In this document: piece after piece, positions 1 through 64,000 of the stretch
How positions within the stretch are numbered: position 1 is the stretch's first letter
How the letters are laid out: each line of letters starts with the position of its first letter
Notes under the pieces: model-generated
What the model was told of the DNA's origin: nothing
The model's database searches: none
What the model saw: only the letters and a program-made list of their open reading frames with translations
IMG/VR virus record: IMGVR_UViG_3300033495_000700
From: a virus
Lineage: Duplodnaviria > Heunggongvirae > Uroviricota > Caudoviricetes
Length of the DNA stretch: 64,000 nt
Direction: 5' to 3' (one strand)
Position numbers and translations under genes: made by a program

Positions 1-162
1 ATCTTCTGCTTGTTCCATTAGCCCACACATTTCTCGAACAATCAACTCGGCGAACTTTTCCTTGTCAAATTCCTGAGCGGTATGGTAACCGCGTTCACTA
101 TCATAAAAATTTACAGTGACAATAGTTGCCTGGTCGATCAGGTCTTTAATTCGTTCGTTCAT
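1..162 (-). CDS. HFGVE-family small protein paralog; the gene's 3' end (C-terminus of the protein) runs off the window's left edge
   Basis: Reverse complement of 121-162 reads MNERIKDLIDQATI... with the same N-terminal motif as the 451..705, 896..1123 and 11463..11684 paralogs. Its ATG at 162..160 overlaps the TGA of the next small ORF. Confidence 0.55.
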   Translation of the reverse strand, partial: MNERIKDLIDQATIVTVNFYDSERGYHTAQEFDKEKFAELIVREMCGLMEQAED

Positions 163-281
163 AAAAACCACTCCTTGTAAATCCAAGCCACAATACAAGC
201 AACATTGAACCATACAGCAAACAATACCATGTAGAGCAACACCTGAGCCCGGCGTCCTGCTTGTTCACCTTCGTTCATCAT
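159..281 (-). CDS. small hydrophobic (membrane) protein, 40 aa, not in ORF track
   Basis: ATG at 281..279 overlaps the TGA of the upstream gene (ATGA). Translation is MNEGEQAGRRAQVLLYMVLFAVWFNVACIVAWIYKEWFL*, and its TGA overlaps the ATG of the 1..162 gene. Confidence 0.35.
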   Translation of the reverse strand: MMNEGEQAGRRAQVLLYMVLFAVWFNVACIVAWIYKEWFL

Positions 282-454
282 TCAACTCCGAAATGTTTCT
301 TCGCGGCATTCCATCCATACTGAAACGCTTCCCATTCTAGTTCATCGTAACCATAAGCACCTGTCATAACACTGTGCGACCTTGAATCCGATGTGTCGTC
401 GAGGAACTTGTCAAACATATCTGATTGTTCTTCAGTGTCCCAATCTTTTTTCAT
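278..454 (-). CDS. HFGVE-family small protein paralog (58 aa), not in ORF track
   Basis: ATG at 454..452 overlaps the stop of the 451..705 gene. Translation is MKKDWDTEEQSDMFDKFLDDTSDSRSHSVMTGAYGYDELEWEAFQYGWNAAKKHFGVE*. The conserved 3' DNA motif ttcaactccgaaatgtt lies at 281-297. Confidence 0.5.
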   Translation of the reverse strand: MKKDWDTEEQSDMFDKFLDDTSDSRSHSVMTGAYGYDELEWEAFQYGWNAAKKHFGVE

Positions 455-705
455 TCTTCAACTCCGAAATGTTCTTTAATCCCGTCAATCATCTTTTCAC
501 AAGCACGGTCATAACCAATAACATAATGTGTATCAGTTGCTGGTTCACCCCTAACCTCAGAGGCAATGTCAATACATTCTCGAACAATCAACTCGGCGGT
601 ACGATTTTGGATGTCTTTGATCCTGTCGTAACCCAACGCTACCCAAGTCTCGGGCACCAGTTCGTCTAATACCTGTTCAGCAAGTTCTCGAATTCGTTCG
701 TTCAT
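451..705 (-). CDS. HFGVE-family small protein paralog (84 aa)
   Basis: Begins MNERIRELAEQ... and ends ...IKEHFGVEE. Conserved family termini and ATGA coupling at both ends. Confidence 0.65.
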   Translation of the reverse strand: MNERIRELAEQVLDELVPETWVALGYDRIKDIQNRTAELIVRECIDIASEVRGEPATDTHYVIGYDRACEKMIDGIKEHFGVEE

Positions 706-896
706 CTACGACTCCAAGCAATATACCCACCGTTGGTATCGCTCCATGGGCAATACTGTTCCCACAATGCTGTTGCAGCCGCAGGATCATCATGGCTTTT
801 CATCAACTGATCCAGCTTGGGTCGAGTAAAGCAACCAGCAGAACTGTGTGCAGAACTCCAGTCTTGTGTGTTCAATGCAGTTTCAAGTTTGTTCAT
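702..896 (-). CDS. hypothetical protein
   Basis: 64-aa ORF joined to its neighbours by start/stop overlap. Confidence 0.45.
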   Translation of the reverse strand: MNKLETALNTQDWSSAHSSAGCFTRPKLDQLMKSHDDPAAATALWEQYCPWSDTNGGYIAWSRR

Positions 897-1123
897 TATT
901 CAACTCCAAAATGTTTTTTAATTGCATCTGCTGTCAGATTAGTATTGGTCTTTATCTCCATTCCTGTCCTATTGTTGTTGGCAACTTCAAGACATTCTTT
1001 TACCATCAATTCAGCAAACTTTTCTGCCACAATCATATCAAAATTACGGTCAATGTCTTTGTTGTCATCTGTGTTGGCAAGTTTAGAAGCCTGTTTCAAA
1101 AGTTCTAGAATTCGTTGGTTCAC
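896..1123 (-). CDS. HFGVE-family small protein paralog (75 aa)
   Basis: Begins MNQRILELLKQ... and ends ...IKKHFGVE. The DNA motif ttcaactccaaaatgtt sits at its 3' end. Confidence 0.65.
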   Translation of the reverse strand: MNQRILELLKQASKLANTDDNKDIDRNFDMIVAEKFAELMVKECLEVANNNRTGMEIKTNTNLTADAIKKHFGVE

Positions 1124-1124
1124 G

Positions 1125-1328
1125 TTATCTACCTACCGCAATCATTCGAACCCGCAATGCATTCAAACTTGACTGTATAGTCATAAGTTCTGCCAACGCT
1201 TTGGTATAATGACCATTGGGATGTTTGTCATGACCCAGCTTGCGATCCACACCCAGTGCCATTTTAACTGAGGCAATGGCTGTATCAACTGCTTCAATTC
1301 GTGCTTCGAGTTTTTCTAAGTCTGTCAT
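1125..1328 (-). CDS. hypothetical protein
   Basis: 67-aa ORF, start/stop coupled to the neighbours. Confidence 0.45.
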   Translation of the reverse strand: MTDLEKLEARIEAVDTAIASVKMALGVDRKLGHDKHPNGHYTKALAELMTIQSSLNALRVRMIAVGR

Positions 1329-1837
1329 TATTCAACTCCTATTATACTGCGAGCGCGAGCCATCAATATGGCGTCACCGCGGGTTAATATTTGCAACAAC
1401 ATGCGTTTTTCTGCCAAATATACTTGGGCGAATGCAGGGTCGTGGGCCATGATGCTGCCACTGTTGGCAATCAAGTCAGCCAACTTTACAGTTTGTGCAG
1501 CAGCAGGTGCGCAGGCAATATGGTCACGATCCAGAGCCTTGCGAACAGCCCTGTTGCCGTGTTCAGGAGTGCTGACATCAGTCAACCATCCTACCAATTC
1601 TGCAACTTGGTGGCCAAATTCCACGTGGATATCCACAATGCTAACACCTGTGTCTTCTACGGTGTCGTGCAACCAAGCCGCAGCCAACATTTCATCAGTG
1701 TGTGGCACACTGGCAACAATGCCGGCAACTTCAGTAGGATGCACTATGTACGGTTCAAATGTATACTTTCGTACTTGTTTGACTGCAGCGTGAGCAGCAG
1801 TTGCAAATACTCGGGCTCGTTCTACCATGGTCATCAC
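1328..1837 (-). CDS. HD-domain metal-dependent phosphohydrolase, SpoT/RelA-type (p)ppGpp hydrolase-like
   Basis: [28 protein letters not shown] ... [14 protein letters not shown] matches the H...HDxxED signature of the HD superfamily. RBS and promoter lie upstream. Confidence 0.7.
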
Positions 1838-1863
1838 ATGCTCCTTTGTCGGTCTATGTTTGT

Positions 1864-1892
1864 ATTATAACAACAAGAGCAATACTGGTCAA
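1864..1892 (-). promoter_or_regulatory. sigma70-like early promoter (-35 TTGACC, 17-nt spacer, -10 TATAAT)
   Basis: Minus-strand reading ggTTGACCagtattgctcttgttgtTATAATaca, directly upstream of the 1328..1837 gene. Confidence 0.65.
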
Positions 1893-1972
1893 CCAACAGT
1901 GATAAATAAAAGTGTAGTTCGCGAGCCCTTAACCTCTCCAACTACTCTAACAGTTTATAAGGAACTATCAGC

Positions 1973-2632
1973 ATGAATATTTATTCAAGAAAAAATCACC
2001 CTTCGGGATTTTATGTATACGCATATATGCGAAAAGACGGTACGCCCTATTATATTGGTAAAGGAAAAGGTGATCGTCTTATTAAGGACCACAATGTTCC
2101 AATACCAAATAATCACCTAAATATAACCATTATTGAAGAACATTTAACTGACCTTGGTGCGTGTGCCATTGAGCGCAGACTTATTCGTTGGTATGGTCGA
2201 AAAGATAAAAATACCGGAATACTTCGAAATAGAACTGACGGCGGCGAAGGTGCATCTGGTGCTATTCAGTCTTTAGAAAACCGAAAAAAGAAAAGTGATG
2301 CTGCAAAGTTGCGTTGGAAAAATAACCCAATGACCGACGAAGTCAAAGATCGTATTAGGGCCAAACGAGCATTACAGATTACAACAGCCGAGACCAGAGA
2401 AAAAATGAGTAAATCACGTACTGGTAAAAAGAGGACAACAGAACAAATAGAAAACACCCGCCTTGTGCATCTAGGAAGTAAACGAAGCGAAGAAACCAAA
2501 CAGAAAATGCGGGACAGTAAGAAGAATCCAGTGCGAATCAAGTGTAAACATTGCGGATTAGAAGCAGTCACTGTTAATCATAATAGATGGCACGGCAACC
2601 GTTGTAAACAACGTATCAATGATGCCGTTTAA
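1973..2632 (+). CDS. GIY-YIG homing endonuclease (I-TevI-like) with NUMOD3-type C-terminal repeats
   Basis: [25 protein letters not shown] (GIY...YIG...R). Repeats [24 protein letters not shown] and [14 protein letters not shown]. It is a lone plus-strand gene among minus-strand genes. Confidence 0.85.
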
Positions 2633-3161
2633 TTTCTCTTTTTAAAGCACTTGCAACTACATCATCTAAACTTACTGCAATCATACCAGTAGCGTCCATA
2701 CCTACATCTTGCATTCGATATTTTTCCATACCAGTAGTTCCGCCGTGTAAATGTCCGTGAAGCATAACACTACCACGATGCATCTGATCCCACTCGAGAA
2801 ACGGATAGTGTGACATAACAATTTTAGTGCCGCCATAGTTGATATCCAGATACTTATGGATTTCTGTAAAACAGTTGCGAAACGCAGGATCTTGTAAAGT
2901 CTTGCGGTCGTGGTTGCCTTCAATCAGGATCTTGGATCCATTGCACCTCCGCATGTATTCTGCTGCTTTTTGAGCAGGCAAGAATGCCACATCGCCCAGG
3001 ATGTACACAGTGTCTTCTGGAGCAATCAAGTCGTTCCATTCTTTGACCATTTGCTCGTTCATGTATGTCACGTCATTGCGAAACCGCGCACGTGATTCAG
3101 GACAGAAACTCATGATGTTTTGGTGACCCAGATGCAAATCTGATGTTATCCATGTTTTCAT
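2616..3161 (-). CDS. calcineurin-like metallophosphoesterase (Ser/Thr phosphatase fold)
   Basis: [15 protein letters not shown] ... ILGDVAF ... EGNHD ... HGHLHGG motifs. Start taken at the internal ATG 3161, which has an aaggag RBS. Confidence 0.8.
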
Positions 3162-3162
3162 A

Positions 3163-3414
3163 TTATCTCCTTTTGGTTTGGCCAATACGACTGGCCTTGT
3201 TCCAGGTGTAATCCATCCCGTCGGGAGTCTTACCGTCAACCACAGCATCCACGCCCGGCTTGCCAACTTGAATGGGATCTTCAGCCACCATGGTAACAAA
3301 CACCATGCCTAACTTGCGAAATTCCTCGCTGTACTGCAAGGCTTCGGTCAACGTGTAGGCATTTTTTGCGTGACTCCAATCGGTCACTGGATCTGTGTAG
3401 TAGATTTTAAACAT
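3163..3414 (-). CDS. hypothetical protein
   Basis: ORF 3163..3450 is shortened to the ATG at 3414 because a promoter occupies 3421-3450. Confidence 0.4.
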   Translation of the reverse strand: MFKIYYTDPVTDWSHAKNAYTLTEALQYSEEFRKLGMVFVTMVAEDPIQVGKPGVDAVVDGKTPDGMDYTWNKASRIGQTKRR

Positions 3415-3420
3415 AGTGCT

Positions 3421-3450
3421 ATTATATAGTACATGCGATATTCTGGTCAA
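3421..3450 (-). promoter_or_regulatory. sigma70-like promoter (TTGACC, N18, TATAAT)
   Basis: Minus-strand reading cgcTTGACCagaatatcgcatgtactaTATAATagc. Confidence 0.45.
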
Positions 3451-3459
3451 GCGGAGTTG

Positions 3460-3834
3460 TTATATAAATCCATCATCTGGATAGGGTTCTACAGTCCACC
3501 CTATGGCAAACAAGTCTTGACGGATCTCATCGGTAATAAAACTCTCGCCCACATATGAATTATTATTATTGTCTGTCCCTATTATGCCCGAGCAGTACCA
3601 ATCCATGTAATCACCTTGCTGCCGAATATTGGCAATGATTCCACCAGCTGATCTCCAACTGCGAGACCAGTAGTGATCGGCAATCCTGGGCCAAACATCG
3701 TTTTTTTGGAACAGATTATTACACATGGCCGCATAGAAGTTCTGAGCGTATGTGTCGCTGTCAATTATCTTCTGTGCCATCCATTTGCTGGCTATAATGT
3801 CTCGCTCGAGATCATTTACTGGATCGTCTTTCAT
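3460..3834 (-). CDS. hypothetical protein
   Basis: 124-aa ORF. Confidence 0.45.
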   Translation of the reverse strand: MKDDPVNDLERDIIASKWMAQKIIDSDTYAQNFYAAMCNNLFQKNDVWPRIADHYWSRSWRSAGGIIANIRQQGDYMDWYCSGIIGTDNNNNSYVGESFITDEIRQDLFAIGWTVEPYPDDGFI

Positions 3835-4034
3835 TGCAGCATGCGTGGTTTGTCAAGGAGATTATGTTGTACGTGATCTGGAAGATCTTCCAAATCAACT
3901 TTTCTGCTTTGCGCAGCAAGTTCGTCAGGGGTCATGGATTCAAACATCTGTTCAAGTTCTGCTTTCAAAGCATCCAGTTCTTGCTGAGTGCCATCAAAGT
4001 CATCAAACGCCCCGGGTGCAAACTGTACTTTCAT
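3831..4034 (-). CDS. hypothetical acidic protein
   Basis: 67-aa ORF whose start overlaps the upstream stop. Confidence 0.45.
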   Translation of the reverse strand: MKVQFAPGAFDDFDGTQQELDALKAELEQMFESMTPDELAAQSRKVDLEDLPDHVQHNLLDKPRMLQ

Positions 4035-4068
4035 AATGTATCCTTGTGAAAAATGGTGGGATGTTTTG

Positions 4069-4141
4069 TTGGACCCTCCGGACTCGAACCGGAACCTTAC
4101 AAATTATGAGTTTGCGGCACTAACCATTATGCTAGAGTCCA
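4069..4141 (-). tRNA. tRNA-Met (anticodon CAU; could also be a lysidine-modified Ile2 type)
   Basis: Hand-folded from the reverse complement. 7-bp acceptor stem TGGACTC/GGGTCCA, D-stem GCAT/GTGC, anticodon stem GCAAA/TTTGT with loop CTCATAA, and a T-arm TCCGG-TTCGAGT-CCGGA. 73 nt; no CCA encoded. Confidence 0.75.
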
Positions 4142-4166
4142 ACAAAACACCCTTTCCTAAGTGTTT

Positions 4167-4195
4167 ATTATAGTTGATCTTTATTTAACCGTCAA
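4167..4195 (-). promoter_or_regulatory. sigma70-like promoter upstream of the tRNA (TTGACG, N17, TATAAT)
   Basis: Minus-strand reading cacTTGACGgttaaataaagatcaacTATAATaaacac. Confidence 0.6.
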
Positions 4196-4220
4196 GTGCT
4201 TTTTAACACTATTTCAGGTA

Positions 4221-5132
4221 TTATTCTTGCGGTGCAAAATTGGGTAGTAGAAATTCTTGTACTCTTGGCAACGTAAACAGCATGGGAGGCAGTTGATCCA
4301 CTGGAAACCGTTTCAAAATTGATTCTGGTTCCCAGGCCAAACTTTCACCTTCTTCAAATTTAAATCCTTGTGCAGCATGCCGTTGATGCCCCTGATTCGG
4401 TGCATGTGCATATGATCGGCTTTTGACTTGGATCCGGGCATTACCGCCCATCCAACTAAAATGCCACCCAAATTCATCAAATATTTCTCCTCCTATGGTG
4501 GGAGTGACTACCTCAGCTGGCACATGATAACTACAACGAATACGATGCGGGGTTGTTTTTTGTATTATAGATTTTTTACAAATACTCATGGCCGTACGCC
4601 AAACAAATGGCCAACCTGCTCGCGCATATGGTCGCAAGTCGGCTCTGCCGTACAGATTGATCAACGGCAACTTCACAACTGTATCAGGGTTATTCTTGGC
4701 AATGTTCAGAGCAAATTGAATATGATCAGGATTGATGATCTCATCACAATCACTCATCAAAATCCAGTCATTAAGATCAAATTTGTAAAGTACCTTCTGC
4801 AATGCATTGCGCTGAATTCGATCTCGTGCCACAGCTTGTATAGACACGATATCTGCACGGTCTTCAGGAAATTGTGCCTCAAAGTCATGTTGTTCCAACT
4901 GCAAATTAACATCGTCGGCCATGTGTACTTCAACCACTGTGATTTTTTCTGCAGGAAGTCCCAATTCAGCAATCAAATTTTTCAATTGATACTGCCTGGG
5001 TATAGCAGTGTGTGTCATATTGGATTCTGAAATCACAAAATGATCCACGTGATCTTTCAACAGATTAATTCTGAATTCTAACAATTCACGTTCGTTGAAG
5101 TAGGGAAAATAATCAATAAGTTGACCCGCCAT
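4221..5132 (-). CDS. glycosyltransferase family 17-like (bisecting GlcNAc-transferase fold)
   Basis: YFPYFNERELLEFRINLLKDHVDHFVISESNMT, MSDCDEIINPD and FSWMGG resemble the MGAT3/GT17 signature segments. Start at ATG 5132 with an AAGAAAGG RBS. Confidence 0.6.
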   Translation of the reverse strand: MAGQLIDYFPYFNERELLEFRINLLKDHVDHFVISESNMTHTAIPRQYQLKNLIAELGLPAEKITVVEVHMADDVNLQLEQHDFEAQFPEDRADIVSIQAVARDRIQRNALQKVLYKFDLNDWILMSDCDEIINPDHIQFALNIAKNNPDTVVKLPLINLYGRADLRPYARAGWPFVWRTAMSICKKSIIQKTTPHRIRCSYHVPAEVVTPTIGGEIFDEFGWHFSWMGGNARIQVKSRSYAHAPNQGHQRHAAQGFKFEEGESLAWEPESILKRFPVDQLPPMLFTLPRVQEFLLPNFAPQE

Positions 5133-5134
5133 AG

Positions 5135-5431
5135 TTACCTTTCTTGTTGTTTCAAAATCCACATGGTCAAATCTGGACCACCAATCAACACACATTGTTT
5201 TGTGTATTTAAGATACCCAGTGCCCGATCGATATCCAGACTGGGACATAAGTGGAATCACCCTTACCTGTCTTGGTGTGATCTTGATCACTTTACCTACC
5301 ATCATTGAGTTATGATGCGTGAATGCAACTGCATCTCCTTCCACAACTTCGCGACCCAGCAGATCGCAGTGCAATTCAATTTCAACTTGCATTCCAGATC
5401 TCCTGGTACCCTTCTTCCAACGACGGTTCAT
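5135..5431 (-). CDS. hypothetical protein
   Basis: 98-aa ORF; start uncertain. Confidence 0.35.
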   Translation of the reverse strand: MNRRWKKGTRRSGMQVEIELHCDLLGREVVEGDAVAFTHHNSMMVGKVIKITPRQVRVIPLMSQSGYRSGTGYLKYTKQCVLIGGPDLTMWILKQQER

Positions 5432-5846
5432 GCCACCCGTTGATCATGCCACGCATCACATGGTCGGGGATGCTCTTGCCAACTCGACTGGCCAACCGGC
5501 GAGCTAACTCAGTTGAATCAGGAGTACGAAACACCACGGCAATATGCTCGTAATTGGGCAGCATGTTGAACTTTTTCTTGCGGCTTTTGATTGTGGTACT
5601 GGTTTGATCCCAGATTATGGTATGCCCGTGCTCACGTGCAAATACCACCTGTTCTATCATTAAATCCACAGCCGTGGGCATGTAATCCTCGAACACTTGA
5701 TTGTAAGTTTTGCCTTGTGCTCTGGCATAGTGTTCTACAAACGCATCTGTAGACACTACAGTCAGCCCCAGTGCCCAATCTTGGTTCTTGATCCATGTGC
5801 TTTTGCCCGAACCTGGCACTCCCACTAAAACATACACTCTCGGCAT
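5382..5846 (-). CDS. polynucleotide 5'-kinase (T4 Pnk kinase-domain-like P-loop kinase)
   Basis: [22 protein letters not shown] compares well with T4 Pnk [21 protein letters not shown]. Start moved to ATG 5846. Confidence 0.7.
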   Translation of the reverse strand: [154 protein letters not shown]

Positions 5847-5955
5847 TATTTTTCTACCACTTGATATTGGCTCATTGGGTAGCGTTTTTGCAACCATTCC
5901 ACAAGTCCTGGCTCCCACGGCAATTCGATTGATCTGTTACGGTTGGTAATGTATT

Positions 5956-6174
5956 TCATTGTTCATGTCCTAGTGTTGCTGGACTGTGATCCAGCCAATC
6001 CCGATTGTCATCTGAATAAAAGAATGCATCAGGATCAGTTATTGTAACACACAAATCACTATGGGTCAAATCATAGTCTGTAAACACTGTGCCGTCGTAC
6101 ACACGAAAATAATAGTTACCATCAAAAGAACGTATCAAATGTCCTTCCACACCGTTGGCTAGCTTAGAGGTCAT
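5956..6174 (-). CDS. hypothetical protein
   Basis: 72-aa ORF. Confidence 0.4.
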   Translation of the reverse strand: MTSKLANGVEGHLIRSFDGNYYFRVYDGTVFTDYDLTHSDLCVTITDPDAFFYSDDNRDWLDHSPATLGHEQ

Positions 6175-6365
6175 TCTTCAACTCCAAAATGTTTTTTAAT
6201 TTCCTGCACAGTGAGATTGGCAGGATACTTGGTTTCGAGATCTATCATGATTTTGCAACATTCATTTATCAACAGTTTGGCAAATCTTTCCAGTTGCTGA
6301 CTGTTCACAGTGGGATAGTGGCTGCCTCCTGCTTGTAGGGCTAGTTCTTTAATTTGTTTGTTCAT
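6171..6365 (-). CDS. HFGVE-family small protein paralog (64 aa)
   Basis: Begins MNKQIKELALQ... and ends ...IKKHFGVEE. Confidence 0.65.
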   Translation of the reverse strand: MNKQIKELALQAGGSHYPTVNSQQLERFAKLLINECCKIMIDLETKYPANLTVQEIKKHFGVEE

Positions 6366-6721
6366 TCTTTGTGCCAGTTACCTTGCAAACAATGCAAGAA
6401 CTCATGTCCAGCCATACGCATGTCTACCATCTCAGGCAAGATCATAGTGCAACGATCCGGTGTGAACCATGTGCATGCCAACGCTCCACTGGGGAATCCA
6501 TCGAATCCAAACTTGTGACTTTGGGCATCACATGCAGCTTGAATCTCGGAAGCCTTGACATAACGTACCACCACTTGTGTTTTGTTGGTGATATTCTTTT
6601 TCATATCAAACACACGCCATGGAGAGTTGTCAAACTCCCACAGGGTCAGGCCGTGATCCAGGTGTTGGCTGCAACCAGCAGTCACGATCAATGCAACAGA
6701 TACCAAAAGAGTTTTAAACAT
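6362..6721 (-). CDS. putative lipoprotein with HExxH metallopeptidase-like motif
   Basis: N-terminus LLVSVALIVTAGC looks like a lipobox signal; HEFLH motif near the C-terminus. Confidence 0.45.
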   Translation of the reverse strand: MFKTLLVSVALIVTAGCSQHLDHGLTLWEFDNSPWRVFDMKKNITNKTQVVVRYVKASEIQAACDAQSHKFGFDGFPSGALACTWFTPDRCTMILPEMVDMRMAGHEFLHCLQGNWHKE

Positions 6722-6724
6722 AAA

Positions 6725-7741
6725 TCACTTCTCTCCCAGCAAATATTTGTTAGAGATTGTCTTGAACGACATTCCACCACGCACTTCCTTGAACACAATG
6801 CCTTCACGCTGGGTGTTGCCAAGTTTTGACTCACCTTCAGCCCATTGCAAGAGTTCATCAACTGAGCCTACACCTAGGTCTTTGTCAATCAACAGCACAG
6901 GAACATGCAGTAGACCCATACTATCAATCAAAGCACGACGGTACACCGGCTGCACATATTCACCAGTTTGAATATTGTAAACATCAAACACACGGAACTG
7001 GGGCTTGGACAGTTTGTAAATGTTGCCTTGGATTCCGGGACCAATCAACTCACCTTGAACGGCCCAGTTGCGTCTGCGTGTGGTGGAGTCGCGCATCTTT
7101 TGTTCAATCTGCTCTTGGCGAGCAACTTGCCAGAATGTGTTATCAGCAGTTTCTTTCAAGTCCAAGTTACGTGAGCATACACCGAACACACCATCAATCA
7201 AGTACACAGTCATTGAAGAGCCTTCCAGCTTTTCAGTAATCTCAAACTGAGTGCCAGCTTGTGCAGCAGCAAGGATTTCTCCAACAAGATTCTGCGCACG
7301 TTCCTGATCAGTCTTGGGAATCAGTGATGGGAAGTTGCCCTTGGCCATGCCAGCCAGCTGAGCATTCATTGGGCGTTCCCACTTGACGATACCAAGTGTT
7401 TCGGAAACGTCATCACCTTCCACAAAAGAATTAGTTTGTGGAATAACAGAGTCAAGATTCAGCAACAACCCTTGGCTCAGTTGACCACGTAGTTTTACTG
7501 TACGCAGACGTTCGCCGCGGATGCCTTCAAACTCTCGAGGCTCTTTGCCCTTGGATAGGAATGGTGCAAGCTCTGTAGGGATCCAAGAGTCAATCTCACA
7601 ATACACTGCTAGATTGCCCACTGAGAATTCGCCCTTTTTAACAACAACCTTCCATCCACCAATGCTAGCGCATTCGATAGCATCTGCACCCTCAATGGGA
7701 TTCAGTGCATCAATTTGTCGAATAGTGGCCATTTTACGCAT
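6725..7741 (-). CDS. ATP-dependent RNA ligase (T4 Rnl1-like)
   Basis: TEKLEGSSMTVY resembles the T4 Rnl1 motif I LTKEDGSLVSTY. EGIVFKEVRGGMSFKTISNKY resembles EGYVAVMKDGSHFKIKS. Confidence 0.6.
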   Translation of the reverse strand: MRKMATIRQIDALNPIEGADAIECASIGGWKVVVKKGEFSVGNLAVYCEIDSWIPTELAPFLSKGKEPREFEGIRGERLRTVKLRGQLSQGLLLNLDSVIPQTNSFVEGDDVSETLGIVKWERPMNAQLAGMAKGNFPSLIPKTDQERAQNLVGEILAAAQAGTQFEITEKLEGSSMTVYLIDGVFGVCSRNLDLKETADNTFWQVARQEQIEQKMRDSTTRRRNWAVQGELIGPGIQGNIYKLSKPQFRVFDVYNIQTGEYVQPVYRRALIDSMGLLHVPVLLIDKDLGVGSVDELLQWAEGESKLGNTQREGIVFKEVRGGMSFKTISNKYLLGEK

Positions 7742-7743
7742 TT

Positions 7744-7950
7744 TTATTTCCTTCCAATCTTTGATACCACATTGGCCTTGCTCACTTGCAATTGATAAAG
7801 GAACCTACGGTATGTGCGTAATGCTGCAATACTCATTGGATCTTCCTTGCCTTCTAGCTCAGCAATCTTTGCTTCTAGCTCTTGTTCTTTTGCACGGTGG
7901 CGCTCGATATCTGCATTGAGACCTTTTGCTTTGTTCCAAAAGTATTTCAT
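7744..7950 (-). CDS. hypothetical protein
   Basis: Start taken at ATG 7950 with an AGGAGAA RBS, because the promoter sits at 7984-8012. Confidence 0.45.
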   Translation of the reverse strand: MKYFWNKAKGLNADIERHRAKEQELEAKIAELEGKEDPMSIAALRTYRRFLYQLQVSKANVVSKIGRK

Positions 7951-7983
7951 ACCGTTCTCCTGTTTGTTACTGTGTATGGGTTT

Positions 7984-8012
7984 ATTATACAACCAAAACA
8001 ATAACCGGTCAA
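7984..8012 (-). promoter_or_regulatory. sigma70-like early promoter (TTGACC N17 TATAAT)
   Basis: Minus-strand reading ctggTTGACCggttattgttttggttgTATAATaaa. Confidence 0.65.
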
Positions 8013-8025
8013 CCAGTAGGGTTTT

Positions 8026-8544
8026 TCAGCTACCCGTGCTCAGCACCAGTGTGCGAGGATCTTCTGCATCCGGTGCAAAGCCTTCAATGAACACATGATG
8101 GTCATCACCGCTATCACGGATACAGGCATTGGCTGCGATCCATATAGCCGACCAAGTTGAGCCATTGATGCTACAGCTCACAGGATTCTTACCCCAATGA
8201 TTCTTGTAGACCATACGATCTGCACCTTCGTAAGGGTGACGATCAGAGAGATTGTCTGCTTCGTAAACACTCCATTCACTATTGTCCATGCCCAGTTGCC
8301 GACCCACATCACTGTAATGATTGGACTTGCGATCCATAGAGTCATTGTCCTCTTGGTAAGCACGATCAAGACCTCGACGAATTTCGCTGGCACCGTGAGC
8401 CAATCGTTTGTACAGTTCGGGATTGATCACTGGTTCAAGATGCCGAACAGCACTCTCAAGTTCACAAAGGCCGTTATGAATAGTCGTAAATTCTTCAGCG
8501 GTAAGAGTAGGATTGTGATACATTTTGGCTCCTGGATTATACAA
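8026..8544 (-). CDS. hypothetical protein
   Basis: 172-aa ORF. Confidence 0.45.
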   Translation of the reverse strand: MYNPGAKMYHNPTLTAEEFTTIHNGLCELESAVRHLEPVINPELYKRLAHGASEIRRGLDRAYQEDNDSMDRKSNHYSDVGRQLGMDNSEWSVYEADNLSDRHPYEGADRMVYKNHWGKNPVSCSINGSTWSAIWIAANACIRDSGDDHHVFIEGFAPDAEDPRTLVLSTGS

Positions 8545-8793
8545 TCAATTGTAGTCAGTATCGAGTTCGAATTGATCGTCGTAACGGGCCTCGCCGCCGG
8601 TGTCTCTGCACCACTGCTCGTACTCCACAGCATCCTCTTGCTCACGCCGACGCACAATAGCGTAGGCTTCAGTGTAGGAGGTGCCTTGGGCCATCAAGTC
8701 TACCATCTGTGCTTCAAACTCTTCCATGCTGTAGAACATAGTGTGCTCCTTAATAACTCTGGTGGCTGTGACCAATTCGGTATACTGCACCAC
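8545..8793 (-). CDS. hypothetical protein
   Basis: 82-aa ORF. Confidence 0.45.
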   Translation of the reverse strand: MVQYTELVTATRVIKEHTMFYSMEEFEAQMVDLMAQGTSYTEAYAIVRRREQEDAVEYEQWCRDTGGEARYDDQFELDTDYN

Positions 8794-8965
8794 CTGCCTC
8801 TATACCCAAATCTGCGCTTGCATACTCTGCGGTATAGAGCTCTGGAAGCATACACTCTGCAAACTCACCGTCCGAGTAATAACCGCTCTCAGTCATTACC
8901 AACTTGGCACCTGGCGGCAACTTGCTCAAAGCCTCGATCATTTGTTTTACTGTGATTGCTGTCAT
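8750..8965 (-). CDS. hypothetical protein
   Basis: 71-aa ORF downstream of the promoter at 9000. Confidence 0.4.
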   Translation of the reverse strand: MTAITVKQMIEALSKLPPGAKLVMTESGYYSDGEFAECMLPELYTAEYASADLGIEAGGAVYRIGHSHQSY

Positions 8966-8999
8966 ATTCTGCTCCTTGTGTGTTGCTGTCTATGTATGT

Positions 9000-9028
9000 A
9001 TTATAATGCCTTTTGGATAACCGGTCAA
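9000..9028 (-). promoter_or_regulatory. sigma70-like early promoter (TTGACC N17 TATAAT)
   Basis: Minus-strand reading aggTTGACCggttatccaaaaggcatTATAATaca. Confidence 0.65.
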
Positions 9029-9366
9029 CCTTTGATGTGCTTCCTAGCCCATTCAGCCACAGCGGCTTGGAACCCGTCTTTGTAGAAGTCAATATGAGGA
9101 GTCACGTAGTCGTAGAGACGATGCATTGATTCTCTAGCGGATTCGACATAGGCGGCCTTTTTAGCTTCGGACCACTTGGGGCCACCGGGCCAATAGACCA
9201 GCATGGCCGAGGCAGCTGCCATGTTCCAAACGTAGGCCTCTTTTGTTATCGTATCAACGATCTTAGAAAAGTCCGCCGACTTCTTAGGAACACCATGTTT
9301 GGTCAAAGCCAATTCTACAATCCTCTTCGCTTCGGCCTTTGCGGCCCTTTGAGATATGACTTTCAT
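9025..9366 (-). CDS. hypothetical protein
   Basis: 113-aa ORF. Confidence 0.45.
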   Translation of the reverse strand: MKVISQRAAKAEAKRIVELALTKHGVPKKSADFSKIVDTITKEAYVWNMAAASAMLVYWPGGPKWSEAKKAAYVESARESMHRLYDYVTPHIDFYKDGFQAAVAEWARKHIKG

Positions 9367-9402
9367 CTTCTACTCCTTGTTGCTAAGTATTGTATCAGCG
9401 TT

Positions 9403-9732
9403 TCACGCTCTTGTCAAGTGGTATTGGAACCCTTGTGCAGACTCTTTCTTAAAAATTCCTTCGTTAGCCCAGTCGCCTTCCAACAGCTTCAGCATCTTTG
9501 GATCTGTAATGAATGCACCGTGTTGCACCTTAACAGCAGCACTCTTTTTACCGTAGCCTACATCGTAAACTGTGCCGCTGATCACCATCTCCAACGCCAA
9601 CTTGATGCGATCCATACGGATCTGCTGTGCCTGTGAGTATAGCGTCTTGTTGGCATGGTTGCGCATACGACGGTCCTGCAGGGCAAAGAACTTGTTAGCG
9701 GCTTCTTTAGTGTCTAGCGTTACGGTGTGCAT
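9403..9732 (-). CDS. hypothetical protein
   Basis: 109-aa ORF. Confidence 0.45.
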   Translation of the reverse strand: MHTVTLDTKEAANKFFALQDRRMRNHANKTLYSQAQQIRMDRIKLALEMVISGTVYDVGYGKKSAAVKVQHGAFITDPKMLKLLEGDWANEGIFKKESAQGFQYHLTRA

Positions 9733-9757
9733 TGTGTCTCCTTGTTGCTATGTATGT

Positions 9758-9786
9758 ATTATACCGCCGTTTAGATAACCCGTCAA
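9758..9786 (-). promoter_or_regulatory. sigma70-like early promoter (TTGACG N17 TATAAT)
   Basis: Minus-strand reading ggTTGACGggttatctaaacggcggTATAATaca. Confidence 0.65.
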
Positions 9787-10019
9787 CCAATTGCTTTGTA
9801 TAACCCTACAAGTCCTATGGATAATGACACAAAATTCACCACAACTTGTGGCTTATTTCCCACACGAGCAGCCCAGATCAAGAACGCTATAGTGCCCACA
9901 GCAAACACCAAAATATTCCAGGGATACACCGCGGGACCTATTGCGTTGAGCACGTGCCCGGCAATGATTGCTACGGCACCCGCCCATTGAATTACTTCAT
10001 TTTTAAAATTAGATATCAT
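9783..10019 (-). CDS. small integral membrane protein
   Basis: 78 aa, mostly hydrophobic (AGAVAIIAGHVLNAIGPAVYPWNILVFAVGTIAFLIWAA). Confidence 0.45.
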   Translation of the reverse strand: MISNFKNEVIQWAGAVAIIAGHVLNAIGPAVYPWNILVFAVGTIAFLIWAARVGNKPQVVVNFVSLSIGLVGLYKAIG

Positions 10020-10046
10020 TGGCTTCTTTTGTGTCTATATGTGCTT

Positions 10047-10075
10047 ATTATACAAGGGTTTGGATTTCTGGTCAA
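10047..10075 (-). promoter_or_regulatory. sigma70-like early promoter (TTGACC N17 TATAAT)
   Basis: Minus-strand reading tggTTGACCagaaatccaaacccttgTATAATaag. Confidence 0.65.
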
Positions 10076-10082
10076 CCAAATA

Positions 10083-10122
10083 CCAAAAGAAAAGGGCCGT
10101 AAAGGCCCTTGTTCTTGTTTTT
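10083..10122. terminator. rho-independent terminator; palindromic stem usable on both strands
   Basis: The hairpin gggccgtaaaggccc is flanked by T/A runs on both sides. It lies just downstream of the stop of the 10129..10926 gene. Confidence 0.55.
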
Positions 10123-10128
10123 ATCCAA

Positions 10129-10926
10129 TCACTTGTTCATCATCAATGCTGTGAAGTTTGAAGGTACAACAATAGTTTGCACTTTACCGTTCTTGATACC
10201 TTCGGAGATGTTCAACATGGCCTGTGCTTCCATGAACTTGATAGAACTACCTGAATTGTTAGCCAATGCTGCCATACGACGACTTTCGGCTTCGGCAGTT
10301 TTGACCTCAACTTCTTTCTGTTTCAGTTCATTCTTGCTACGAACCAATGCGTTAGCACTTTCCACAACTGTGTCGCTTGGAACAACATTACGAATCAATA
10401 CCTGACTGATCATGATAGTACCGTCTAGTTTTTCTTCAGCAAGATTGCGAACAATTTCATCCTGAATGAACTTTTCCATTTCGCTACGCTTGTCAGCCAT
10501 GTCCAGTGCTTCGTACTTACGTGCTGCCTTGTAGATGGCATTACGAGCATTTTGCACAATGTAGTTGTACATCACATAAGTGTCTCCTTTGAACTCGGCG
10601 TGGAATGCTTTGTTCTTGGTTGAATACAGTTCTGCCACTTGTTGTGGGTTAATATTATACACAACCACAGCATCAAAATCTTTCATTGTGCTGTTGTCGG
10701 CTGCCACAGGAGTCATGTCATTCAGTGTGACATTAACATCCTTGACAGGGAAGGTCAAGACTTCGCCGATCAGGACCTGATTGAACGAACCAGGCAGCAA
10801 CTCACCAGGCTGTACCTGTTTATCAAAACCAACTCTCACACCCACCTCACCGGTTTCAATGCGAGTACATGCAGATGTTAGAGCAACTGCGGTCAGAACA
10901 AAACCAACTTTAACCAAACGATTCAT
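10129..10926 (-). CDS. SPFH/band-7 (prohibitin/HflK-like) domain lipoprotein
   Basis: N-terminus VLTAVALTSAC carries a lipobox. An SPFH-like core is followed by a coiled-coil tail. Confidence 0.7.
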   Translation of the reverse strand: MNRLVKVGFVLTAVALTSACTRIETGEVGVRVGFDKQVQPGELLPGSFNQVLIGEVLTFPVKDVNVTLNDMTPVAADNSTMKDFDAVVVYNINPQQVAELYSTKNKAFHAEFKGDTYVMYNYIVQNARNAIYKAARKYEALDMADKRSEMEKFIQDEIVRNLAEEKLDGTIMISQVLIRNVVPSDTVVESANALVRSKNELKQKEVEVKTAEAESRRMAALANNSGSSIKFMEAQAMLNISEGIKNGKVQTIVVPSNFTALMMNK

Positions 10927-11013
10927 TTAGATAACTCCTGTAGAAAAAAGATAAAAACACACAACGAAACCCAGTGCAAAATAAATTGGCCTTAGCCAAC
11001 TATCATTGATCAT
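10927..11013 (-). CDS. small hydrophobic peptide (28 aa), not in ORF track
   Basis: Translation MINDSWLRPIYFALGFVVCFYLFSTGVI*. Its TAA overlaps the ATG of the 10926 gene (TAAATG). Confidence 0.3.
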   Translation of the reverse strand: MINDSWLRPIYFALGFVVCFYLFSTGVI

Positions 11014-11020
11014 GATGATT

Positions 11021-11200
11021 CCTTTAAAATAAAACAACAACCAGAATCAACAGCACGATTGCCGTCAATCCACACATTGTACTATACGCAAGCAATTTAG
11101 TCAATGCCCATTTGTCCTTTCCGGTCAAATCTCTAAAACTTTTAATTCCAACATAGAAAATGCCAAATGCAATTAAAAATGCCAATATAATTTTAATCAT
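11021..11200 (-). CDS. small membrane protein (59 aa), not in ORF track
   Basis: ATG 11200..11198 overlaps the TGA of the 11197..11463 gene. Translation MIKIILAFLIAFGIFYVGIKSFRDLTGKDKWALTKLLAYSTMCGLTAIVLLILVVVLF*. Confidence 0.4.
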
Positions 11201-11463
11201 AGTTCAACTCCGAAATGATGTTTAATCAATGCTCTAACATACCAAGTATGCAAACCAGTTGTATGCTTATGTTCTTGAGGCACCCAAACTGTGTCTGATT
11301 CTTTGGCTTCAGCGTCTATCAACAGTTGTTTAAGTTCTTCAATGCCAAATCCTTTGAAGAATTTGAAGGCACCTTGATTTGGAAAATACTCGTAGGGGTT
11401 GTTAAACCCTGCTGAGGAGTAGCCACTATCATAAGGAATTTTAATACCGTCAAACGCACCCAT
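11197..11463 (-). CDS. HFGVE-family small protein paralog (88 aa; divergent N-terminus)
   Basis: Ends ...IKHHFGVEL. The 3' DNA motif ttcaactccgaaatgatg is present. Confidence 0.6.
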   Translation of the reverse strand: MGAFDGIKIPYDSGYSSAGFNNPYEYFPNQGAFKFFKGFGIEELKQLLIDAEAKESDTVWVPQEHKHTTGLHTWYVRALIKHHFGVEL

Positions 11464-11684
11464 TATTCTTTGACTCCGAAATGTTCTTCAACCTCAACAA
11501 AAATGTCATCAATGTCTCGTTCGGGGTCATGAGGATTCATTTCCTCAATAACGCTTAAACATTCTGCCACAATCAACTGGGCGAACTTTTTGACAAAGTC
11601 TTTAGTGTATGGAATCGTTATAGGATAGCCATCTGGACTTTGATGTGAAGCCTGTTCAGCAAGTTCTTTAATTCGTTCGTTCAT
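11463..11684 (-). CDS. HFGVE-family small protein paralog (73 aa)
   Basis: Begins MNERIKELAEQ... and ends ...VEEHFGVKE. Confidence 0.65.
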   Translation of the reverse strand: MNERIKELAEQASHQSPDGYPITIPYTKDFVKKFAQLIVAECLSVIEEMNPHDPERDIDDIFVEVEEHFGVKE

Positions 11685-11730
11685 ACCTGTACTCCTGTGT
11701 GTCTAGGTGTTTATTTACGGAATGATTTGA

Positions 11731-11976
11731 TCAAAAGTCATACGCATCGGCGAAGTCAACCATGTCTGGGGTGGCCCGACGCAAGAATTCTTTGCCTACC
11801 ACTGCCGGTTTTGGCCGCCAGACTATCCAATTGTTGATAGCCCATACTTTAACTTTGGAATTTACTGGATTTACCTTAGTAACTCGCCCTATAACTTGAT
11901 TGCCGGACCGGCTACGATAATATACCAACTCGTTCACTGCAATTTTAATTTTTTTCATTTTGGTCTCCAAGTTCAA
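11731..11976 (-). CDS. hypothetical protein
   Basis: 81-aa ORF with a promoter directly upstream. Confidence 0.45.
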   Translation of the reverse strand: MNLETKMKKIKIAVNELVYYRSRSGNQVIGRVTKVNPVNSKVKVWAINNWIVWRPKPAVVGKEFLRRATPDMVDFADAYDF

Positions 11977-11999
11977 TCAGCTCTTGATCTCATGTATGT

Positions 12000-12028
12000 A
12001 TTATACAAAAACGGTAATTTCTGGTCAA
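12000..12028 (-). promoter_or_regulatory. sigma70-like early promoter (TTGACC N17 TATAAT)
   Basis: Minus-strand reading cggTTGACCagaaattaccgtttttgTATAATaca. Confidence 0.65.
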
Positions 12029-12369
12029 CCGTTTTGCTTGACCCGCACATCAGTATTCAGCGAGGGTGTGTACTGAGCAATCAGTTGTCGTTCCAACTTA
12101 TGTGCAACTTCTTTTCCGCGAACAATGTCAACTATGGTTGCCACTATGTTATCAGCACCAGCAGCACGAATTGCTTGGTACAAATTCCAAAACTTGTCCT
12201 CAGTACGCGAGCGATAGATGTGCTTGTTTACACGGCTACGCAGGCTCATCAGCGTGGTACGCTGAGTCTTGGCAGTGATACCAATGTAAGTCTCAAACCC
12301 GATATGCAAAGCATACACGATATGAGTGCGATCAACACGCTTCTTACGGGTGGCTTTTTTTGCTTCCAT
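12025..12369 (-). CDS. stand-alone GIY-YIG nuclease-domain protein
   Basis: [24 protein letters not shown]...R...H...E follows the GIY/YIG/R/E motif order. Confidence 0.5.
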
Positions 12370-12375
12370 ACACGT

Positions 12376-12404
12376 ATTATACCCAGTCTAGCGATTCCGG
12401 TCAA
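12376..12404 (-). promoter_or_regulatory. sigma70-like early promoter (TTGACC N17 TATAAT)
   Basis: Minus-strand reading cagTTGACCggaatcgctagactgggTATAATacg. Confidence 0.65.
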
Positions 12405-12496
12405 CTGTTTTGCCCCCAAAAAAGTGAACTTTTTCTGTGGCTTTTTTACAACAAATTTAGTGTGAATATATAATATTATCTTTATATTATCAATTG

Positions 12497-12859
12497 TTAT
12501 TGAGTATAGTTTTCAAGAAACTGATTTAAATCTCCATACACATTGGCCAAAAATGCTTCTTTAGATCCGTAGAATTTGATGCTGGGATTTTTTCTATCTA
12601 TATTAAGATAATAGGGATCTTGTAATCGTTGATCCAACTGTACTAATAGTTTGGGACGTATTTGTTCAGGGCCAATATCAAAATTATAATGCTCAATATT
12701 CATTCGTTGCATGGCAATATAACCATGAGAGCTGAGACGCATACCTGCACCTTGACGAGAATTACGCCACCATGTTTGCATGGCCCAATCTAATCCGGGG
12801 CGCCGAGATTCAGGATACTGCCTGATCAGTGCTTCGGTAATGGCTTGCTTATTTCGCAT
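12497..12859 (-). CDS. hypothetical protein
   Basis: 120-aa ORF. Confidence 0.4.
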   Translation of the reverse strand: MRNKQAITEALIRQYPESRRPGLDWAMQTWWRNSRQGAGMRLSSHGYIAMQRMNIEHYNFDIGPEQIRPKLLVQLDQRLQDPYYLNIDRKNPSIKFYGSKEAFLANVYGDLNQFLENYTQ

Positions 12860-13145
12860 TGGGATATATCTTATCCCCTTGCTTGAGTAATACTACACAA
12901 AACTTGTCAGTGCGAAACTGAATGTTTAGTTTTCTAGCCAAGTTGATTGCGTGTCCTTTATTTGAAAAAGATACTTTTTTATACTTGGGACCAGGATACT
13001 GTGTGAGTAGATTTGAAGTCTTGAGATTGATTGGCTGATTATCAAAAAACACGGCATAGATACCATCAGCTTTTAAAATTTGCTCAGTTTTGTAGGTCTG
13101 CTTGTTAGTATTCTCTATCAACACTGATGGTTTTGGACGACTCAT
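12849..13145 (-). CDS. hypothetical protein
   Basis: 98-aa ORF. Confidence 0.4.
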   Translation of the reverse strand: MSRPKPSVLIENTNKQTYKTEQILKADGIYAVFFDNQPINLKTSNLLTQYPGPKYKKVSFSNKGHAINLARKLNIQFRTDKFCVVLLKQGDKIYPNAK

Positions 13146-13160
13146 TGATTATACTCCTAC

Positions 13161-13192
13161 ATTTATTTATGCATAAATGTAGGAGTATTTAG
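13161..13192. repeat. perfect 13-bp inverted repeat (hairpin) between genes
   Basis: ctcctacatttat ttatgc ataaatgtaggag. Confidence 0.6.
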
Positions 13193-13398
13193 AAGTCTCG
13201 ACTGCCCAATTCCACAGTGATAACTTCTTGTTTTTGTGCGTTCAGCAACTGCGTCTGCAGTTCTGTCATGGCCAACAACAGTTTGGTTATGTCAGCATGC
13301 AAGTGTTTGGCGTCACGAATTGGCATGATGAAGTCACGCTGTCCACGTGCTTCATGTGCCTTTACTGAATCAACAAATCGGTTAATATGTATGCTCAT
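13189..13398 (-). CDS. hypothetical protein
   Basis: 69-aa ORF. Confidence 0.4.
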   Translation of the reverse strand: MSIHINRFVDSVKAHEARGQRDFIMPIRDAKHLHADITKLLLAMTELQTQLLNAQKQEVITVELGSRDF

Positions 13399-13778
13399 TA
13401 GGAAAACTTATTAAAAGCGCCCTTCTTTTTCATGAATGGTTTCAAGTTTGGTGGTTGCCAGAAATTTGGCTTGAGTACCTTGCCATCTTCACGCTTGCGC
13501 ACTTTGCCAGTTTCCTTATCCACTTTACTGAAGTTTGATCGCATAACTTCTTTCCACGCACCTTCACCATCCGCACCCATACTATGAATAGCACCAATGG
13601 TAACAACTAAGATATCAATGAGTGCATCTAATGTTTCAATATCATCATTGGCATCTTTGAGTTCTTGATATTCTTCGTCAATCAAGTTCATATACATATC
13701 AAACTGTGCTTGGTCTCCCGTGACACTTTGATCACAGGCTTTCATAAATTTCTCCTGATTACGGAAGGGGTTTGACAT
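13398..13778 (-). CDS. MazG-like nucleotide pyrophosphohydrolase
   Basis: LIDEEYQELKDANDDIETLDALIDILVVTIGAIHSMG is typical of an all-alpha NTP-PPase. Start taken at ATG 13778. Confidence 0.55.
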   Translation of the reverse strand: MSNPFRNQEKFMKACDQSVTGDQAQFDMYMNLIDEEYQELKDANDDIETLDALIDILVVTIGAIHSMGADGEGAWKEVMRSNFSKVDKETGKVRKREDGKVLKPNFWQPPNLKPFMKKKGAFNKFS

Positions 13779-14217
13779 TGGCTTCTTCTTTGGTATAAAA
13801 TGGACCTTGATACGGATAACGTTCCAAGGTAATGAGTTTAGGGCTTTGTACAATGCACCAAGTTCTGCGTTGTTTGACCTGATACCAACCGGCTGCAAAC
13901 CACGAACGTGACTTGCGATTCTTGGTATACAACGGCAATTTGTGTTGCACATTCCAGATGGGATTGTATACTCGAGATCCTGCAGGATATCCTTGTACTT
14001 GATAATTGGCAGGTTCTTGATTGGGCTTGTTTCCTACTGCTGGAAATTCAATATCCACTTGTTTACGTATCATTGCAATGGTCTTAAATGGCATGACCTT
14101 GTTGTTGATCCGCACTGCAAAGCCATCTCCTGTGGCTTCAATATTGCCAACTTTTTTATTATCCTGCGTGAGTATGTAAAACTGATCCTTGACTACAGGT
14201 TTAGCTATGATGCTCAT
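13759..14217 (-). CDS. hypothetical protein
   Basis: 152-aa ORF. Confidence 0.4.
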   Translation of the reverse strand: MSIIAKPVVKDQFYILTQDNKKVGNIEATGDGFAVRINNKVMPFKTIAMIRKQVDIEFPAVGNKPNQEPANYQVQGYPAGSRVYNPIWNVQHKLPLYTKNRKSRSWFAAGWYQVKQRRTWCIVQSPKLITLERYPYQGPFYTKEEANVKPLP

Positions 14218-15211
14218 CTAGTGTTCCTTTATATGTTTGGTTGAGCCAACGAGCATATTGCTCTGCTGACTCAGATATCTTGTTGAGTTCGTACTTGCCG
14301 CAGAACTTCATAAATCTCACACCAACTTGACCAATGTCTTTGTGGCTGATCTGTTCACGTATTGCACCGTCTACTTTGGCTTTGATATCGTCTGGCTGTG
14401 CAGTCAAATCAACCAGCACACGATTGCGTTCGTAGTCATCTTTCACACGATGCTCAACACCTTCGTGGTCGGACCAACGTTGCAGCATGAGATTGTTCCA
14501 GGAATATCCTTTGTTGTTTCGATCTTCAAATGCTTCAGTCAAGCCAACTTTGTTTTTGCTACCTTTGGTTCGCACACCAGGATATGCACTAAAGACATTA
14601 TCACTAGTATCACCACGCATACATTTCTCAAACAGCAGCCATTCGGGATCAGGAATAGTCTTGTCTGTCTTGGTCTTTTTATCTTGCACACGACGACCCT
14701 TGGCATCAAATATGCCTGTTATGGTGTGAAGCTCGTCGGTAATGCCATTGTACTGGCTCACATTGGGTGCTAGCAATTGCACAAAATCTGTATCTGATGA
14801 AATCACATAGTGCTCGTCCTGAGGATGCAAGGCTATCCAGCGAGCAATCACGTCGTCTGCCTCAGCCTCAGCATGTCGAATAACGCTACAATTAGTACCA
14901 TCGGCCAGGTATTTGGTGAGGCTATCGTAGGTCTCCCAAAACAATTTATCTTCTTCTTGTTCTGTTTCCGACAGTGCAGCACGAGCCACGGCACGATTCT
15001 TCTTGTAGGGCGCATAAAAGTCTTTGCGCCATGAGCGACCTTCTAGTGCGAACACCACGTGGTCTGCTTGAAATTGTTTGTGTACTTTGTTCACACTGCT
15101 CATCACAATGTGTAAAGCATATCCTATTTTTTCCCATGCATCAGCAGCACGGAAAACAGAGTGACGAGCACGGAAAAAAGTATTAGCTGTATCAATCAAT
15201 AGATATCGCAT
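14201..15211 (-). CDS. rnh: RNase H / 5'-3' flap exonuclease (T4 rnh-like)
   Basis: EADDVIARWIA and the C-terminal RNRVLVDLTAQPDDIKAKV...FMKFCGKYELNKISE resemble T4 RNase H (EADDHIAVLVK; ENLVLIDFDYIPDNIASN...FVKAGLSKLTNSI). Confidence 0.7.
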   Translation of the reverse strand: MRYLLIDTANTFFRARHSVFRAADAWEKIGYALHIVMSSVNKVHKQFQADHVVFALEGRSWRKDFYAPYKKNRAVARAALSETEQEEDKLFWETYDSLTKYLADGTNCSVIRHAEAEADDVIARWIALHPQDEHYVISSDTDFVQLLAPNVSQYNGITDELHTITGIFDAKGRRVQDKKTKTDKTIPDPEWLLFEKCMRGDTSDNVFSAYPGVRTKGSKNKVGLTEAFEDRNNKGYSWNNLMLQRWSDHEGVEHRVKDDYERNRVLVDLTAQPDDIKAKVDGAIREQISHKDIGQVGVRFMKFCGKYELNKISESAEQYARWLNQTYKGTLDEHHS

Positions 15212-15316
15212 AGGGATCCAATATATTGTTTTCTATACAGTATTGTAACACAGACCAGGATTAAAAGCAATCTGGATTTTTACCAAAATGTCAAGATCTG
15301 TGTGACGCTGACAGTT

Positions 15317-15757
15317 TCACGATACTTCAGTGCGACCGTCACCGATGTCGGTGCTGCGAACCCACATGCCACTCTTGGCCATGGCTTCTTCTTGTTCCCA
15401 AGTTTCCATCACCACATGTCTACACACATTCTGGAACCACCGATCCACAATTTCAGCATCGGTGTCATCCTTCTTGATCATGTATCCGGCCTTGACCAGT
15501 CGTGCTACAAAAATCTCATTCCAGTCCAGTTCAAATGCACCTTGATGCAAGTTGTCTAGATCCACATCCATGCTGAGAATGTTCACATAAGGCAATTTGT
15601 TCTCAGTGGCCTGTTGTTTAGCTGTTTTGGGTTGTTCTTTGGGAGGTTGAACCGGAGTCTCTGGGCTTCGACGGGCTCGTGGCCTGGGTGCGGGCTCGGG
15701 CAGCTTGGGTTCTACAACAGGTTGGGGTTTCTTTCGAAACATATCAAAAAATGCCAT
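15317..15757 (-). CDS. hypothetical protein (Pro/Lys-rich N-terminal segment)
   Basis: 146-aa ORF. Confidence 0.4.
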   Translation of the reverse strand: MAFFDMFRKKPQPVVEPKLPEPAPRPRARRSPETPVQPPKEQPKTAKQQATENKLPYVNILSMDVDLDNLHQGAFELDWNEIFVARLVKAGYMIKKDDTDAEIVDRWFQNVCRHVVMETWEQEEAMAKSGMWVRSTDIGDGRTEVS

Positions 15758-15758
15758 G

Positions 15759-16226
15759 TTATTCCTCTTTTACTTCTATCCAGGTATAATCGCCCAGCCA
15801 CTGGACTTGAGCAATATATTGGTAATTTTTGGGAGCACTGCTGCTCCAGTCATTGGGTCCTGTTTTGGCCAGAATAGTTTTTTGTTTGTGGGTATCAAAT
15901 ACTAACCAATAGGTTTGACCATGATAAGTTTGAAATTGATATTCAGCAGAATGCACTGCATCTGTTATTTCTAGTCTACGTTTGATTTCTTGTGCTTGTG
16001 ATTCTAACACTCGAACCAAATCTGTGATGCGATTGTATTCTTGTTGAGCATGCATCCTGGCAACATTGATCATGATGTCCTTTTGTTTTTCAACAGGCAC
16101 AAGATCAAATTTAGGACTCAGCGTGGATGTGGCGTACGGCGTTAAATTTCTGTTGAGGAAATGTATTAGTGAACCAGTTGATTCACTGTCAAAACTGCTC
16201 ACACCGTTGGCTGAATTCTTTGTCAT
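15759..16226 (-). CDS. hypothetical protein
   Basis: 155-aa ORF. Confidence 0.4.
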   Translation of the reverse strand: MTKNSANGVSSFDSESTGSLIHFLNRNLTPYATSTLSPKFDLVPVEKQKDIMINVARMHAQQEYNRITDLVRVLESQAQEIKRRLEITDAVHSAEYQFQTYHGQTYWLVFDTHKQKTILAKTGPNDWSSSAPKNYQYIAQVQWLGDYTWIEVKEE

Positions 16227-16233
16227 TTTGCTA

Positions 16234-16476
16234 TTATCGTTTCAATTGCCACAACAAATAGTCAAATTTGCTTATGTAGTATACGTCAAGTACTGGGTCG
16301 CCCGGACCCATGATAAGTCTTGATCCTTTGTAACACCAAGTAAGCCATAGCCGAGTGCCAGATAAGTAACAAGTTCTTGGCCACACACAAAAATTCAAAC
16401 GCCAATTTCTTGCTTGATTTAGACCCCATTCTTGATATCTATACCGTTGCACGGTCACATCATCCAAAGGCATCAC
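16234..16476 (-). CDS. hypothetical protein
   Basis: 80-aa ORF. Confidence 0.35.
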   Translation of the reverse strand: MMPLDDVTVQRYRYQEWGLNQARNWRLNFCVWPRTCYLSGTRLWLTWCYKGSRLIMGPGDPVLDVYYISKFDYLLWQLKR

Positions 16477-17333
16477 GTGCCCCAGAGATTCTTGAAAAGC
16501 GGTACTTGAAGACGATCACTGTAACGTAGGCCTGCATTCATGGCCATCACAGCCACTGCTTTGTTGTTCAATGAGTAAACACTTTCTACACCGCCCACTG
16601 GCATCAAGTACACATGTCCTTTGAATCCTGCTTGACGATACACTGCAATTGCACGTTCGGCATCTGCAAAGTCTTGCTCAGTGGCAATAACAAATTTCAA
16701 GTATGTTGTACCAACAGATTCATACTCATGCACAATCTCTGGCTGGATGGCATCGTCCCAAGATTCGCCCGAGCAAGGAAGTTTAGCACTTACACTGAAC
16801 GTAATTTCTCGCTCTAATTTGTGATCTTGATTTTGCCACATACCCAAATATGTTCTAAACTCTGAACTCAATTTTTGAGTACCGTTGGTCTCAAATGTGA
16901 TTTCTTTCAACCCTGCCATGTTGGGATGATTCAACAAGTCAGGATAAGCACGTTGCCAACCCAACAATGGTTCTCCACCTGTGATTACCAGATGCTCATC
17001 CTGCCATTCGCCGTGCGGAATAATTTCCATAATACGATTCACAATTGCTTCGCTGGTCAACATGGGACTCAATTCCTTAAAGTCTGGATGCCAACTAGCA
17101 TAACTGTCGCATCCTGTGCTAACCAGCGGAAGTTCATTGTACTCTTTAAATGGATGCATGGCATGCATAACTGCAATTTCTTCTGCTTCCTTGCTGAGTT
17201 CACCACGTGGCATACCAAAGCCCTTGCAAGAAAAATTGCAGCCAAAAGTTCTCAAGAAGACGCTAGGTACCCCCATATATCTACCTTCCCCCTGTATAGA
17301 GTAGAAAAGTTCTGCTATCTTAATCTTTGACAT
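16473..17333 (-). CDS. queE: QueE-like radical-SAM 7-carboxy-7-deazaguanine synthase homolog (atypical Cys motif)
   Basis: AELFYSIQGEGRYMGVPSVFLRTFGCNFSC matches the QueE N-terminal signature (F.SIQGEG..G.P..F.R..GCN..C). The third Cys is not adjacent. Confidence 0.5.
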   Translation of the reverse strand: MSKIKIAELFYSIQGEGRYMGVPSVFLRTFGCNFSCKGFGMPRGELSKEAEEIAVMHAMHPFKEYNELPLVSTGCDSYASWHPDFKELSPMLTSEAIVNRIMEIIPHGEWQDEHLVITGGEPLLGWQRAYPDLLNHPNMAGLKEITFETNGTQKLSSEFRTYLGMWQNQDHKLEREITFSVSAKLPCSGESWDDAIQPEIVHEYESVGTTYLKFVIATEQDFADAERAIAVYRQAGFKGHVYLMPVGGVESVYSLNNKAVAVMAMNAGLRYSDRLQVPLFKNLWGT

Positions 17334-17404
17334 TTAAAACCTTTATTGTGTACTTGGTCATTATACATGAAATTGTGGATGTGTTGCAAAGGCAGTTTTG
17401 CCAC

Positions 17405-18376
17405 TCATAAAGATTTTTTATAAAGGTCTTGCCAGTGTGCAATCATTTCATCCATAAGAGCTTCGAACGAATAAACTGGCCGCCACCCTAATGTGTTTCT
17501 AATCTTGGTAGCATCTCCACGCAGATACGGTAATTCTTCTGGTCGCAAATATTTTTTGTTTTGAACCACATGTTGCGCATAGTTCAATCCTAGTTTTGCA
17601 AACACATAGTCACACATTTCTCTCACACTACGGGTCTCACCTGTGGCAACCACATAGTCGTCTGGACTAGAAGTTTGTGCAATCAAATGCATGGCTTGTA
17701 CATAGTCGGCGCTGTGACCCCAATCTCGATAACTGTCCATATTGCCAAGTTCAAGTGTGTTGGCTAACCCTAGACTAATTTCTACAGCACCTTTGACCAC
17801 TTTGTTGGTCACAAAGTTTGAACCACGTCTTGGACTTTCGTGATTGAACAGGATACCATTGCTGGCATGTAATTTGTAGGCATCTCTATAGTGCCTGACA
17901 ATATTATAACCAAATACCTTGCTACATCCATAAGGACTCACTGGACGCATGGCAGTGGTTTCTCTTTGATAATTGTCAGGATCCACTGAACTGCCGAACA
18001 TTTCGCTACTGCTGGCCTGATAAAATCTAGCCTCTGGACAAATATTTTTGTATGACTCTAACATATTCAACACACCAATACTGTTAACTTGTGCTGTGAA
18101 TTGTGGGATGTCACTACTGATACGCACATGTGATTGAGCACCAAGATTGTAAATCTCATCTGGGTTGAACATTCGTAATGCACGCTCTAAAGAACTTTGA
18201 TCGGTCAAATCACCGTACTCTAAATCCAATGGCAAATGAGCCACACGATTTCGTTGATGTTCTACAGTGCTGTTACGTCGAACAATGCCGGTGACTCTAT
18301 AACCCAGGTTTAGCAAATGTTCGGCCAGGTAACTTCCGTCTTGACCGGTAATGCCGGTGATAAATGCAGTTTTCAT
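17405..18376 (-). CDS. gmd: GDP-mannose 4,6-dehydratase
   Basis: MKTAFITGITGQDGSYLAEHLLNLGYRVTGIVRR is the classic Gmd N-terminus. Full-length extended SDR. Confidence 0.9.
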   Translation of the reverse strand: MKTAFITGITGQDGSYLAEHLLNLGYRVTGIVRRNSTVEHQRNRVAHLPLDLEYGDLTDQSSLERALRMFNPDEIYNLGAQSHVRISSDIPQFTAQVNSIGVLNMLESYKNICPEARFYQASSSEMFGSSVDPDNYQRETTAMRPVSPYGCSKVFGYNIVRHYRDAYKLHASNGILFNHESPRRGSNFVTNKVVKGAVEISLGLANTLELGNMDSYRDWGHSADYVQAMHLIAQTSSPDDYVVATGETRSVREMCDYVFAKLGLNYAQHVVQNKKYLRPEELPYLRGDATKIRNTLGWRPVYSFEALMDEMIAHWQDLYKKSL

Positions 18377-18954
18377 TTTGCGCTTTCTAATTTTAATAAT
18401 TCACTTTGGGTCATGTTGCTACAAAAATTAATAATCTTTTTGGCAACATATTCAGGATCTAGTTTTTGAGTTCTTGTGATACTGTTTGTCATGGCAGTGT
18501 CAACTGGGCCAAAATGTGCAATACCAATTTTAACATCTGTATTTTGAAAATATTCACTTGCACCTTGCCAAAGATTGTGTAATGCAGCCTTACTTGAAGA
18601 ATACAACATGTAATTTTTTCTGCCTGATTGATATGAACTAGAACCCAACATAACAATTTTAACTGATTTGGGTTGTTTTAAATAATGTTGCAAAATAGAC
18701 CAATTGGTACCAACATTGACATCAAATATATTTTTGTAACTGCCAGAGTTATCATCAAACACGCCTGCGCAATTTATGATCCAATCCGGATTGTGAGCAG
18801 TTAGATTATATGTTATTTGTTGTGCGCTGTCAATCTGCTCCAGTGCAATTTGATCTCTTGCAATTGGAATAACTCCATAGCCTGACAATTCAAGTTGTTT
18901 GCATACACAACTGCCAATGCCGCCATTACTACCAAATACCAAAACTTTTATCAT
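18373..18954 (-). CDS. short-chain dehydrogenase/reductase (sugar keto-reductase candidate)
   Basis: VLVFGSNGGIGSCV Rossmann motif and YSSSK catalytic YxxxK. Confidence 0.65.
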   Translation of the reverse strand: MIKVLVFGSNGGIGSCVCKQLELSGYGVIPIARDQIALEQIDSAQQITYNLTAHNPDWIINCAGVFDDNSGSYKNIFDVNVGTNWSILQHYLKQPKSVKIVMLGSSSYQSGRKNYMLYSSSKAALHNLWQGASEYFQNTDVKIGIAHFGPVDTAMTNSITRTQKLDPEYVAKKIINFCSNMTQSELLKLESAK

Positions 18955-19361
18955 TGGTGGTCAAATATGCTATTCACTCTGAATGTGTCTGCTTCATAAT
19001 CGGCACCACCACGTGGGCCTTCGGAAAATACAATAAATTCACTGTCTTGGTCTAGGTAACGTAATGCATGGATTTCGTTAGGCGGCGTACTCACCAAATC
19101 ACCAACTTCGGCTATGACCATTTGGCTAGGTTCTGTAGATCCAACAGGTTTATACCAATATTCCATCTTACCTTTGGTCATCAACATGTGTTGAGTGGAT
19201 TCTTTGTGGTAATGATTGCCACGCAAGGCCCGAGCTCGGCTTTGAACCACAGCAACATGATGTAATTGTGCATTAAAAAATACATCAGCAATGGTTCCGC
19301 GGTCATCTGTATGACGCTCTAAACCAGTATTATCTTGGTTAAAAATATTAATCTTCTTCAT
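18951..19361 (-). CDS. cupin-fold sugar isomerase/epimerase-like protein (WxcM/FdtA-like)
   Basis: The segment HYHKESTQHMLMTKGKMEYWY looks cupin-like. The gene sits in the sugar gene block. Confidence 0.45.
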   Translation of the reverse strand: MKKINIFNQDNTGLERHTDDRGTIADVFFNAQLHHVAVVQSRARALRGNHYHKESTQHMLMTKGKMEYWYKPVGSTEPSQMVIAEVGDLVSTPPNEIHALRYLDQDSEFIVFSEGPRGGADYEADTFRVNSIFDHQ

Positions 19362-20596
19362 TGTGAAATAAACCTTATGTTGGGGTTGATATTTATAAGT
19401 GCTTGCTTGAGCCCAGTACTAATGTTCCAGCTCAAAATTAGCGCATATGGATTTTTGTGTTGTGCAAATTCTTCATCTCCTCGTATAGGAATACGACTCA
19501 ATGGTGTGTATTTGCCTTGCTTGTGTGGAGAAGAATCAGTAACACAATGCAATGCGGTATGGTCTAGTCTATGCCAGTTCATCCAGGTATTTGCTTTGGC
19601 CGCTGCGCCCACTCCAATAATTACTGCACCAGGTTCTTGGCGTATGCGATAAAATTCTGCTAGCCAAGTATCTCGGCGTTGTATCATGTGTTGTTGCATG
19701 ATTTGATACCGTTCCACAGTAAACAATCCTTGCGCAGTTTCTTGTTCAATGGCTGTTTTAATCTTGTGAGGCTGGGTTTGTGACGTGCCTTTGCGAGCCA
19801 CCACACGTATAGAGCCACCGTGATAGTCTACCCAATCGTAATCCAGCATGGTCATGCCTGCTGAGGCTAGCAAGTGCCATGAACTCTTGACTGTAAAATA
19901 ACTCACATGTTCATGATAGATTTGATCAAACCTACCAGAATTTACCGTATCTCCCCAGTATGGCAATTCAAAAACAAATATACCATCATCGTCTAATAGA
20001 TTACACACACCACGTGCAAAGTTTACTGGATCATTGGCATGGTTAAAAACATTGTTTGCCAGGATCAGTTTGGCCGAGCCGTGGTACTGCTTGACCTGCT
20101 GTGATACTGAATAATCAAAAACAGCATTTAAACAAGGTTTGTTTTGTTCAGTAGCAATGTCACACATGTACTTGGAACTATCAATGCCCAATGTTGGTAG
20201 GCCCTGTGTTCTAAATTGACCAATCAAGTATCCATCATTACTGCCAATTTCTACTACTAATCCTTTGGGTTGATATTTTTGTGTAATTGATTTTGCATAT
20301 TGATCCCAGTGATCTCTAGCAAACTTTGAATTGCTTGATGTGTAACTGTAGCTGTACAGATTGTAGCGTTCTTCGGCGTCACTGATATAACCTAGTTGTA
20401 TTTGCCCAGTGTGGGCATTCATGTACACATTTAACGGAAATACTGGTTCTGACAGATGCAATTGATCTTTGCGCACAAAGGTATCTGCATACGGATGTTG
20501 TCCTAAATCTAAAATTTTAACCACTGGTTGATTACTAATTAAACATCGATCAATTGATCGACTTTGCATCATGCTCACGGCCATAATAGGGTCCAT
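19358..20596 (-). CDS. SAM-dependent sugar C-methyltransferase (TylC3/NovU-like)
   Basis: EIGSNDGYLIGQF methyltransferase motif I. C-terminal segment DGIFVFELPYWGDTV...YHEHVSYF resembles the C-methyltransferase C-terminal domain. Confidence 0.55.
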   Translation of the reverse strand: MDPIMAVSMMQSRSIDRCLISNQPVVKILDLGQHPYADTFVRKDQLHLSEPVFPLNVYMNAHTGQIQLGYISDAEERYNLYSYSYTSSNSKFARDHWDQYAKSITQKYQPKGLVVEIGSNDGYLIGQFRTQGLPTLGIDSSKYMCDIATEQNKPCLNAVFDYSVSQQVKQYHGSAKLILANNVFNHANDPVNFARGVCNLLDDDGIFVFELPYWGDTVNSGRFDQIYHEHVSYFTVKSSWHLLASAGMTMLDYDWVDYHGGSIRVVARKGTSQTQPHKIKTAIEQETAQGLFTVERYQIMQQHMIQRRDTWLAEFYRIRQEPGAVIIGVGAAAKANTWMNWHRLDHTALHCVTDSSPHKQGKYTPLSRIPIRGDEEFAQHKNPYALILSWNISTGLKQALININPNIRFISQ

Positions 20597-21023
20597 TCTT
20601 TATTTCAATAATTTTTGTATTTTCATCTTGCACGGTAAATGCATGGCCGCCTTGATACAGAGTGATACAATCTCCAGCACCAAGTTCAAACTCATTCACA
20701 ATAGTTTGATCAAGATCGTATAGTGCAACTCCAAGCCGGCCTTGCCAAATTATCCAAGATTCTTGTGTGCCTACTGTGACTCTTTCTGTGGGCACATGAT
20801 AATGCGGGGCCAGCACGCGACCTTGTGACATACACATGGCTGATACTTGTAAAATTTCATTATCACCACTGGCATTATAACGTGATTGTTGCATGCTGTT
20901 GATGTTAAACACCACTGCAAGAACTTGATCCGGATGTTGAACGCTATAAAATTTATTCTCTTGCAAGAATCCTCCGGGCACTTGCACTCTGTTCATCTTT
21001 TTTTTGGGACATGACTTGGCCAT
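20550..21023 (-). CDS. cupin-domain protein
   Basis: 157-aa ORF with cupin-like motifs PHYHVPTE...ITLYQGGHAF. Confidence 0.35.
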   Translation of the reverse strand: MAKSCPKKKMNRVQVPGGFLQENKFYSVQHPDQVLAVVFNINSMQQSRYNASGDNEILQVSAMCMSQGRVLAPHYHVPTERVTVGTQESWIIWQGRLGVALYDLDQTIVNEFELGAGDCITLYQGGHAFTVQDENTKIIEIKNGPYYGREHDAKSIN

Positions 21024-21843
21024 CTTTATTTAATTCTATCACAAATTGCTTCATCTGATTATTAACATCTAACTCAATCAATCGTTGCCAGGCATAATTT
21101 TTTCCGCTGTTGACCCCTTCCCACCAGGCAGTATCTAATCCAATTGACCGCATGTGGTCTGCAATAGTAACACAGTCTTGAAGGCGTTGAGCACTGATTT
21201 GGGGATTATGAAAGTCAACCGGGTTGGTTGGGTTACCTTCAAATCGTACCTTATGCTTGAGCGGATCTGTTGCATCCTCGGTCAACTCAACTTGATTATG
21301 AGTGACATAAACGTCAATCACCTGCATGATATCTAACAAAAATGCCATCTGACTTAGTTCGGCATCAACCATTTGATGCCGGCTAAGGTGATTTGTTACG
21401 TTATACCATGCTCTTGGCACTATAGGGAAAATACTGTAAGGATGGTCATTGTGTGTATGAACCTTCAACAGTTTGAATTGTCCTGTGTATTGTTCAATCG
21501 CTTGATCCCAGTCTTGGGTTGTCATCACAGCATCGTCATTCCACACAAATAACCAATCAGACTCAGTTGATTTTGCCATATGGTTATAGTATCGATTGAG
21601 TCCAGCGTAGCCCATACTTTTGAAAGATTGAGCCTGGTATGCCACACCACGGTTTTCCAATAACGGTTGGATTACTTTGGTAAAGTGATTCAACCCTGTT
21701 TCGTCATCATTATCAAATCCAAAGATCAGTTGTATGCGAGAAACATCGTGCGCTAAATCTATGATGCTAGTTATACTGGTAGTGAGTGCATCAGTTCGAC
21801 TACGGGTTGGCAGTAAAACTGCTATGCTATATTTGTTTGTCAT
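20953..21843 (-). CDS. GT-A fold (family 2-like) glycosyltransferase
   Basis: YSIAVLLPTRSR...FGFDNDDE (DxD). Confidence 0.5.
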   Translation of the reverse strand: MTNKYSIAVLLPTRSRTDALTTSITSIIDLAHDVSRIQLIFGFDNDDETGLNHFTKVIQPLLENRGVAYQAQSFKSMGYAGLNRYYNHMAKSTESDWLFVWNDDAVMTTQDWDQAIEQYTGQFKLLKVHTHNDHPYSIFPIVPRAWYNVTNHLSRHQMVDAELSQMAFLLDIMQVIDVYVTHNQVELTEDATDPLKHKVRFEGNPTNPVDFHNPQISAQRLQDCVTIADHMRSIGLDTAWWEGVNSGKNYAWQRLIELDVNNQMKQFVIELNKDGQVMSQKKDEQSASARRILARE

Positions 21844-21924
21844 TGGAAAATATTTATATGCGTATATTATGTGGATAGATTTATCAATCTATGACTTCAA
21901 TTTGATTCTGGACCCACACAGGGT

Positions 21925-22452
21925 TTATCCTTCGTAGATAGCACTATTACCAGCGTGTTCAAACACCTCTGCTGACTTTAGGCCAACTCCTGCACCTACT
22001 GGATATCGAGCTTCAAACACACGCCCATCCGGATGAGTCCAGCCTTGATTGCTTTTGTATGCTTGCAAGATTTCATTCATTGTGTTGTAAGCTAGCTCGG
22101 CAAACATTTCGCAACCCACACCATCCACAATGCGTAGATCAATAATGCCCTTGTTTTCAAAACCACCTTGAATCTTGGTTAGTTGTACAAATGTACCACG
22201 CTCCGGGTCGTCTTTGCCAATGATCAGTGTGTGATCAAACTGCCAGTCAGCCCATTCTTTAAATGCTTTGAGTCCACCAAAATCCATGACCCAATGACGA
22301 TCATCAAGTGTGTCAGATTCAAAGATCAATTTGATACCAATTGAGTATCCGTGCAACATTGAGCAGTGACTATGCACTGATCGCCATTGTCTAAAGCAGC
22401 AGCTGAGACCTCTGTCATTGCCGTAGGTTTTTGTTGAAAGATATTTTGCCAT
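21925..22452 (-). CDS. queD: 6-carboxytetrahydropterin synthase QueD / PTPS family
   Basis: CSMLHGYSIGIKLIFESDTLDDRHWVMDFGGLKAFKEWADWQFDHTLI compares with E. coli QueD [36 protein letters not shown]...LDHHYL. Confidence 0.65.
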   Translation of the reverse strand: MAKYLSTKTYGNDRGLSCCFRQWRSVHSHCSMLHGYSIGIKLIFESDTLDDRHWVMDFGGLKAFKEWADWQFDHTLIIGKDDPERGTFVQLTKIQGGFENKGIIDLRIVDGVGCEMFAELAYNTMNEILQAYKSNQGWTHPDGRVFEARYPVGAGVGLKSAEVFEHAGNSAIYEG

Positions 22453-22467
22453 TGTGTTCTCCTATGT

Positions 22468-22496
22468 TGATTATAGCACAGACGGCAGAGTTTGTA
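22468..22496 (-). promoter_or_regulatory. sigma70-like promoter (TTTACA N17 TATAAT) upstream of queD
   Basis: Minus-strand reading gcTTTACAaactctgccgtctgtgcTATAATcaacatAGGAGAacacaATG. Confidence 0.55.
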
Positions 22497-22530
22497 AAGC
22501 GGGAATGACGCCCAAGACCGCTGTGAATAT

Positions 22531-22974
22531 TTATACTGGTGGTTGGTAACCGGTGGCTTTATAGTCAGCTTGCCCAAATATAACTCCACGTACACCACCG
22601 ATAGGATTGGCAGTGTCACCTATTCGACGTGGAATCAAATGCACATGTGGATACATCACAGTTTGTCCAGCACTGGGGCCCATATTGATACCAATATTGA
22701 ATCCATCACATTTGCCGGTAGCTACCATGTCACGGCCATACCGCATGGCTGATTCCATACAGTCAATGATCACCGCATCAGTGTTGTGGTTGGGCACAAA
22801 CAACAAATGACCACGGGTCACTGGGTATCGATCTTCAAACACAGTGACATGAAAGTCACTTAGCTCTTGTATTTTTAGATCCCAAGGTGCCACGCCCGCA
22901 GCTTGAGCTTCATCTAATGTGTCGTAATGTATCATATTAGTTGCCATTCCTTGATTGTAGTTTAATGTTGTCAA
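22531..22974 (-). CDS. HIT-family (histidine triad) nucleotide hydrolase/transferase
   Basis: YPHVHLIPR matches the HxHxHxx triad motif. Confidence 0.7.
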   Translation of the reverse strand: MTTLNYNQGMATNMIHYDTLDEAQAAGVAPWDLKIQELSDFHVTVFEDRYPVTRGHLLFVPNHNTDAVIIDCMESAMRYGRDMVATGKCDGFNIGINMGPSAGQTVMYPHVHLIPRRIGDTANPIGGVRGVIFGQADYKATGYQPPV

Positions 22975-23725
22975 AGAATTCTTTCTTTGTTCCTGGGTCT
23001 GTTAAGAAAGCACCTTTGAGCACAGTGGTTTGTGTTAGACTATTATGAGCCATTACTCCTCTATTTTCTACACATCCGTGTGTCATTTCAATGTAGACAC
23101 CAACATTCTCACTATCAGTAGCCTTCATGATTTCTCTTGCGATGTCGTTGCATAGTTCTTCTTGTAGTGTTCCTCGTCGGGCACACCATTGTGCGATACG
23201 AGTATATTTAGAAAGACCAATGAGTTTATTAGCGGCAATGATACCGATGTAGGCAACCCCAGATACAGGCTGGTGATGATGAGAGCACATGGACCGTAGC
23301 TCACTGCGAACCACGAGCATGCCTTCGTAACGGTCGTTGCTATCATTGGGAAACGCTGTTGCGTCAGGTGCTGGTTCATATCGACCTTCCATGATTTCCT
23401 TATAGTACATCTTGGCCAAACGTTTTGCTGTGCCTTTGCTGTTGGGATCTGTTTCACGATCAATCAGCAAAGTGTCTAACACTTGCTCAAATGCTTGTGT
23501 TGCTTCGTTGATCAGATGTTCTTTATCAGTGTCATTAAGATAGTCACTGATGTTGTCGCCTGCCCAAAATCTCTTACCATCTGCTCGCATACGTTCGCGA
23601 ATCACTGTGCTTAGATACTTGCCCTGTGCTACGTCTTGTTTTTTAACATACAAGTTTTTTCCTTCCAACGAAACAAATTCTTCTGTTTGTGGATGTAAAA
23701 GTGGATCTGGTTGAAATTTTAGCAT
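22937..23725 (-). CDS. folE: GTP cyclohydrolase I
   Basis: CSHHHQPVSGVAYIGIIA...GLSKYTRIAQWCARRGTLQEEL...GVYIEMTHGCVENRGV matches the FolE motifs CEHH..PF, GLSK and H.CM..RGV. Confidence 0.85.
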   Translation of the reverse strand: MLKFQPDPLLHPQTEEFVSLEGKNLYVKKQDVAQGKYLSTVIRERMRADGKRFWAGDNISDYLNDTDKEHLINEATQAFEQVLDTLLIDRETDPNSKGTAKRLAKMYYKEIMEGRYEPAPDATAFPNDSNDRYEGMLVVRSELRSMCSHHHQPVSGVAYIGIIAANKLIGLSKYTRIAQWCARRGTLQEELCNDIAREIMKATDSENVGVYIEMTHGCVENRGVMAHNSLTQTTVLKGAFLTDPGTKKEFFDNIKLQSRNGN

Positions 23726-23943
23726 GATACTCTTTAATGGTTATGTTTTGTAAATCTGGATACTGTACAAACTTGAGACCCAGGTTTAGTCTTTTCAATT
23801 GCTGGCTCTGGGTAATATATTTAGGTCGCAACCAGCATTTTGGTATTTTATTTTCACTTGAAACACATTGTGTACATATCATAGTATAACATTGCTGTGC
23901 TGTATTTGTAAAGATTTAGTGTGGTCAAAACTCAAAAATTTTC

Positions 23944-24885
23944 TCAAACATACCAAGACCATGCATGTTGAATCATATCATCTAGTGTGTGTCGGCGCCA
24001 TGTTGGAACCAATTTATTAAACTTTGCGGCACTGGCAGTGAGCACAGCAGGATCGCCAGTTCGTCGAGGCTCCGGCAACACTGCTACATAACCTGCAATT
24101 GCAGCAGCCTGGGTTAGGATTTCTTTCACACTAGTGCCAGTGTCAGATCCCAGATTATAAACACCAGATGGCACAGCAGCATTCAACGCACACAAATGAG
24201 CATGAGCAATGTCTTCCACATGAACATAATCACGTATGCAAGTTCCGTCGGGCGTTTGGTAATCATTACCATACAAAGAAAACTGTTTGTTATCACGAGT
24301 GGCTTCTAGGATTCTAGCAATCACATGAGTAGCACCAGGTTCCTGTCCATGGCGTCCTAGACCATCTGCACCACATGCATTGAAGTAACGGAATGCCACA
24401 TAGTCAAGATTGTATGCACGATGATAGCTGGCCAATACTTGTTCAATCATGCGTTTGCTTTCCCCGTATGGGCTTATTGGCTCACATGGATCAACTTCTG
24501 AACATGAATCTAGTATTGGCTCGCCATATACAGATGCACTTGAACTAAAAATAAATCTAGTCTTGGGCAAGGCATTGGTCACAAGATCCAACAAATGTAT
24601 GGTCTTGATCACATTGTTGTGGTAGTAGTCTGACGGATGTTTAACGCTGGGCCCTACCAAACTGGTACCAGCACAATGAATGATGGCTGCAGGTTGTATC
24701 TGTATCACGTTTGTCTTGGCTTGATCGCTATCAAAGTCTGCCTGGACAAACTGATCAAACACATCTTTCAATCGTGCAGCACATGGCCTACGATCAATAC
24801 CAATTACCCTGTGCCCAGCATCTGACAATGCCAATGCAACTTGTCCACCAATATAGCCCGAGGCACCAGTTACCACCACATGCAT
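23944..24885 (-). CDS. galE: NAD-dependent sugar epimerase (UDP-glucose 4-epimerase GalE-like)
   Basis: MHVVVTGASGYIGGQV. C-terminal RRTGDPAVLTASAAKFNKLVPTWRRHTLDDMIQHAWSWY matches the GalE C-terminus. Start moved to ATG 24885. Confidence 0.75.
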   Translation of the reverse strand: MHVVVTGASGYIGGQVALALSDAGHRVIGIDRRPCAARLKDVFDQFVQADFDSDQAKTNVIQIQPAAIIHCAGTSLVGPSVKHPSDYYHNNVIKTIHLLDLVTNALPKTRFIFSSSASVYGEPILDSCSEVDPCEPISPYGESKRMIEQVLASYHRAYNLDYVAFRYFNACGADGLGRHGQEPGATHVIARILEATRDNKQFSLYGNDYQTPDGTCIRDYVHVEDIAHAHLCALNAAVPSGVYNLGSDTGTSVKEILTQAAAIAGYVAVLPEPRRTGDPAVLTASAAKFNKLVPTWRRHTLDDMIQHAWSWYV

Positions 24886-24886
24886 T

Positions 24887-26062
24887 TTAGAATTTTGCTT
24901 CTCTGGTGTGTTTTCTGTAATCCACGCCCATACGCAACATACTGTCGCCGTTGCCTTGAAGGATATCAATCACACGATCAATTGTACCGTCGTTGCGATT
25001 GCTAATTTGTCCCATGCGTGGATGTTGCCATGATAGTAGTATTTCCAACTTGTTTAGGGCATCTTCAATTGACCAAGGAACATAAAGTCTGGAATGGTCA
25101 TTACTAAAAGTTTCAGGGAAAGACCTATAAGCAGGGTATAGAACATTACACCCAAGAGCATCTGCTTCACTGACTGTGTTGGAAACCCAATCTTGAAGGG
25201 CACAATTAAACACAACACGACTATCATTAACAATATTATAGTAATCATTCTTTTCCAAGTCTTCATAGATCACAAGTTTGCCTGCTGCTTGCAAATCACG
25301 GGTACGTTGCATATAACTTTCGCTATTCGATTTCAACTTACCGCCACTGCAAACTGCAAACTCCACTGTGATATCAGGATGACGAGCATGCCATGCTTCA
25401 ATCAGATCCATGTAAAAGTCTGGTTGCTTTTCTTGATCCCAACGTGCTGAGAATACCACACGCAATTTACGCTCTTCCCAGCTCTTGATACTGGCAACTC
25501 GTGATTGCACTTCTGCTTTGCCAAATGCCAGGCCAGAGATATTGTAGATTGGGGCCTTCCAACCTGCAATTTTCATGTGCATTACCATTTCTTCATTAGT
25601 GGCCAATACACCATCTACGAATGAGTCCACCATGCGTTCGTAGTGGCCCATAAAGTCACTCATGCCCCAGACATGTACAAAATCATCAGGGTCAATACTC
25701 TGAGCAAGACAACGAACAAAGATCCGTGGACGCAATGACTCTGGGATCTGTTTAAGGATGTAAGGCAAAGATTCAATTCCTGGTTGAAACATATCTTCAA
25801 AGTAGATGATATCTTCATTGGAACATGCTCCGGCTTTCATCATGCGTATCAGATTCATCAGCTGGCTCATACCAAAGTATGTACGACCATGCGCATCTAG
25901 CACTTGACCAGTCACAATGGCTTGATCATTGCTGAGGGTGTCTCCAGGTACTACCACATAATCAATACCACGGCGATCAAACACCGCAGTATTCCAGTCT
26001 TGTAGTTGTAGAGTGTACCGTGCTTTATAGGGCTCTAGGCCCATGTAAAACAACTTTCTCAT
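24887..26062 (-). CDS. GT-B fold glycosyltransferase (group 1-like C-terminal domain)
   Basis: RVVFSARWDQEKQPDFYMDLIEAW...GKLVIYEDL...DSRVVFNCALQDWVSNTVSEADALGCNVLYPA fits the GT-B C-domain pattern. Confidence 0.45.
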   Translation of the reverse strand: MRKLFYMGLEPYKARYTLQLQDWNTAVFDRRGIDYVVVPGDTLSNDQAIVTGQVLDAHGRTYFGMSQLMNLIRMMKAGACSNEDIIYFEDMFQPGIESLPYILKQIPESLRPRIFVRCLAQSIDPDDFVHVWGMSDFMGHYERMVDSFVDGVLATNEEMVMHMKIAGWKAPIYNISGLAFGKAEVQSRVASIKSWEERKLRVVFSARWDQEKQPDFYMDLIEAWHARHPDITVEFAVCSGGKLKSNSESYMQRTRDLQAAGKLVIYEDLEKNDYYNIVNDSRVVFNCALQDWVSNTVSEADALGCNVLYPAYRSFPETFSNDHSRLYVPWSIEDALNKLEILLSWQHPRMGQISNRNDGTIDRVIDILQGNGDSMLRMGVDYRKHTREAKF

Positions 26063-26283
26063 GCTCGATAACCAGCCAATCGACGAGTGTCTTCATCCCA
26101 CATGTTCTTGGCCGGCTTGCCCTGGCTGTGTTTGTTAAATTGTTGGAACGCATAACTGCGGAAGTTATACAAGTCCGCCTCGTTGAACTTGTATCCGTAA
26201 TCCACACAGAACTCGCGATATCGGTCTAGATCCTCCAGAGTTTGTTCAGTACGGGGGTTGTTTTTGATTATGATTTTGGCCAT
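26059..26283 (-). CDS. hypothetical protein
   Basis: 74-aa ORF with stop/start overlap. Confidence 0.4.
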   Translation of the reverse strand: MAKIIIKNNPRTEQTLEDLDRYREFCVDYGYKFNEADLYNFRSYAFQQFNKHSQGKPAKNMWDEDTRRLAGYRA

Positions 26284-26292
26284 GATATTTCC

Positions 26293-26526
26293 TTATTTGT
26301 TATCTTCAATATAAACTAATGTGTTGTTGGGCATACCCAGAAAGGTGCCACAACCAACAACTTCACCTTGCTCATCAATCTGAACATCTCTACGCCCAAT
26401 ATTGATACTCAATACTTTGGTGCCGTCATCGTCTATGATTTCGGCCAATACTCCATCTTTTGCCAAATAAGGTTCACCAAAATTTTCATTGATGACCCCA
26501 CATAATTTTTCTAAAGAGAGACTCAT
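26293..26526 (-). CDS. hypothetical protein
   Basis: 77-aa ORF. Confidence 0.4.
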   Translation of the reverse strand: MSLSLEKLCGVINENFGEPYLAKDGVLAEIIDDDGTKVLSINIGRRDVQIDEQGEVVGCGTFLGMPNNTLVYIEDNK

Positions 26527-26665
26527 TTTGTTTCCTATGTTAAATAAATAATGATAGAAAGATAAGTTATGCCTAAGTTAACCAACCCTACCACTAATGA
26601 TACTTGTTTTTTGTGCGGATGTCAGGCAAAGTGTTCTATATCCATTGATGAACTGTACGAGAGCA

Positions 26666-27172
26666 TCAATATTTTACTGACTGTGCCGGGTAAGTTAGTT
26701 TAAATTTTATTAAACAACCATTCTCGCCATCTTCACTAACTTCAATCCATATTTCTTTGTCCGGATATCTGGCAGCGATCTGATCGTAAAGATCCTCTGC
26801 CATCATTTCACAACTTTTGTAGTCAAGTTGCAAGGTTCCGTCTTGATATAGATTCTCAAGCCAGCGTTTGAATTGAATGAACTCTATGGCTCTATCTGAA
26901 TGTTCGACATCAATCCACACCCTGAAATGAAAGATGTGACGGTGAGCAGTAGCAAGAAACGATACATCATATTCATCTCCAGTGGCCAATGCAGGATCTG
27001 TGGCAGCAGCTGGATATTTATGGATGCCTTCTTTGCGGAATGTGACCCAGATCTTGCGATCTGCACGAGAGCGAACTCGCTCTCGTTGTTCTAGCAATAA
27101 TTGTTCTCTTTGCATCATAACATTATTCCAAAGTAAAAAGATTGTGAAAAGTTGATCGAGACATGGCCTCAA
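26666..27172 (-). CDS. hypothetical protein (weak PTPS/QueD-like FxAxAHR motif)
   Basis: DVSFLATAHRHIFHFRVWIDVEH loosely recalls QueD FEAAHRL...HGH.Y.V.V. Not firm. Confidence 0.3.
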   Translation of the reverse strand: MRPCLDQLFTIFLLWNNVMMQREQLLLEQRERVRSRADRKIWVTFRKEGIHKYPAAATDPALATGDEYDVSFLATAHRHIFHFRVWIDVEHSDRAIEFIQFKRWLENLYQDGTLQLDYKSCEMMAEDLYDQIAARYPDKEIWIEVSEDGENGCLIKFKLTYPAQSVKY

Positions 27173-27680
27173 GTTTCTTCATGGCGCCATCTGTGAATCT
27201 AAACTGATATGATCTAGAACCATTGGCCTGTCGCTCAAAAAACCCATAGAAACCACCTGATATGTAATCACTCTCATTGCCTAGAATGATTTTTTGTCTA
27301 GCTGCTTCGTAGCATTTTTCAATTTTTTCTTGTATGTGAGATATTGAAAAATTATACACTTCTGCCGAGACTATGACTTGATCTTTGGTCTTGACTCGAT
27401 ATTGTCTCTGTAATTTGCCATAGATCACAGATTCTCTGTACGGAGTCAATTTAATATCCTCGGGAGTCATCCTACCAACTGTGTGTGCTGAAACAGCATC
27501 AAGATCTCTTGATTTGACTTCTGTTTCGATCTCCGGTATATCTGGCCCGGGCGCATTAGACATAGGATAGCCTTGCTCGCCAAGTTCCTTTTCAATATAT
27601 CGACCTGCTGCGCCACCAAAATTTGATGGGACCAATTTACCAACCATTTTCGCTTTGAGTTGAATAACTTTGGCTTTCAT
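27123..27680 (-). CDS. hypothetical protein
   Basis: 185-aa ORF inside the dpdA operon. Confidence 0.4.
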   Translation of the reverse strand: MKAKVIQLKAKMVGKLVPSNFGGAAGRYIEKELGEQGYPMSNAPGPDIPEIETEVKSRDLDAVSAHTVGRMTPEDIKLTPYRESVIYGKLQRQYRVKTKDQVIVSAEVYNFSISHIQEKIEKCYEAARQKIILGNESDYISGGFYGFFERQANGSRSYQFRFTDGAMKKLEAMSRSTFHNLFTLE

Positions 27681-28183
27681 AACAGTTCATCCTTGGTATA
27701 TTTAGACCAGTCAGTAAAGTGGTCACGATTTTGTAGTTCATGTATGCTGTGACACCAAACACCCGGGTTGGTGGCAGCAAAGTCCTTGTCGTCTATTTTG
27801 AGTGTGGCATTATAGCCCAACAGTTTGATATACGGCAGCTTGACCGAGATCATTGGAATAAAATTATGATCTTCTGTTAGGCTGGATTCCAACAGGCCTT
27901 CTACACAGTTGACATCAATATCAAGTGTACACAGATACCCTTTTTGCAAAAAGTACAAAATCATATTTTCCCACTGCGACCACTTTATGAAGTCGGTAGT
28001 GTTGATGTTTGGGAAACTTTGATTGGCACCAAAATAGATATGCTCACAGCCTTGTATATTGGCAACAATATCATCCACACTTTGCACACCAACCACAAAC
28101 AAGGTTTTCTTGCCCAATGCTGGAGTGTGTTCTACTTCAGTTCCATAAAAGAACTTGGCGTTCTCATGGCCTTCTCGATTCAT
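27677..28183 (-). CDS. hypothetical protein
   Basis: 168-aa ORF directly downstream of dpdA. Function unknown. Confidence 0.4.
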   Translation of the reverse strand: MNREGHENAKFFYGTEVEHTPALGKKTLFVVGVQSVDDIVANIQGCEHIYFGANQSFPNINTTDFIKWSQWENMILYFLQKGYLCTLDIDVNCVEGLLESSLTEDHNFIPMISVKLPYIKLLGYNATLKIDDKDFAATNPGVWCHSIHELQNRDHFTDWSKYTKDELL

Positions 28184-29742
28184 ATTTGATCCTGTTCAAG
28201 TTGTTGCAATGCATGTGAGTTTAACAGATCTTCGGGATCAGCGTCAACTTGTTCCACATCAAATAATGCCGAAAACTGTGTATTGGCATTCATGGCCTTC
28301 TTGCCTTTGAATCCACGTGTGCCAATGATATCCATCCAATATCTGCTGTATGATTCTATAATGGCTTCGGACTCTGCACGATCCGTGGTGGCAAATATAG
28401 CCTCCACAATATCTGCAAAGTGAGCATGATCACCGTTTTCGTTCCACATCATGTAAGGCCATGATCCAGAATCAAATGTACGATTGGCACGTTGTACAGC
28501 TTCCAGGTGCATCCACACATTATGGCCCATCAACAGTGCATATGAGAATGAATCCCAAGATGTCTTGCCTTCTTTACCAATCTTGTTTAGATCGCCGGGC
28601 TTGTAGATACACACATCCTTCATGGTCAATAATCGACTGATTGGGCTTTCATCAAAGTGATCAACCAATTTATCTGCTAGCACTGCTGTACCGTAAGGTC
28701 GTGTGTCTGTGCTGTATTTTTTATCATCAGCAATAGGGCTCATTCTATAACACCACTTTTCATTGTGCGCTAGATCAATGTGATGATACACTTGACCATT
28801 AGCGGTGGCCAGAAATGGACTTGCACAGTCAAAAGAAATAGTGAAATTGGGATTCACATACTTTCTAATGGCTCGCTGAATCACAGTAAGCAGTACCGCC
28901 CATTCCAGTTTTGATGTACCCAAGAAGTGCATCCAGTCGTGCTTGCCCTGTTGCAATAAATTATCATGCCGCAATGCTACCAAACGTTTGAGAACCAGAT
29001 GCACATCGCACATGTTCTGGCCACCCATACTCCAACCATCAAAATGTGTGGTAGGATACTTTGCAGGATCACAAAAGTCTTTCATTTCCTGATACCATTG
29101 TTCTGCTGAGGTGTGATTGTCACCTTGTAACACGTTCAAGAACCGGGCTCCACCGTTTTCTTTACCTTTGCGATGGGCCATGAAGTATTTGTTGTTGAAC
29201 TTGGTGGCATCCACAGCTTCTTGTAGTGTGGTAATTTGACAGGCTCGTGATGCTTTCTTGTCATGAATAACCCAGGTGGGAATATCCAAGATCATTCCGT
29301 AGTCACTCACACTATCCAACCAGGTCAGCACTGCTGAACGTTTCTTTTGAGCTTTGGCACAGCCTGAATTGGCACGCCAATCACCTTCCCACAAGCCCTT
29401 GGCAATCTGGAATCCTCCAGAGTCTCCTAGCATAAACGTGCCAGGTTCTCGATTGCGAACCATGTCTTCTGACCAGTCTTGCTTGGCAAGATCTAGATTA
29501 GCGTGCCCACCTGAATACAAACTCCAGCGATATGGAAACAATGCTTTTTGGCTGTTGAGCCAATTCATCATTTCCATATCTGTCAGCCCAGCTGGCATAC
29601 GTGCAGGATCCACATATGGCCCATTGCGTTGCTTGCCCACGAACGTGGCATAGAATCCTGAGATGGCCGGAAGGAAAACGGCGTATTGGCTTTGACCATC
29701 TGGACCAGTTTGCTTGGCTGTGAGATTGTCTTGATTGATCAC
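28180..29742 (-). CDS. dpdA: DpdA-like 7-deazaguanine DNA transglycosylase (tRNA-guanine transglycosylase superfamily)
   Basis: LGDSGGFQIAKGLWEGDW contains the TGT catalytic DSGGFQ motif. 520 aa. Sits with folE, queD and queE. Confidence 0.65.
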   Translation of the reverse strand: MINQDNLTAKQTGPDGQSQYAVFLPAISGFYATFVGKQRNGPYVDPARMPAGLTDMEMMNWLNSQKALFPYRWSLYSGGHANLDLAKQDWSEDMVRNREPGTFMLGDSGGFQIAKGLWEGDWRANSGCAKAQKKRSAVLTWLDSVSDYGMILDIPTWVIHDKKASRACQITTLQEAVDATKFNNKYFMAHRKGKENGGARFLNVLQGDNHTSAEQWYQEMKDFCDPAKYPTTHFDGWSMGGQNMCDVHLVLKRLVALRHDNLLQQGKHDWMHFLGTSKLEWAVLLTVIQRAIRKYVNPNFTISFDCASPFLATANGQVYHHIDLAHNEKWCYRMSPIADDKKYSTDTRPYGTAVLADKLVDHFDESPISRLLTMKDVCIYKPGDLNKIGKEGKTSWDSFSYALLMGHNVWMHLEAVQRANRTFDSGSWPYMMWNENGDHAHFADIVEAIFATTDRAESEAIIESYSRYWMDIIGTRGFKGKKAMNANTQFSALFDVEQVDADPEDLLNSHALQQLEQDQI

Positions 29743-30461
29743 TTGGTTTGTGCAGGTAAAATGTAGTTGTAAACTGCCATACCAGAATCCACTGTGATCT
29801 GCATACAGCCGTCATCACTGATCTTCATGGTCTTGTCTCCAACCAGGCCCAAAATACTGATCACTTGTGGAATAGGCCAAGACCAGGTGCGTTTGAGATT
29901 GCCAGTTACATCATGTTGAAACACAAAGTTACCGCTGTGTGTGGAATGATCTCCAAAGAAAAACTTCAGATGCTTGTCTTCAACTTTGACTTGAAAGTTA
30001 GTTTCTTCAGAGTTGGCCTGCCACTGCATTTTCAAACGCTGAATAGCTGCCACTGTGGGTTCAAAGGTGATATGCCAGTTTACACCTTTGAATTTCAAGG
30101 TCTTGAGTTTGTCATTCACAACTTCACTGGCCATGAACCTGTAGTTGTTGCGGAAGTCTCCTGTTTTGTTTTCAAAGTTGATGCCATCTGGTTCGCCAGT
30201 ACTTCTACGTGTGATAGTTAACTTGGCATCTTCACGATACTCTTGCAGGTTAATCAAAGTCTTGATTTTGCCAAGATTGGGCATACCAAACGTGCCAACA
30301 AAATCAGCAACAGGGTTGGCAAATTGTGCTTCCACAATAACTGAATTATCAGCAGCCAGGCCGTTTACTGTTGTGGCTGCATCTGTGCCGGTGACTTTGA
30401 TCAAGTCGATACAGCCAAGATCAAATGTGTGTTGCACTAGGTCTAAGAGATTGTCTTTCAT
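29739..30461 (-). CDS. sliding clamp (T4 gp45-like), tentative
   Basis: 240 aa. N-terminal pattern LLDLVQHTFDLGCIDLIKVTGTD...TVNG...ADF.GTFG resembles gp45 LLKNFATINSGIMLKSGQ...AVNG...YDLNGFLG. It lies next to the polymerase. Confidence 0.45.
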   Translation of the reverse strand: MKDNLLDLVQHTFDLGCIDLIKVTGTDAATTVNGLAADNSVIVEAQFANPVADFVGTFGMPNLGKIKTLINLQEYREDAKLTITRRSTGEPDGINFENKTGDFRNNYRFMASEVVNDKLKTLKFKGVNWHITFEPTVAAIQRLKMQWQANSEETNFQVKVEDKHLKFFFGDHSTHSGNFVFQHDVTGNLKRTWSWPIPQVISILGLVGDKTMKISDDGCMQITVDSGMAVYNYILPAQTK

Positions 30462-30582
30462 TTTTGGGTCCTTTTAAATAATATTCTCAATTGGTCTAAG
30501 TCTAAACCATTATAGTGTTGTATGACAAGAATGTCAACTACTTTTGGTGGAATTTGTTCTGCTGTCACTGAGTTACTCAGTG

Positions 30583-31569
30583 TCATTCAAACGAAAATAA
30601 GCTAGTAAATGTATTTGCTGTGTTTGTACTTGATTGCAAGTCCCAGGACAGCACACCCAATAGATTGTCAATCTTTTGGTCCACCACAGTGGCTTCCATG
30701 TTAGCATCATCAAACGGCAGTTCTTTAAACCAGGCTGGCAAATGATGCTCGTCTGTGGGATACCCAATACTGGTCCACCCTAGAGCATTGCTCTTGAGTT
30801 TGCATACAATGGTTTTCATACCATCCACAATCTGCATGGAGTAATTGTCTGAATTCATGCGTCGCAATGTGTTCCAGTTCAATGCAGCTCGAACATGTCC
30901 GGGCATGTTGGACTTGCCATTTTTTTCTTCTAAATTGCCATACTTGGTCAAGTTGTTCACACGCTTGGGTGAGCCTTTTTCCCAGCCCGGGCGTTCGGTA
31001 AATTTGTATTTGAATTCTCTGATACATTCCACAATTTCTTCTCTCTGTGTTCCTGTTAGTACCTTATTTAGAAGATCGCTAAGGAACTCTTGAATAACCA
31101 CCGGAGTATCACTGCGTTTTAGATCCAGACCCATGGCCTTTACCTTGCCCGGTCGGCCATTTACATCCACACGCTTGTTTTCTTTGTCAATGTACAGCAC
31201 AGCATAACGCTTCTTGGTAATAAACAAACCGGTACGTGCTACAATTTCTCGACCACCACGAATCACAGATCCCATGTCTCGTGGACAATGAAATGCCTGT
31301 TCCATGAATCCAGGAAAAGAATCATTCACTTGTTCGGCTATGGAGTTGTACAATGCAATACAAGTTTCTGCAGACCACTCCATTCTACCATCTTCAACTT
31401 CAGCTTGAACCATGGGCCACGCTGAAAAGTAACACGAATCTGTGTTATGTACTAAAATATCATTTGCAAAGAAGAACGGATCTTGTTTGTCAATGCTTAT
31501 ATCATACACATAGTCGTCAATTTCGCCAAGGCATTCGACGCTCTTTACTGTTGTTCTTTCAATATCCAC
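30583..31569 (-). CDS. 43: DNA polymerase (family B) C-terminal fragment, preceded by the C-terminal split-intein half (IntC)
   Basis: GTG start right after a TAA. Begins VDIERTTVKSVECLGEIDDYVYDISIDKQDPFFFANDILVHN|TDSCYF. The IntC resembles Npu DnaE IntC (VYDIGVERDHNFALKNGFIASN). The extein then supplies the TDS of motif C and the thumb domain. Confidence 0.8.
   Translation of the reverse strand: MDIERTTVKSVECLGEIDDYVYDISIDKQDPFFFANDILVHNTDSCYFSAWPMVQAEVEDGRMEWSAETCIALYNSIAEQVNDSFPGFMEQAFHCPRDMGSVIRGGREIVARTGLFITKKRYAVLYIDKENKRVDVNGRPGKVKAMGLDLKRSDTPVVIQEFLSDLLNKVLTGTQREEIVECIREFKYKFTERPGWEKGSPKRVNNLTKYGNLEEKNGKSNMPGHVRAALNWNTLRRMNSDNYSMQIVDGMKTIVCKLKSNALGWTSIGYPTDEHHLPAWFKELPFDDANMEATVVDQKIDNLLGVLSWDLQSSTNTANTFTSLFSFE
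31444..31569 (-). other. split intein C-terminal half (IntC, 42 aa) ending HN, with +1 Thr
   Basis: ...YVYDISIDKQDPFFFANDILVHN followed by TDS. Confidence 0.75.
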
Positions 31570-31767
31570 TGGATTACTTTCTTAATTATTTCATGCTTAT
31601 TTGCTTTGAACTCGGATTCCAATATTACCAACGTCTTGAATCCAAGGTCCTGAACAGTCTGTAATTTTAGCATATCTCGATGCCTGATTTCAGCCGCAGT
31701 TTTACCTCGCATGATTGCAGAATCCGCATATACTGCTGGGTTAGCATGCCAGTAATCACCGTTAAAT

Positions 31768-32295
31768 TCATGTAGATAGGCAAATTATCAAATCATTTGG
31801 CAGGATATCAACAGGCTTAACTTCAATCAGGAATCCGTCACGATCTACCATTACGCTGTGATCTTCTGTCACTGTAACCGACTTATCATTATGCAATGTT
31901 ATTTTGTACAGTTTCTTTTTAGTTTTATGTCGCATAACATAAGAAATCCTACTCAAAACTGGCGCATCGTCGAACGCATTAAAGCCGACTACTTTAGCAA
32001 ACGACTGAACGCCGTATTCTTTATCACCATTACGTTCGTGTTGCTGGCACTGATTATATAACTCTGCAATTGTGATCTGTTCCGAATCGGTACGAATCAG
32101 TGTATCTCCGGTTACACTGTCGCCATATATGATACTTTTACCACTGTGATCATACTCGCCTGTGATGCATTCATTCACATATGCATCCATGTGCTTGGCA
32201 ATACTGCGACCCACCAAGGTTGTTGACTGTCCAATACGCTTGTCAAAGAATCTGCAGCCGGGATTCAAGATGGCACCATACACATTTATGTTCAG
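31768..32295 (-). CDS. 43: DNA polymerase (family B) middle fragment (motif B to YGD) fused to the N-terminal split-intein half (IntN)
   Basis: (L)NINVYGAILNPGCRFFDKRIGQSTT...IIYGD then SVTGDTLIRTD...TVTEDHSVMVDRDGFLIEVKPVDILPNDLIICLST*. The extein aligns to T4 gp43 INSLYGALGNVWFRYYD...LYGD. The intein carries blocks A and B (TxxH). Confidence 0.8.
   Translation of the reverse strand: MNINVYGAILNPGCRFFDKRIGQSTTLVGRSIAKHMDAYVNECITGEYDHSGKSIIYGDSVTGDTLIRTDSEQITIAELYNQCQQHERNGDKEYGVQSFAKVVGFNAFDDAPVLSRISYVMRHKTKKKLYKITLHNDKSVTVTEDHSVMVDRDGFLIEVKPVDILPNDLIICLST
31771..32118 (-). other. split intein N-terminal half (IntN, ~116 aa, Ser1)
   Basis: It begins immediately after YGD and is followed by a stop and then a 198-nt spacer containing several in-frame stops. 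Confidence 0.7.
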
Positions 32296-33742
32296 CTAAC
32301 TTCGCTAAAGTTAGTTCGTTTAGATTTACTAAACCGCCTTATATTTCTATAAGGATCAGACTATATCACCATCCAATTATTGGATGCCCCCCGTTTCGAT
32401 TCGCTTGAATCTACGTCTTTCGACTAGTCGTTGAACCTTCATATTGCTATGCTTGGCTGCTGATTGTCTTCAACTTAATGGTCAGAGTTTCCAGCAATTA
32501 GAGGAGTTATTCAACTATTGTTACCAATAGAGGTCGCAGTATCTTTACGAATTTAAATTAATTTTCTTAACCAATTGGCGCTTATCCCAAAACACTATCT
32601 GTTTTTTGACTTCTTCTTGATTTTTGTGAAATATTTTATTGTCGGAAATAACAAGATCATTTCTTGCACAAAACTCCTTTAACTCAGCAGCAGTGCCTTT
32701 TTCTAGCAATGTATTGAGATCGTTAATATTCATCTATTCCTCTCTTGTTGAAAATTTGTCGGTTGTGCTCGTTTTGTACTTCTTTAGTCTCGAAAATAAT
32801 CTCCGGGGACCAATTGTCTGATGAAATTCTTACGATTTGAATTCCTTCTTCTAAGCATATCTGATGCTTACTGATATCATTTTTTATCGATGATTCTTTT
32901 CGATGCCAATATTCTCCATCAACTTCTACTAATAATAGCATGTCTGACAAGTAAAAGTCAAATTTTTTCTCCCTAACGGGATATTGAGTGACGTATCTAA
33001 TATTATTTTTGTTTAAAAATTGTTCAAATTGTATTTCTAAACTTGTAGTTTTTTTATTTGGGAATACTAATTTGTTTTCTTTTAAATATTCTTTTCTCCG
33101 AATACTCAAGTTGAGTCGATATTTTTCAAATTCGATCAAGTCATCTTTACGTCTTCTCCACGCCTGTTGTTGATTTAATGTTTTTTGTTGTTTTACATCT
33201 GGCAGTAAGACAAGTTTTTTACCTTTTTTTGCAATAGAAAGATTTCTTTTAGTTTCGTCAGTGTGTGTTACTCCAGGCTTCCCTATTCTGGATTCGTGAT
33301 AACACTTTTGGCATTGCATGCCGTTTAAAAAATTCCCCAAGTTCACTGTATAAGTCCCATGGTGTAAACATTTTACTTGTATTTGATCAGTTCTCGTTAA
33401 CACTTTATTTGGAAGAGCAACAATAGAATAATTGTTAGTTTCTGCTTGATATACTTCTTCTAAAGATATAATATTGTTAGTATTAATATGATTCCTACAT
33501 CTAACGTTATCTACATTGTCTCGAAATCTTTTGGTAATCGTTACTGTTTTGCTACAAATTTCGCACACAGGTATTGGATCACTCCTTAGGTATAGTTGTA
33601 TGGCTCCTGATAAATCAGAAATATTTTCTTTACCTCCGTAGTACTCTATTAATCGTTTAAACTGTCGGGGATACTTTTTCTTAAAATCATTAACAAAATT
33701 CATAATATTTCCTTTATATTATTTATCCTGTTACTTTTCAGA
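32296..33742 (-). mobile_element. 1.45-kb insertion in polB motif B; putative HEG-containing group I intron (a precise split gene is the alternative)
   Basis: Exon 1 ends ...SISQKN and exon 2 begins (L)NINVYG, together recreating the KxxxNSxYG region. The 3' part contains GACTA ... 70 nt ... TAGTC (a P7-like pair), a ccttataGAAAtataagg GNRA hairpin, two further hairpins and a terminal ...ttaG before the exon. A TAG stop sits just inside. Confidence 0.5.
32723..33703 (-). CDS. homing endonuclease with Vsr/DUF559-type (EVDG...H) nuclease domain
   Basis: C-terminal FDFYLSDMLLLVEVDGEYWHRKES...DISKHQICLEEGIQIVRI. The N-terminus is Cys-rich. It starts 40 nt after the stop of polB exon 1 with an AAAGGAAA RBS. 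Confidence 0.65.
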   Translation of the reverse strand: MNFVNDFKKKYPRQFKRLIEYYGGKENISDLSGAIQLYLRSDPIPVCEICSKTVTITKRFRDNVDNVRCRNHINTNNIISLEEVYQAETNNYSIVALPNKVLTRTDQIQVKCLHHGTYTVNLGNFLNGMQCQKCYHESRIGKPGVTHTDETKRNLSIAKKGKKLVLLPDVKQQKTLNQQQAWRRRKDDLIEFEKYRLNLSIRRKEYLKENKLVFPNKKTTSLEIQFEQFLNKNNIRYVTQYPVREKKFDFYLSDMLLLVEVDGEYWHRKESSIKNDISKHQICLEEGIQIVRISSDNWSPEIIFETKEVQNEHNRQIFNKRGIDEY

Positions 33743-35362
33743 TTAATTTTTTTGACTAATGGATAGTCTGTCAGGTATTGTGATACCGCTTGACAAGTCG
33801 TTCCATAGGTTTTTAGTTTTCTGCATGTCTAGACGTTCACTATACCAGCGTTTGAGCAAGCCTGGGATTACACCTTCTTTTTCGTAGGTGAATATGGTAC
33901 CATTGGCACTGAGGATCCATGGTCGATTAGAGTCAAACAGCATCTTCCAAATTTCAGCAGCTGAGTGAACAGTTTCCTCGCCATCCTGCCAGTCTATGGT
34001 GATCTCTGTGCCACGTTGCTGTTCCATCACAGCAGTGTATTCTAAGCTGGCAAACAATCCTTCCCATGCAGCAGCAAAGCTATCTCCGCCAGCTATTTTG
34101 TCTTGGATTAGCCGGTCAGTCAGTGTGGGTCTGAGTTGGCCGACAATGGTTTCTGGACCCATGTTAAGGGCCCGAATAGCACTGGGATAGAGCGAGTTGA
34201 TGTCGATGCTACCAATCCAGTCGTGGATCCCTTTTTTGGGATAAGCAACATAGGCACCTGCGGCTTGCGTGTCATCATCTGTGAGTCTTTCTTTACGGTT
34301 AGGAACTACCATACCACGTTCGTGAGCTTCAATAATAATTGCTTGCTCAGTCACAGCCACTGCACCCATTGTGGTCGGCAACAGCACGGTATTTTCATGT
34401 GCCAGGGTATTGGCCAAGCTCAAGAATTTAAGTTTCTTGTCCAGCTTGCCGATCAACATTGTGTCCTGGCGATTGTAATCAATAAAGATCTTGAAGTTCT
34501 GGTTGTACAACTGATCCAGTGTGCCTTCAAATGCAGTCTTACGACCAATTTCTTCGTATTCACCAATGGCGTCTAAGGCATAGCTGTGACGTTCTTCATA
34601 AGTGTATTTGCGATACAGTTGCATATAGTCCATATGCACTCGACCTACCAAGTCATAGGTTTGATTCTCTGCACCAAATCGTTCAAACATACGTGGCTTG
34701 GGAAACTGATTCCATAAGCACATACGTCTAGTGTCATCTTTGCTGAGAACTCTGGTGATTCGATTCACAGTGTAGGGAATGTCGTAACCTTCCGAGTTCC
34801 ATCCAGTGAGAATGTCTGCATCTTCAATAAGATCCAGAAATGTGTTCAACATGTCTGCTTCTTTTTCAAACATAAAGCAGTTGTCAAACTCTGCTGCAAT
34901 CTCTTTGGCAGTTTCCATGCTCATATGACGTGGAGGTACAGCCAGCGTCACAATTTGATCCAGCCAATCCATGTACACAGAGATAGCAGTGATTGGGTTG
35001 AACGGATCTGTCACAGGTGAGAAACCACGTTTGGGATCAAAGTCTACTTCAATGTCATAGAATGCTGTGTGCAGTTGAGGGCCGTCTTTGCCTTTGTAGT
35101 TTTCCTCTAAACAACGAAAGATAGGGTTAATATCACTTTCGTAGATTTTCTTGCTGGAGTGCATACGCACTTCCTTGCGAAACTCTTTGTTGTTGCGTGA
35201 GGAAAATCTACTCACTGGCGTGTCGTAGATGCTACGAAACTTGCCTTTGGGGTCGTCGTAGTAAAGAACGTAGTTGGCTGGATACTCTTGGTATACCCGT
35301 CGGCCATCTCGGCGTTCAACCACGTGAATTCGATCATGTGCTCGATCATATAAACAGTCCAC
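33743..35362 (-). CDS. 43: DNA polymerase (family B, T4 gp43-like) N-terminal fragment: 3'-5' exonuclease plus palm motif A
   Basis: FYDIEVD (Exo I), GWNSEGYDIPY (Exo II), YNRQDT (Exo III), SIDINSLYPSAI (motif A). Ends ...SISQKN*. Confidence 0.9.
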   Translation of the reverse strand: MDCLYDRAHDRIHVVERRDGRRVYQEYPANYVLYYDDPKGKFRSIYDTPVSRFSSRNNKEFRKEVRMHSSKKIYESDINPIFRCLEENYKGKDGPQLHTAFYDIEVDFDPKRGFSPVTDPFNPITAISVYMDWLDQIVTLAVPPRHMSMETAKEIAAEFDNCFMFEKEADMLNTFLDLIEDADILTGWNSEGYDIPYTVNRITRVLSKDDTRRMCLWNQFPKPRMFERFGAENQTYDLVGRVHMDYMQLYRKYTYEERHSYALDAIGEYEEIGRKTAFEGTLDQLYNQNFKIFIDYNRQDTMLIGKLDKKLKFLSLANTLAHENTVLLPTTMGAVAVTEQAIIIEAHERGMVVPNRKERLTDDDTQAAGAYVAYPKKGIHDWIGSIDINSLYPSAIRALNMGPETIVGQLRPTLTDRLIQDKIAGGDSFAAAWEGLFASLEYTAVMEQQRGTEITIDWQDGEETVHSAAEIWKMLFDSNRPWILSANGTIFTYEKEGVIPGLLKRWYSERLDMQKTKNLWNDLSSGITIPDRLSISQKN

Positions 35363-35419
35363 ATAACTAATGATAATTCTCCTTTTTATTACTTGTTGGG
35401 GTTAAGGTGTCTACTTAAC

Positions 35420-35710
35420 TCAATTAAGTATCATCCTTAGTAGTCCAATCGAATCAATTGATACTAGCAATATATAATTGGCAAGCATCCCAAAGCTGCG
35501 CCTAGTGTAGCTAGCCCAAGCGTACATAATACAGCCAAAGATCCAAATAGGATATAGCACAATAAGAGGAGGGATAGGTACAGTGAGGGCCATAGTGATT
35601 GAACATCCGACACTAATTGCCCAAGCCGCAATTTCCACAATAAAACGAACAGGTGAACTGGTGTAGTCATCGTGTATCCATCTGAAAATATCTTTAAATG
35701 CAGGGATCAA
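35420..35710 (-). CDS. small membrane protein
   Basis: 96 aa with at least two hydrophobic helices. Confidence 0.4.
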   Translation of the reverse strand: MIPAFKDIFRWIHDDYTSSPVRFIVEIAAWAISVGCSITMALTVPIPPLIVLYPIWIFGCIMYAWASYTRRSFGMLANYILLVSIDSIGLLRMILN

Positions 35711-35970
35711 AGAGTTCGACCCACAGTTTCCAAAATAGTTTCCAGCAATTCGTGATCTTGTTTGGCTTTACCAAACTCAGCTTTGTGTGCCAGTTTGATG
35801 GCTTTTTTCAGCACACTGGGTTTGATTTCCAATTCTTCAGCAATGGCCTTGATGGTATCATTGAGTCCGCCAGTGAGTGTTTCGATCTCCTGTGTGACCT
35901 GCATACCTTCCTGAATAATCTGAATCAGTTTGAGTTTTTGATCGCCGTTGAATGTTTTTTGATTGTTCAT
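35707..35970 (-). CDS. hypothetical protein
   Basis: 87-aa ORF with a promoter upstream. Confidence 0.45.
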   Translation of the reverse strand: MNNQKTFNGDQKLKLIQIIQEGMQVTQEIETLTGGLNDTIKAIAEELEIKPSVLKKAIKLAHKAEFGKAKQDHELLETILETVGRTL

Positions 35971-35991
35971 AGAGTTTTCCAGTAAAAATAC

Positions 35992-36020
35992 ATTATAGCA
36001 ACTGTGTTGACTATATGCAA
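35992..36020 (-). promoter_or_regulatory. sigma70-like promoter (TTGCAT N17 TGcTATAAT)
   Basis: Minus-strand reading acTTGCATatagtcaacacagttgcTATAATgta. Confidence 0.55.
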
Positions 36021-36035
36021 GTAGTTTTGGTTAAC

Positions 36036-39000
36036 TCATTGGCCGTTTAGCATTTGTGCTATCAATGCTTGGCGTTTCACACGGCTTTCGCTCATGGTAT
36101 TGGATCCAGTGTTGGGTTTTTTTGGTTGCTCGGCTTGTGGCACATTTTTGTAAACACGTTTGACAGGATCGTATACAGTTTTAAGTGGGCCCATGCCGGC
36201 TAGCTTTTTGACTCTGGACACCATGTCTTGATAGTCGGCGCCGTAGTCGGCTTCTTTTTCTCGAGGCTTGCCTTCCGCCATGTCTCGATTGATACTCTCA
36301 CCACCACCACCATCCCCGCTGCCACCAGGCTCGCCACTACCATAATAACCATAGCCTGGAAAGAAATATCTACCCAAGGATCTTGAAGTTTTTTTCTTTT
36401 TTCTTCTTGAACCCTCCGCCACACCTTTTTTATTCAACGCATCAATCGCGGCTTTTTTATGTTCGGGCGATGCTGTACTCATTGCAATATCTTTAATCAT
36501 CTTGGCAGTGCCAACCATGTCATCCGTGGGTTCAAAGTTTCCTAACCTCTTGTCATATTCTTTACGCTTGGCTGCAACTTGTTTGGCGTGAGCACTGGCC
36601 TCATTTATATCATTGAAATAATGACCAATGGCTGCATCTTCTGGGTCCACTGCAATCAGTCTATATGGAGCAATATTCCAACCACGGCCGTCTTTGTCTT
36701 CTATACGCACTCTGCGATCGTCGGGCTGACCACGCATGATAAACACTTCGCCGGAACTGTCCTGGCTGTCACGGACATAATCACCAGACTGAAGATTCAT
36801 GTATTCGTCGCGTGTACTTTCATCATCGTAACCGTCATTGCCTTCCGCCACACCTTGCTCTTTAACTTTCTTTCCTGTGTGTCTAGGAACATCACGCACT
36901 AGACTGTGTTTGCCATCATGGTGCCATCCTGGAAAATATTTGCCCGCTGACTGGAAAAAACGCTGATATATTGCTTCTTGTCTTTCTCCTGCACCCTGCA
37001 TGATAATTTCATCAATCTCTGTGTTGTATTCAGTGATGAATTTACGAACAGCATTGATTACAGTAGAATAGATTAAGAATTGGTTTTTATTTTTAGCAGT
37101 TAAATCAGTATTAATTTCATCGCCAAAACTATAGTCATCTTGTTCTTCTCTTACACCAAATGATACATTCACTGCGTTCCAGTTTTGTTTTTTACCAAAA
37201 GCCGGAGCACCTTTTACAGTGAAGTTTATTAAGTATGTGTCTTTACCAGACTTAAACTTCATAACTTTGTATGTAACTTGTTTACGGTCATTAGTGTTTA
37301 CAAAATCTTTTGGTTCTTTAACTTTGAGACTTGTGTTTGCTAATTCTTCTAAAGAGCCTTCCGCCACACCTTGCTCTCTAACCGGACCACCCCAACGAGC
37401 ATACAATCCATGCTGGGGTCCACCATCTTCAGGATGACGAGCACTGTAAATAGAAATGCCTTTTTGTATGGATTGCAATTCATTTTGATCAGCGTTGGCA
37501 CCCACTGGGAAACTTACATACACAAAGTCTGATTTTTTACCAATCTCTTGACCACCTGCCTTCAATAACAAACCGATTAGTCTTGCGGCGCTGTCGTCAT
37601 AGATTTCACGGCGATTGTTTCTCAGTGCCCATTCATCGCTAAACACAGATGTGAAGCCATTGATTGATACACCTGGCACCTGTGACAGTCTAAGCCATGA
37701 ACTACGAGCCTGTGGAGTTTGAGTTTCATCTGCCACAATGGTCATGCCTAACAATTTCATTGCTACACCGTAGAGATTTTGTCCCAGGCCTGTGCCGCGA
37801 TATTCATTATCAAGTCCAACGTTGGCAACTTGATAGCTGTTTTTGATAGGGAACCACGGTACCGAACGCAATGACAGGAAGCCTGCTTTTCTTAGTCCAT
37901 CATCAGGATGTTTTACATCAAATAGTTCAATGATGTAGTCAGCACCAGTCAAGAAAGAGCCTGCACGCCCAGCTTCACCGGCGGTGTAACCAAAACGCTG
38001 ACTGCCTGGCAGCATCTTGATCTTTGACAAAGTTTCTTTGCCGTAATTCTGACTTTTGGTGCTTAGTCCTTCTTTATCACCCGGGGTTCGTTGTATTTCT
38101 TGTATTTTTTCTTTGGTCTGATCCTGTGCGTCACTTTGTTGTTCACGCTTGTGCAATTCTTTACGTATCAATGCTTTGAATCTTGCTTCATTGCGATGTA
38201 AGACGCCTGGTCGTAACATTATTTTCAAGTGGTCGGTGTCGTAGTTGCTATAATCCGCCCCTCGAGTTGGTAGTTGATCAACAGAGCCTTCTGTCATACC
38301 TTGCTGTCTACGCTGTTTGCGAATAACAGCAATGGCCTGCAATACTGTTTTCTTAGTTAGTTTGCCTTCGCCTGCCATCAAGCGAATATCCTGCATAGTG
38401 ATACCGTCTTCAGTTGGAATCTTGATCTTTGCACCAGCTGACACAACTGGCTTTTTGTTATATTCTTTTTCGTATGCCTGTTGCTGCAACCAAGCATCTC
38501 TAGCAGCCGGACCATATTCGTCATCGTTTCTAGAGCCTTCCGCCACACCTTGCTTGTTCAACGCATCAATTGCGACTTTTTTATGTTCCGGAGAAGCATC
38601 GCTCATTGCAATATCTTTAATTAGTTTTGCAACACCAAACATTTGATCCGCTGGTTCAAAGTTGCCCAACCTCTTATCATATTCTTTACGGTTGGCAGCA
38701 ACTTCTTTGGCATGGGCTGATCGGGGTTCATTACTGCCGCCCGCCCAACCATACGCAGTGCGAAATTTCTTTACTTCTTCTAAATTAAAATAATGACCAA
38801 TGGCTGCATCGTCTGGATCAACCGCGACCAGCCTATATGGTGCAATATTCCAGCCTCGTCCATCTTTATCTTCTATTCTTACTCGACGATCGTCGGGCTG
38901 GCCACGCATGATAAACACTTCGCCGGAACTGTCTTGAGTATCACGGACATAATCGCCTGATTGGAGATTCATATATTCGTCGCGTGTACTTTCAGCATCG

Positions 39001-39821
39001 TACCCGTCATTGCCTTCCACCACACCTTCCCTTACTCCCTTTTCTTTACGCTTTGGTACTGGCTTTCCTGCCAAATCTTTATCGCCGATGTAGACACCAT
39101 TCTTGTCATGACTTGCTGGATTCTTTTCAAACGGCTTACCTTTGCGAGCTTCCCGATCTGCTTCTGCTTTCTTAACAGCATCAGCCCAGTAGCCTTCCGT
39201 TACATCTTGAGCAGCAGCTACAGCACTACGGCTTTCTGCCACACCTTCCTTACCTGAATTAGCGTGTGCCTTGGCAGCTTTTTCACTTGTAAAGATTTTA
39301 CGTGAACCAGCCTGATTAGTTGCAACATATGAGCCGTCTTTGGTTTTCTTTACCTCGCCTCTGTGATTACCACGTGCGTCCCGTGCGCTATCTGTAGTTG
39401 GATCCAAGCCTTCCGCCACACCTTGCTTATACAATGCTAGTCGCTTCTTCTCGTGAGTAATACTTTGTTGGATAGCATCTTGATCAGCATTGGGGCGATC
39501 TAGTTGTGCTTGTAATCTTTCTATAGCGGCTCGGATAGCATCTACATCCTTTTGATCACGCTTGCTCAAGCCCTCCGCTATACCTTGCTGCATATCTCGC
39601 TTGACTGCACGAGCAACATCTTGTGCCAGAGCACTGGGATTGCTATCTCCACCGTAGTTCAACACATCTACGATTGCTGCATGGATTGTACGTTGGTCGG
39701 CTCGGCGTGCCAAGTTGGGATATATCATTTCAAATTCAGCATATACTTGGTTTGCTAAATCTTCTTCATCGTAGCCTTCGACGATTGTGGGTTTGCGATT
39801 GAAAAGGTTGTCAATGATCAT
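36036..39821 (-). CDS. 1261-aa modular protein; candidate polyprotein of head-internal/ejected proteins with repeated QGVAEG linkers and a GNAT-like segment
   Basis: At least 9 copies of (Q/K)G(V/I)AEG. An internal ~170-aa duplication. YRGTGLGQNLYGVAMKLLG is GNAT motif-A-like. Gly-rich C-terminal region. Confidence 0.55.
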   Translation of the reverse strand: MIIDNLFNRKPTIVEGYDEEDLANQVYAEFEMIYPNLARRADQRTIHAAIVDVLNYGGDSNPSALAQDVARAVKRDMQQGIAEGLSKRDQKDVDAIRAAIERLQAQLDRPNADQDAIQQSITHEKKRLALYKQGVAEGLDPTTDSARDARGNHRGEVKKTKDGSYVATNQAGSRKIFTSEKAAKAHANSGKEGVAESRSAVAAAQDVTEGYWADAVKKAEADREARKGKPFEKNPASHDKNGVYIGDKDLAGKPVPKRKEKGVREGVVEGNDGYDAESTRDEYMNLQSGDYVRDTQDSSGEVFIMRGQPDDRRVRIEDKDGRGWNIAPYRLVAVDPDDAAIGHYFNLEEVKKFRTAYGWAGGSNEPRSAHAKEVAANRKEYDKRLGNFEPADQMFGVAKLIKDIAMSDASPEHKKVAIDALNKQGVAEGSRNDDEYGPAARDAWLQQQAYEKEYNKKPVVSAGAKIKIPTEDGITMQDIRLMAGEGKLTKKTVLQAIAVIRKQRRQQGMTEGSVDQLPTRGADYSNYDTDHLKIMLRPGVLHRNEARFKALIRKELHKREQQSDAQDQTKEKIQEIQRTPGDKEGLSTKSQNYGKETLSKIKMLPGSQRFGYTAGEAGRAGSFLTGADYIIELFDVKHPDDGLRKAGFLSLRSVPWFPIKNSYQVANVGLDNEYRGTGLGQNLYGVAMKLLGMTIVADETQTPQARSSWLRLSQVPGVSINGFTSVFSDEWALRNNRREIYDDSAARLIGLLLKAGGQEIGKKSDFVYVSFPVGANADQNELQSIQKGISIYSARHPEDGGPQHGLYARWGGPVREQGVAEGSLEELANTSLKVKEPKDFVNTNDRKQVTYKVMKFKSGKDTYLINFTVKGAPAFGKKQNWNAVNVSFGVREEQDDYSFGDEINTDLTAKNKNQFLIYSTVINAVRKFITEYNTEIDEIIMQGAGERQEAIYQRFFQSAGKYFPGWHHDGKHSLVRDVPRHTGKKVKEQGVAEGNDGYDDESTRDEYMNLQSGDYVRDSQDSSGEVFIMRGQPDDRRVRIEDKDGRGWNIAPYRLIAVDPEDAAIGHYFNDINEASAHAKQVAAKRKEYDKRLGNFEPTDDMVGTAKMIKDIAMSTASPEHKKAAIDALNKKGVAEGSRRKKKKTSRSLGRYFFPGYGYYGSGEPGGSGDGGGGESINRDMAEGKPREKEADYGADYQDMVSRVKKLAGMGPLKTVYDPVKRVYKNVPQAEQPKKPNTGSNTMSESRVKRQALIAQMLNGQ
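36415..36935 (-). repeat. intragenic duplication, copy 2 (~85-90% nucleotide identity to 38530..39050)
   Basis: Encodes GNDGYDDESTRDEYMNLQSGDYVRDSQDSSGEVFIMRGQPDDRRVRIEDKDGRGWNIAPYRLIAVDPEDAAIGHYFN...SAHAKQVAAKRKEYDKRLGNFEP...ASPEHKKAAIDALNKKGVAEGS. Confidence 0.7.
38530..39050 (-). repeat. intragenic duplication, copy 1
   Basis: Encodes GNDGYDAESTRDEYMNLQSGDYVRDTQDSSGEVFIMRGQPDDRRVRIEDKDGRGWNIAPYRLVAVDPDDAAIGHYFN...AHAKEVAANRKEYDKRLGNFEP...ASPEHKKVAIDALNKQGVAEGS. Confidence 0.7.
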
Positions 39822-39822
39822 A

Positions 39823-40488
39823 TTATGCTTCTTCTAAGTAGTCTTGGCTGGGATCTTGCGATAATGAACGACGATGTGCTTGAAACATCTCTACTGCTAT
39901 TTCAGCTTCATCTAAGTCTCTGAACCGGCTGGGCAATATACGGCCTTGATAGTGAATTTCAAACCCACGACGTTGATCTCCGTAACACTCTAGACATGAG
40001 CCATCTTCTAGTGTGATTGTTTTCACAGGGCCAGATTCGCCTACACTCACTGGGCTCATCATGGCAGTACCTGACATCATTGGCTCTTGAGATTCTTCTT
40101 GTGCGTTTTCTTCGTCATATTGGTCTTGATCGTCGGCCTTGGCAGGATTCTTGTCTTGAATTTCTTGCTTGGCTTTTTGTTCTAGTTTGTCTAGATATTG
40201 TGTAAGATCCTTCTTGACCTTGCTTAACATGTCCTCGTCAATCGCAGCCATGCGTTCTGCTAATGCACCACCAACCGGCTGAACCGAATCACCAACCATG
40301 TTTTTACCCAGGGGTTTCTTTTGATTGTTGCTGCCTAGCACTGGTGATACGTTTTCAGGCTTGAACAATGCAGGCAGTTGCGGTACTGACTGTTGTTGTT
40401 TGTTTAGCCCTTTTTTTACCGAGACAGGAGTAATGTCTGACTCAATCACGGCCAGGCGTTTTAGTATGTTTGCAATGTCATTGCTCAT
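39823..40488 (-). CDS. hypothetical acidic protein (scaffold-like composition)
   Basis: 221 aa with an E/D/Q-rich middle. Confidence 0.4.
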   Translation of the reverse strand: MSNDIANILKRLAVIESDITPVSVKKGLNKQQQSVPQLPALFKPENVSPVLGSNNQKKPLGKNMVGDSVQPVGGALAERMAAIDEDMLSKVKKDLTQYLDKLEQKAKQEIQDKNPAKADDQDQYDEENAQEESQEPMMSGTAMMSPVSVGESGPVKTITLEDGSCLECYGDQRRGFEIHYQGRILPSRFRDLDEAEIAVEMFQAHRRSLSQDPSQDYLEEA

Positions 40489-40925
40489 GCTCGTTCAACT
40501 TTCAAATAACTATTCAGTTGCCAACGATACTTGCCATGAGCACTGAGTCGTTCTGCAATAAAGTTAGCAATACCTTGTTCATTTTCTTCGTTGGCTACTG
40601 CAAAGCAAACATCCAGTAAATCTAACATTTGATTGTTGTTGGCGTACAATTCTTCCAACATCAATTGAGCACGTGGGATTTTGATTTGTCCGGCAATCTC
40701 TGTGAGTTCACTGTAACGCTCTAGACTTCCCGGAGCATATTCTCCCAGGTAGCGAATGTATTCTGCTGTGGGATCTAATGCAGAATACGCATCTTCGTAG
40801 ATTTTTTGAAAGAATTTGTGCAGTTGTCCAAAGTCCGACCCCTCCACATTCCAGTGAAACTGGTGTGCTTTTAAGTAATAGGCAAAATTAGTTGCCAGGA
40901 GTGTTTTTAAATTGTCCGCGAGCAT
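40485..40925 (-). CDS. hypothetical protein
   Basis: 146-aa ORF. Confidence 0.4.
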   Translation of the reverse strand: MLADNLKTLLATNFAYYLKAHQFHWNVEGSDFGQLHKFFQKIYEDAYSALDPTAEYIRYLGEYAPGSLERYSELTEIAGQIKIPRAQLMLEELYANNNQMLDLLDVCFAVANEENEQGIANFIAERLSAHGKYRWQLNSYLKVERA

Positions 40926-41100
40926 GCTTGTTCCTTTTGTATTCCTTAGGCGTATTAGGCGTTAGGTCCGTTGTGTATTTACCACTCAGCATAGAACCGC
41001 CTTGTCTTGTTTGCATACCCATTGGTTGAACTAACACTGCCATAGATCCAGTGCTGGAGCTGCCCACACTTGCATCTTCCATTATTTCATGTACTTTCAT
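40888..41100 (-). CDS. hypothetical protein
   Basis: 70-aa ORF. Confidence 0.35.
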   Translation of the reverse strand: MKVHEIMEDASVGSSSTGSMAVLVQPMGMQTRQGGSMLSGKYTTDLTPNTPKEYKRNKHARGQFKNTPGN

Positions 41101-41112
41101 TTTTTATCCTTG

Positions 41113-41409
41113 TTAATCAGCAGTAACTGCTCGGTGTACACGATGTCTTGACGCAGGACTTAAAAGATGATTGTCATCAGTTTCTGGTTCATATCCACCA
41201 TAACGACTTGGGTCAGCATGATGTTTAATTCCAGTTTTGAGTTTTAGTATCCTGCCCATTCGAACTTGAGTGTTGTCTGGTGGAGAATTTGGACCACTGT
41301 TAGCATTACCAGCTTCTTCAACGTCCTTTTCGCCCAAGAATCCCATGCCTTCGCGTGGGTGATCAAATAATTCGTATATCAACATGATAGCATGCCAGTC
41401 ACGGACCAA
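41113..41409 (-). CDS. hypothetical protein
   Basis: 98-aa ORF. Confidence 0.4.
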   Translation of the reverse strand: MVRDWHAIMLIYELFDHPREGMGFLGEKDVEEAGNANSGPNSPPDNTQVRMGRILKLKTGIKHHADPSRYGGYEPETDDNHLLSPASRHRVHRAVTAD

Positions 41410-41449
41410 TTGATTGTTGCAGTCATTGTCATATACTTTGTGAAATCTG

Positions 41450-42094
41450 TTATGCCGTTTGTGTGGCAGGAGCCAATGCTGCGGCTAGGGCCATGCGTCT
41501 TTGTCTATCTGCGCCTGAACTTCGTTCATAGAATTGATCTACAATGGCAGCAGCATCGTTGGAGGTTTTTGCACTTTTCAATCTTCGCCCGGCGTTTGCT
41601 TCTGTGTTGTTCAATTCCCACTGCACAAACTCCAATTGGTCTTGCAAGCTAGACCCTTGTAATGGTTTACGCATCTCTTTAGCAAAATCTTGTTGTCGTG
41701 ATCCGCGCCACTGTGCAATACCATATGCTTGCTCGCCGGGATTTAGTGCAGCAGGATTTAAATTTGGTGTTGATTCTGCTTGTAGGTTGGCCACTAGACC
41801 GGCAGCTTGTTCAGGCGACCATCCTTGTTGCATAAAGTAGTTTAGGGCAATTTTTGCATTGCCCGATGCGCCACCACCTGCGTTATTGGATGGTCTAGAC
41901 GCACCAGATCCAGGCAAACGTATACGAGATCCTGGCTGAATATCATTAGCATTAGCCAACTGTGGATTTTGCCACATGATGCCATCTACGGTGGTATCGT
42001 AGGACTTGGCTATGCCGGGCAAGGAATCTCCAGATCTCACGGTATAGATATTACTAGAGCTGATGGCTTCGGACAAGAACTCAAATAACTTCAT
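41450..42094 (-). CDS. LysM-domain peptidoglycan hydrolase (phage tail/ejected lysozyme-like), CTS-like N-terminus
   Basis: MKLFEFLSE N-terminus. LysM segment YTVRSGDSLPGIAKSYDTTVDGIMWQNP. C-terminal segment GLVANLQAESTPNLNPAALNPGEQAYGIAQW. Confidence 0.55.
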   Translation of the reverse strand: MKLFEFLSEAISSSNIYTVRSGDSLPGIAKSYDTTVDGIMWQNPQLANANDIQPGSRIRLPGSGASRPSNNAGGGASGNAKIALNYFMQQGWSPEQAAGLVANLQAESTPNLNPAALNPGEQAYGIAQWRGSRQQDFAKEMRKPLQGSSLQDQLEFVQWELNNTEANAGRRLKSAKTSNDAAAIVDQFYERSSGADRQRRMALAAALAPATQTA

Positions 42095-42095
42095 G

Positions 42096-43253
42096 TTATT
42101 CTTTTAGCATGTTTGATAAACGACGCATCAGATCTACACTTTCTGCAAATGTTCCAGGTGCGTTTCTGCTTTCAGCCGCTGGTGTATCTGATATTGTACC
42201 TGCTCCCGGGAACGGTGTCTTGCCAGGTAATGGTTTTGCAGGAGTAGCTGCCGCTCCTTTGCCAGCCAACGCAGCCTTTTCGGCTTGTAAGGTAGCAATG
42301 TACCTTGCATTTGGCGGCAATTTGGGATCTGAAGTTTTACTAAATCTAGCAATTTCTCGGTCATATTCTTGCGGCGTTTTGTATCTAGGCGGTTTTCCTG
42401 CAGGTAATGAAGCCTGGCCTGCCGCTGCTGTTGGAAAAAATTGCTTCATTGCTGCTTGTGTAGCCGGGCCCATAATACCGTCTGATTTAATCTTTGCACC
42501 GGCTGCAATTAGCTCATCCTGTAATGCTTTTATTTTAGGATCTGATCCTGCTTTAGGCGCTGCGGCACCTGTCGGCGCGGTCTGTGTACCAGCTTGTAGT
42601 CGTGCATCTGTTGGATTAGAGGCTGGTGCTGGTGCTGTTGCTGCCGGTGCTACCGGAGCACCATCTCTTTCAGCATCAGCCGCCGCTGAATTTGGTGCCG
42701 CCGCTGGTGCCGCTGGTGCTACCGGAGCACCATCTCTTTCAGCATCAGCCGCCGCTGAATTTGGTGCCGCCGCTATAGGGCCTGGGTTTAATGCTGTAGG
42801 CGGTGTCACTGGTGAAGTTGTAGCCGCCGCCGCCGACTGTTCTGCCGATGTCGTTGATGCCTGCGCACCTGCTCCCAGTTCAGCTTCAGCTCGTCGAACG
42901 GCTGCTATATTGGCAGCTAGTTGTGCCTGTGCGCTGGTAGGCGGTGGATTTACAGGCTGTCCAGCTCCAGCTTGGACAGGATTACGCGAACCATCTTGAA
43001 CAGGATTACCCGAACCATCTGTCACCGTTAAAGGCTTAATCGGTGCGCCTGCAGGTAAAGTTCCACCAGCTGCTGTTTTTCCTTTATTAGGTAATCTGTT
43101 AAGAATAAACTGATCACTCAGATCGGGTTGTTGGCCGTCTTTGGTTAGTGCTTGTTGATCCGTTGGTGTTAATGCTGCAAATCTAGCAGCGTCTGCGCCA
43201 GTGTATGGATTGGCAATTGGCGCAGCTTCTCTTAAAAATTCTATTGATCTCAT
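42096..43253 (-). CDS. Ala/Pro-rich protein with PG_binding_1 domain, CTS-like N-terminus
   Basis: Start taken at MRSIEFLREAAP (ATG 43253, AAAGGAACA RBS). Contains KIKALQDELIAAGAKIKSDGIMGPATQAAMKQF and a tandem 23-aa repeat. Confidence 0.55.
   Translation of the reverse strand: MRSIEFLREAAPIANPYTGADAARFAALTPTDQQALTKDGQQPDLSDQFILNRLPNKGKTAAGGTLPAGAPIKPLTVTDGSGNPVQDGSRNPVQAGAGQPVNPPPTSAQAQLAANIAAVRRAEAELGAGAQASTTSAEQSAAAATTSPVTPPTALNPGPIAAAPNSAAADAERDGAPVAPAAPAAAPNSAAADAERDGAPVAPAATAPAPASNPTDARLQAGTQTAPTGAAAPKAGSDPKIKALQDELIAAGAKIKSDGIMGPATQAAMKQFFPTAAAGQASLPAGKPPRYKTPQEYDREIARFSKTSDPKLPPNARYIATLQAEKAALAGKGAAATPAKPLPGKTPFPGAGTISDTPAAESRNAPGTFAESVDLMRRLSNMLKE
42649..42774 (-). repeat. tandem direct repeat (2 x ~57 nt, period 69 nt) inside the CDS
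   Basis: gctaccggagcaccatctctttcagcatcagccgccgctgaatttggtgccgccgct occurs twice. Confidence 0.7.
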
Positions 43254-43290
43254 GTGATGTTCCTTTATGGATGATCTACGTTTATTTATT

Positions 43291-43491
43291 CTATTTGCCC
43301 TGTGCTGCCAATCTTGCGCCATTGTTAAAACTGTTGCTGTGACTGGCAGCATTCTTGTTGCCACGAGCTTTTGACCACGCATACCCAGCTCTATGGCCAG
43401 AACAATCTTTGGTGCAAGGACTGCCTAGGAACGTAAGTTCATCTAGTGCTTGCTGCGGCTGTTTATTACGAGTAAATTCTCTTGCTCTCAT
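43291..43491 (-). CDS. small basic protein with CTS-like N-terminus (MRAREF)
   Basis: 66 aa. Confidence 0.45.
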   Translation of the reverse strand: MRAREFTRNKQPQQALDELTFLGSPCTKDCSGHRAGYAWSKARGNKNAASHSNSFNNGARLAAQGK

Positions 43492-43967
43492 TTGGCATCC
43501 CCAAAGATTGGCCCACTAACATACTGACCATTTTGACTCAATACACCATTGCGTAGATTCTTGATGATACCGTCGGTGATGTCTCTACGGCGAAAGTGTG
43601 GCAAAAAGATATGAACCTCTACTGGTCGATCACCTTGCTCGCCTAGTATAGCATACATTCTGTGACGTCCGTCATGATCACGTACCTTGGCTTCCAAACT
43701 AAAGTCATCATTTTCCCAAGATTCGGGCACAACCACAGTCAAGAATGGCGCACCAAACCCTGGATCGTTGATCTGTCGGCGTAGATTTTGTATGGTTTCT
43801 TTTTCGTCAGCAGCATCAGCGTCCAAGGGCAAGCTGAGTTTGAGAAATGTGCTGGGTCGCATGACTGTGCGTATACCAAAGTAATCTACATCAGCATTGT
43901 GCGGAACAGCACCCAGACCTTGTTGGTTGTCTATCTTTAGTTCAGTTATGAATTCGCTTGATCTCAT
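43488..43967 (-). CDS. hypothetical protein with CTS-like N-terminus (MRSSEFITE)
   Basis: 159 aa with start/stop overlaps. Confidence 0.5.
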   Translation of the reverse strand: MRSSEFITELKIDNQQGLGAVPHNADVDYFGIRTVMRPSTFLKLSLPLDADAADEKETIQNLRRQINDPGFGAPFLTVVVPESWENDDFSLEAKVRDHDGRHRMYAILGEQGDRPVEVHIFLPHFRRRDITDGIIKNLRNGVLSQNGQYVSGPIFGDAK

Positions 43968-44167
43968 GTGTCTATCCTATGCACATTGGTCACTATGCTG
44001 TCTTTGCCGTATTGAGCTTGCAGCAATAATCGTGCCATGGCAGGTGATTTGGCAAATATAGCCACGTCTATGCTGGTGGTATAAGAGGGATTTTTCACAC
44101 GCACAGACGCACTGTACACATGAAATCCAGGCAGTAGTTCTTCACAAAGGAATTCTGTTGCTCTCAT
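43964..44167 (-). CDS. small protein with CTS-like N-terminus (MRATEFLCEE)
   Basis: Start at ATG 44167 overlaps the TGA of the 44167..45840 gene. Confidence 0.45.
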   Translation of the reverse strand: MRATEFLCEELLPGFHVYSASVRVKNPSYTTSIDVAIFAKSPAMARLLLQAQYGKDSIVTNVHRIDT

Positions 44168-45840
44168 CAGCAGTTCCACTTTCTCAACGCTAATGCTTTG
44201 CGAGTGGGTTTGCCATTGGGTTTTTTCATTGGACCCTTGACTCCGCCCATTCTGGCACAGAATGATTTACGACGTTTGGCTGCTTTTGATCCTGGTTTGA
44301 GTTTGCTGGGCTTGGTGGTCACTGCCATCTGTAATTTTGAGCCAGGATTCTCTCTGCGATAGCTAGCAACACCTTTGGCATTGAGCCCGCCCTTTTTACT
44401 CTTGCCTGCGCTTCTACGCCAAGCTGCTGTTTCAAACAGTTCGTGATCGTCTACTGATTCAAAGTCTTCCCAAATTACATCAGCATCAACACCGTGTGCC
44501 TCAGCCAGTTCCATTACCATTTCTTCAATAAGATCAAACTGTTGATCAGAGTCAAGATCTTCTGTGATTGACTCCTTGGGCACACAGTCAGGGACCATTC
44601 TCCCTCCTTTGTTTTTCATACCAATTTGTTTGTGTGTGTCCCAGCAGGCTTCTTCTAAATCTATACTCTCGTCAGTTTTTTTGGTAGCATTTATATATTT
44701 TCTATACACTGCCGCTGCCTCAGATTTTCCTGCAGCCTTGGCACGTTGTTCCATTGCCACAGCGGCTTGGATCTTGTGTGCGTGACTACGACCACTATTA
44801 CGAATCTTTAACACACTGGCTCTGGCATCTCCTTCTGTGGCAAATTTCAAACCAGTAATAGTGCCGTTGGGATTTTCATCTGTGTACAAGTCGCTATGCT
44901 TTTTACTATTGGCAGATTGTCCTGCTTTTCTTGGGATACGTTTGTTTTCCGTTACATTTGGCTTGAAGGACTGTGAGTTGTCTTGAACCTTGGACTTGCG
45001 CTGTTTGCGATAGTAAGTATTAGCAGGGTCAGTGTCATGACTTTGATCTGGCCACCATTCAATTGTGAATATCTTTCCATTTTCAAAATCATCATGCATA
45101 CTCATGATTCTTTGTTCGTACTCGTCTCGACTAGGAGATGTTCGTCCTGCAACCACATCCATTACAAAGTTCAAAGTAACAGCATTGGCAGCAAGACTAG
45201 CGCATCTGGCACCAACCTCATTCTTAAGATGATCAATCAGTATGCTTTCACTGCAATCTGCCAACGCAGAACTCAGTCTATGAGGCACCCGTAGATCAAT
45301 GTAACTGTAGCAATAGTCATAGTGCGGAGACGGGCTGATATGCATCACATACTCGTCTTTTATTTCGATGCGTTTGAATCCATCAAGATCATGCCACATG
45401 GCAATATCCTTTGTGGCATCATGCGGATCACCAAAAGTCTTGGTCAAATGCCAAGCATACTGTGCCGGTACACGATTGCGCCATGAGCGCAACAGGTCTA
45501 AAATGTTAGGCTGGCTTTTTTCAGCATCAGTTGCGTCTTCGTTGGTATTCTTCACACAGTTAGGATATGTTTTGCCAAACATCTTTTTATTACCTTCTTT
45601 GTGATAGCCTTTCCAACATGCTTCATCTAAATTTTTATGATCCCTGTGTGTTTGACACATACCACAATCAGGGCATGTCATTTCTTCGTCAATACTTTCA
45701 TTGCGTTTTCTCTTGCCAGCACAATGAGCCTTTTGACTGAATCCCTTGGGGTGAGAGCAGTTGATACTACTTTTGTATTTTTGGCTCCACTTTTCATCCA
45801 AGTGACGCATATTTTCTGTGATAAATTCATGGCTTTTCAT
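44167..45840 (-). CDS. 557-aa basic protein with CTS-like N-terminus (MKSHEFITE) and repeated Cys modules
   Basis: EACWKGYHKEGNKKMFGKTYPNCV and EACWDTHKQIGMKNKGGRMVPDCV modules. K/R-rich. Confidence 0.5.
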   Translation of the reverse strand: MKSHEFITENMRHLDEKWSQKYKSSINCSHPKGFSQKAHCAGKRKRNESIDEEMTCPDCGMCQTHRDHKNLDEACWKGYHKEGNKKMFGKTYPNCVKNTNEDATDAEKSQPNILDLLRSWRNRVPAQYAWHLTKTFGDPHDATKDIAMWHDLDGFKRIEIKDEYVMHISPSPHYDYCYSYIDLRVPHRLSSALADCSESILIDHLKNEVGARCASLAANAVTLNFVMDVVAGRTSPSRDEYEQRIMSMHDDFENGKIFTIEWWPDQSHDTDPANTYYRKQRKSKVQDNSQSFKPNVTENKRIPRKAGQSANSKKHSDLYTDENPNGTITGLKFATEGDARASVLKIRNSGRSHAHKIQAAVAMEQRAKAAGKSEAAAVYRKYINATKKTDESIDLEEACWDTHKQIGMKNKGGRMVPDCVPKESITEDLDSDQQFDLIEEMVMELAEAHGVDADVIWEDFESVDDHELFETAAWRRSAGKSKKGGLNAKGVASYRRENPGSKLQMAVTTKPSKLKPGSKAAKRRKSFCARMGGVKGPMKKPNGKPTRKALALRKWNC

Positions 45841-46544
45841 TTGTTCACCTTGCTCATTGTGTTTTTTGTAGTCTTGCCCTGCACCGCAGTGGTGCGAGCA
45901 GGATCGGGTGCAGAATCAGTACTGGCTGCTGGTATATACTGATTGATTGATCTGCGAGTGAGATCACCCAACACACCATCCACATCCAGATTGGCACCAA
46001 ACTTGGTATTCAGCATGTGTTGCAGTCGCCGCACCAGGGCAGATGGTAGACCGTTGCTTTCGGTCACAGCACTTTCGCTCTTGTTGCCGTAGTTGGCAGC
46101 ACCTTTCTTACGACATTGCACCAGGCGGCCCGAAGCATAGGCTGAAGGCCATACTTTAGCCGACGCCTTGACCTTGTAGTAACAAGCATCTTTCTTTTCC
46201 GCAATCATGTGTATGGGATACATGGCTTGGCCACAATGCGGGCATGATTCATGATTTTCGTTGGTCTTTTTTTTGGTGGCCACATTGATAGCAGCACCCT
46301 GACGATTGGCATTGGGATCTTCGCGGCGTTTTCTTGATGCAGCTGACGCTCGTCCTTTTTTGCCCAGAGCATGAGCCTTGGCCTGCGGCAAACACTTGGG
46401 CTTGCCTTCTGATTCAGAGCCACGAGCACAATCACCTCGGATCTTGCCGTCGGGACCAAATCTCACCCATTTTTGTTTGAACCAGTCTCGTAGATTTTCT
46501 TCCAACTGCTGCTGGTGTTCTGTGATAAATTCATGCGATTTCAT
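45837..46544 (-). CDS. 235-aa basic protein with CTS-like N-terminus (MKSHEFITE) and Cys module
   Basis: CPHCGQAMYP...DACYYKVKASAKVWPSAYASGRLVQCRKKG. Confidence 0.5.
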   Translation of the reverse strand: MKSHEFITEHQQQLEENLRDWFKQKWVRFGPDGKIRGDCARGSESEGKPKCLPQAKAHALGKKGRASAASRKRREDPNANRQGAAINVATKKKTNENHESCPHCGQAMYPIHMIAEKKDACYYKVKASAKVWPSAYASGRLVQCRKKGAANYGNKSESAVTESNGLPSALVRRLQHMLNTKFGANLDVDGVLGDLTRRSINQYIPAASTDSAPDPARTTAVQGKTTKNTMSKVNK

Positions 46545-46991
46545 TTACATCACCTTCTTTCCACGATCTTTTTCAGTGATAGGCCCGCCCACTACCCAGG
46601 CCGCACATGTTCTTGTGCCAGCACACTTGAAATGTAAAAAGTTACAATACCCTAGATCTGAAAGATTTATTGTGGCAGCAGCATCTATGTGGGACTCGCT
46701 ACCTCGGATGCCAGACTCAATGCACTTCCGCATGCTGTTGCTGGCATCAAATGCAGCACAGTTGCCGCACATCATGGTTTTTACTATTTTTTCTGGCACA
46801 GCCCAACGACCAGCTGCACCTCGCCAGTAATCCCCTGGCTCTAAAGGATTTGCTGGACCATAGTGATAATCATCTATAGCTGCTTGACGATTTTTGAGAT
46901 TTAGCTCAATGTCGTGAGTGACCACTGGGCACCCTTTTTCCATTGCTTCAACAAGTCTGATAAAACTTTTCATATGCTTATTTAACTCCAA
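46545..46991 (-). CDS. Cys-rich hypothetical protein (degenerate CTS-like MKSFIRLVE)
   Basis: 148 aa with several Cys (CGNCAAFD, CNFLHFKCAGTRTC). Confidence 0.45.
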   Translation of the reverse strand: MELNKHMKSFIRLVEAMEKGCPVVTHDIELNLKNRQAAIDDYHYGPANPLEPGDYWRGAAGRWAVPEKIVKTMMCGNCAAFDASNSMRKCIESGIRGSESHIDAAATINLSDLGYCNFLHFKCAGTRTCAAWVVGGPITEKDRGKKVM

Positions 46992-47511
46992 TTTGTAATA
47001 GACTTGTGTAGTCTGTTTCAGGATCCTGTGCAGACCGTTGGCCTTGGTACAGAATTACACTGAGATCATAATCACCAAAATTGTGATCAACATCATTCCT
47101 GCTTTGTAATGCCACCATGACGCCTGCAGGTATGTGATCGAACCAACCTTGATTTTCTATGTCATGACAACTGGTATTGATCACTAGTCCATCTTGATCC
47201 AGCTGTTGGTAGTTTAACCGATTGGCATCCTTGGCCATGTATTCAGTGTTAGCAATATTCAACATGTGACCCATGCGTTTTGCTGCACGGGTCCTATCAA
47301 CATTTCTATCTACATTCACAATGTGATTGCACTGTATCCGGCTCTTGGCCAACAGTATGCTCATGTTTCCATACCAGGAGCCCAGGATGTAAATTGTGCT
47401 GAACTGATCTTGAATTTTTCCAAGTTCGTGCAGCAACCACAGTTTGTTCAAGACCAGGTCTCGACTAAAACTACCAGAGATTGTGGATGGACTGAATTCT
47501 AATAGTTTCAT
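46978..47511 (-). CDS. hypothetical protein with CTS-like N-terminus (MKLLEF); weak methyltransferase-like motif
   Basis: ILGSWYGNMSILLAK...IVNVDRN. Confidence 0.4.
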   Translation of the reverse strand: MKLLEFSPSTISGSFSRDLVLNKLWLLHELGKIQDQFSTIYILGSWYGNMSILLAKSRIQCNHIVNVDRNVDRTRAAKRMGHMLNIANTEYMAKDANRLNYQQLDQDGLVINTSCHDIENQGWFDHIPAGVMVALQSRNDVDHNFGDYDLSVILYQGQRSAQDPETDYTSLLQIGVK

Positions 47512-48602
47512 TTGTTTTTTGCTCGTCCGGCTTTCATATTGGCCAACCAGTGTGACATGCGTTGTTTTTCACCAGAACTGTTCTTGGCAGTTTTTCTCAA
47601 ACTACTCACACTGGCTTTGGTATTTACGCCCACACGTTTGGCCAAGCCCTTGCGGCCAGGATTTTTGCCGTCGGCAAAGTTTTCATTGACTGAGGGCTCA
47701 CTGGGGGTTATAGGTTTTGCAACAGGTTGCTTGGCTTTGTACATAGCCTCCCATTTGTCTGAAATAGCATTTTTTAATTCCAGTGTGGATTTATAATTAT
47801 TGTCTTGCATGTACTTAATTATCCAAACAGCACTGGCACGGTCTCCCGAATCGGGCTTGCGAGCGTTGCTTAGATCCACACTGAGATTTTGATCTTCCGA
47901 TGGGTTGCCATAGTACCGCATGCTTTTTAAAGCACGTTTTGCTCGGTCACTTAGATGTGATTCGTCGCTCTTGGTAATTAACTCAATCCAGGGTTTCACA
48001 AAGTCTGTGGGCTTGCGAGAAGATCCAGCTGGCTGTGGACCACGCAATACATCACGAGCTTGGCCAGGTGTTTGTGCTCGACGTTTGTCCAACAGTCGCC
48101 ATGCTGCTTCGTCTGTGTAGAAAAACACAGGTAAACCTTGTTGTTTGGCCGTGACCAATATCTGTCTTGTTTCGGGACTGCGATATTCATCTTGTTTTTT
48201 CAGCAACACATGCACTTCAGTCACAGGAGTAATTGGAATAGTGGGCTCTTTACTGAACACACGGTCTTCCGCTTCTCTAGTTCTCGTGCCATTGCTGTGC
48301 AACCATGCACCATCCCAGTAGTCAATGGGTTTCACAATGTATCTAGAGTTAAACCAGTCACCGTCGAGTTTGAACATCACCCCACCTGATCCCACAAAAC
48401 GATGATAATCACCAGTTATGGTTCGTGTTAGACTAAGAAAGTATGGATGTCCAGCAGGTGCATAATTTTCTTCGGATCTGTTACCAATCACGCTGGCCAA
48501 TTCAAAGTTACCAGATTGCAGGATCTTTAGCCCGGCTCTGACACTGGTATAATGAAACAATACCGCAGTGGCTCGTTCAATTAAAAATTCATTAGATCTC
48601 AT
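47508..48602 (-). CDS. hypothetical protein with CTS-like N-terminus (MRSNEFLIE); paralog of the 49000..49623 product
   Basis: Start at ATG 48602 overlaps the TGA of the GNAT gene. Shared N-region LFHYTSVRAGLKIL versus LYHATSIPSMLGMW. Confidence 0.5.
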   Translation of the reverse strand: MRSNEFLIERATAVLFHYTSVRAGLKILQSGNFELASVIGNRSEENYAPAGHPYFLSLTRTITGDYHRFVGSGGVMFKLDGDWFNSRYIVKPIDYWDGAWLHSNGTRTREAEDRVFSKEPTIPITPVTEVHVLLKKQDEYRSPETRQILVTAKQQGLPVFFYTDEAAWRLLDKRRAQTPGQARDVLRGPQPAGSSRKPTDFVKPWIELITKSDESHLSDRAKRALKSMRYYGNPSEDQNLSVDLSNARKPDSGDRASAVWIIKYMQDNNYKSTLELKNAISDKWEAMYKAKQPVAKPITPSEPSVNENFADGKNPGRKGLAKRVGVNTKASVSSLRKTAKNSSGEKQRMSHWLANMKAGRAKNK

Positions 48603-49003
48603 TTTGGGTCCCACTTCATACTTTTGCTGCCCTTGATGGTTGGAGTAAAGCCTTGTGTTCGATAGAACTTGATCAATTTACTTTGACTCACTTGTCCTTT
48701 GTCCCAAGGGAACAGGGTCAAGCTGATGCCATCTTCTCTGGCCATGGCTTGTAGTTCTTGCATGGCACGAGATCCAACCCCTTGACGTAGAGGATATGCT
48801 TGAATCCATTTGACTTCAACTGCACCGCGTTTGCTAAAGCTAGGAGTTAATTCAAACATGGCAAATTGTTGATCATCGCCTTCGCCCCAGATCATAACGT
48901 GATTGTTCTGCATGGTGTAGGGATACTTTGCATAGACTTTTTCAATCCAGGCCTGAGCTGCATCATTTTTGTTTTCTTCAATTAAAAATTCATTGGCTCT
49001 CAT
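48599..49003 (-). CDS. GNAT-family N-acetyltransferase with CTS-like N-terminus (MRANEFLIE)
   Basis: AYPLRQGVGSRAMQELQAMAREDGISLTL matches GNAT motif A. Confidence 0.6.
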   Translation of the reverse strand: MRANEFLIEENKNDAAQAWIEKVYAKYPYTMQNNHVMIWGEGDDQQFAMFELTPSFSKRGAVEVKWIQAYPLRQGVGSRAMQELQAMAREDGISLTLFPWDKGQVSQSKLIKFYRTQGFTPTIKGSKSMKWDPK

Positions 49004-49623
49004 CTGTTGTCATCCCTTGACCGATCATATAGTGGATGATCGGGTCCATACTGTTCTCGTGACCTAATAGGTACATTATATTGTTTCTGTTGATTACCTA
49101 GCTCTTTTTTGACTTCTGTACGTGGATCACGTAGCAATGCATCCCATGTTGTTTGCATTTTGGGATTTTTGAACCAATTGTTTTGCATCAATTCATCATG
49201 AACTCGATCGCCTTTCTTGGGCAACCATATTTCAATCCTTTTTACATATTTTCTAAATGGATCCAACCCACCTTTGATTAGTGTTTCAAATCTGTCAGTA
49301 TCATGCATGTCACTGCGGCGTTGAAATTCATCACTAGAACTTTCTGGCGGTTCACCTTTGAACCAATCTGTACTGGGCATTCTTCTGCGCCCTATGTCTC
49401 TACGCAGCAGGTCTTGATCCAGGGTGAATATCACTCCGCCGCTGGAGCCATATGTGCTTATGTTTTTCAAATACCCCAAAGCATAGTTATAGTTTCTGGT
49501 GGTGCTGACATTGCCACCAAACCCCAATTTGTCATTATGCCACATGCCCAACATACTGGGTATACTAGTAGCATGATACAAGTCAGCTTCTTGATATTCA
49601 TTTAGAAATTCATTTGCTCTCAT
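49000..49623 (-). CDS. hypothetical protein with CTS-like N-terminus (MRANEFLNE)
   Basis: Start at ATG 49623 with a GAGGAT RBS. Confidence 0.5.
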   Translation of the reverse strand: MRANEFLNEYQEADLYHATSIPSMLGMWHNDKLGFGGNVSTTRNYNYALGYLKNISTYGSSGGVIFTLDQDLLRRDIGRRRMPSTDWFKGEPPESSSDEFQRRSDMHDTDRFETLIKGGLDPFRKYVKRIEIWLPKKGDRVHDELMQNNWFKNPKMQTTWDALLRDPRTEVKKELGNQQKQYNVPIRSREQYGPDHPLYDRSRDDNR

Positions 49624-49853
49624 CCGAGATCCTCGGTAATTGCAAACCACGGATCAATGATAACTAATGTGCCATCTTTACGTTGCATAACATTTTCTGT
49701 ATGCAAGTCCCAGCCTATTTTATTTATTTTTCCCGTATGGTACAGCAATGTCATTAATGTGAACAACACGCCGTATTCTGCTTGGTCCCGGTCATCTAAA
49801 TTATCAATACGGTTGAATATTTCTTCAACAGGTATATCGCCAGTGAAGCCTTC
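49620..49853 (-). other. in-frame open continuation after the TAG of the 1753-aa gene, encoding the kinase catalytic loop
   Basis: Same frame as the upstream gene: *EGFTGDIPVEEIFNRIDNLDDRDQAEYGVLFTLMTLLYHTGKINKIGWDLHTENVMQRKDGTLVIIDPWFAITEDLG*. It carries an HxDLHxxNV-like motif and an IID motif, and ends in an ATGA overlap with the next gene. Confidence 0.45.
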
Positions 49854-52800
49854 CTATGTTGCTTCATCTTGAATAATTTGCAAAGCCTGATTCCAGTTCA
49901 TGCGTTGAGTTGATAACGAACTCAGTATCCAGACCATGGCTTCTTCAAAACTGTTATTTTCAATTGGATACAATCGTTCCATATTGATCATGGTGTATTC
50001 TTTATCTAATACATCAAATTTACTAACTGAATTAAATCTAGGCAAATTTTTTATATCATTGTGTGCTGCAGAGAACTCGTAGAACCTATTAAACACTCGT
50101 TCAGATTGTGTGCTTGGATCTTCCGGCATTAATATTTTAATGACATTTTGTTCGTGTTTTGCATATACATTTGCGTCGGCGCCTGATCCTAATTTTTTAT
50201 AGCCGAGAGATTTAAACTGTTTGTCTATTTCTTTAGCAGTATCAGTACCGTACTCGGCCTCCGCCACAGCTGGTTTAATTCTGCTGAATTCGTATCTAAC
50301 CAGGGTGCCAGTGTCTGCACGGAGCGCCCTATATCCCCAGTCTCGGGCATAACGCTGAACCAGTCGGTCATATAGTTTAGCACGACTCTCACTGTTTTGA
50401 CCAGGCTCAACTTCTTTGCTGGCCGAGAAAAATAACTTTTGTGGTTTGTTTTTCTTAATAAATTTTTGGATAGCTGTCAATACAGTGGCAAATATTCGTT
50501 GAGCATCACCGTCGCCGGTTACTTCTTGACTGTTGTTTCTGTAAAACTCAACTCCCCATGTGTCATTTTCATCATCCTCTCGATTGAACATGATGCTTAA
50601 ATTTGTGCCATCAGGTAGTTTGGCCAACATATCAACATCACCATATTCACTTTTTTCAGATTTGGTTTTGTAAGGTTGGTCAAAGGCTTCCACCATGGCC
50701 CCTGGCAGGAAACTGGCTGCTATGTCTCTGCAACTGTTGAAGATGTCGGCATTGTCAGTGACCTGTAGATTGAATGGATAGTCTGTGACAGGATGCTGTG
50801 TGGGGTCTTGCCACCCAGCATAACATTTTTCAATGCCATAGTCAGTTAACAAATCAGTACAACTCTCACCATGCCGCTCATCCATGTCATGCACACACGG
50901 GCTCAGGGTAGTGACCATGATAGCATTGGACCCAATACGACCGTGACGTTTGAGATGATTATCTATGGCCACTCGTTCAGCATGGCGACGTGTTCCGTCG
51001 GGGCCTGGCAAGTTGATACCATAGGTGTGATTGTTTTTGTTGTCAATCAAACAAGCAGCCACACGTCCATACTTGTTTGGATCTGACTCATGTCCACGAT
51101 GTATCATGCTGATGCACTTTTCCAGCACCGTATCTAGTTTACCTAGTTTTGTAATCTCTCGGCTCTCGCCCAGGTCCTCACGTAATCGTTGTTCTAGCAC
51201 TGTGATGTTTTCTGACACTGATTGAGCACGTGGTCTTACTGAGAAGTTACTGGCATCCACTTCTGGATTTGCCTGCATTGCAGTGGCCACCCATTCTTGA
51301 CCCTTACGCCAGGCTTCTGCTTGATTTGCTGCCTGTATCACAAATACTGATTGGTTGGAAGATCTATTGTATACTTCCCACTGTGTTTGTGCCAATGGGA
51401 TATCTAACTCAACCTCTTCTACTCCTGGAATTGGGGTGGATGTGTATTGGCTTTGGCTTGCTGCCTCACCCATTTCTGGTACTACTGTTACTCCGGCCTG
51501 CATACGCCCAGGATTACTACGCATCCAGTTTATGGCCACACGGTTAGCATCACTCTGCACATTGCCCACACCTGAGAAACGATGTATTTCTTGACCGTCT
51601 GGATCTAAGATCAACCAGTTGCCGGTGAATGTTTGCTGGCCTTGCTCTGGACGAGTTAATGTTTGTGGTGCAAAGTTCTGAGCCACATCGGGTTCAATAT
51701 CAATGATGCCACCTTGTGCTGCATCGGCTTGTTGAGTTCGTACGCCATACAATTCAGGAGCTTCACGACGTTGATCAATAACTGAGCGAGCTTCTACTCC
51801 AGCAGCCATGCGGTTGGTCTGAGCCAGCTCTGCCACACTTAACCCATCACTTCTTCTAAACACTTCCCAAGGTCCTGGACCGGTCGGTGTTAGCGTGTTG
51901 CGGTCAACAGGCGGTGCAGCAGGTTCAATCTCTTGAGCAATTAACTCTAATCCAGAGCCCGAGTTTCTTGCATTGTAGTCCTGGATCCAGGCCTCAGCCC
52001 CAGCCTGGTAGCTAAATCTTCTAGGCCCGGCATTGCCTATAGTTACATAACGATCAAGTGGTGGCACCCACACTCCCCAGTTGCCGGTTGTTGTACTGCC
52101 TTGTTCTGTTGGTGTAATACTTTGGAATTTAGAGTCATATGCTCGGATTGGAGTGGCAGTCAAGTCCGTGGCGTAGTCCCATTCAGGAAATTCTTTCTTG
52201 CCTGCTGCAATGGCTTGTGCTGGATTGGTGGCCACCACCTCCACAGATCCGCTGTAGCCTGGGCGACCCACACGCCACACGTATTTTTCACCACCTGTGG
52301 GGTCTTTGGCAACTTTACGTTCTAGTTGTGCTTGTTTAATAAAACTCTTCAATGCTGCCTTGGGCAATTCGCCAGCTGAATACTTTGCAAATATTGCCAA
52401 GGGATCTGTTTCACCCTCGGGTGCCAACATCTTGTACAGCTTCTTGAGATACTCTTGTCTATATGCTTCAGGATTCAATGCAGCACTCATGGCCACGGTG
52501 AAACGCAACAAGGTGTTTTCAATCTTTTCAAAGTTCTCATCTAACCAATCTCCACCGGGGCTACGGAACTCAATATGCCCATCCTTGGTATTGATACTGG
52601 TATACTTGTCTGTGCTTCCTGAATGTATGGCCTTGGTGGCCAGCTGATTCATGCCAGATTTCATTGTGTCTAGAATTTGTTTAGCATTGGCAGGAGTGAT
52701 TTTTCCCTTGATCTTACTGATTGCAGATTTTGCATATTGGTTAGTGGATCTTCCAAAATTGTCCAACACATATTCGTCACCCATCAGCAGGGCTAATTTC

Positions 52801-55115
52801 ACATAGTCCAACTGATCTATACTGTAATTGGGCACTGAAATATTGATGTGCAAGCCAGTTGATTGGTTGGTATAAACACCCATGCGTCCAGCCCAGGCCT
52901 TGACAGCATTTAAATCTTTAAGCAGTTCATCTATGGGCATGGGAGGTGATACAAACTCCAGTCCTTCGTCGCCGTCGTCGTTGCCTTCCAAACTGCCGTC
53001 GGGTTCTACTATATAAAACTGATTTTTTGGTCCAGGTCTTTCTCCAGACTGATGATATCTTGTGTTGACCCGCACTTCACGACCCACAGCCTGACTGAAT
53101 TCGTCAGCTACCATCTGTGTGTCGACACTGTCGTTGCCCTCGTTAGGGTTACTCCAATGCGGCCATTGAATATCGTATTCGTCTTCAACGTTGCTCATAA
53201 GTCCAAGACCTTCAGCCCTCAACCAGTCGCTTTCGTCGTAATCGCCGTATTTTTCTTCACGATACTCATCCAGAGCTGATTGATAATAGTCATTGTTGGG
53301 ATCACTATACACCTCTCTCACAAACTCTTCAAGTAGCTCGTTTCGTTCATCTCCAGTTAACTCGGTGGGATTCCATTCATCATCGTTTAGATTGTTCTGA
53401 ACCCAATCACGAACAAAAACTTCACCGTCACTATCCCAGTCTTTGTCTATCTTTACCGTGAGCCATTCCTGGAAATCATTCTCCATTTTTTCACGCAATT
53501 CTCTAACATCTCTGCGACTGTTCATGTCACCGTCATTAAAAAACGCCACAGCATCATCAATGCTGCTGCAGCGTGTATCAAAGTCATAGTCTGCTTCTAA
53601 TTCATCATTGCTTTGGTCGCTGTCGATGCCTGGCACAATCATTTCAAATTCCATACCAGCAATGGCACCAGTCTTGGCTGCTTCCTTGCGCAGACTCTTC
53701 CCGCCCATGTTGATTTCAAACAGATCCTTCTCTTTGAACTCGCGCAGCAGCTTGTTTAATCCAGCTGTGAGCACGGCCGGATGACCTTGTGAATCTGTTT
53801 TTAATCCCAGTTTGTTGGCTTCTTTGCCCACCGCACCGGGACGCACATCCCGAGTCAAGGCCATCACAAACCTTGGGTCCCGAGCCTGTGCCTTTGTGGG
53901 GATATAACCAGATGCTTCTTCCAGTGTGACACCATCAAACATCTCAGGTTGTTCTTCGGCCCAATCTCTCATGATACGGCCGGCCATGGCGTTGGCTTGG
54001 TCTTCCCAGGGGCTACCAGTTTTGCCAGCATCTATGGGCAGAGGATTTGTTTCATCCTGCTGACGATGTGTCATTTCATGAGCCATTGTGCGAAGTATAT
54101 CCAACACATGGCGACCTGCGGTGGCCAAAATCAATGTGTTGGTGTCTGAATCATATTGCCCAAAACTACCATTCTCTTGACTCCAGTCGGGTGTGGTTTC
54201 CAAACGCAATTTGGGTGGATTCTCTAATTCAAGTTTATCCACACAACTGGTATAGAATCGATGTAGAATCTTTTTCAAGTGATCAGTATCCACACTTTCG
54301 TCCACTTGTTCAGATTCAGTACCAGCAGAATGATCTTGACCAGCATATGCAGTGCCCGGATACCAGTAATCACGCATGCCGTAATTGACTTTCTTTCTGG
54401 CCGCAGGTTTACGATGTAAACTTAACTCACGATCTTGTATTGCTGTCTTGGCATCTTTTAATTCACCAATGCAACCCATGTTTCTCAACAGTTTGAACAC
54501 AATGTTTTCACAACCAAACTCGCCAGTTTTCTCTAGGCCAGTTTTGCGCATTGTTTTGATCTTGTCCCACAGTTGATTAACAGCATCTGCATTGCCGGAC
54601 TTGATAGCCGAATGTATTCTAGCATCAAGATCAGCTGTTTTGTGTTGTACACAAGAGTCATCTATGCGAGCACGACGTTGCTGTGGAACTTGTACCCAGT
54701 CACCATTCTTCACGCTGTAGATGCCTTGACTCACATGCTTTTGATCACTAGGCTGCACATACAGTTCTACTGGTACACCGGCGATCTTTATATTGTGAGT
54801 ATCATTAAATTCGTATTTTTTTGCATTGAACAGTTCTTGATACACCGGATCGGCAGGCATGTCCACCACAAGATGTAGATCAATGTCTGAGTTTTTTGTA
54901 TATGAATAAGCCGCATTAGATCCAGACACTGTGATATCTTTTACTTTGAGATCATCTACTCCTAAGAATTCTTGAAAAAACTCTGCTATTGAGAGCAATT
55001 TTTCTTTAACCTCAGGCAACAAGTGTTCGTCTCTGCCCCACAAACTGGGGTTAAGACGTTGATGGAATTTTACAGCATCCGCGAGATTATAGTTATCAAG
55101 ATCATGAAATTTCAT
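49854..55115 (-). CDS. 1753-aa multidomain virion/effector-like protein (nucleotidyltransferase, HExxH, cytidine-deaminase-like, protein-kinase-like)
   Basis: N-terminal GSNAAYSYTKNSDIDLHLVVD (Pol-beta-type NTase). TMAHEMTHRQQDE (HExxH). RHAERVAIDN...LSPCVHDMDERHGESC (CDA-fold H-A-E...PC..C). C-terminal LGSGADANVYAKHEQNVIKIL (kinase Gly loop plus Lys). Ends at TAG 49854. Confidence 0.7.
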   Translation of the reverse strand: MKFHDLDNYNLADAVKFHQRLNPSLWGRDEHLLPEVKEKLLSIAEFFQEFLGVDDLKVKDITVSGSNAAYSYTKNSDIDLHLVVDMPADPVYQELFNAKKYEFNDTHNIKIAGVPVELYVQPSDQKHVSQGIYSVKNGDWVQVPQQRRARIDDSCVQHKTADLDARIHSAIKSGNADAVNQLWDKIKTMRKTGLEKTGEFGCENIVFKLLRNMGCIGELKDAKTAIQDRELSLHRKPAARKKVNYGMRDYWYPGTAYAGQDHSAGTESEQVDESVDTDHLKKILHRFYTSCVDKLELENPPKLRLETTPDWSQENGSFGQYDSDTNTLILATAGRHVLDILRTMAHEMTHRQQDETNPLPIDAGKTGSPWEDQANAMAGRIMRDWAEEQPEMFDGVTLEEASGYIPTKAQARDPRFVMALTRDVRPGAVGKEANKLGLKTDSQGHPAVLTAGLNKLLREFKEKDLFEINMGGKSLRKEAAKTGAIAGMEFEMIVPGIDSDQSNDELEADYDFDTRCSSIDDAVAFFNDGDMNSRRDVRELREKMENDFQEWLTVKIDKDWDSDGEVFVRDWVQNNLNDDEWNPTELTGDERNELLEEFVREVYSDPNNDYYQSALDEYREEKYGDYDESDWLRAEGLGLMSNVEDEYDIQWPHWSNPNEGNDSVDTQMVADEFSQAVGREVRVNTRYHQSGERPGPKNQFYIVEPDGSLEGNDDGDEGLEFVSPPMPIDELLKDLNAVKAWAGRMGVYTNQSTGLHINISVPNYSIDQLDYVKLALLMGDEYVLDNFGRSTNQYAKSAISKIKGKITPANAKQILDTMKSGMNQLATKAIHSGSTDKYTSINTKDGHIEFRSPGGDWLDENFEKIENTLLRFTVAMSAALNPEAYRQEYLKKLYKMLAPEGETDPLAIFAKYSAGELPKAALKSFIKQAQLERKVAKDPTGGEKYVWRVGRPGYSGSVEVVATNPAQAIAAGKKEFPEWDYATDLTATPIRAYDSKFQSITPTEQGSTTTGNWGVWVPPLDRYVTIGNAGPRRFSYQAGAEAWIQDYNARNSGSGLELIAQEIEPAAPPVDRNTLTPTGPGPWEVFRRSDGLSVAELAQTNRMAAGVEARSVIDQRREAPELYGVRTQQADAAQGGIIDIEPDVAQNFAPQTLTRPEQGQQTFTGNWLILDPDGQEIHRFSGVGNVQSDANRVAINWMRSNPGRMQAGVTVVPEMGEAASQSQYTSTPIPGVEEVELDIPLAQTQWEVYNRSSNQSVFVIQAANQAEAWRKGQEWVATAMQANPEVDASNFSVRPRAQSVSENITVLEQRLREDLGESREITKLGKLDTVLEKCISMIHRGHESDPNKYGRVAACLIDNKNNHTYGINLPGPDGTRRHAERVAIDNHLKRHGRIGSNAIMVTTLSPCVHDMDERHGESCTDLLTDYGIEKCYAGWQDPTQHPVTDYPFNLQVTDNADIFNSCRDIAASFLPGAMVEAFDQPYKTKSEKSEYGDVDMLAKLPDGTNLSIMFNREDDENDTWGVEFYRNNSQEVTGDGDAQRIFATVLTAIQKFIKKNKPQKLFFSASKEVEPGQNSESRAKLYDRLVQRYARDWGYRALRADTGTLVRYEFSRIKPAVAEAEYGTDTAKEIDKQFKSLGYKKLGSGADANVYAKHEQNVIKILMPEDPSTQSERVFNRFYEFSAAHNDIKNLPRFNSVSKFDVLDKEYTMINMERLYPIENNSFEEAMVWILSSLSTQRMNWNQALQIIQDEAT

Positions 55116-55131
55116 GATCTATTTATCGTTA

Positions 55132-56103
55132 TCAAGCAGTAGTGGTTTCCTCTGGCACCTGCTGGTTGGTGGCAATCACAGTGATTTCCTCTGGCATCGG
55201 CTGGTTGGTGGCAAACACCGTGGCTTCGACTGGTGTTGCGGCGGCTGCTAAATCACTTGCTGTGGGCTGTGGTTCAATCACAATCTGTGTTTGATTAGCT
55301 TGATTGGCTTGATTGGTCAGGGCAATTTGATGCAGATCAGCATACAGCTTGTCCTGTGTTTGATAATCAAACACATAGGTTCCGGTGTGTTTCAACAACA
55401 CACGTTTGTCTACAAATACTTTTCCGCCGATATCACGCCAGTTTTCACAGAATGTCCAGTCTTCACTGTAGTAACGATTTTCACGTACCGCAGTGTCAAA
55501 GTATGTTTTCATGTAAGGATTCAATGCTGGATCTAGCCCAATGTCATTGATAAACGGCTTCACAGCAGGATGTGCATTGAGTTTTTCAAACACATCACGT
55601 TTGATCAACAAGAAACCAGTGCCGGTCTTGGTGACTTCAATCAAGCCGGATGGATCATTTTGATCCGCATCAGGAATACCATTAACACACCATTTGACTG
55701 GCAGTGATTTCATTGGATACAACCCGCCTACAACATCTTTATCATGGTTCAACATGACCAGCAAGTGCCACGGTTCCCAACCAATGTCAGCATCAACAAA
55801 CATCAAGTGTGTTGATCCTTCTGTGTTTAAGAATTTGGCAGTGAGAGTATTTCTAGCACGACTAATCAATGATTCATTGGTCATTGTTTCCACGGTCCAG
55901 TCAAGGCCCAATTGGCGTGCTATATTGGCCCACTTGATATAGCTCATGAATGTGCTTTCAGTCAGTTGCCCACCGTAGCATGGCATACACAGATGAACTC
56001 TTGTGGTCTTTAGATAATCAAGGTTGACTTGAATACTTTGTTGACCAGTTGTTTGGTCCACTGGGGATGCGTTTTGGTAAGGTAATTGTTGTTGGTCTGC
56101 CAT
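55132..56103 (-). CDS. GT-A fold glycosyltransferase (DxD) with a repetitive C-terminal tail
   Basis: HLMFVDADIGWEP (DxD). Tail ...TNQANQANQTQ... and PMPEEITVIATNQQVPEETT. Confidence 0.45.
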   Translation of the reverse strand: MADQQQLPYQNASPVDQTTGQQSIQVNLDYLKTTRVHLCMPCYGGQLTESTFMSYIKWANIARQLGLDWTVETMTNESLISRARNTLTAKFLNTEGSTHLMFVDADIGWEPWHLLVMLNHDKDVVGGLYPMKSLPVKWCVNGIPDADQNDPSGLIEVTKTGTGFLLIKRDVFEKLNAHPAVKPFINDIGLDPALNPYMKTYFDTAVRENRYYSEDWTFCENWRDIGGKVFVDKRVLLKHTGTYVFDYQTQDKLYADLHQIALTNQANQANQTQIVIEPQPTASDLAAAATPVEATVFATNQPMPEEITVIATNQQVPEETTTA

Positions 56104-56159
56104 AAGGCCCTTTCAATGTTGTAGAATATTTAACGGAGTATAGCAGGCAGGTAGAATTT

Positions 56160-56852
56160 CTACGACCTGGCTTCGTCCAAATAATCTTCAACAATGGGCT
56201 GATTGTACTTGCTTTGATAACTGGCCCGCATGCCGCCTTGGCTCATTTGACGTGTGACTTGTTCTGCAACTGCTGTGCCCATAACAGTATCCAACATCCG
56301 GACCACATTTTTTGCCAACTGAGGATTGCTTTGTGTTGCGGGATAAAGGCTCATGACTAATGCAGTTCGTTGGCGTTCCGTCAAGTCAGGCCATGCTGTG
56401 CGTATTTGTGTAGCCGATGTCATACCTGGACCAAACTTCACAACGGGCAAGTAGGTCATGTATGCGTGTTGAGTCATGGGCGCCATACGGTCACTGATGG
56501 GTTGCAGATATGACGGTGTACCGTCACGTTTCACACCACCCGGCTGCGGAGGCTTCGTGGCGTCTTTTTCACTGCGAGCAAAGATCAACTGAGTATCGGC
56601 AGGATTGTAATTTTTTGTTATTTCTTCTGCACGAAATGGACTCTTGACTTGATAGAAGTCTCCAGGAGAAACTCCGGCCAACTGTGCTAGTTTTTCTTTT
56701 AGTTTAAACGGGAATGGCCGATTTGAAGTGTCGTTGGTTGCAGCCACTTTGACATCAGCATTGGGAAATGCTCGTTGAGCAGATTTATACAGTGCTAAAT
56801 GGCCGGGGTGAAAAGGGTGTGCGCCCATTGGTAATACTACTAAAGTTTTCAT
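56160..56852 (-). CDS. HxGH-motif nucleotidyltransferase (cytidylyltransferase-like / NMNAT-like)
   Basis: KTLVVLPMGAHPFHPGHLALY matches the (T/H)xGH signature. Start taken at ATG 56852. Confidence 0.5.
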   Translation of the reverse strand: MKTLVVLPMGAHPFHPGHLALYKSAQRAFPNADVKVAATNDTSNRPFPFKLKEKLAQLAGVSPGDFYQVKSPFRAEEITKNYNPADTQLIFARSEKDATKPPQPGGVKRDGTPSYLQPISDRMAPMTQHAYMTYLPVVKFGPGMTSATQIRTAWPDLTERQRTALVMSLYPATQSNPQLAKNVVRMLDTVMGTAVAEQVTRQMSQGGMRASYQSKYNQPIVEDYLDEARS

Positions 56853-56923
56853 GCATATATTTATAAATAAAGGTGTAGTTCGCAATACTGCAAATATCTA
56901 ACTACTATACAAGTGGCAGGAAT

Positions 56924-57301
56924 TCAATAGGCAGCTTGCACAGTTTCAATCACACCGTCGCGAAAGTTGGTGATCACTGCTCGCAACCAAGTGAAATTGC
57001 CTACCACGGCTTGTATGTAAGTATCTGTAATGGTGCTGGAATCAGCTGAACTACCATCGCCATATGCCGCTATGTCAAACCAACGTGATTCGGCAGGGTC
57101 ATTGTCCAGTGTGGCCTGGATTGAAACTTCACCTTGTACACCACGAAATACCCAACGTAGTGTTTGAATACCTCCACGCCCAAGATAGTAGTTGGCGGCC
57201 TTTTGTGGGTCACCTATAAAGTCCTCACTAGAACCGTCATAGTTGCCCGATGGCACACCATACTCTGTATAGGGCACGAGCGTGACGGTGGTAATGGCCA
57301 T
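56924..57301 (-). CDS. hypothetical protein
   Basis: 125-aa ORF. Confidence 0.4.
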   Translation of the reverse strand: MAITTVTLVPYTEYGVPSGNYDGSSEDFIGDPQKAANYYLGRGGIQTLRWVFRGVQGEVSIQATLDNDPAESRWFDIAAYGDGSSADSSTITDTYIQAVVGNFTWLRAVITNFRDGVIETVQAAY

Positions 57302-57466
57302 TATGCTCGTTCCACTTCAACAACAATTCCGCTGCCCACCAGTTCTTCAGCAACTGATGCAAGTGCAGACAGCACATCGTCGGTGGCCACTGTATCTGGA
57401 GTGGTATTATCTTTGACCAATTTTGATAGCTTGATCACAACTATTTCTTCGAATATTTTTGCCATG
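57302..57466 (-). CDS. small acidic protein (54 aa), not in ORF track
   Basis: Translation MAKIFEEIVVIKLSKLVKDNTTPDTVATDDVLSALASVAEELVGSGIVVEVERA*. Confidence 0.3.
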
Positions 57467-57472
57467 CTGTAT

Positions 57473-58168
57473 TTATGGTCGTTTTTGCACTTGTACAGTT
57501 TTGCGAGTCAGCCCCGGGCATACTATTGCCAACATGGTAAGATGTTTGAGATCATGGTGTTCTACAAAATAATGCTCTCGGCTCCATGCCGAATACGGAG
57601 ATGCTTTACCCCATCCAAGACCTTGTGTGATAGTAGTATCAGTAAACCATCTTTCAGTAACAGGACTGGCCACAAGATCCGGAGTCTGATGGCTGATCCA
57701 GTTCCACACTGCTTGTTTTTTATCTCTAGATAATCTCTTTTCCTTGAGATAAGTTCTATATGGATATTTGGGTTGATTGATCAACATGATCACATCCTTA
57801 GGATACGCCAGCACTGCTTGTTTAGCACTGGATTCTGTTGGATAATTTCTAAACAGCGTATCGACATCTTTGATGTCATTGGTGTAAATATGAAAAGTAT
57901 TGTACCCATATGTGCGGTGAATAAATTTACTATCCAGAGTTTCTAATACATCCACCGCATGCAGTATGTTTTGTTTGGTCAAATCTGATGTCAATTGGGA
58001 CCCAATTGACGACTTATATTGATCACGTTTACGTATACGTTCCAGGATCATTGGGCGAGAAAGACTACTCAACAACCAAGCATCATCAATATGTAGACTT
58101 ACCACATATTCATACTTGCCAAAATAAAGTGATCCGCGTGGTTCACACTGCCATTGAGGTAGTAACAT
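57473..58168 (-). CDS. hypothetical protein
   Basis: 231-aa ORF. Confidence 0.4.
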   Translation of the reverse strand: MLLPQWQCEPRGSLYFGKYEYVVSLHIDDAWLLSSLSRPMILERIRKRDQYKSSIGSQLTSDLTKQNILHAVDVLETLDSKFIHRTYGYNTFHIYTNDIKDVDTLFRNYPTESSAKQAVLAYPKDVIMLINQPKYPYRTYLKEKRLSRDKKQAVWNWISHQTPDLVASPVTERWFTDTTITQGLGWGKASPYSAWSREHYFVEHHDLKHLTMLAIVCPGLTRKTVQVQKRP

Positions 58169-59339
58169 GCTGTGGTGCCTTTAGTTCAAATACAATTTTA
58201 TCCGCCTGCAATTCTACATTCAATGCACAATCAGTCAGCTGTTCAAACAAGATTCGTCTGCTTAATGGTACACGAATCAATTCATCAATTTTGCGATTCA
58301 ACGGACGAGCACCCATCTTGCTGTCGTAGCCTTGTTCTGCCAACAATTCAATCACAGGCTCCGAGAAAAACAATCGGATATTCTTTTCTGCCACACTAGA
58401 TTTCAGTTGGTCCAAGAACTTCACAACAATCTTCTTGATAGCCAGTGTATCCAACTTGGTAAACTTGCAAATTTTGTCAATACGATTACGTAGCTCTGGG
58501 CGGAAGAACTCTTTCATTGCACGATCTTCTTCGCCAGATTTCTCTAAGTCAGTACTGAATCCAATGTTGTTGTTTTCATTGTCTCTGGCACCCAGGTTAG
58601 ATGTCATGATAATAATGGTGTTTTTGCAGTCTACTCGTTTGCCATTTGCACCTGTCACATGTCCTTCATCCAGCATCTGCAGCAGGATATTGGTAACATC
58701 TGAATGTGCTTTTTCAATTTCATCAAACAAGATCACAGAGAATGGATGTTTACTTAGGTCACTGATAAGTTTTCCGCCGCCTACATTACCATCTTCAAAT
58801 CCCACATATCCTGGAGGTGCACCGATCAAACTGCTGACAGAAAACTTCTCTTGGAACTCACTCATGTCATAGCGTAACAAGTGCATGTCCAAATTTTCAC
58901 TCAATAGCTTGGCTAATTCTGTATTGTGATGAATAATACCGTTTGATGTTTGATACAAGTGGGTCGGAGAATCTACACTTAAATCATAGAATACTGTGTC
59001 GTTGATAGATTCAATGTTGGTCACTTGAATTTTTTCGCCATTGGCTGTGATGATGCATTCTCCAATGATAAGTTCATTTAGAAAAACACAAGTTGTTCCA
59101 CCGTCAATTGAAATTCGATGGTTCCTAGCAGCTTTGACTATGCTACCGTTACTAAAAGTAATTTGTAGTCCGATATCATTTTTAGTGACAGCAGCATTGA
59201 TTCTGACCCAGTTGTTTTTTTCATCTTTGATTTTTAATTCAGAATTAAGGAATTGTTCTTGTTCCGGAATAAAATTAAGTTTTTCGTATTGCTCAAGTAT
59301 GGCAAAGAGTTTGCCAATTGGTAATGTTTGTTCGATCAT
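58143..59339 (-). CDS. ClpA/ClpB-like ATPase C-terminal fragment: large split-intein C-half (139 aa) followed by the rest of AAA+ D2
   Basis: ...VFYDLSVDSPTHLYQTSNGIIHHN|TELAKLLSENL...GAPPGYVGFEDGN...ILFDEIEKAH...LLQMLDEGHVTG...IIIMTSNLGA. The extein resumes exactly at the T of GPTGxGKT. TAGGAGA RBS. Confidence 0.8.
   Translation of the reverse strand: MIEQTLPIGKLFAILEQYEKLNFIPEQEQFLNSELKIKDEKNNWVRINAAVTKNDIGLQITFSNGSIVKAARNHRISIDGGTTCVFLNELIIGECIITANGEKIQVTNIESINDTVFYDLSVDSPTHLYQTSNGIIHHNTELAKLLSENLDMHLLRYDMSEFQEKFSVSSLIGAPPGYVGFEDGNVGGGKLISDLSKHPFSVILFDEIEKAHSDVTNILLQMLDEGHVTGANGKRVDCKNTIIIMTSNLGARDNENNNIGFSTDLEKSGEEDRAMKEFFRPELRNRIDKICKFTKLDTLAIKKIVVKFLDQLKSSVAEKNIRLFFSEPVIELLAEQGYDSKMGARPLNRKIDELIRVPLSRRILFEQLTDCALNVELQADKIVFELKAPQHVTTSMAV
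58923..59339 (-). other. atypical split intein, large C-terminal half (IntC, 139 aa) ending HHN|T
   Basis: Blocks F/G VFYDLSVDSPTHLYQTSNGIIHHN. Preceded by a 113-nt spacer with a hairpin. Confidence 0.7.
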
Positions 59340-59452
59340 CTGAGTCTCCTATTAGGTAAAGTATCTACGTATGTATTATGCTGGGTGGATTGTGTTTGAA
59401 ATGTACTCGTCGGAAGTAATAAGCACTCGTCAAGTGCTTATTGAACATCTAG

Positions 59453-61021
59453 CTAGATTAGGTTATATTCTTTAGCAAACTTATACATATCGTTGGTCAT
59501 CTGTACAGTTACTTCTTGGTCGTGGGCTAAACATTTACCTGTGCCAGTTGGGCCCAGGAACAAGAAACTTGCCATGGGCTTGCCTTGTGTACCAATTCCA
59601 GAGAAGTTGATGTACACACGTTCCAGTACTGAGTCCACGGCTTGTTCTTGTCCATAGAGCTTTTGTTTGATGTTGCTTTCTAGATCCACAATCTTCAAAC
59701 TGCGTTCATTTTGCAGTCTGTCAGTGGGCACGCCAGTTACCCGTGCCACTTGTTCTTCAATCATGCTTTTGTTCACAGTGACTAGACCTGCATCTTTAAC
59801 ACGTTCTCTAGCACAGGCAGCATCCAGCAAGTCAATGCTTTTGTCTGGATTCTTCTTGTCATGAATATATCGAGCAGCAAGATCCACAGCAGCAGTCATG
59901 GCTTCTGTGTCAATCAGCACATTGTGGAATGTTTCCAAGCGTGGGCTTAGTCCAATTAGAATTTTTTCTGTGGTGTCACGATCTGGTTCATCAATGCTGA
60001 GACGATAGAATCGACGCATGAGTGCTCGATCTTTCTCAAATGATTCGTAGTATTCTTCCCAAGTTGTGCTGGCAATAACTTTCAAATGGCCTTTGGTAAT
60101 TGCTGGTTTCAGCATGTTGGCAAAGTCCAAGCTACCAGAACTACCTGCTCCTGCACCTTTCATGGTGTGTGCTTCGTCCACAAACAAGATACACTTTTTC
60201 TTGGCTTCCAGTGCAGAGATCACTGCCTTGAACTTTTCTTCAAAGTCGCCGCGATATTTAGATCCTGCTACCAAACTGCCAATTTCCAGACTCCATATTT
60301 CGTGATCTTTGAGGAACTCAGGCACACGATTTTGTGCAATTTCCTGTGCAAGGCCTTCAATGATAGCAGTTTTGCCCACACCAGGATCACCCACCATGAG
60401 TACATTGGCTTTGAAACGACGTGCCAGCACAGCAATCATTTCGTCTAATTCTTTTGAACGACCAATCAACGGCTCCAGTTGGTCAGCAGAGGCCATTGCA
60501 CTTAGACTGGTACAATATTCTTCCAACACTTCAGTAGCTTGTTGATGATTCATACCTGCGGCTGCTCGTTCTGACTTGTAGTTCCTGGTCCAAAAATCCA
60601 CAAATTCAGCTTTGTGTACGCCGTATTTCAACAAGAAGTAGTGTGCATTGCTGTTGGTCTCACCCATGATGGCCAAGTACAAGTCAATGGTCACAACTTG
60701 TCTACGTCCTGTAAACAACACCTGAGTCAGCGCACGATTAAACACTCGTTCCAATGCAGCGGTCTTGCGTGGAGTTAAATCTTCTCCAGCGCGAATCAGA
60801 CTTTGTAGGCTGTCCAGATAGCCACACAGTTCAGTTTCCAACATGGCCACGTCACAGCCATATTTGGCTAGAGTTTTTCTAAATGAATCATGTCTTACTA
60901 GACTCAACAGTAAATGTTCTGTTAGAACATACTCATGATGCCAGGTACGTGCAATCTGCACCGCACCTTCAATGATGGCGTCAATTTCGGGATTGTCTTG
61001 AATTTGGTTTGAATTGCTCAT
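59453..61021 (-). CDS. ClpA-like ATPase N-terminal fragment (N domain, AAA+ D1, start of D2 through the P-loop GPTGTGK) plus short split-intein N-half
   Basis: VLMVGDPGVGKTAIIEGLAQ (D1 Walker A), ILFVDEAH (Walker B), FLFLGPTGTGK then CLAHDQEVTVQMTNDMYKFAKEYNLI*. Confidence 0.8.
   Translation of the reverse strand: MSNSNQIQDNPEIDAIIEGAVQIARTWHHEYVLTEHLLLSLVRHDSFRKTLAKYGCDVAMLETELCGYLDSLQSLIRAGEDLTPRKTAALERVFNRALTQVLFTGRRQVVTIDLYLAIMGETNSNAHYFLLKYGVHKAEFVDFWTRNYKSERAAAGMNHQQATEVLEEYCTSLSAMASADQLEPLIGRSKELDEMIAVLARRFKANVLMVGDPGVGKTAIIEGLAQEIAQNRVPEFLKDHEIWSLEIGSLVAGSKYRGDFEEKFKAVISALEAKKKCILFVDEAHTMKGAGAGSSGSLDFANMLKPAITKGHLKVIASTTWEEYYESFEKDRALMRRFYRLSIDEPDRDTTEKILIGLSPRLETFHNVLIDTEAMTAAVDLAARYIHDKKNPDKSIDLLDAACARERVKDAGLVTVNKSMIEEQVARVTGVPTDRLQNERSLKIVDLESNIKQKLYGQEQAVDSVLERVYINFSGIGTQGKPMASFLFLGPTGTGKCLAHDQEVTVQMTNDMYKFAKEYNLI
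59456..59533 (-). other. atypical split intein, short N-terminal half (IntN, 26 aa, Cys1)
   Basis: CLAHDQEVTV... lies directly after the Walker A Lys. Compare 25-aa IntN fragments of AceL/GOS TerL-type atypical split inteins. Confidence 0.65.
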
Positions 61022-61069
61022 GTGGATAGTATACTATAGATCTCTCTAGGAGATCAACCTTTCACATAC

Positions 61070-61852
61070 TTATTCGGCAGATTCCTGCTGTATAGCAGCC
61101 ATTAATTCTGGAGAGATCCTGGCAGGCAATCTGGCCTGCACTCGTACCAACATATCTCCCAGTTGTCCATTTCGATCAGGTAATCCACGACCTCTGGCAC
61201 GCAACATACTGTTGGGATTTGTGTTGGGTGGTATACTGAGTTCAATTCGATTGCCACGTATGTCCAACATGGGCACATCGCCTCCAGTTATCAATCGCCA
61301 AACACACACAGTGATTTGGGTATGTGCATTGTTGTCCACTCGTTGCCATGTTCGATCTGGATGTACACGGAATGTGATCACAATATCCTGCCCATTGGGA
61401 CCAATATTGGGGTATTGCACATTGTCCCCATCTGCGATGCCGTTGGGTATGGTGATTTCAATATTGTGTGTGCCTGTATTTGTGCCAAGAGAAACCACTC
61501 TAGACCCCGGGGCAGCCACATCTTGTATGGTTATCCACAAGGTCATTCTGGCATGACCACGCTGAGGCTGCTGCTGAAATTTGGTTCCAAACATGTTGAA
61601 GATTTCGTTGAAATCAAAGTTATGATGAAATCCCCCACCTCCAAATGAATGTTGTGGCTGCGGGTTATTATAAGCTGCACGTTTTTGTTCGTCGCCCAGA
61701 GTTTCGTAAGCCGCTTGAATCTCTTGAAATTTTGTTGTGTCACCACCTGCTCTATCGGGGTGGTGCTGCGACGCTAGTTTTCTAAACGCACGTTTTATTT
61801 CATCAGCGGAGGCTGTGCGGGCCACGCCCAGGGTAGCATAGTGATCAGTCAT
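61070..61852 (-). CDS. DnaJ-family co-chaperone (J domain with HPD)
   Basis: DHYATLGVARTASADEIKRAFRKLASQHHPDRAGGD...FQEIQAAYETLGDEQKRAAYN. Confidence 0.85.
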   Translation of the reverse strand: MTDHYATLGVARTASADEIKRAFRKLASQHHPDRAGGDTTKFQEIQAAYETLGDEQKRAAYNNPQPQHSFGGGGFHHNFDFNEIFNMFGTKFQQQPQRGHARMTLWITIQDVAAPGSRVVSLGTNTGTHNIEITIPNGIADGDNVQYPNIGPNGQDIVITFRVHPDRTWQRVDNNAHTQITVCVWRLITGGDVPMLDIRGNRIELSIPPNTNPNSMLRARGRGLPDRNGQLGDMLVRVQARLPARISPELMAAIQQESAE

Positions 61853-61880
61853 TGTGTGTAGTTATACACTCAGCACAGGA

Positions 61881-62090
61881 TCATTTCTTTTCAGGAACCC
61901 GAGTACCTTCTAGTTTTTCATGTTTCTTCATGTTTTTGCAATTTTGTTTTACTTTGCCTTTGTCATCCTTGACTGGCGTTCCACTGCGGTCTTTAACATC
62001 CACGCAAACCCTTACGGTTTCTTTGGCCGCTTCGGCAATTGCAAATTGACTACTCAGAGCCAGTGACAGTGCGATCAACAGTTTTTCCAT
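61881..62090 (-). CDS. small secreted protein (signal peptide)
   Basis: MEKLLIALSLALSSQFAIAEA signal-like N-terminus. K-rich. Confidence 0.4.
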   Translation of the reverse strand: MEKLLIALSLALSSQFAIAEAAKETVRVCVDVKDRSGTPVKDDKGKVKQNCKNMKKHEKLEGTRVPEKK

Positions 62091-62164
62091 GTTACTTTCC
62101 TACCTTTTGATTTGGTTGTTTTAGCTTTTCTTCGTGAATGCTGATGTGTGTGTGGGCCATGATA

Positions 62165-62731
62165 TTATCTTTCTGGGAATGGTGGAATTATCGGAGCTGA
62201 TTTGCCGCCCCATCCAGTGACAACTTCTGCAGGGCCAGCCGCTGGTGTCCCAAATCCTGTATTTCCGCCAAAACTCGAGAACGAAGGTGCGCCTCCAAAG
62301 CTGCTTCCGCTGCCCAGGGATTGTGACCCCCAGGACTGATTAACAGCGGTTGATGTTGGTGCACCAAACATACCAGGGTTGGACTGTGCCACTGGTGCAG
62401 GCGGCATGTATGTTGTTCCTGCATTGGTGGGTAAAGAAATTCCTCCATTATTGGCTCCTCCAAGTTTTTCTTGTGTACGACCGTAAGCTGCAATGCCTAA
62501 CACCGCACCCATGGCAATGTGATATAGTCCGGCACCTTGTAGAGTCAACGGCTGCCATTGTGTTTGTACACTGCCATGAAATAAACTCTGTGTCAAGCTC
62601 CAAAGAATTGGTGCTAACACAAAATCAAATATACAGGTAATCATATATGTCCACCCCATCATCGGACGCCATTTGGAGTTCATCCAATCTTCGTTTTTCT
62701 TTACACTCTCGCTTTTAACTTCTTTTGCCAT
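62165..62731 (-). CDS. membrane protein, holin candidate, with Gly/Ser/Phe-rich C-terminal tail
   Basis: N-terminal TM segments (WTYMITCIFDFVLAPILWSL; AMGAVLGIAAYG). Tail SFGGAPSFSSFGGNTGFGTP. Immediately upstream of the endolysin. Confidence 0.4.
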   Translation of the reverse strand: MAKEVKSESVKKNEDWMNSKWRPMMGWTYMITCIFDFVLAPILWSLTQSLFHGSVQTQWQPLTLQGAGLYHIAMGAVLGIAAYGRTQEKLGGANNGGISLPTNAGTTYMPPAPVAQSNPGMFGAPTSTAVNQSWGSQSLGSGSSFGGAPSFSSFGGNTGFGTPAAGPAEVVTGWGGKSAPIIPPFPER

Positions 62732-62732
62732 A

Positions 62733-63353
62733 TTATACTCCCATCACATGCAATGCATGTTCATAATGGCGGATACGATCTTCTATTCCAATAAATCCAC
62801 CATTTATTGCTCTGGTGAGCCCTTTTATATCTCCTGCGTCGGCAAATCTATTCAAGTTGTTGGTTTCCCAAAACCAGCAAGCCGATTGTGCTGCACCTTC
62901 AAATGTGGCCAAATATTCACTGGCCTCTTCTACTGGAATCTCCAAACTACCAGCAAAGAATGTGTAGTTGTCACGACCTGTTAGTTGTATTAATCCACGA
63001 CCGCAGAAACGATATCCATCGCCACTGGCCTCGTCACCGTTGCCCATGCGATTAGCATATACTCTGTTGGCAATTTTTTCAGGTTTATTTGCATAAGCTG
63101 CTGCAATGGCATCATCGGCAAAATACTTGGCAAACGTTTTTCTTAGGCTAGCAGCACGATAGTTAAGATTTTCTTTGACAAAAACAAAATTGCCTGACTC
63201 ATGTGCGCATTGGGCAATAAAAGCAGAAACCCTGGCAGGTGTGTTGATATCATAATCAGGCAACAGTTGATCAATGGCTTCGTACCATTGATCAATGTAC
63301 GGATTTTTAACCATCTGTTTTAGTTGACTTAGTGACAATATTGAATTGCTCAT
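62733..63353 (-). CDS. endolysin, glycoside hydrolase family 19 (chitinase-like lysozyme)
   Basis: AFIAQCAHESGNF...GRGLIQLTGRDNY GH19 catalytic motifs. Confidence 0.8.
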   Translation of the reverse strand: MSNSILSLSQLKQMVKNPYIDQWYEAIDQLLPDYDINTPARVSAFIAQCAHESGNFVFVKENLNYRAASLRKTFAKYFADDAIAAAYANKPEKIANRVYANRMGNGDEASGDGYRFCGRGLIQLTGRDNYTFFAGSLEIPVEEASEYLATFEGAAQSACWFWETNNLNRFADAGDIKGLTRAINGGFIGIEDRIRHYEHALHVMGV

Positions 63354-63613
63354 TTTATGTTATCCCATATTTTCTTTTGTTTCACATACCATTCTTGCCA
63401 AGCTGAGTTCTTGGCTGAACATTCGTGATATGTTGTGTAGTTTTCCGTCACTGTTTTTACAAAATCTACTATGCTGACCTGTTCTCCAGAAATGATTTTT
63501 AGATCAGCACAGCGTTCCATTAACACTTCTGGTGCTGCTGGAAACTCAGCAACAACTGGCACCGATGTGCAAGCCGACAACCACATGATCAATGAGATTA
63601 CAATATATTTCAT
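63350..63613 (-). CDS. o-spanin (outer-membrane lipoprotein, Rz1-like)
   Basis: MKYIVISLIMWLSAC lipobox. 87 aa, overlaps the endolysin start. Confidence 0.6.
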   Translation of the reverse strand: MKYIVISLIMWLSACTSVPVVAEFPAAPEVLMERCADLKIISGEQVSIVDFVKTVTENYTTYHECSAKNSAWQEWYVKQKKIWDNIK

Positions 63614-63987
63614 TTGTTTTTGTCAATGGGTTGATTTAGTGCTGCCGCATTGTGCGTGTTGATAATGACTGCAGGTATAGGACAATTTTCCACATATTTA
63701 ATTACCTCTTGATTGCGAATCACTTCTCTGTCTATGTAGCTCACAATGTCCTGGCCTTTCTCGCGTATGATTTTGGTGTTGGTTACCAGCTTGGTTACCA
63801 CTTGCGTATTGGTTTCTGCACTGAGTTTTTGTGCTGCTGCTACTTTTTTTTCTGCTTCACGCACACGTTCTCGCCAGGCTATTTCTGTTGAATATCCACC
63901 TTTGAAATAAACACCCGTGGTCAACAGCACTATGCCCGCGATCTGCACAGGTATTCTATAGGTGTTTACAAACGGAATAAACTTCAC
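63610..63987 (-). CDS. i-spanin (Rz-like; N-terminal TM plus coiled coil)
   Basis: N-terminal TM segment IAGIVLLTTGVYF, then a charged helical region. Overlaps the o-spanin start. Confidence 0.55.
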   Translation of the reverse strand: MKFIPFVNTYRIPVQIAGIVLLTTGVYFKGGYSTEIAWRERVREAEKKVAAAQKLSAETNTQVVTKLVTNTKIIREKGQDIVSYIDREVIRNQEVIKYVENCPIPAVIINTHNAAALNQPIDKNK

Positions 63988-64000
63988 AAAAAAGCCGGCC

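Follow-up and report, generated by a model that had tools for sequence, protein, structure and literature searches.

The 64,000-nucleotide stretch of a Caudoviricetes genome analysed here (IMG/VR record IMGVR_UViG_3300033495_000700; hereafter the window) contains a run of minus-strand genes whose diverse products begin with nearly the same nine residues, which raises the question of what this shared N-terminal label does. The original prediction likened it to the capsid-targeting sequence (CTS) of phage T4 and took the locus for an arsenal of head-packaged proteins injected with the DNA.

The label and the tagged operon

In a six-frame translation of the window, the strict motif M[KR]..EF[ILVM].E matches nine times, always on the minus strand and at the first methionine of ORFs of 67-557 aa, with all matches located between 42094 and 49623 (~7.5 kb). 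The looser motif M[KR]..EF yields 11 matches, all 11 within the same cluster. In 300 shuffling trials the strict motif occurred 0 times (maximum 0) and the loose motif 0.15-0.3 times (maximum 3); chance is excluded as the origin of the clustered N-terminal motif. The consensus in the window is M-(R/K)-x-x-E-F-(L/I)-x-E, and conservation along the tagged proteins ends at E9. The two looser matches and three decayed copies widen the tagged block to 40888-49623. Every N-terminus named in the original prediction was found; its tagged run stands, while its count of eleven genes has to be corrected to 12 (nine with strict, two with loose and one with divergent tags), plus two genes with decayed tags downstream of g1:

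Giant polyvalent protein gene: 49620..55115, minus strand, directly upstream of and translationally coupled to g12
g12: 49000..49623, minus strand, 207 aa (gene-called at the same length), tag MRANEFLNE (tag DNA 49597-49623)
g11: 48599..49003, minus strand, 134 aa, tag MRANEFLIE, probable GNAT acetyltransferase
g10: 47508..48602, minus strand, 364 aa, tag MRSNEFLIE, ADP-ribosyltransferase (ART)-fold enzyme (Tpt1/DarT-like) with helical C-terminal region
g9: 46978..47511, minus strand, 177 aa, partial tag MKLLEF (residues 8-9 without x-E)
g8: 46545..46973, minus strand, 142 aa, divergent tag MKSFIRLVE (L-V-E at residues 7-9), Cys-rich protein
g7: 45837..46544, minus strand, 235 aa, tag MKSHEFITE, basic Cys-module protein
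g6: 44167..45840, minus strand, 557 aa, tag MKSHEFITE, basic Cys modules and C-terminal DUF6321
g5: 43964..44167, minus strand, 67 aa, tag MRATEFLCE
g4: 43488..43967, minus strand, 159 aa, tag MRSSEFITE, motif DHDGRHR
g3: 43291..43491, minus strand, 66 aa, partial tag MRAREF, small Cys-containing protein
g2: 42096..43253, minus strand, 385 aa, tag MRSIEFLRE, Ala/Pro-rich with weak peptidoglycan-binding domain
g1: 41450..42094, minus strand, 214 aa, tag MKLFEFLSE, LysM and phage lysozyme
90-aa gene: 41113..41385, minus strand, decayed tag MLIYELF
70-aa gene: 40888..41100, minus strand, decayed tag MKVHEIMED

The LysM-lysozyme and the two basic Cys-module proteins of the original prediction were recovered in g1 (Pfam Phage_lysozyme2, E 2e-29; LysM, E 3e-11), g6 (DUF6321, E 5.6e-21; phrog_727, E 5e-41) and g7 (phrog_727, E 1e-34), and g6 matches Syn19_101 module by module. 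The peptidoglycan-binding call for g2 (PG_binding_1, E 1.4e-3, under the curated cut-off) and the GNAT call for g11 (Acetyltransf_1, E 5.8e-4, 20.6 bits vs a cut-off of 20.7) were recovered weakly. The proposed paralogy of g10 and g12 holds over the first ~85 residues and not beyond: the N-terminal region of g12 is related to g10 (motif LYHATS), with an hhalign score (95%) that is inflated by the shared tag inside the alignment. In g10, H17 and Y18 are invariant. g9 is a possible SAM methyltransferase, judging from a Pfam match to Methyltransf_31 at only E 0.048, and g4 may possess a ParB/sulfiredoxin-like fold, as its AlphaFold2 (AF2) model (pLDDT 80; residues 1-29 disordered) finds its best Foldseek matches, weak ones (E 0.14-1), among ParB/Noc/KorB/Srx/Osa.

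The tags recur in homologs at related loci. Among g4 homologs, 78/96 carry the strict tag and E9 is invariant; orthologs of g2 begin MRSIEFLRE or MRSTEFIRE, those of g12 MRAKEFITEW or MRAKDFVTEW and one of g9 MKLLEFSPLT, and tagged orthologs of g5 occur in L003, L005 and L014. The g8 orthologs begin MRNFIRLVE and MRDLINLME, each followed by Ala and thus with hydrophobic-x-E at residues 7-9. The 90-aa gene has orthologs beginning MRLYEFFD in L004 and L005, and the 70-aa gene an ortholog beginning MRAHEIMED in L003 and a homolog, MRAQEFIKENASVGATSSG, in L086.

The starts at the motif are the true ones, as originally assumed; independent gene calls on near-identical contigs share them for 10 of the 12 genes. 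The gene caller placed the start of g2 20 codons upstream of the tag methionine and missed g3, whose start is kept in L004 and L005. Also as predicted, several starts (g3, g4, g6, g9, g10, g11 and g12; seven of 12) form ATGA stop/start overlaps; that of g5 is a TGATG overlap, and the remainder follow short spacers, with AGGA-like sites before some (g2, g7).

The giant polyvalent protein heading the operon contains nucleotidyltransferase, HEMTH zincin-like, amidoligase and cytidine deaminase domains or motifs and a kinase-like C-terminus (Pfam). Its N-terminus, MKFHDLDNY, is not a canonical tag. It is 1831 aa long in near-identical contigs, from which the window differs by one base (TGG to TAG at 49855), the resulting TAG codon (49854-49856) breaking the gene. 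In L161 its nucleotidyltransferase and amidoligase domains are encoded separately, with the N-termini MRSSEITPY and MRHYDLVPE. The array is surrounded by replication, chaperone and nucleotide-metabolism genes, and a search for a late promoter of the array identified none.

One label, many cargos

In close, g10-linked relatives the label precedes 17 cargo families, and in a wider sample, to which loci from a DNA-pattern scan of IMG/VR were added (at least 120 loci), it precedes at least 58 unrelated families; different cargos behind the same motif had been the expectation of the original prediction. The match stands at the start of an ORF of at least 40 aa in 118 of the 120 loci listed from the scan, and Ala3 is found in 127/144 cases of the wider sample, although the pattern left position 3 unspecified.

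The label is a detachable, modular N-terminal add-on, and each polypeptide carries one. In L005 the g10 ortholog is split into pieces of 304 and 64 aa, the second of which begins MRAAEFVIDE, and in L020 the DUF6321 module stands alone with its own tag. The GNAT domain is tagged at its boundary where it is a separate gene (g11 in the window, and L108), whereas in L003, L004, L005 and L014 the frame runs on upstream and the domain has neither an ORF start nor a tag. Fused forms carry a single tag, such as the g10-like, GNAT and LysM-lysozyme fusion in L098, and the g3 counterpart in L003 is part of a 213-aa tagged protein. Distant g10 homologs without the label (SCTP-2 gp503, Dickeya JA29_140/141) begin straight at the domain. 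Residues 1-7 of g10 are disordered in the AF2 prediction, and in the models the label lies outside the protein fold. Furthermore, in extended tag forms, e.g. MRATEFITEETAELLIE followed by GAT, a second L-x-E falls exactly at the domain boundary.

Head machinery and the T4 precedent

By DNA polymerase and TerL, this uncultured giant phage belongs to the T4 superfamily. Its nearest cultured relatives are PA5oct, Atu_ph07 and Phosso (~49% for polymerase and TerL; below 51%), and no strict tag was found in the parts of these examined. The lineage possesses a T4-type set of protease, scaffold and capsid: contig L008 encodes a g10 ortholog with the tag (71% identity) alongside a gp20 portal, a scaffold, a gp23 capsid protein and a gp21 protease that shares 36% identity with that of T4 (E 4e-18), although this linkage of tag and head genes rests on one 27-kb metagenomic contig. 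Across the best 80 of 599 confirmed IMG/VR stretches, conservation of the L008 protease is 88-100%. Only one tagged gene occurs in 80 loci around the head protease (832 kb), so adjacency to the head module is exceptional. One 524-kb contig combines a g10 locus (L019) with a T4-like TerL that is accompanied by a tagged pair (L077), and at least 12 loci have tagged pairs of ~125 aa directly upstream of TerL. The clade's own capsid and scaffold propeptides carry hydrophobic-x-Glu (L-x-E) motifs; that of the L008 capsid protein reads MSKVLLE..ALLE..VILE..QLLAE before STAG.

By sequence similarity, some cargos have homologs reported or annotated as virion proteins. EST35_0205 of PA5oct, a virion protein by mass spectrometry encoded just after TerL, starts MKLFEVFTLYE and is homologous to tagged L053 and L110 proteins (E 1e-17 to 1e-29). 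Likewise, g6 and g7 are homologous to cyanomyovirus T4-GC119, which lies between gp16 and gp17 and bears the annotation 'structural protein' in S-P4 and S-E7.

In the T4 genome, IPII and IPIII start MKTYQEFIAE and IPI starts MKTFKEFTS...ITE, each before Ala. The CTS is common to all internal head proteins of T4, and in Alt the cut lies at ITE-6 (PMC5694885). Mutagenesis of residues 2, 4, 7 and 8 and an Asp substitution at 10 assigned targeting to residues 4 and 7 (Tyr, Phe) and processing to 8 and 10 (Ile, Glu) (PMC9026906). The proposed resemblance was supported, both being short N-terminal stretches on unrelated proteins with the gp21 cleavage signature at the end: M-K/R-..-E-F-I/L-x-E repeats the T4 pattern minus one residue before EF, with Phe, Ile/Leu and Glu kept. 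It differs in length (nine residues rather than the ten of T4) and lacks a conserved counterpart of Tyr4, and homology between the two cannot be established from the motif. Head proteins of the abundant uncultured clade with the label are only ~30-36% identical to those of T4. T-even IP loci are polymorphic, with varied cargo behind a constant label (PMC3012670, PMC9026906). In contrast to the three scattered IP genes of T4, 12-14 tagged genes form one coupled operon here; the diversified cargo set originally predicted stands, and most of its members are not small basic inhibitors of the T4 IP kind but enzymes of 60-700 aa that belong to the 'polyvalent protein' repertoire.

Giant phiKZ-like phages (SPN3US, 201phi2-1) package many ejection and inner-body proteins in a jumbo head, where a T4-related prohead protease processes them by cutting after Glu (PMC5694885), much as is proposed for this phage. 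However, their sites are A/S/G-x-E, their propeptides often exceed 100 residues, a short N-terminal label common to the packaged proteins is absent, and their capsid lineage differs.

The label, M-(R/K)-(A/S)-x-E-F-(L/I/V)-x-E, is probably a T4-type capsid-targeting propeptide, cut after Glu9, that loads an effector arsenal, and each computational check run on this original reading came out in its favour. Two of the tagged products, one ligase-like and the other a lysozyme that acts in the periplasm, would however be unexpected cargo for a head. Every separately translated protein of the operon would be made with the label, which we infer to bind the scaffolding core of the assembling prohead, so that the protein would be enclosed as the gp23-type shell forms. 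The gp21-type protease would then cut after Glu9 (hydrophobic-x-Glu), and the mature enzyme would stay among the packaged DNA of the virion and be ejected with it into the next host.

Alternative readings and the putative arsenal

It is unlikely that the label is instead a protease-recognised propeptide serving as a safety catch or as an address other than the head (tail, baseplate, membrane or periplasm). Several of the cargo enzymes could be toxic (ART fold, lysozyme), and g1 also matches 'phage tail lysozyme' and tape-measure PHROGs. Furthermore, the next residue at T4 sites is mostly Ala or Ser, whereas Glu9 is often followed by a large or charged one (R, N, H, Y, E, L in the window) and by S, G or A in only 39% of the wider set, among the matches listed. 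Against a safety catch, the label is short (nine residues), disordered and outside the catalytic fold, so that enzyme inhibition by it is unlikely, and basic proteins that presumably bind DNA, as well as small proteins of non-enzymatic fold, bear it too; against another address, the T4 precedent for the motif is head-core targeting.

Still less probable is that the conserved start acts as an RNA-level initiation or translational-coupling element (ATGA, A-rich codon 2, unstructured start) and that the peptide has no role. Among 50 distinct tags found via cargo homology, ATGA begins 49, Arg2 is AGA in 35 of 36 Arg cases (vs 23% genome-wide) and Ala3 is GCA in 22 of 26, so part of the conservation is at the nucleotide level, in codons 2-3, and the stop/start overlaps in the window fit such a role. 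However, E5 (GAA/GAG 78/22) and F6 (TTT/TTC 68/32) use synonymous codons as genome-wide (78/22 and 69/31), Glu5, Phe6 and Glu9 being kept as amino acids, position 7 switches among Leu, Ile and Val through unrelated codons, and Ser3 is AGC vs TCG in g6 and g7. The DNA upstream of the tags is not conserved. Tags also occur at starts without an upstream-stop overlap (g1, g2, g7) and reappear exactly at the boundaries of split proteins, while untagged genes of the window have ATGA overlaps too (e.g. starts at 40488 and 39821). The label is selected at the protein level.

A non-structural signal, such as a degron or a handle for chaperones or unfoldases through which effectors would be folded or degraded at a set time, is very improbable: ClpB-like (58143-61021) and DnaJ (61070-61852) genes and a weak Cpn10 match are present in the window and its upstream extension, but no partner peptidase of the ClpP or Lon type was seen, the motif closes with the T4-type prohead protease signature, which also marks the clade's capsid and scaffold propeptides, and some tagged proteins have homologs that are reported or annotated as part of the virion. 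We give equally little credence to a mainly recombinational role of the repeated 27 nt, with the peptide a neutral by-product; the genes behind the label and their order vary greatly among close relatives, splits and fusions occur at label positions and the g10, g11 and g12 tags are nearly identical as DNA, yet the majority of tags diverge at many positions, both synonymous and non-synonymous, so that identity is too low for homologous recombination, purifying selection on E5, F6 and E9 across the wider set of families argues for peptide function, and shuffling is compatible with capsid targeting and hence no true alternative.

If the label is a capsid-targeting propeptide, the cargos would form an arsenal active at the moment of entry, comprising the ART-fold enzyme, domains that are probably an acetyltransferase, a methyltransferase and ParB/Srx-like, basic Cys-module proteins that presumably bind DNA, and the LysM-lysozyme and its peptidoglycan-binding partner. 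That g10 has an ART fold recalls T4 Alt, a head-packaged, gp21-processed ADP-ribosyltransferase injected with the DNA, and both have a short N-terminal extension ending in hydrophobic-x-Glu. By this analogy a role of g10 in host takeover at entry is plausible, although g10 shows no sequence homology to Alt and is nearer to the Tpt1/DarT branch than to the R-S-E Alt/VIP2 clade, and it could act on nucleic acid instead of protein.

The cargos also resemble the polyvalent proteins of Iyer et al. 2017 (PMC5512222), likewise predicted to be injected with the DNA, in sharing ART, GNAT, ParB-like and zincin-like peptidase domains as well as peptidoglycan hydrolase, nucleotidyltransferase and deaminase, and in the giant protein at the head of the operon and the relatives in L098 and L108 that fuse domains under one label. 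In contrast, most domains here are encoded by individually labelled genes; no head-attachment domain of the MuF type was seen here, and no N-terminal label was found described in the searchable text of that study. For a large group of uncultured phages, the label may allow injected proteins to be read directly from sequence.

Distribution and conservation of the N-terminal label

All genes of the window are located on the minus strand. Six-frame translation of the 64 kb yields nine matches to the nine-residue label M[KR]..EF[ILVM].E, all on the minus strand at 42094-49623 and all at the first Met of ORFs of 67-557 aa, and the looser expression M[KR]..EF yields 11 matches, none of which falls outside the block of strict matches. 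The strict motif was absent when the window was shuffled by mononucleotide and its long ORFs by residue, 300 times each (loose motif, mean 0.15-0.3, maximum 3), and the repeated motif at consecutive gene starts noticed in the original prediction is thus real. The run of genes resembling the capsid-targeting sequence (CTS) of T4 internal proteins also stands, but its count of eleven has to be raised to the twelve genes that the list holds (g1-g12, 41450-49623), which comprise nine strict forms, two loose ones (g3 MRAREF, g9 MKLLEF) and a divergent one (g8 MKSFIRLVE). Orthologs of g8 start with MRNFIRLVE or MRDLINLME, keeping hydrophobic-x-Glu at residues 7-9, and L/I/V-x-E occupies these residues in 10 of the 12 window genes (the nine strict forms and g8). 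Ten of the 12 proposed starts agree with automatic gene calls on near-identical metagenomic contigs, and the ATGA stop/start overlaps noted earlier at several starts were found at seven, plus one TGATG, so that the labelled block forms a single translationally coupled operon. A giant gene heads this operon, and two genes with decayed forms of the label lie downstream of g1.

49620-55115, minus strand: giant polyvalent protein gene, immediately upstream of g12
41113-41385, minus strand: gene just downstream of g1 with decayed label MLIYELF; orthologs start with MRLYEFF
40888-41100, minus strand: gene downstream of g1 with decayed label MKVHEIMED; one homolog starts with MRAQEFIKE

The N-terminus of the giant protein (MKFHDLDNY) was considered as a further decayed label and dropped; close orthologs start with MNFHDLDN or MDLKELDS. 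Directly downstream of the labelled block, a Dps/ferritin-like protein without label is encoded at 40485-40925 (minus strand; Pfam Ferritin E 3e-20, PHROG 'DNA binding protein'). A 1261-aa protein encoded downstream of the array (36036-39821, minus strand) has faint matches to DUF6934, which also weakly matches the giant protein, and to a head-protein PHROG (E 8e-4).

An IMG/VR search for relatives of g10 returned 19 loci (51-91% identity, contigs up to 524 kb), in which the motif is confined to the coding strand and to gene starts and 17 cargo families are labelled. Direct scanning of IMG/VR DNA with the pattern ATGAGA-N6-GAATTY-NT-N4-GAA retrieved at least 120 loci. Among the matches listed, the pattern opens an ORF of at least 40 aa in 118 of 120, usually a few codons past an upstream stop, and position 3 is Ala in 127 of 144, though the pattern left this position free. 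The expectation that homologous phages carry different cargos behind the same motif was therefore borne out: pooled with the g10-linked loci, at least 58 cargo families are headed by the label. The wider consensus reads M-R-A-x-E-F-(I/L/V)-(T/x)-E, and conservation stops at Glu9. A 108-aa family, MRTREFLHEVMS, present in nine loci among the matches listed (L060, L064, L083, L099, L121, L127, L138, L142, L148), was left out of these statistics. It is identical across loci and usually has at least 22 open codons upstream, and is probably an unrelated family in which the DNA pattern falsely hits an internal Met.

Of the best 120 of 2259 g10 homologs, 68 carry the strict label at residue 1, and others have degraded labels (MRLQELLE followed by AAT, MLVRDLFE followed by AAS). 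Extended forms also occur in the g10 family, for instance MRATEFITEETAELLIE followed by GAT, with a second Leu-x-Glu exactly at the domain start. The g4 family has the strict label in 78 of 96 homologs, and E9 is invariant in both families. L161, a 324-kb genome at greater distance, has eight genes in a row that open with label variants (MRSSEITPY, MRHYDLVPE, MRAKDFVTE, MRLQEFLIE, MKSRDFVNE, MRASEIAPK, MRIQDIITE, MRAQEFITE); rubrerythrin, rubredoxin and Fe-S assembly genes adjoin this operon. The commonest labelled family comprises proteins of ~125 aa with a conserved basic C-terminus, ..SPVKxFKGYKRK (L154, L157, L158, L116, L077 and others), usually encoded as a tandem pair followed by a gene for ~215-230 aa and a T4-like large terminase gene. 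No homolog of this family was found by tblastn in cultured phages or by profile comparison with 14 PA5oct proteins flanking the large terminase (TerL).

Codon usage was compared in 50 distinct labels from the window and its relatives, recruited via cargo homology and not via the label. Codons for Glu5 (GAA/GAG 78/22) and Phe6 (TTT/TTC 68/32) follow the usage of the window's other genes (78/22 and 69/31, respectively), codons for Leu, Ile and Val interchange at position 7, and g6 and g7 differ in their Ser3 codon (AGC versus TCG); these positions are thus held as amino acids. Arg2 is AGA in 35 of 36 labels versus 23% genome-wide and ATGA begins 49 of 50 labels, so that codons 2-3 are also under nucleotide-level constraint, which probably serves the stop/start overlap or efficient initiation. 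The label is therefore conserved at both the DNA and the peptide level, at different positions. Comparison of the sequences upstream of labelled starts found no conservation.

Modularity of the label and its cargos

In distant homologs of g10 from cultured phages (Salicola SCTP-2 gp503; Dickeya JA29_140 and 141), the conserved domain stands at the very N-terminus, and AlphaFold models from alignments of the g10 and g4 families (pLDDT 80 each) show disorder over residues 1-7 in g10 and 1-29 in g4. The label is accordingly modelled as an add-on lying outside the folded domain. The most telling pattern is the presence of one label per polypeptide, however the domains are arranged. It is the genome-level analogue of asking by reporter fusion whether the label is necessary and sufficient to encapsidate a foreign protein. 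In locus L005, the g10 ortholog is split into 304 and 64 aa, and the second piece opens with MRAAEFVIDE. The DUF6321 module that forms the C-terminus of g6 is a separate 96-aa gene starting with MRANEFIIE in L020. The GNAT domain of g11 has neither ORF start nor label in L003, L004, L005 and L014, where the frame runs on upstream, and where it forms a separate gene (window, L108) the label lies exactly at the domain boundary. A single label heads a 704-aa fusion of g10-like, GNAT and LysM-lysozyme domains in L098 as well as a fusion of GNAT, a further region and a kinase-like domain in L108. Conversely, two of the eight label-variant genes of L161 encode separately the nucleotidyltransferase and amidoligase domains that the giant protein of the window combines.

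The cargos of the window are diverse:

g1: LysM plus phage lysozyme
g2: weak peptidoglycan-binding domain
g3, g5, g8: function not assigned
g4: possible ParB/sulfiredoxin-like fold, from consistent but weak matches, with a DHDGRHR motif
g6, g7: basic Cys modules (several copies in g6), DUF6321, phrog_727
g9: faint methyltransferase signal, the only weak match added by Pfam at E up to 5
g10: ADP-ribosyltransferase (ART) fold with an H-Y-E/D-type NAD-binding core, placing it in the ADP-ribosyltransferase superfamily
g11: borderline GNAT
g12: N-terminus related to g10

The original prediction had named a LysM-lysozyme and two basic Cys-module proteins, both retained here, together with a peptidoglycan-binding protein and a GNAT acetyltransferase, now graded weak and borderline, and a paralog pair (g10/g12), for which the relationship holds at the N-terminus of g12. 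PADLOC models gave no match to 10 of the cargos. In relatives, a labelled protein of L046 contains a putative zincin-like HExxH motif (FHELVHHRQ), read from sequence alone. A labelled ligase-like protein of 366-370 aa (MRAFEFLTEA..., KWDG motif) is encoded in L041 (2006-3118) and L145 (8809-9909), adjoining a nucleotidyltransferase-like gene and close to a ribonucleotide reductase gene; if packaged, it would be surprising as head cargo and might act as an injected enzyme of RNA repair.

Polyvalent proteins are predicted to be injected with phage DNA (Iyer et al., 2017; PMC5512222). Their domain repertoire is the same as that of the labelled cargos (ART in g10, lysozyme in g1, zincin-like in L046; GNAT and ParB/Srx weakly). 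They unite at least two disparate domains per polypeptide, as does the giant protein upstream of g12, whereas most genes of the array encode one domain each, with fused versions in relatives. In the window, the giant protein is cut short to 1753 aa by a single-base change of TGG to TAG at 49855 (codon 49854-49856, minus strand); near-identical contigs, with one mismatch over 5640 nt, encode it without interruption at 1831 aa. The TAG may be a genuine nonsense variant, an error of sequencing or a codon that is read through.

T4-type head machinery in the lineage

The window encodes a family-B DNA polymerase, a Dps/ferritin-like protein, an RNA ligase, sugar-nucleotide enzymes and ClpB-like and DnaJ proteins. 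Its polymerase matches thousands of T4-like phages; identity is 49% with the Pseudomonas phage PA5oct enzyme and 45-47% with those of Atu_ph07 and Phosso. The gene set and the relatives of the polymerase thus assign the phage to the 'group 2' jumbo phages, which are T4-related (definition in PMC7824862). A megablast of the region, with 50,697 phage records as target, gave no DNA-level match to a cultured phage. Several other features of the window were recorded:

30583-35362, minus strand: DNA polymerase in two ORFs (33743-35362 and 30583-31569), parted by an HNH/homing-endonuclease gene (32723-33703, minus strand) and a further ORF
58143-61852, minus strand: chaperone set with ClpB-like ORFs of 522 aa (Clp_N/AAA) and 398 aa (AAA_2/ClpB_D2-small), both labelled 'ATP-dependent protease' in PHROGs, and DnaJ (61070-61852)
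~14200-26100, minus strand: two nucleotide-sugar epimerases, a QueE-like radical SAM protein, glycosyltransferase-like proteins and an exonuclease, which may serve DNA hypermodification or surface-sugar modification

Beyond this set in the upstream direction, L031 contains a weak Cpn10 match, PhoH and an AAA protein that bears an intein-splicing domain.

T4 head proteins were searched by local tblastn against all fetched loci. A set of gp21-type prohead protease, scaffold and gp23-type shell protein was found not in the window but in a relative's contig, L008, which also carries a labelled ortholog of g10 with 71% identity to that of the window. The head genes of L008 encode a gp20 portal, an acidic core-like protein, the gp21 protease (36% identity to T4 over 156 aa, E 4e-18), a coiled-coil gp22-like scaffold and the gp23 capsid protein. 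In the capsid protein, four hydrophobic-x-Glu motifs precede the conserved mature N-terminus (MSKVLLE-SRWDETKEALLE-GLKGTRRSTMGVILE-NTKKQLLAE, followed by STAGTTTAGN), and the scaffold starts with MFDAIKPLLE. The protease probably starts with MALYLKE; the longer MRAMALYLKE was rejected, as orthologs start at the later ATG. Directly after the portal gene, in the position of T4 gp67, a conserved 75-aa gene (L008 3634-3861; L242 ~8790-9016) starts with MKLFEMFD or MKLMEMFD, which is label-like (compare MKLFEFLSE of g1) but without Glu9.

The head protease was confirmed in 599 IMG/VR stretches, with 88-100% identity in the best 80, which indicates an abundant clade. T4-like large terminases are encoded 1-3 kb downstream of the labelled ~125-aa pairs in at least 12 loci, and one of these loci (L077) shares the 524-kb contig IMGVR_UViG_3300027749_002876 with a g10 locus (L019). 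The closest cultured terminases are those of Phosso, PA5oct and Atu_ph07 (~50%), and the portal, prohead protease and capsid protein of PA5oct are of T4 type (PMC7318152). Direct linkage between label and head genes was observed on the 27-kb contig L008 and the 524-kb contig. Labelled genes as general neighbours of the head module were considered and rejected: only one was found in 80 loci around the protease, so that adjacency is not a rule. Walking outward from both window ends by exact-protein look-ups encountered chaperone, PhoH, RNA-ligase and glycosyltransferase genes and no head module.

Two indirect links lead to virions. PA5oct EST35_0205 (482 aa), encoded just downstream of TerL, starts with MKLFEVFTLYE, is flagged as virion-detected by ESI-MS/MS and is homologous (E 1e-17 to 1e-29) to three labelled proteins from L053 and L110. 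Furthermore, five basic Cys modules of g6 and g7 recur in T4-GC119, a cyanomyovirus gene flanked by gp16 and gp17 for which the GenBank annotation in S-P4 and S-E7 is 'structural protein'. T4-GC119 is termed hypothetical in the main text of PMC3037559, and no proteomic record behind the annotation was found in its supplements.

Resemblance to the T4 capsid-targeting sequence

In the T4 genome, IPII and IPIII start with MKTYQEFIAE followed by A, and IPI with MKTFKEFTSTTTPVSTITE followed by A. When the label is aligned to these N-termini, as proposed with the original prediction, M, K/R, E-F, I/L and E match with a one-residue gap, the label having one residue fewer between Lys/Arg2 and Glu-Phe. 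Nine residues are too short for a statistical test, and homology with the T4 CTS is thus unprovable from the label alone; the likeness may instead have arisen by convergence towards a common protease/scaffold interface. For encapsidation in T4, residues 1-10 of IPIII are sufficient. Residues 2, 4, 7 and 8 of this stretch were mutagenised and residue 10 was replaced by Asp; Tyr4 and Phe7 mainly determine targeting, and Ile8 and Glu10 processing (PMC9026906). Phe, Ile/Leu and Glu are also kept in the label, whereas Tyr4 is without a conserved counterpart. All T4 internal head proteins reach the scaffolding core via the CTS, and the ADP-ribosyltransferase Alt is cut at ITE-6 (PMC5694885). T-even internal proteins form a diverse set in which the CTS alone is conserved (PMC3012670). 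Like these proteins, which share a short propeptide (10-19 aa) on otherwise unrelated sequences, the label (9 aa) heads 12 window genes and at least 58 families, and it matches by sequence the (Leu/Ile)-x-Glu that ends T4-type propeptides.

The label is therefore likely to be a T4-type capsid-targeting propeptide. We infer that it would bind the scaffolding core, so that the protein becomes enclosed in the prohead; a gp21-type protease would then cut it off after Glu9, and the mature effectors would remain with the DNA and be ejected together with it. Several points count against this reading: the residue following Glu9 is often large or charged, the array sits among replication and chaperone genes without a recognisable late promoter (promoter and terminator scans, including the T4 late-promoter word TATAAATA, were not above shuffles), labelled genes do not as a rule adjoin head genes, conservation at codons 2-3 is in part nucleotide-level, and a nine-residue label is too short to prove homology with the T4 CTS. 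An RNA-level initiation element, a propeptide for another destination or a safety catch, and a chaperone or degron signal would each explain part of the data, but none accounts jointly for the peptide-level conservation, the single label per polypeptide and the T4-type protease signature. The same holds for a recombination site.

For the clade as a whole, we lean, by a narrow margin over even chances, towards a universal address label, MRAxEF(I/L)xE, which in these abundant, uncultured, T4-related jumbo phages would load any bearer, protein or fragment, into the head (at least 12 proteins per phage, at least 58 families), loading being by label and not by fusion into giant polyvalent proteins. 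The principle of a CTS on internal proteins is already known from T4. What appears new is the label in a distant, abundant and uncultured jumbo-phage clade, its scale, with a single operon of 12-14 genes and no fewer than 58 cargo families, and its occurrence on the enzymatic domain set of polyvalent proteins, with domain fusion and fission tracking the label; no description of any of these was found in the searchable literature.

Jumbo phages are mostly uncultured, and the injected proteins of a phage usually cannot be known without virion proteomics of a cultured representative. If the label is a capsid-targeting propeptide, injected proteins could be listed from sequence for a widespread environmental group (at least 120 label loci and 599 protease stretches), and under the address-label reading the complete injected set of these phages would be readable in this way, including DNA/RNA-directed ART-fold enzymes, ligase-like repair enzymes and peptidoglycan hydrolases. 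This would provide a catalogue of candidate anti-defence or host-takeover effectors from at least 58 families, mostly of unknown function, and a second CTS, diverged in nature, with which protein delivery by phage heads could be engineered. It would also join the T4 CTS to the previously separate 'polyvalent protein' hypothesis, the same domains occurring both as fusions behind a single label and as separate proteins that each bear their own.

Follow-up and report, generated by a model that had tools for sequence, protein, structure and literature searches.

The question raised by this locus is whether a stop codon lying inside the kinase domain of a very large phage protein is a signal that the phage uses, through read-through or suppression of an amber codon, or is instead a mutation or an error. 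The locus lies on a 64,000-nucleotide stretch of viral DNA (IMGVR_UViG_3300033495_000700), the whole of which was analysed and is referred to here as the window. The initial annotation had described a 1753-amino-acid open reading frame ending at a TAG just past the Gly-loop and Lys region of a kinase (LGSGADANVY and VIKIL), followed by 77 open codons in the same frame that close in an ATGA overlap and that encode the missing kinase motifs, GWDLHTENVM and IIDPWF. All of this can be read directly in the sequence, where the features concerned are as follows.

49854..55115, minus strand: open reading frame of 1753 amino acids with an ATG start, from the ORF listing of the window
49856-49854, minus strand: the in-frame TAG, codon 1754 of the gene, in the context GAA GCA ACA TAG GAA GGC
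49855: the variant base, A on the gene strand (T on the plus strand), which is G in all other assemblies and gives TGG (Trp)
49623..49853, minus strand: the 77 codons removed by the TAG, with the helix preceding the catalytic loop, the catalytic loop itself (GWDLHTEN) and the Mg-binding Asp of IIDPWF
49620..55115, minus strand: the entire polyvalent-protein gene, which in the intact allele has 1831 codons and a TGA stop
49623..50264, minus strand: the Kinase-PolyVal domain, residues 1618-1831 of the intact protein, placed by profile matches and by alignment to homologues
49000..49623, minus strand: the next gene, 207 amino acids (MRANEFLNEY...), overlapping the kinase TGA as ATGA and preceded by a GAGGA Shine-Dalgarno-like motif

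The 77 sense codons downstream of the TAG run to the TGA at 49622-49620, which overlaps the ATG of the next gene (49623-49621), and the same ATGA junction is found in the related locus L001. When the sequence is joined across the TAG, it gives a continuous match to phrog_15752 (protein kinase) over residues 7-205 of 214 (E 5e-12), and it aligns with intact homologues over its full length, so that the frame past the TAG aligns with the catalytic core of kinases, as the initial annotation supposed. Against the Pfam family Kinase-PolyVal (PF18762) the joined sequence reaches E 1.9e-5 and 25.1 bits where the cutoff is 27, and four homologues that are 87-90% identical (P0001-P0004) have a precomputed PF18762 match flagged as 'faint' at their loci. 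Among 34 homologues, G49, G51, K66, D209, H211 and D227 (P0001 numbering) are invariant and N214 is at least 90% conserved; D209, H211, N214 and D227 all fall past the TAG in the window allele. The AlphaFold model of P0001, which is 90% identical to the window kinase, has a pLDDT of 79, and its top 50 fold matches in the PDB are nearly all protein kinases, pseudokinases and aminoglycoside phosphotransferases (probability 0.97-1.0, TM about 0.36), while a kinase profile search against PDB sequences gave no significant match.

The intact allele contains the complete set of kinase motifs, namely the Gly loop, the beta3 Lys, the catalytic Asp/Asn loop and the Mg-binding Asp. The truncated product would keep only the ATP-binding half, and because the catalytic loop and the Mg-binding Asp are lost, its kinase should be dead. 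With Kinase-PolyVal and the T7 gp0.7-type kinases of phrog_15752 the window kinase shares the GSGADA loop, the Lys of VIKIL, the D..H.EN motif and the Mg-binding Asp, but the window copy lies just under the Pfam cutoff and is broken by the TAG. The PolyVal kinase clade has lost the C-terminal subdomain with its active-site residues retained (Iyer et al. 2017, PMC5512222), and the window kinase likewise stops a few residues past the Mg-binding Asp. [quoted passage not shown] All 75 homologues have the kinase stand-alone or in proteins of fewer than 600 amino acids, and its fusion to a giant protein is seen in this strain only.

What decides the nature of the stop is the codon found at the same position in other assemblies. 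The comparison with homologues that the initial annotation had proposed found a conserved Trp (TGG): the column holding the TAG is Trp in 73 of the 75 homologous kinases and a stop in none, and no homologue ends there without a kinase C-lobe, an outcome that the initial annotation had named as evidence against its reading. TGG stands at the site in six independent contigs from this strain (JGI 3300033064 and 3300032523; Logan SRR28106061, SRR28106032, SRR28106045 and SRR28106046) and also in all six more distant loci, the closest relatives reading ACC TGG GAA. The gene is complete on four contigs (L021/L027, L022, L023 and L028), each of which has just a single base different from the window over its 5496 nt, and in L021, L022, L023 and L028 it is called as an intact 1831-amino-acid protein. 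The protein cluster table lists the intact protein on four contigs and the 1753-amino-acid protein on one, a JGI contig of 76,495 bp with a separately called 44-amino-acid ORF. No interrupted kinase was found among the 75 homologues or the 19 loci examined. Exact DNA patterns around the TAG had no match in IMG/VR or JGI metagenome contigs, two collections that include neither the contig of the window nor its strain relatives, and exact look-up of the 1753-amino-acid product and of the 44-amino-acid leftover ORF likewise returned none, though both are in the protein cluster table. Megablast and tblastn searches of 50,697 GenBank phages with the region and the kinase gave no match, so that by this search the phage has no cultured close relative; the related-locus search found kinase relatives in viral and metagenome contigs that are only 44-54% identical, and none in GTDB genomes.

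Since Trp is encoded at the site in six further assemblies of this phage, the TAG is an ordinary variant or error and not programmed: it is either a G>A nonsense variant confined to this assembly or a consensus or sequencing error, the first of the two origins that the initial annotation had considered. The rest of the gene is base for base the intact allele of other samples, which makes the change very recent as well as unprogrammed. Between a variant and an error, we think it rather probable that the single G>A (C>T on the plus strand) is a genuine, rare allele that abolishes the function of a dispensable accessory domain in the 1831-amino-acid protein. On this account a G>A change at 49855 would have turned the conserved TGG into TAG in one assembly, and translation would stop there to give a 1753-amino-acid protein that would retain the NTase, HExxH, amidoligase, deaminase and DUF6934-like modules described below. 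The TAG allele is a singleton, which we count against its being a real allele.

An error at 49855 is the somewhat unlikely but closest competitor of a real allele: the A would have come from a mistake in sequencing or in the assembly consensus, or from library damage, and the phage in the sample would truly carry TGG. The privacy of the allele to one contig, set against six TGG contigs and a gene that is otherwise identical, is in keeping with such an error, as is the type of change, since C>T is the typical artefact of deamination. However, the consensus should normally be reliable at the depth of a 76-kb metagenome contig, and no other disrupted gene in the 64 kb points to a noisy assembly; ORFs of at least 100 amino acids cover about 91% of the minus strand. 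A further sample also speaks for a real allele, in that a contig of SRR28106113 (L026) begins at the base immediately past the variant, for which the chance probability is roughly 0.002. Such a start is as expected of a branch in a de Bruijn graph and hints at natural polymorphism of the site.

That the stop was selected as a knock-out, with loss of the kinase helping a subpopulation, for instance to escape a host defence able to detect the kinase or its products, seems to us most improbable. The locus is a hyper-variable effector region in which cassettes are frequently exchanged, so that effector turnover is common here, and the site may be polymorphic in the other sample just mentioned, but the allele is a singleton without recurrence, 0 of 75 homologues and 0 of 19 loci have an interrupted kinase, and nothing points to any sensing system.

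Programmed read-through or suppression of the amber codon by a phage or host tRNA, with a minority of full-length, kinase-active protein made, was the other origin proposed by the initial annotation and is the least credible of all. It could draw on the frame past the TAG, which is open and undamaged up to the native stop of the kinase, and on the relatives of this group being jumbo phages; these can carry many tRNAs, so that a suppressor tRNA outside the 64 kb of genome in the window is formally conceivable. Yet the intact downstream frame is fully explained by its being one base from the intact allele, and no relative has a stop at the site. The search of the 64-kb window for a tRNA(CUA), a check that had been suggested, found a single tRNA, tRNA-Met(CAT). 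No other long ORF in the window has a long open continuation past a TAG, and TAG is a genuine stop nearby: it terminates the gene at 56160..56885, where it is kept in three relatives, and also the intein fragment at 59453. E. coli terminates efficiently at TAG followed by G, which is the context found here. Phages with recoded genomes, such as Lak and crAss-like phages, have TAG or TGA reassigned, and the window resembles recoded or read-through phages in having an in-frame TAG within a conserved domain with an open continuation; it differs from them in that there is one site, private to one assembly, with a sense codon in relatives, in that TAG is a normal stop in neighbouring genes, and in that the window is without a suppressor tRNA.

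Several other candidates were rejected. Global recoding of TAG is at odds with its role as an ordinary conserved stop nearby and with there being no other in-frame TAG. An old pseudogene is contradicted by the single-base difference from the intact allele and by dN/dS against relatives, which is 0.06-0.12 downstream of the TAG and 0.12-0.13 upstream, with no decay in the 77 codons. The earliest in-frame canonical start after the TAG, read from the sequence, is a GTG at codon 29, so that a separately translated product would have at most about 49 amino acids, and independent translation of the 77-codon piece was set aside for this reason. An intein or intron at the TAG is excluded by the collinearity of the window with intact homologues.

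The stop itself is of little weight. Whether a single-base variant that inactivates an accessory domain or an error within that domain, it should not be read as a sign that this lineage of phages suppresses or recodes amber codons. Looking up exact matches to neighbouring genes in other assemblies can quickly settle such questions of programmed against accidental change. The locus is more interesting than the stop, in that a very large family of giant polyvalent proteins lies beside an array of genes with T4-like leaders. The modules of the giant protein that precede the kinase are as follows.

54417..55088, minus strand: N-terminal Pol-beta-type NTase module, residues 10-233, with GS...DIDLH (phrog_36119, E 3.7e-43; PF01909 weak)
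54048..54287, minus strand: HExxH region (AHEMTH), a putative metallopeptidase, residues 277-356, with weak matches
52545..53117, minus strand: Amidoligase_2, residues 667-857 (PF12224, E 9e-7, 29.4 bits, cutoff 22)
50817..51128, minus strand: cytidine/dCMP deaminase zinc-binding domain, residues 1330-1433, with HAE...PC..C (PF00383)
50265..50687, minus strand: DUF6934-like module, residues 1477-1617, a weak match

The initial annotation had named three of these modules. Its deaminase is confirmed by PF00383 (E 2.5e-10, 40.6 bits against a curated cutoff of 25) and its Pol-beta NTase is supported by the phrog_36119 match and weakly by PF01909; stand-alone homologues of this NTase occur in T4-like cyanophages, one of them annotated as an aminoglycoside nucleotidyltransferase. 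For its HExxH domain the motif (HEMTH) is present, but the metallopeptidase-family matches are weak and all fall short of the curated cutoffs, DUF6782 giving E 0.019 with the full-length protein and 0.0015 with the segment excised from it, and DUF6055 giving E 2e-4. The Amidoligase_2 domain was not in its list. The family to which the giant belongs has more than 1500 homologues at E<=1e-20, is known from metagenomes only, and has a fixed core of about 1477 amino acids (NTase, HExxH, amidoligase, small repeats and deaminase) with a swappable C-terminal cassette past a conserved ASFLP(G/Q)AxxE junction. The DUF6934-like module is bounded by the junctions FLPGAMVE|AFDQPY and KPAVAE|AEYGT, and in two relatives, L001 and L010, its place is taken by other cassettes together with a stop codon and the kinase leader. 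The in-frame TAA-CTT-ATG junction between giant and kinase in relatives was checked and taken as an ordinary gene boundary.

The giant is a polyvalent protein of the class described from phages and plasmids by Iyer, Burroughs, Anand, de Souza & Aravind (2017, J Bacteriol, PMC5512222). Such proteins have 2-15 distinct, mostly enzymatic domains, come from phages, prophages or conjugative elements, and reach the host cell along with the DNA, packaged in the capsid; the giant has at least six modules, of which the HExxH and DUF6934-like ones are weak, and phage genes are present in the window. Like polyvalent proteins it combines a Pol-beta NTase, a metallopeptidase-like HExxH region, a deaminase and a PolyVal-clade kinase in one polypeptide of a tailed phage, with small neighbouring ORFs that hold alternative modules and with modules that recombine into the main gene. 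Unlike those described, it has the fixed core and swappable cassette, and the word 'amidoligase' is absent from the main text of PMC5512222. The initial annotation had likened the protein to polymorphic toxins, an analogy also made in PMC5512222. The likeness stands for the conserved N-terminal body with a variable enzymatic C-terminal tip past a conserved junction, for the alternative cassettes downstream and for the deaminase family, but the proper class is that of the polyvalent proteins: the genomic context is a phage, the cassettes have a T4-like head-targeting leader, and neither Pfam nor PHROGs revealed a secretion or trafficking domain in the giant. A cognate immunity gene after the tip is a further mark of polymorphic toxins, and an immunity function is conceivable among the downstream genes.

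These genes downstream of the kinase are enzyme cassettes that bear the T4-like leader, and they form an array that in relatives has the kinase as its first gene.

40888..49623, minus strand: 12 consecutive leader-bearing genes, each beginning M[RK]xxEF[LI]xE

A leader resembling MKTYQEFIAE, with which T4 IPII and IPIII start by sequence comparison, and ending in (L/I)xE is found in the 12 downstream genes and in 57 of the 75 kinase homologues. The (L/I)xE ending is the motif that the T4 prohead protease requires for processing (PMC9026906, PMC3012670). As in T4 IPI/IPII/IPIII and Alt (PMC9026906, PMC3012670), a short leader is common to unrelated, fast-evolving proteins, and this resemblance to the T4 capsid-targeting sequence suggests that the array encodes head-packaged, injected effectors. 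The system differs from the T4 internal proteins in that the leader is one residue shorter, in that the giant starts with MKFHDLDNYN, which is only loosely similar to the leader, and in that it is known from sequence alone. No head genes were found in the window or in the flanks obtained.

From the leader similarity and the literature, the intact giant may also travel in the phage head and be injected together with the DNA, and its injected modules, including the T7 gp0.7-like protein kinase, would then modify host targets early in infection. More tentatively, and with doubt prevailing over confidence, the giant and the 12 genes might form one head-packaged, injected effector system in which cassettes are marked by the protease-site motif EF[LI]xE| and the giant is a polyprotein cut at AxxE| junctions by a gp21-type prohead protease; the two junctions that bound the DUF6934-like module would be the candidate cut sites. 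If so, the TAG allele would represent a naturally occurring knock-out of the final cassette, and Aravind's polyvalent proteins would be mechanistically tied to the T4 internal-protein pathway. The leader array beside the giant offers a testable route for loading effectors into the phage head.

The phage is an uncultured relative of the T4-type jumbo phages, and its relation to T4 is seen in its DNA polymerase: the window has a T4-type family B enzyme with 45-49% identity to those of PA5oct and Atu_ph07. The window also contains an RNA ligase, a Phage_lysozyme2 domain of the tail-lysozyme type, an intron and inteins.

The giant-protein gene on the minus strand (49620..55115) was described in the initial annotation as a 1753-aa open reading frame that ends in TAG, and this observation is confirmed in every detail: the frame runs from 55115 to 49854, meets the TAG at 49856-49854, and stays open for 77 more codons until a TGA (49622-49620) that overlaps the following gene's ATG as ATGA. 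The stop splits the motifs of a kinase, with LGSGADANVY (the Gly-rich loop) and VIKIL (the beta3 lysine) before it and GWDLHTENVM and IIDPWF after it, and the missing half of the domain is indeed encoded past the stop, as the joined sequence gives one continuous match to the PHROGs family phrog_15752, 'protein kinase' (E 5e-12, residues 7-205 of 214 aa). Pfam Kinase-PolyVal matches the joined sequence at E 1.9e-5 and 25.1 bits, the cutoff being 27. An AlphaFold model was made for P0001, a stand-alone kinase 90% identical to that of the window (pLDDT 79), and the structures that it matches best in the PDB are nearly all protein kinases, pseudokinases and aminoglycoside phosphotransferases (probability 0.97-1.0). 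Iyer et al. (2017, PMC5512222) described a clade of polyvalent-protein kinases that has lost the usual C-terminal kinase subdomain and kept the active-site residues; the window kinase resembles this clade in that its domain ends nine residues past the Mg-binding Asp, which fits the subdomain loss.

An ordinary nonsense variant, or possibly an error, interrupts the kinase; it is no new translational mechanism. Comparison with homologues finds a sense codon where the window has its stop: the column is Trp in most of 15 aligned homologues and in 73 of the 75 kinase-bearing homologues in hand, none of which terminates there. The closest relatives (loci L001-L005, 87-90% protein identity) read ACC TGG GAA at the site, so that a single G>A transition separates the TAG from TGG. 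The 77 codons past it show no sign of decay, with a dN/dS against L001-L005 of 0.06-0.12 at a dS of about 0.45-0.5 (upstream, 0.12-0.13).

By exact sequence look-up of two neighbouring proteins (207 aa and 323 aa), the same phage strain was located in the JGI assemblies 3300033064 and 3300032523 and in the Logan assemblies SRR28106061, SRR28106032, SRR28106045, SRR28106046 and SRR28106113. Four same-strain contigs have the complete gene, called as 1831 aa (1753 + 1 + 77), and over its 5496 nt differ from the window at one base, 49855, where they have G instead of A; G is found in all six distinct contigs that cover this position. A few other sites vary, and at each of them the window matches at least one other assembly. 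A protein cluster table likewise places the intact 1831-aa protein on 4 contigs and the 1753-aa product, identical to that of the window, on a single 76,495-bp JGI contig, where a 44-aa leftover ORF is called separately beside it. These comparisons make the TAG a single-base change that is private to one assembly and of very recent origin.

We regard it as fairly probable that this change is a real rare allele. One same-strain contig (L026, from SRR28106113) has as its first base the base right after the variant; such a start would arise from an assembly-graph branch at 49855 and suggests a real polymorphism there, the chance of a contig starting at that point being ~0.002 as estimated from about 20 contig ends in 23 kb. 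A consensus error at 49855 would also leave the A private to one assembly, and is possible though less likely. Suppression of the stop and selected knock-out of the kinase are, even taken together, quite improbable, and of the two readings first offered for the TAG, nonsense mutation or sequencing error is supported and programmed amber read-through or suppression is not. TAG is a rare but genuine terminator in the window: it ends the gene at 56160..56885 at the same place in three relatives, and it terminates a short intein fragment of a Clp-like ATPase. Of the minus-strand ORFs of at least 60 aa that end in TAG (12 in all), no other stays open far beyond its stop, the runner-up continuing for 35 codons, and the standard code already gives ORFs of at least 100 aa over about 91% of that strand. 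The proposed search for a suppressor tRNA(CUA) came back negative, ARAGORN and Rfam finding only tRNA-Met in the 64 kb. With a conserved TAG stop nearby, no other long continuation past a TAG and this single tRNA, read-through, suppression and recoding of the private TAG are therefore unsupported within the window; a formally possible suppressor tRNA in the unseen part of the genome would be irrelevant to the origin of the TAG because the same-strain contigs carry G at 49855. The first in-frame canonical start past the TAG is at codon 29.

The TAG allele yields a 1753-aa protein whose kinase consists of the ATP-binding lobe alone. The residues past the stop include the invariant D209, H211 and D227 and the N214 conserved in at least 90% (P0001 numbering), and the truncated kinase is predicted to be dead, with the other five modules untouched. 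The next gene need not rely on translational coupling because it has its own GAGGA Shine-Dalgarno-like motif.

The giant protein adds a new member to the known polyvalent-protein class and carries a Kinase-PolyVal domain. Its modules include an amidoligase overlooked in the initial annotation.

Modules of the giant protein (minus strand, residues of the 1831-aa form)
aa 10-233: Pol-beta-type nucleotidyltransferase (NTase; phrog_36119, E 3.7e-43), with stand-alone homologues in T4-like cyanophages
aa about 277-356: HExxH region; matches to putative metallopeptidase families, all weak
aa 667-857: Amidoligase_2 (PF12224, above cutoff)
aa 1330-1433: cytidine/dCMP deaminase (PF00383, above cutoff)
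aa 1477-1617: DUF6934-like module (weak Pfam match)
aa 1618-1831: kinase (phrog_15752, Kinase-PolyVal, P0001 model)

More than 1500 homologues were found in metagenomes at E<=1e-20, and in cultured phages none was found except to the NTase module. Between aa about 940 and 1300 (window about 51215-52295), five stretches of ~45-55 aa resemble repeats by eye, sharing a small W-x-V...A..A...W motif (e.g. YVWRVGRPGYSGSVEVVATNPAQAIAAGKKEFPEW and QWEVYNRSSNQSVFVIQAANQAEAWRKGQEWV); neither Pfam nor PHROGs matches them, and BLASTP self-comparison does not detect them.

More than 60 giant homologues are conserved as far as ...ASFLP(G/Q)AxxE and then continue into at least 8 different unrelated cassettes. 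The conserved junction, ...NADIFN(S/T)C(R/K)DIAASFLP(G/Q)AxxE (aa 1455-1477; window about 50685-50753), probably marks a point where recombination joins the cassettes, and a protease may cut there. In smaller proteins the same modules are strung together, with joints of the form ...xE^A (^ marks the break). In the more distant L001, L002 and L010 the giant gene ends in other C-terminal cassettes, such as an M23 peptidase, and the kinase is a separate gene of 235-237 aa starting MRAIEF.... In the window strain a DUF6934-like module (50687-50265) stands in place of those cassettes, the stop codon and the kinase leader, and the kinase is thereby fused in frame to the giant. Another very large ORF (36036-39821, minus, 1261 aa) has faint matches alone, one of them to DUF6934 (E 0.007), the family of the module in the C-terminal cassette of the giant.

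The stop codon itself is of low interest, and it is the surrounding effector array that is worth following. Downstream of the giant, 12 consecutive genes (49623 down to 40888, minus) all start with M[RK]xxEF[LI]xE, for example MRANEFLIEE, MKSHEFITEH and MRSSEFITEL, and encode unrelated modules, among them GNAT, DUF6321, a peptidoglycan-binding domain and LysM plus lysozyme. Every match to this leader in the window lies between 55115 and 41100, and none of the upstream genes listed starts with it; similar arrays occur at L001 (10001-17655) and L010 (13643-22307), and the same leader is found in 57 of the 75 kinase homologues. It is closely like MKTYQEFIAE, the start of T4 IPII and IPIII, a capsid-targeting sequence in which targeting is directed by residues 4 and 7, and prohead-protease cleavage by residues 8 and 10 (PMC9026906). 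From this likeness we infer that the array probably encodes head-packaged, injected effectors, and the cassette junctions of the giant may be protease sites.

The window DNA polymerase is of T4-type family B, its nearest cultured matches being the jumbo phages PA5oct, Phosso and Atu_ph07 (45-49% identity), the last of which was placed in the T4-related 'group 2.2' (Iyer et al. 2021, PMC7824862). Its gene is in pieces (30583-35362, minus) and appears to hold an intron and a split intein in polymerase motif C.

Pieces of the DNA polymerase gene
33743..35362, minus: N part
32723..33703, minus: endonuclease-like ORF (NUMOD3, MTES_1575/Vsr-like)
32337-32556: group I intron (Rfam RF00028, 82 bits)
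31768..32283, minus: 171-aa piece with an intein N fragment at its end, following ...IIYGD^S (Intein_splicing E 2.8e-9)
30583..31569, minus: C part, whose first about 41 aa end ...VHN^TDS

The ClpB-like ATPase, a single 755-aa gene in L001, L002, L003 and L010, is in the window two genes (59453..61021 and 58143..59339, minus) split within the Walker A loop (split region 58923-59533). The first ends GPTGTGK^CLAHDQEV..., 26 aa and then TAG, and the second has a 139-aa start ending ...IIHHN^TELAKLL. The Pfam Intein_splicing match is weak (E 0.0085), and the strain-level contigs show the gene split in the same way. The arrangement suggests a naturally split intein whose N fragment is unusually short and whose C fragment is long, resembling the 'atypical' split inteins such as AceL-TerL and GOS-TerL.

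Elsewhere, a QueE-like radical SAM protein and a GTP cyclohydrolase (16473-17333 and 22937-23725, minus) lie beside sugar epimerases and a glycosyltransferase, a gene set that suggests 7-deazaguanine-type DNA modification. At 42699-42745 six clustered mismatches to the same-strain contig L021 coincide with an overlapping alignment of about 80 nt, and a further such contig (L022) ends at 42745; in strains that are otherwise near-identical, this short segment is variable or repeated.

Follow-up and report, generated by a model that had tools for sequence, protein, structure and literature searches.

A predicted, atypically split intein in the D2 Walker A loop of a phage ClpA-like unfoldase, with a putative endonuclease-gene remnant between its halves

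The window, a 64,000-nucleotide stretch of viral DNA (IMG/VR record IMGVR_UViG_3300033495_000700), very probably carries a class-1 intein that is split naturally and atypically, sits at GPTGTGK/T of the D2 Walker A motif in a ClpA-type double-ring AAA+ unfoldase of a large uncultivated phage and was split by the insertion of a Vsr-like gene. An earlier note on this DNA had proposed a split intein, and that reading is strongly supported here, as a prediction, by a HINT-fold model, by conservation of Cys1, the block-B His, the terminal His-Asn pair and Thr+1, by the colinearity of the exteins and by retention of the split in relatives. Most likely, the locus is a new example of the rare but known S1-type split inteins, its halves being joined by splicing. 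New in this analysis is the assignment of the spacer between the halves as the 3′ end left over from a putative Vsr-like homing-endonuclease gene, the probable cause of the split.

Two precursor genes and a ClpA-like host protein

The features of the locus, from the upstream end of the minus strand, are as follows.

61070–61852, minus strand: DnaJ-like co-chaperone gene, an ORF with a J-domain signature, directly upstream and outside the intein
59453–61021, minus strand: ORF1, N-precursor, 522 aa
59534–61021, minus strand: N-extein, 496 aa; Clp_N, D1 AAA+ module, AAA lid and the start of D2 to Walker A (...GPTGTGK)
59456–59533, minus strand: IntN, 26 codons, 26 aa; Cys1, strand β2, short helix and tail
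59453–59455, minus strand: TAG stop of the N-precursor
59340–59452: spacer between the precursor genes, exactly 113 nt
59380–59475, plus strand: 3′ remnant of a putative Vsr-like homing-endonuclease gene, antisense; about 31 codons and a stop (96 nt)
59418–59442, minus strand: stem-loop of 10–11 bp (11 pairs, one of them G-U) and a loop of 3 nt, 11 nt past the IntN stop
59346–59350, minus strand: Shine-Dalgarno sequence AGGAG, 6 nt before the ATG of ORF2
58143–59339, minus strand: ORF2, C-precursor, 398 aa
58923–59339, minus strand: IntC, 139 aa (MIEQTLPIGKLF...NGIIHHN); β3/α1 and blocks B, F and G
58143–58922, minus strand: C-extein, 259 aa and a stop; Thr+1 first (TELAKLLSENL), then the remainder of the D2 AAA+ module, an IGF tripeptide and ClpB_D2-small

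ORF1 ends in ...FLFLGPTGTGK followed by CLAHDQEVTVQMTNDMYKFAKEYNLI and TAG, and ORF2 lies 113 nt further on in a different frame. The split is a natural one, as judged from the TAG, the 113 nt and the AGGAG-N6-ATG arrangement, with the stop and the start kept in relatives. The ORF coordinates, the 26-aa tail, the 113-nt spacer and the 139-aa head ending in HHN before TELAKLL, all given in the earlier note, were confirmed in the sequence, as were the hairpin and strong ribosome-binding site that it placed in the spacer. Its expectation of a spliced product of about 100 kDa did not hold: the predicted masses are 58.5 kDa and 44.8 kDa for the precursors and 84.6 kDa for the spliced product of 755 aa.

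The N-extein matches Pfam Clp_N, AAA and AAA_lid_9 as well as PHROG 4871 'ATP-dependent protease' (positions 9–510), and the C-extein matches AAA_2 (profile positions 16–166) and ClpB_D2-small. With the NCBIfam ClpA model TIGR02639, residues 12–497 of ORF1 cover profile positions 4–501 and residues 138–370 of ORF2 cover positions 499–726, leaving uncovered exactly the 26-aa tail and the 139-aa head. The D2 Walker A motif is thus the point at which the profile divides cleanly, in line with the proposal that a ClpA-like ATPase is interrupted there, between GK and T; because the interruption falls precisely at the tail/head junction, the arrangement is not due to chance. The two halves score 489.6 and 279.4 bits, below the whole-protein equivalog cutoff of more than 993 bits, and the domain order is complete (Clp_N, D1, lid, D2, D2-small) with no ClpB M-domain; we therefore call the protein 'ClpA-like'. 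The IGF tripeptide of the C-extein occupies what we take to be the ClpP-docking loop site.

When conceptually spliced, the protein aligns without a break, at ~38% identity over ~95% of its length and with the same layout of N-domain, D1 and D2, with the intein-free ClpA proteins of jumbo phages Atu_ph07, Phosso and PA5oct, whose genes, unlike those of the window, are uninterrupted. Against P0073 the identity is 55% and the alignment is unbroken across the D2 junction. These alignments place the exteins in colinear register with ClpA and with phage homologues that lack an intein. The position of a DnaJ-like gene upstream of the split clpA is conserved synteny: DnaJ/DnaJ_C genes occupy it in the related loci L006 and L008, and DnaJ-like ORFs in L002 and L012. 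DnaJ co-chaperones are known in jumbo phages too (PMC7824862).

Intein identity and the position of the break

The AF2 model of the fused IntN and IntC (165 aa) adopts a HINT fold with a pLDDT of 96.1 and a pTM of 0.89. Inteins or related HINT (bacterial intein-like) domains make up all of the 50 best matches listed in a Foldseek search of the PDB, and the best of them have TM scores of 0.73–0.76. VidaL gave the lowest rmsd among the near-full-length Foldseek alignments listed (2.7 Å, TMt 0.82, 22% identity) and was also the best match of the intein in a phmmer search of the PDB (6vgv, E 0.024), while hhalign to Npu DnaE returned E = 1e-5. The window sequence scored under the cutoffs of Pfam Intein_splicing (18.3 bits, cutoff 35.8) and NCBIfam intein_Cterm (TIGR01443; 12.6 bits, cutoff 15.6). 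Because seven more distant family members match Intein_splicing at E ≤ 1e-5 (best 1.2e-14), we read these scores as divergence and not as absence.

The intein block similarity on which the earlier note had made its reading of the tail and head depend is present: Cys1, the block-B His100, and blocks F and G. Cys1 directly follows the P-loop lysine (GPTGTGK/CLAHD) and occurs in every homologue with an N-part. In the numbering of the fused intein, IntC provides the block-B His100, Asp145 and His153 of block F, and His164-Asn165 of block G; Lys79, His100, His153, His164 and Asn165 do not vary among 58 diverged sequences. Blocks F and G read VFYDLSVDSPTHLYQTSNGIIHHN/T, with penultimate His164 and terminal Asn165, and wherever a homologue junction was found, Thr, Ser or, in a single sequence, Cys stands at +1. 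Block B reads AARNH, retaining the conserved His with Ala in place of Thr, a position held by Ala, Cys or Gly in most of this family. Replacement of this Thr is tolerated in other inteins, yet it departs from the consensus.

In the model, IntN forms a strand (residues 7–13), a helix (14–18) and a loop (19–26), and IntC begins with a strand (27–33) and a helix (34–44). The break thus follows β2 and a short additional helix specific to this family, and β3/α1 (LPIGKLF) comes next, with LPIGK placed by hhalign opposite L16–K20 of Npu DnaE. An S1 split characterizes VidaL and PolB16 OarG, and an S2 split, after helix α1, characterizes AceL-TerL and GOS-TerL (PMC13014065). By model and alignment the break in the window is at the S1 position; the S2 position is ruled out, as α1 (IGKLFAILEQY) is encoded in IntC. 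In known atypical splits IntN has 15–37 aa, and IntC exceeds 100 aa and includes block B; the lengths here, 26 aa and 139 aa, are of this kind, and the block-B His is in IntC. Of the resemblance to AceL, GOS and VidaL that had been suggested for this locus, the short IntN and long IntC therefore stand, and the split site agrees with VidaL and not with AceL or GOS.

That such an architecture is known only from a few TerL inteins, as had also been stated, holds for characterized examples and fails for sequence data. VidaL is reportedly not a TerL intein, its hosts being a T4-like helicase and UvsX. The window IntC has 182 homologues in a representative library, and an IntC homologue lies at the N-terminus of proteins in at least 84 clusters (formed at 50% identity), where the same intein family is split at this very position in many P-loop ATPases. 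Judged by these counts, the architecture is not rare in sequence data.

The spacer, the related loci and the origin of the split

The last 23 nt of the plus-strand remnant overlap the final IntN codons and the IntN stop. Its translation, AGWIVFEMYSSEVISTRQVLIEHLARLGYIL followed by a stop, matches the C-termini of 362-aa ORFs in L001 (RGWLVFEIYSSETASTKQEIFEYLIKSGYVL, then a stop), L002 and L006. An antisense ORF of 362–393 aa lies whole between the intein halves in five related loci (L001, L002, L006, L008 and L010), and L004 includes its start. From these matches, the 113-nt spacer is the leftover of a ~1.1-kb antisense gene for a putative Vsr-like homing endonuclease, and no designed linker. 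The stem-loop lies within this remnant. Its folding z-score is −2.3 for a 76-nt stretch and −0.5 for the whole 146 nt; at the equivalent place, strong stem-loops occur in L006 (z = −4.5) and L008 (z = −6.0), and none was found in L002 and L010.

The antisense ORF family comprises 58 clusters. Both members that were looked up have a DnaJ/split-ClpA context, on contigs of 63–326 kb, and other members lie on contigs of up to 397 kb. D275, E286 and H293 are invariant and G289 nearly so, with spacing identical to the Vsr catalytic register (D51 / F62 / H64-G65 / H69) and a Glu at the F62 position, the hallmark of Vsr-like (EDxHD) homing endonucleases (Dassa et al. 2009, PMC2677866). The same register was recovered by hhalign at a probability of 13% (E = 0.002) with an approximate Vsr sequence. 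A Pfam search with the L001 ORF and a PDB sequence search with the ORF of the window clade gave no match; 2 of 29 family members match DUF559 weakly (E = 0.0026), and one distant match is named Vsr by JGI. We therefore refer to the ORF as a putative Vsr-like homing endonuclease.

The related loci come from different metagenomes and viral contigs in the JGI, ENA and IMG/VR collections, including phage contigs of 142 kb and 326 kb. The 26-aa IntN and its stop are identical in position in all six distinct loci with an N-half (L001, L002, L006, L008, L010 and L012), and the IntC-first start is common to these and L004, seven in all. Spacers in the relatives measure ~1165–1220 nt with the antisense gene and 30 nt in L012, where the two ORFs share a frame with only TAG TAA and eight sense codons between them and a GAGG stands at a similar distance before the IntC gene start. 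A contiguous allele with the intein at the same insertion site also exists (P0067, 919 aa, CLAYSQEVTIQMLESVSKENMIEVTMPIG). Compared with relatives, pN is 0.11–0.28 for IntN (pS 0.49–1.1, near saturation) and 0.17–0.32 for IntC, as low as for the exteins (0.24–0.49), with synonymous sites at or near saturation. On this comparative evidence, the split is genuine and under selection.

Most likely, then, the split goes back to the insertion of a free-standing Vsr-like homing-endonuclease gene, in antisense orientation, into the loop past β2 of a contiguous mini-intein. In the window, ~1.06 kb of this gene would later have been deleted, leaving ~93 nt of its 3′ end; on account of this deletion the window would represent a fractured gene at the 'endonuclease lost' stage.

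Alternative readings and relation to known systems

The two precursor genes stand in tandem on one strand and are presumably co-transcribed, and the sequence points to separate translation, ORF1 ending at TAG and ORF2 having its own AGGAG and ATG. In the modelled scheme, IntN of the 58.5-kDa precursor would dock on IntC of the 44.8-kDa precursor and complete the HINT fold. By the chemistry of the family, Cys1 would form a thioester, Thr+1 would attack it, Asn165 would cyclize and an O-to-N shift would yield the ClpA-like protein with an intact P-loop.

It is very unlikely that the halves instead assemble non-covalently, the intein pieces serving as a dimerization zipper of a two-chain ClpA-like enzyme. 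Assembly of split-gene products without splicing does occur in phages, as in the fragmented NrdA of phage Aeh1 (PMC3045599). The Ala at the block-B Thr position would also suit such a role. Against it, the break lies within the Walker A loop (GK/T), and because ~165 residues sit inside that loop, the P-loop cannot form without their excision; moreover, Cys1, His100, Asp145, His153, His164, Asn165 and Thr+1 are conserved across highly diverged homologues, and a zipper would need none of them. Less likely again is a decaying pseudogene, that is, a formerly contiguous intein-bearing clpA broken by endonuclease insertion and deletion, with loss of function. The spacer is visibly a deletion scar, and L001 has an in-frame stop in its C-extein (GAPPG-stop-VGY); however, both window ORFs stay open over their full length (522 and 398 codons), the protein sequence is under constraint at a divergence that saturates synonymous sites, the split stop and start persist in six related loci and the IntC start in a seventh, the 142-kb and 326-kb contigs included, and a strong Shine-Dalgarno sequence precedes ORF2.

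The least probable reading is that the two ORFs reflect an assembly or sequencing artefact, or that recoding by read-through or frameshifting gives a single cis-splicing precursor. The shared frame of the L012 ORFs and the existence of the contiguous P0067 allele would fit it, whereas in the window the ORFs are in different frames, with what remains of an antisense gene between them, and ORF2 starts from a separate ribosome-binding site and ATG. Independent JGI, ENA and IMG/VR assemblies agree on the architecture, and the IntC-first proteins of the 84 or more clusters were called independently. A continuous ORF across 59340–59452 is unlikely because independent loci show the split.

Beyond the single locus, we lean slightly towards the view that a large undescribed family of S1-type split inteins occupies GK/[ST] Walker A junctions of many phage ATPases, the split having been created repeatedly by one Vsr-like endonuclease family. 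Candidate hosts may include ClpA D1 and D2, MoxR-like proteins, RecA/UvsX, DnaB, SF2 helicases, PhoH, clamp loaders and SbcC, and the endonuclease genes may insert in either orientation in the loop past β2. If so, the loci would display every stage in the origin of an atypical split intein, from contiguous (P0067) through endonuclease present (L001, L002, L006, L008 and L010) and remnant (the window) to a clean 30-nt spacer (L012), and the family would be an immediate source of inteins with a short IntN for protein semisynthesis.

Among known inteins, VidaL (PDB 6vgv, 16-aa IntN) and PolB16 OarG (15-aa IntN) are the closest in architecture, sharing with the window intein a natural split, an S1 break just past β2 and a long IntC carrying blocks B, F and G (PMC13014065, PMC10189870); VidaL and the window intein also both use Cys1. 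The window intein, known here from sequence and model, is only ~22% identical to VidaL. It differs from both in its IntN, longer at 26 aa because a short helix and tail come after β2, in its C-terminus (HHN versus SHN) and in its host, the P-loop of a ClpA-type chaperone in place of a helicase, UvsX or PolB. AceL-TerL (25-aa IntN, nearly the window length) and GOS-TerL (37-aa IntN) likewise combine a short IntN, a long IntC, Cys1 and a phage or metagenomic origin; in contrast to the window intein, whose α1 is in IntC, they are split at S2 (PMC13014065), and they occupy another host protein and another insertion site. The engineered Ssp DnaB S1/M86 intein (11-aa IntN) has its structural break between β2 and β3/α1, as here, although its split was made by design; the window intein is naturally split and its IntN is longer.

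The locus as a whole most resembles the fractured genes (Dassa et al. 2009, PMC2677866), found mainly in phages, in which a split intein interrupts a host gene, the halves keep their place and orientation, and a free-standing endonuclease gene, Vsr-like in the relatives of the window, lies between them. Loss of that gene leads to a compact two-gene arrangement, their step III, which the window fits. The 2009 loci have three ORFs on one strand, whereas the window retains only a remnant of the endonuclease gene, which lies whole on the opposite strand in its relatives; in the 2009 loci the 3′ end of the endonuclease gene overlaps the IntC start, and here it overlaps the IntN end. All of the 2009 inteins except the terminase intein are canonically split, and their hosts are enzymes of DNA metabolism, in contrast to the chaperone that hosts the intein described here.

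The interrupted clpA-like gene and its predicted ligated product

The window encodes a ClpA-like ATPase in two open reading frames, an N-precursor gene (ORF1; N-extein plus IntN, the short N-half of a predicted split intein) and a C-precursor gene (ORF2; IntC, the long C-half, plus C-extein):

directly upstream of clpA: DnaJ-like gene, a synteny common to four related split-clpA loci (L002, L006, L008 and L012)
59453..61021, minus strand: ORF1, 522 aa, ending ...FLFLGPTGTGK followed by CLAHDQEVTVQMTNDMYKFAKEYNLI and TAG
59340-59452: spacer between ORF1 and ORF2, exactly 113 nt
59418-59442, minus strand: stem-loop of 11 pairs, inside the spacer
6 nt ahead of the ORF2 ATG, minus strand: AGGAG
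58143..59339, minus strand: ORF2, 398 aa, whose first 139 residues end ...NGIIHHN and are followed by TELAKLLSENL

ORF1 residues 12-497 correspond to positions 4-501 of the NCBIfam ClpA profile and ORF2 residues 138-370 to positions 499-726. Pfam assigns Clp_N, AAA and AAA_lid_9 to ORF1; to ORF2 it assigns AAA_2, matched from profile position 16, and ClpB_D2-small. The combined coverage breaks exactly between GK and T in the D2 Walker A motif and leaves the 26-aa tail and the 139-aa head as extra sequence. The two ORFs, the 113-nt spacer with its ribosome-binding site and hairpin, and the Walker A cut, all reported in the earlier note, were thus confirmed by the sequence and the ClpA profile.

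Conceptual ligation of the two precursors, predicted at 58.5 and 44.8 kDa, yields a protein of 755 aa and 84.6 kDa, in place of the ~100 kDa anticipated earlier, with the junction ...GPTGTGKTELAK... The ligated product aligns in one piece with uninterrupted ClpA of cultured jumbo phages and is 55% identical to the library homologue P0073 straight across FLF.GP.GTGKTELAKLL. The window is phage-like, with a DNA polymerase B (PolB) of phage type. Inspection by eye of its far end revealed candidates for a lysin of class-I chitinase type and for two small spanin-like ORFs. A single tRNA gene, tRNA-Met (CAT; 4068-4141, minus strand), was detected across the window.

Identity of the intein and position of its break

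By sequence alone, the window copy is a weak intein: it matched Pfam Intein_splicing below threshold (E = 0.002) and TIGR01443 at E = 0.13, and its top PDB sequence match, the VidaL intein 6vgv, was at E = 0.024. Comparison settles its identity. An exhaustive phmmer search retrieved 182 representative proteins homologous to IntC at E < 0.001, 66 of them at E < 1e-10; this search was needed, as a word-indexed protein search returned one relative and its profile version only six. Pfam Intein_splicing was matched by 7 of the 84 family members scanned (best 1e-14), and the Hint, PT-HINT and Hint_2 models by others. A search of 185,579 bacterial and archaeal genomes turned up no IntC relative, and cultured phages gave no match at the nucleotide level except for short conserved D2 stretches.

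hhalign aligned the fused-half profile with Npu DnaE from end to end (E = 1e-5). AlphaFold2 modelled the fused 165 residues with a pLDDT of 96.1 and pTM of 0.89 when given a 58-sequence alignment, and confidently only then (pLDDT 35 without alignment). Each of the 50 PDB matches listed by Foldseek is an intein or a related HINT (bacterial intein-like) domain; among them are the RadA intein (TM 0.76), VidaL (rmsd 2.7 Å, TMt 0.82, 22% identity), PolB16 OarG, gp41-1, Npu DnaE and others. All 58 diverged sequences share Lys79, His100 (block B), His153 (block F), His164 and Asn165, Cys1 is kept in every homologue that includes the N-part, and at +1 every junction that was found has Thr or Ser, apart from one with Cys. 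The sole departure from the textbook intein motifs is a block-B Thr replaced by Ala. The intein block similarity of the 26-aa tail and 139-aa head is evident in Cys1, the block B and F residues and His164-Asn165, and the homologues, modelled HINT fold, conserved catalytic residues and colinearity together support the proposed short-IntN/long-IntC split intein in a ClpA-like ATPase. Judging from these sequence comparisons and the model, the predicted split intein appears genuine and its interpretation essentially correct.

In the mechanism we propose, the halves would be made separately and IntN would dock onto IntC; a Cys1 thioester, attacked by Thr+1, would be resolved by Asn165 cyclisation and an acyl shift to give the 755-aa ClpA-like protein. 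The D2 P-loop GPTGTGKT would exist only in the spliced product.

The earlier note likened the architecture to that of AceL, GOS and VidaL. Natural atypical split inteins are broken either just after β2 (S1; VidaL, PolB16 OarG) or after α1 (S2; AceL-TerL, GOS-TerL) (PMC13014065). The S2 reading equates NDMYKFAKEY of the IntN tail (TNDMYKFAKEYNLI) with the AceL α1; it was rejected, as the contiguous relatives and Npu DnaE put α1 at LPIGKLF. On the IntN side, residues 7-13 of the fused-intein model form a strand, 14-18 a short helix and 19-26 a loop of lower confidence; the break is followed by a strand (27-33) and a helix (34-44). In the hhalign alignment, the IntC residues LPIGK pair with L16-K20 of Npu DnaE, and the IntN tail is an insertion. 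The same layout recurs in two contiguous relatives, the 919-aa allele P0067 at the same site (CLAYSQEVTIQM-LESVSKEN-MIEVTMPIGQIF) and the clamp loader of the huge phage LR756508.1 (CLGYSEMVDVKIG-AVNSNERE-LRLPVGRLF). The window intein is thus of S1 type: the VidaL-like break stands, whereas the AceL/GOS position does not, α1 lying in IntC. IntN measures 26 aa, not 15-16, because β2 is followed by a short family-specific helix (NDMYKFA in the window; in relatives NDIAKLI, NDIAEKL and NDMLTFL) and then a tail.

Maintenance of the split and origin of the spacer

Seven distinct related loci (L001, L002, L004, L006, L008, L010 and L012), drawn from JGI, ENA and IMG/VR contigs and reached by several different searches, share the same IntC start. 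IntC is 137 aa long in all seven, and all six that include the N-half have an IntN of 26 aa with its stop at one and the same position. Synonymous differences between the window and these relatives have reached or nearly reached saturation (pS mostly 0.7-0.9), so pN and pS are given in place of dN/dS; pN is 0.11-0.28 for IntN and 0.17-0.32 for IntC, no higher than for the flanking exteins (0.24-0.49). The L001 C-extein (JGI Ga0136644_10065296) has an in-frame stop at 2104-2106 (GAPPG*VGY versus GAPPGYVGF, with Tyr, in the window); a sequencing error, nonsense mutation or recoding could explain it.

In L001, L002, L006, L008 and L010, a complete ORF of 362-393 aa lies between the halves on the opposite strand, and L004 keeps its start. 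Its last ~23 nt overlap the final IntN codons, tail to tail. The family of this ORF comprises 58 clusters at 90% identity; both members looked up have the DnaJ/ClpA-N/ORF/ClpA-C setting (contigs of 63-326 kb), and others lie on contigs of up to 397 kb. D275, E286 and H293 are invariant in the family and G289 nearly so, in exact hhalign register with D51, F62, G65 and H69 of Vsr; a Glu at the F62 position is a trait of Vsr-like homing endonucleases (Dassa et al. 2009, PMC2677866). DUF559 was matched by 2 of the 29 members scanned. The 362-aa ORF had no Pfam match and no PDB sequence match, whether queried singly or as a profile, and its hhalign probability against Vsr was 13%; because the statistical support is weak, we call it a putative Vsr-like homing endonuclease.

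The window spacer retains a piece of this gene:

59380-59475, plus strand: ORF remnant reading AGWIVFEMYSSEVISTRQVLIEHLARLGYIL*, equivalent to the ORF C-terminus (compare RGWLVFEIYSSETASTKQEIFEYLIKSGYVL* in L001)

The sequence preceding IntC in L004 corresponds to the ~30 nt ahead of the ORF2 ATG. Together, these two matches indicate that a deletion of ~1.06 kb removed nearly all of the ORF, and by this comparison the spacer is the scar of the putative endonuclease gene. L012 shows an even cleaner arrangement: TAG TAA and a spacer of 30 nt. A strong spacer hairpin is shared by the window, L006 and L008, whereas L002 and L010 lack one; the search for terminator-like sites gave none in the window spacer.

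Very stable minus-strand stem-loops were also seen just past the IntN stop in L006 (~5015-5051, z = -4.5) and L008 (~5026-5074, z = -6.0). Both occupy the position of the hairpin in the window, within the 3'-terminal coding part of the antisense gene, and could mark the meeting point of convergent transcripts. A 673-aa ORF of L002 (8442..10463, minus strand) contains the same EYNG.YWH nuclease motif. Several small ORFs of G..HREDGPA.EYADG.REW.LNG repeats, MORN-like by eye, occur in L002 (2446-3232 and 8113-8469), where they flank the clpA locus, and in another locus, L003 (2370-2741).

The wider family and relation to known systems

The earlier note described this architecture as known only from a few metagenomic TerL split inteins, which is true of characterised examples. 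Among the 122 representatives examined, however, at least 84 begin with an IntC homologue, ending HHN|[TS] at about residue 131-150, and only ~10 are contiguous. Hosts include ClpA-like D2 (12-17 clusters), AAA_5, RecA/UvsX, SF2 helicases, DnaB, PhoH, clamp loaders and others. The D1 Walker A of ClpA-like proteins holds the same intein family, split in P0070 (IntC, then TSCVEKLA...) and contiguous in P0073, whose D2 site is empty. An ENA contig (L017, 2743-4612; ERZ28615680 scaffold_8) has an SbcC/Rad50-like gene whose P-loop is interrupted by an S1-type split intein with a 29-aa IntN (CVNGSTMVEIFISDEVKNDMLTFLNRFSK); the two halves flank the gene of P0048, a distant member of the 362-aa ORF family, which has their orientation and overlaps the start of IntC, in the classic fractured-gene layout. 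A clamp-loader/RFC-like AAA+ gene of the uncultured huge phage LR756508.1 (L015, 3264-4658) carries a contiguous family intein at GK|T, and its counterpart in another huge phage (L016, 3001-3786; GCA_902726435.1) begins with IntC (P0062, split); the N-half of this split clamp loader was not found. L015 also has an intein-containing PolB and an adjoining TnpB-like ORF.

The DNA polymerase B gene of the window is itself in pieces (30583-35362, minus strand):

33743..35362, minus strand: PolB-N
32723..33703, minus strand: 326-aa ORF with a Vsr/DUF559-like motif, LLLVEVDGEYWHRK ... GIQIVRISSDNW
31768..32283, minus strand: ORF ending ...SIIYGD followed by SVTGDTLIRT...LIICLST*
30583..31569, minus strand: ORF starting MDIERTTVKSVECLGEIDDYVYDISIDKQDPFFFANDILVHN followed by TDSCYFSA; putative IntC of 42 aa

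The tail of ORF 31768..32283 would be an IntN of ~117 aa with Ser1, in motif C (YGD|TDS). From its sequence, this looks like a second intein, canonically split (Ser1/Thr+1) and reminiscent of Aes123 PolB1.

We found no paper describing an intein in ClpA or ClpB, and a jumbo-phage survey notes ClpA and DnaJ with no mention of an intein in them. New here are the host, a ClpA-type chaperone/unfoldase and not a DNA-metabolism enzyme; the antisense endonuclease arrangement in relatives; the spacer remnant; and the family size, the locus leading to a far larger set of inteins that share its split position. Natural split inteins with a short N-half are wanted as tools for protein semisynthesis and live-cell labelling, since chemical synthesis of the short piece is feasible, and as of 2026 only a handful had been characterised (PMC13014065). 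A ClpA-like motor that gains a working D2 ATP site only via trans-splicing could in principle, speculatively, have its activity gated in this way. We consider the overall interest moderate: an atypical split intein in clpA is no surprise in kind, is useful to intein engineers and belongs to a clear evolutionary series.

In kind, the window intein joins the known natural atypically split inteins, whose IntN spans 15-37 aa (PMC10189870, PMC13014065); VidaL is the closest to it in sequence and among the closest in fold. The related loci form an unusually complete series for the origin of the split and the later loss of the invading endonuclease gene. We suggest that this gene inserted into the β2 loop of a contiguous, P0067-like mini-intein and, in the window, was lost after insertion. 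The proposal follows the fractured-gene model of Dassa et al., the window representing their step III (PMC2677866). The loci nevertheless differ: in the 26 fractured genes of Dassa et al., the three ORFs share a strand and the endonuclease runs into the start of IntC (PMC2677866), whereas in the clpA relatives it is antisense and overlaps the IntN end.
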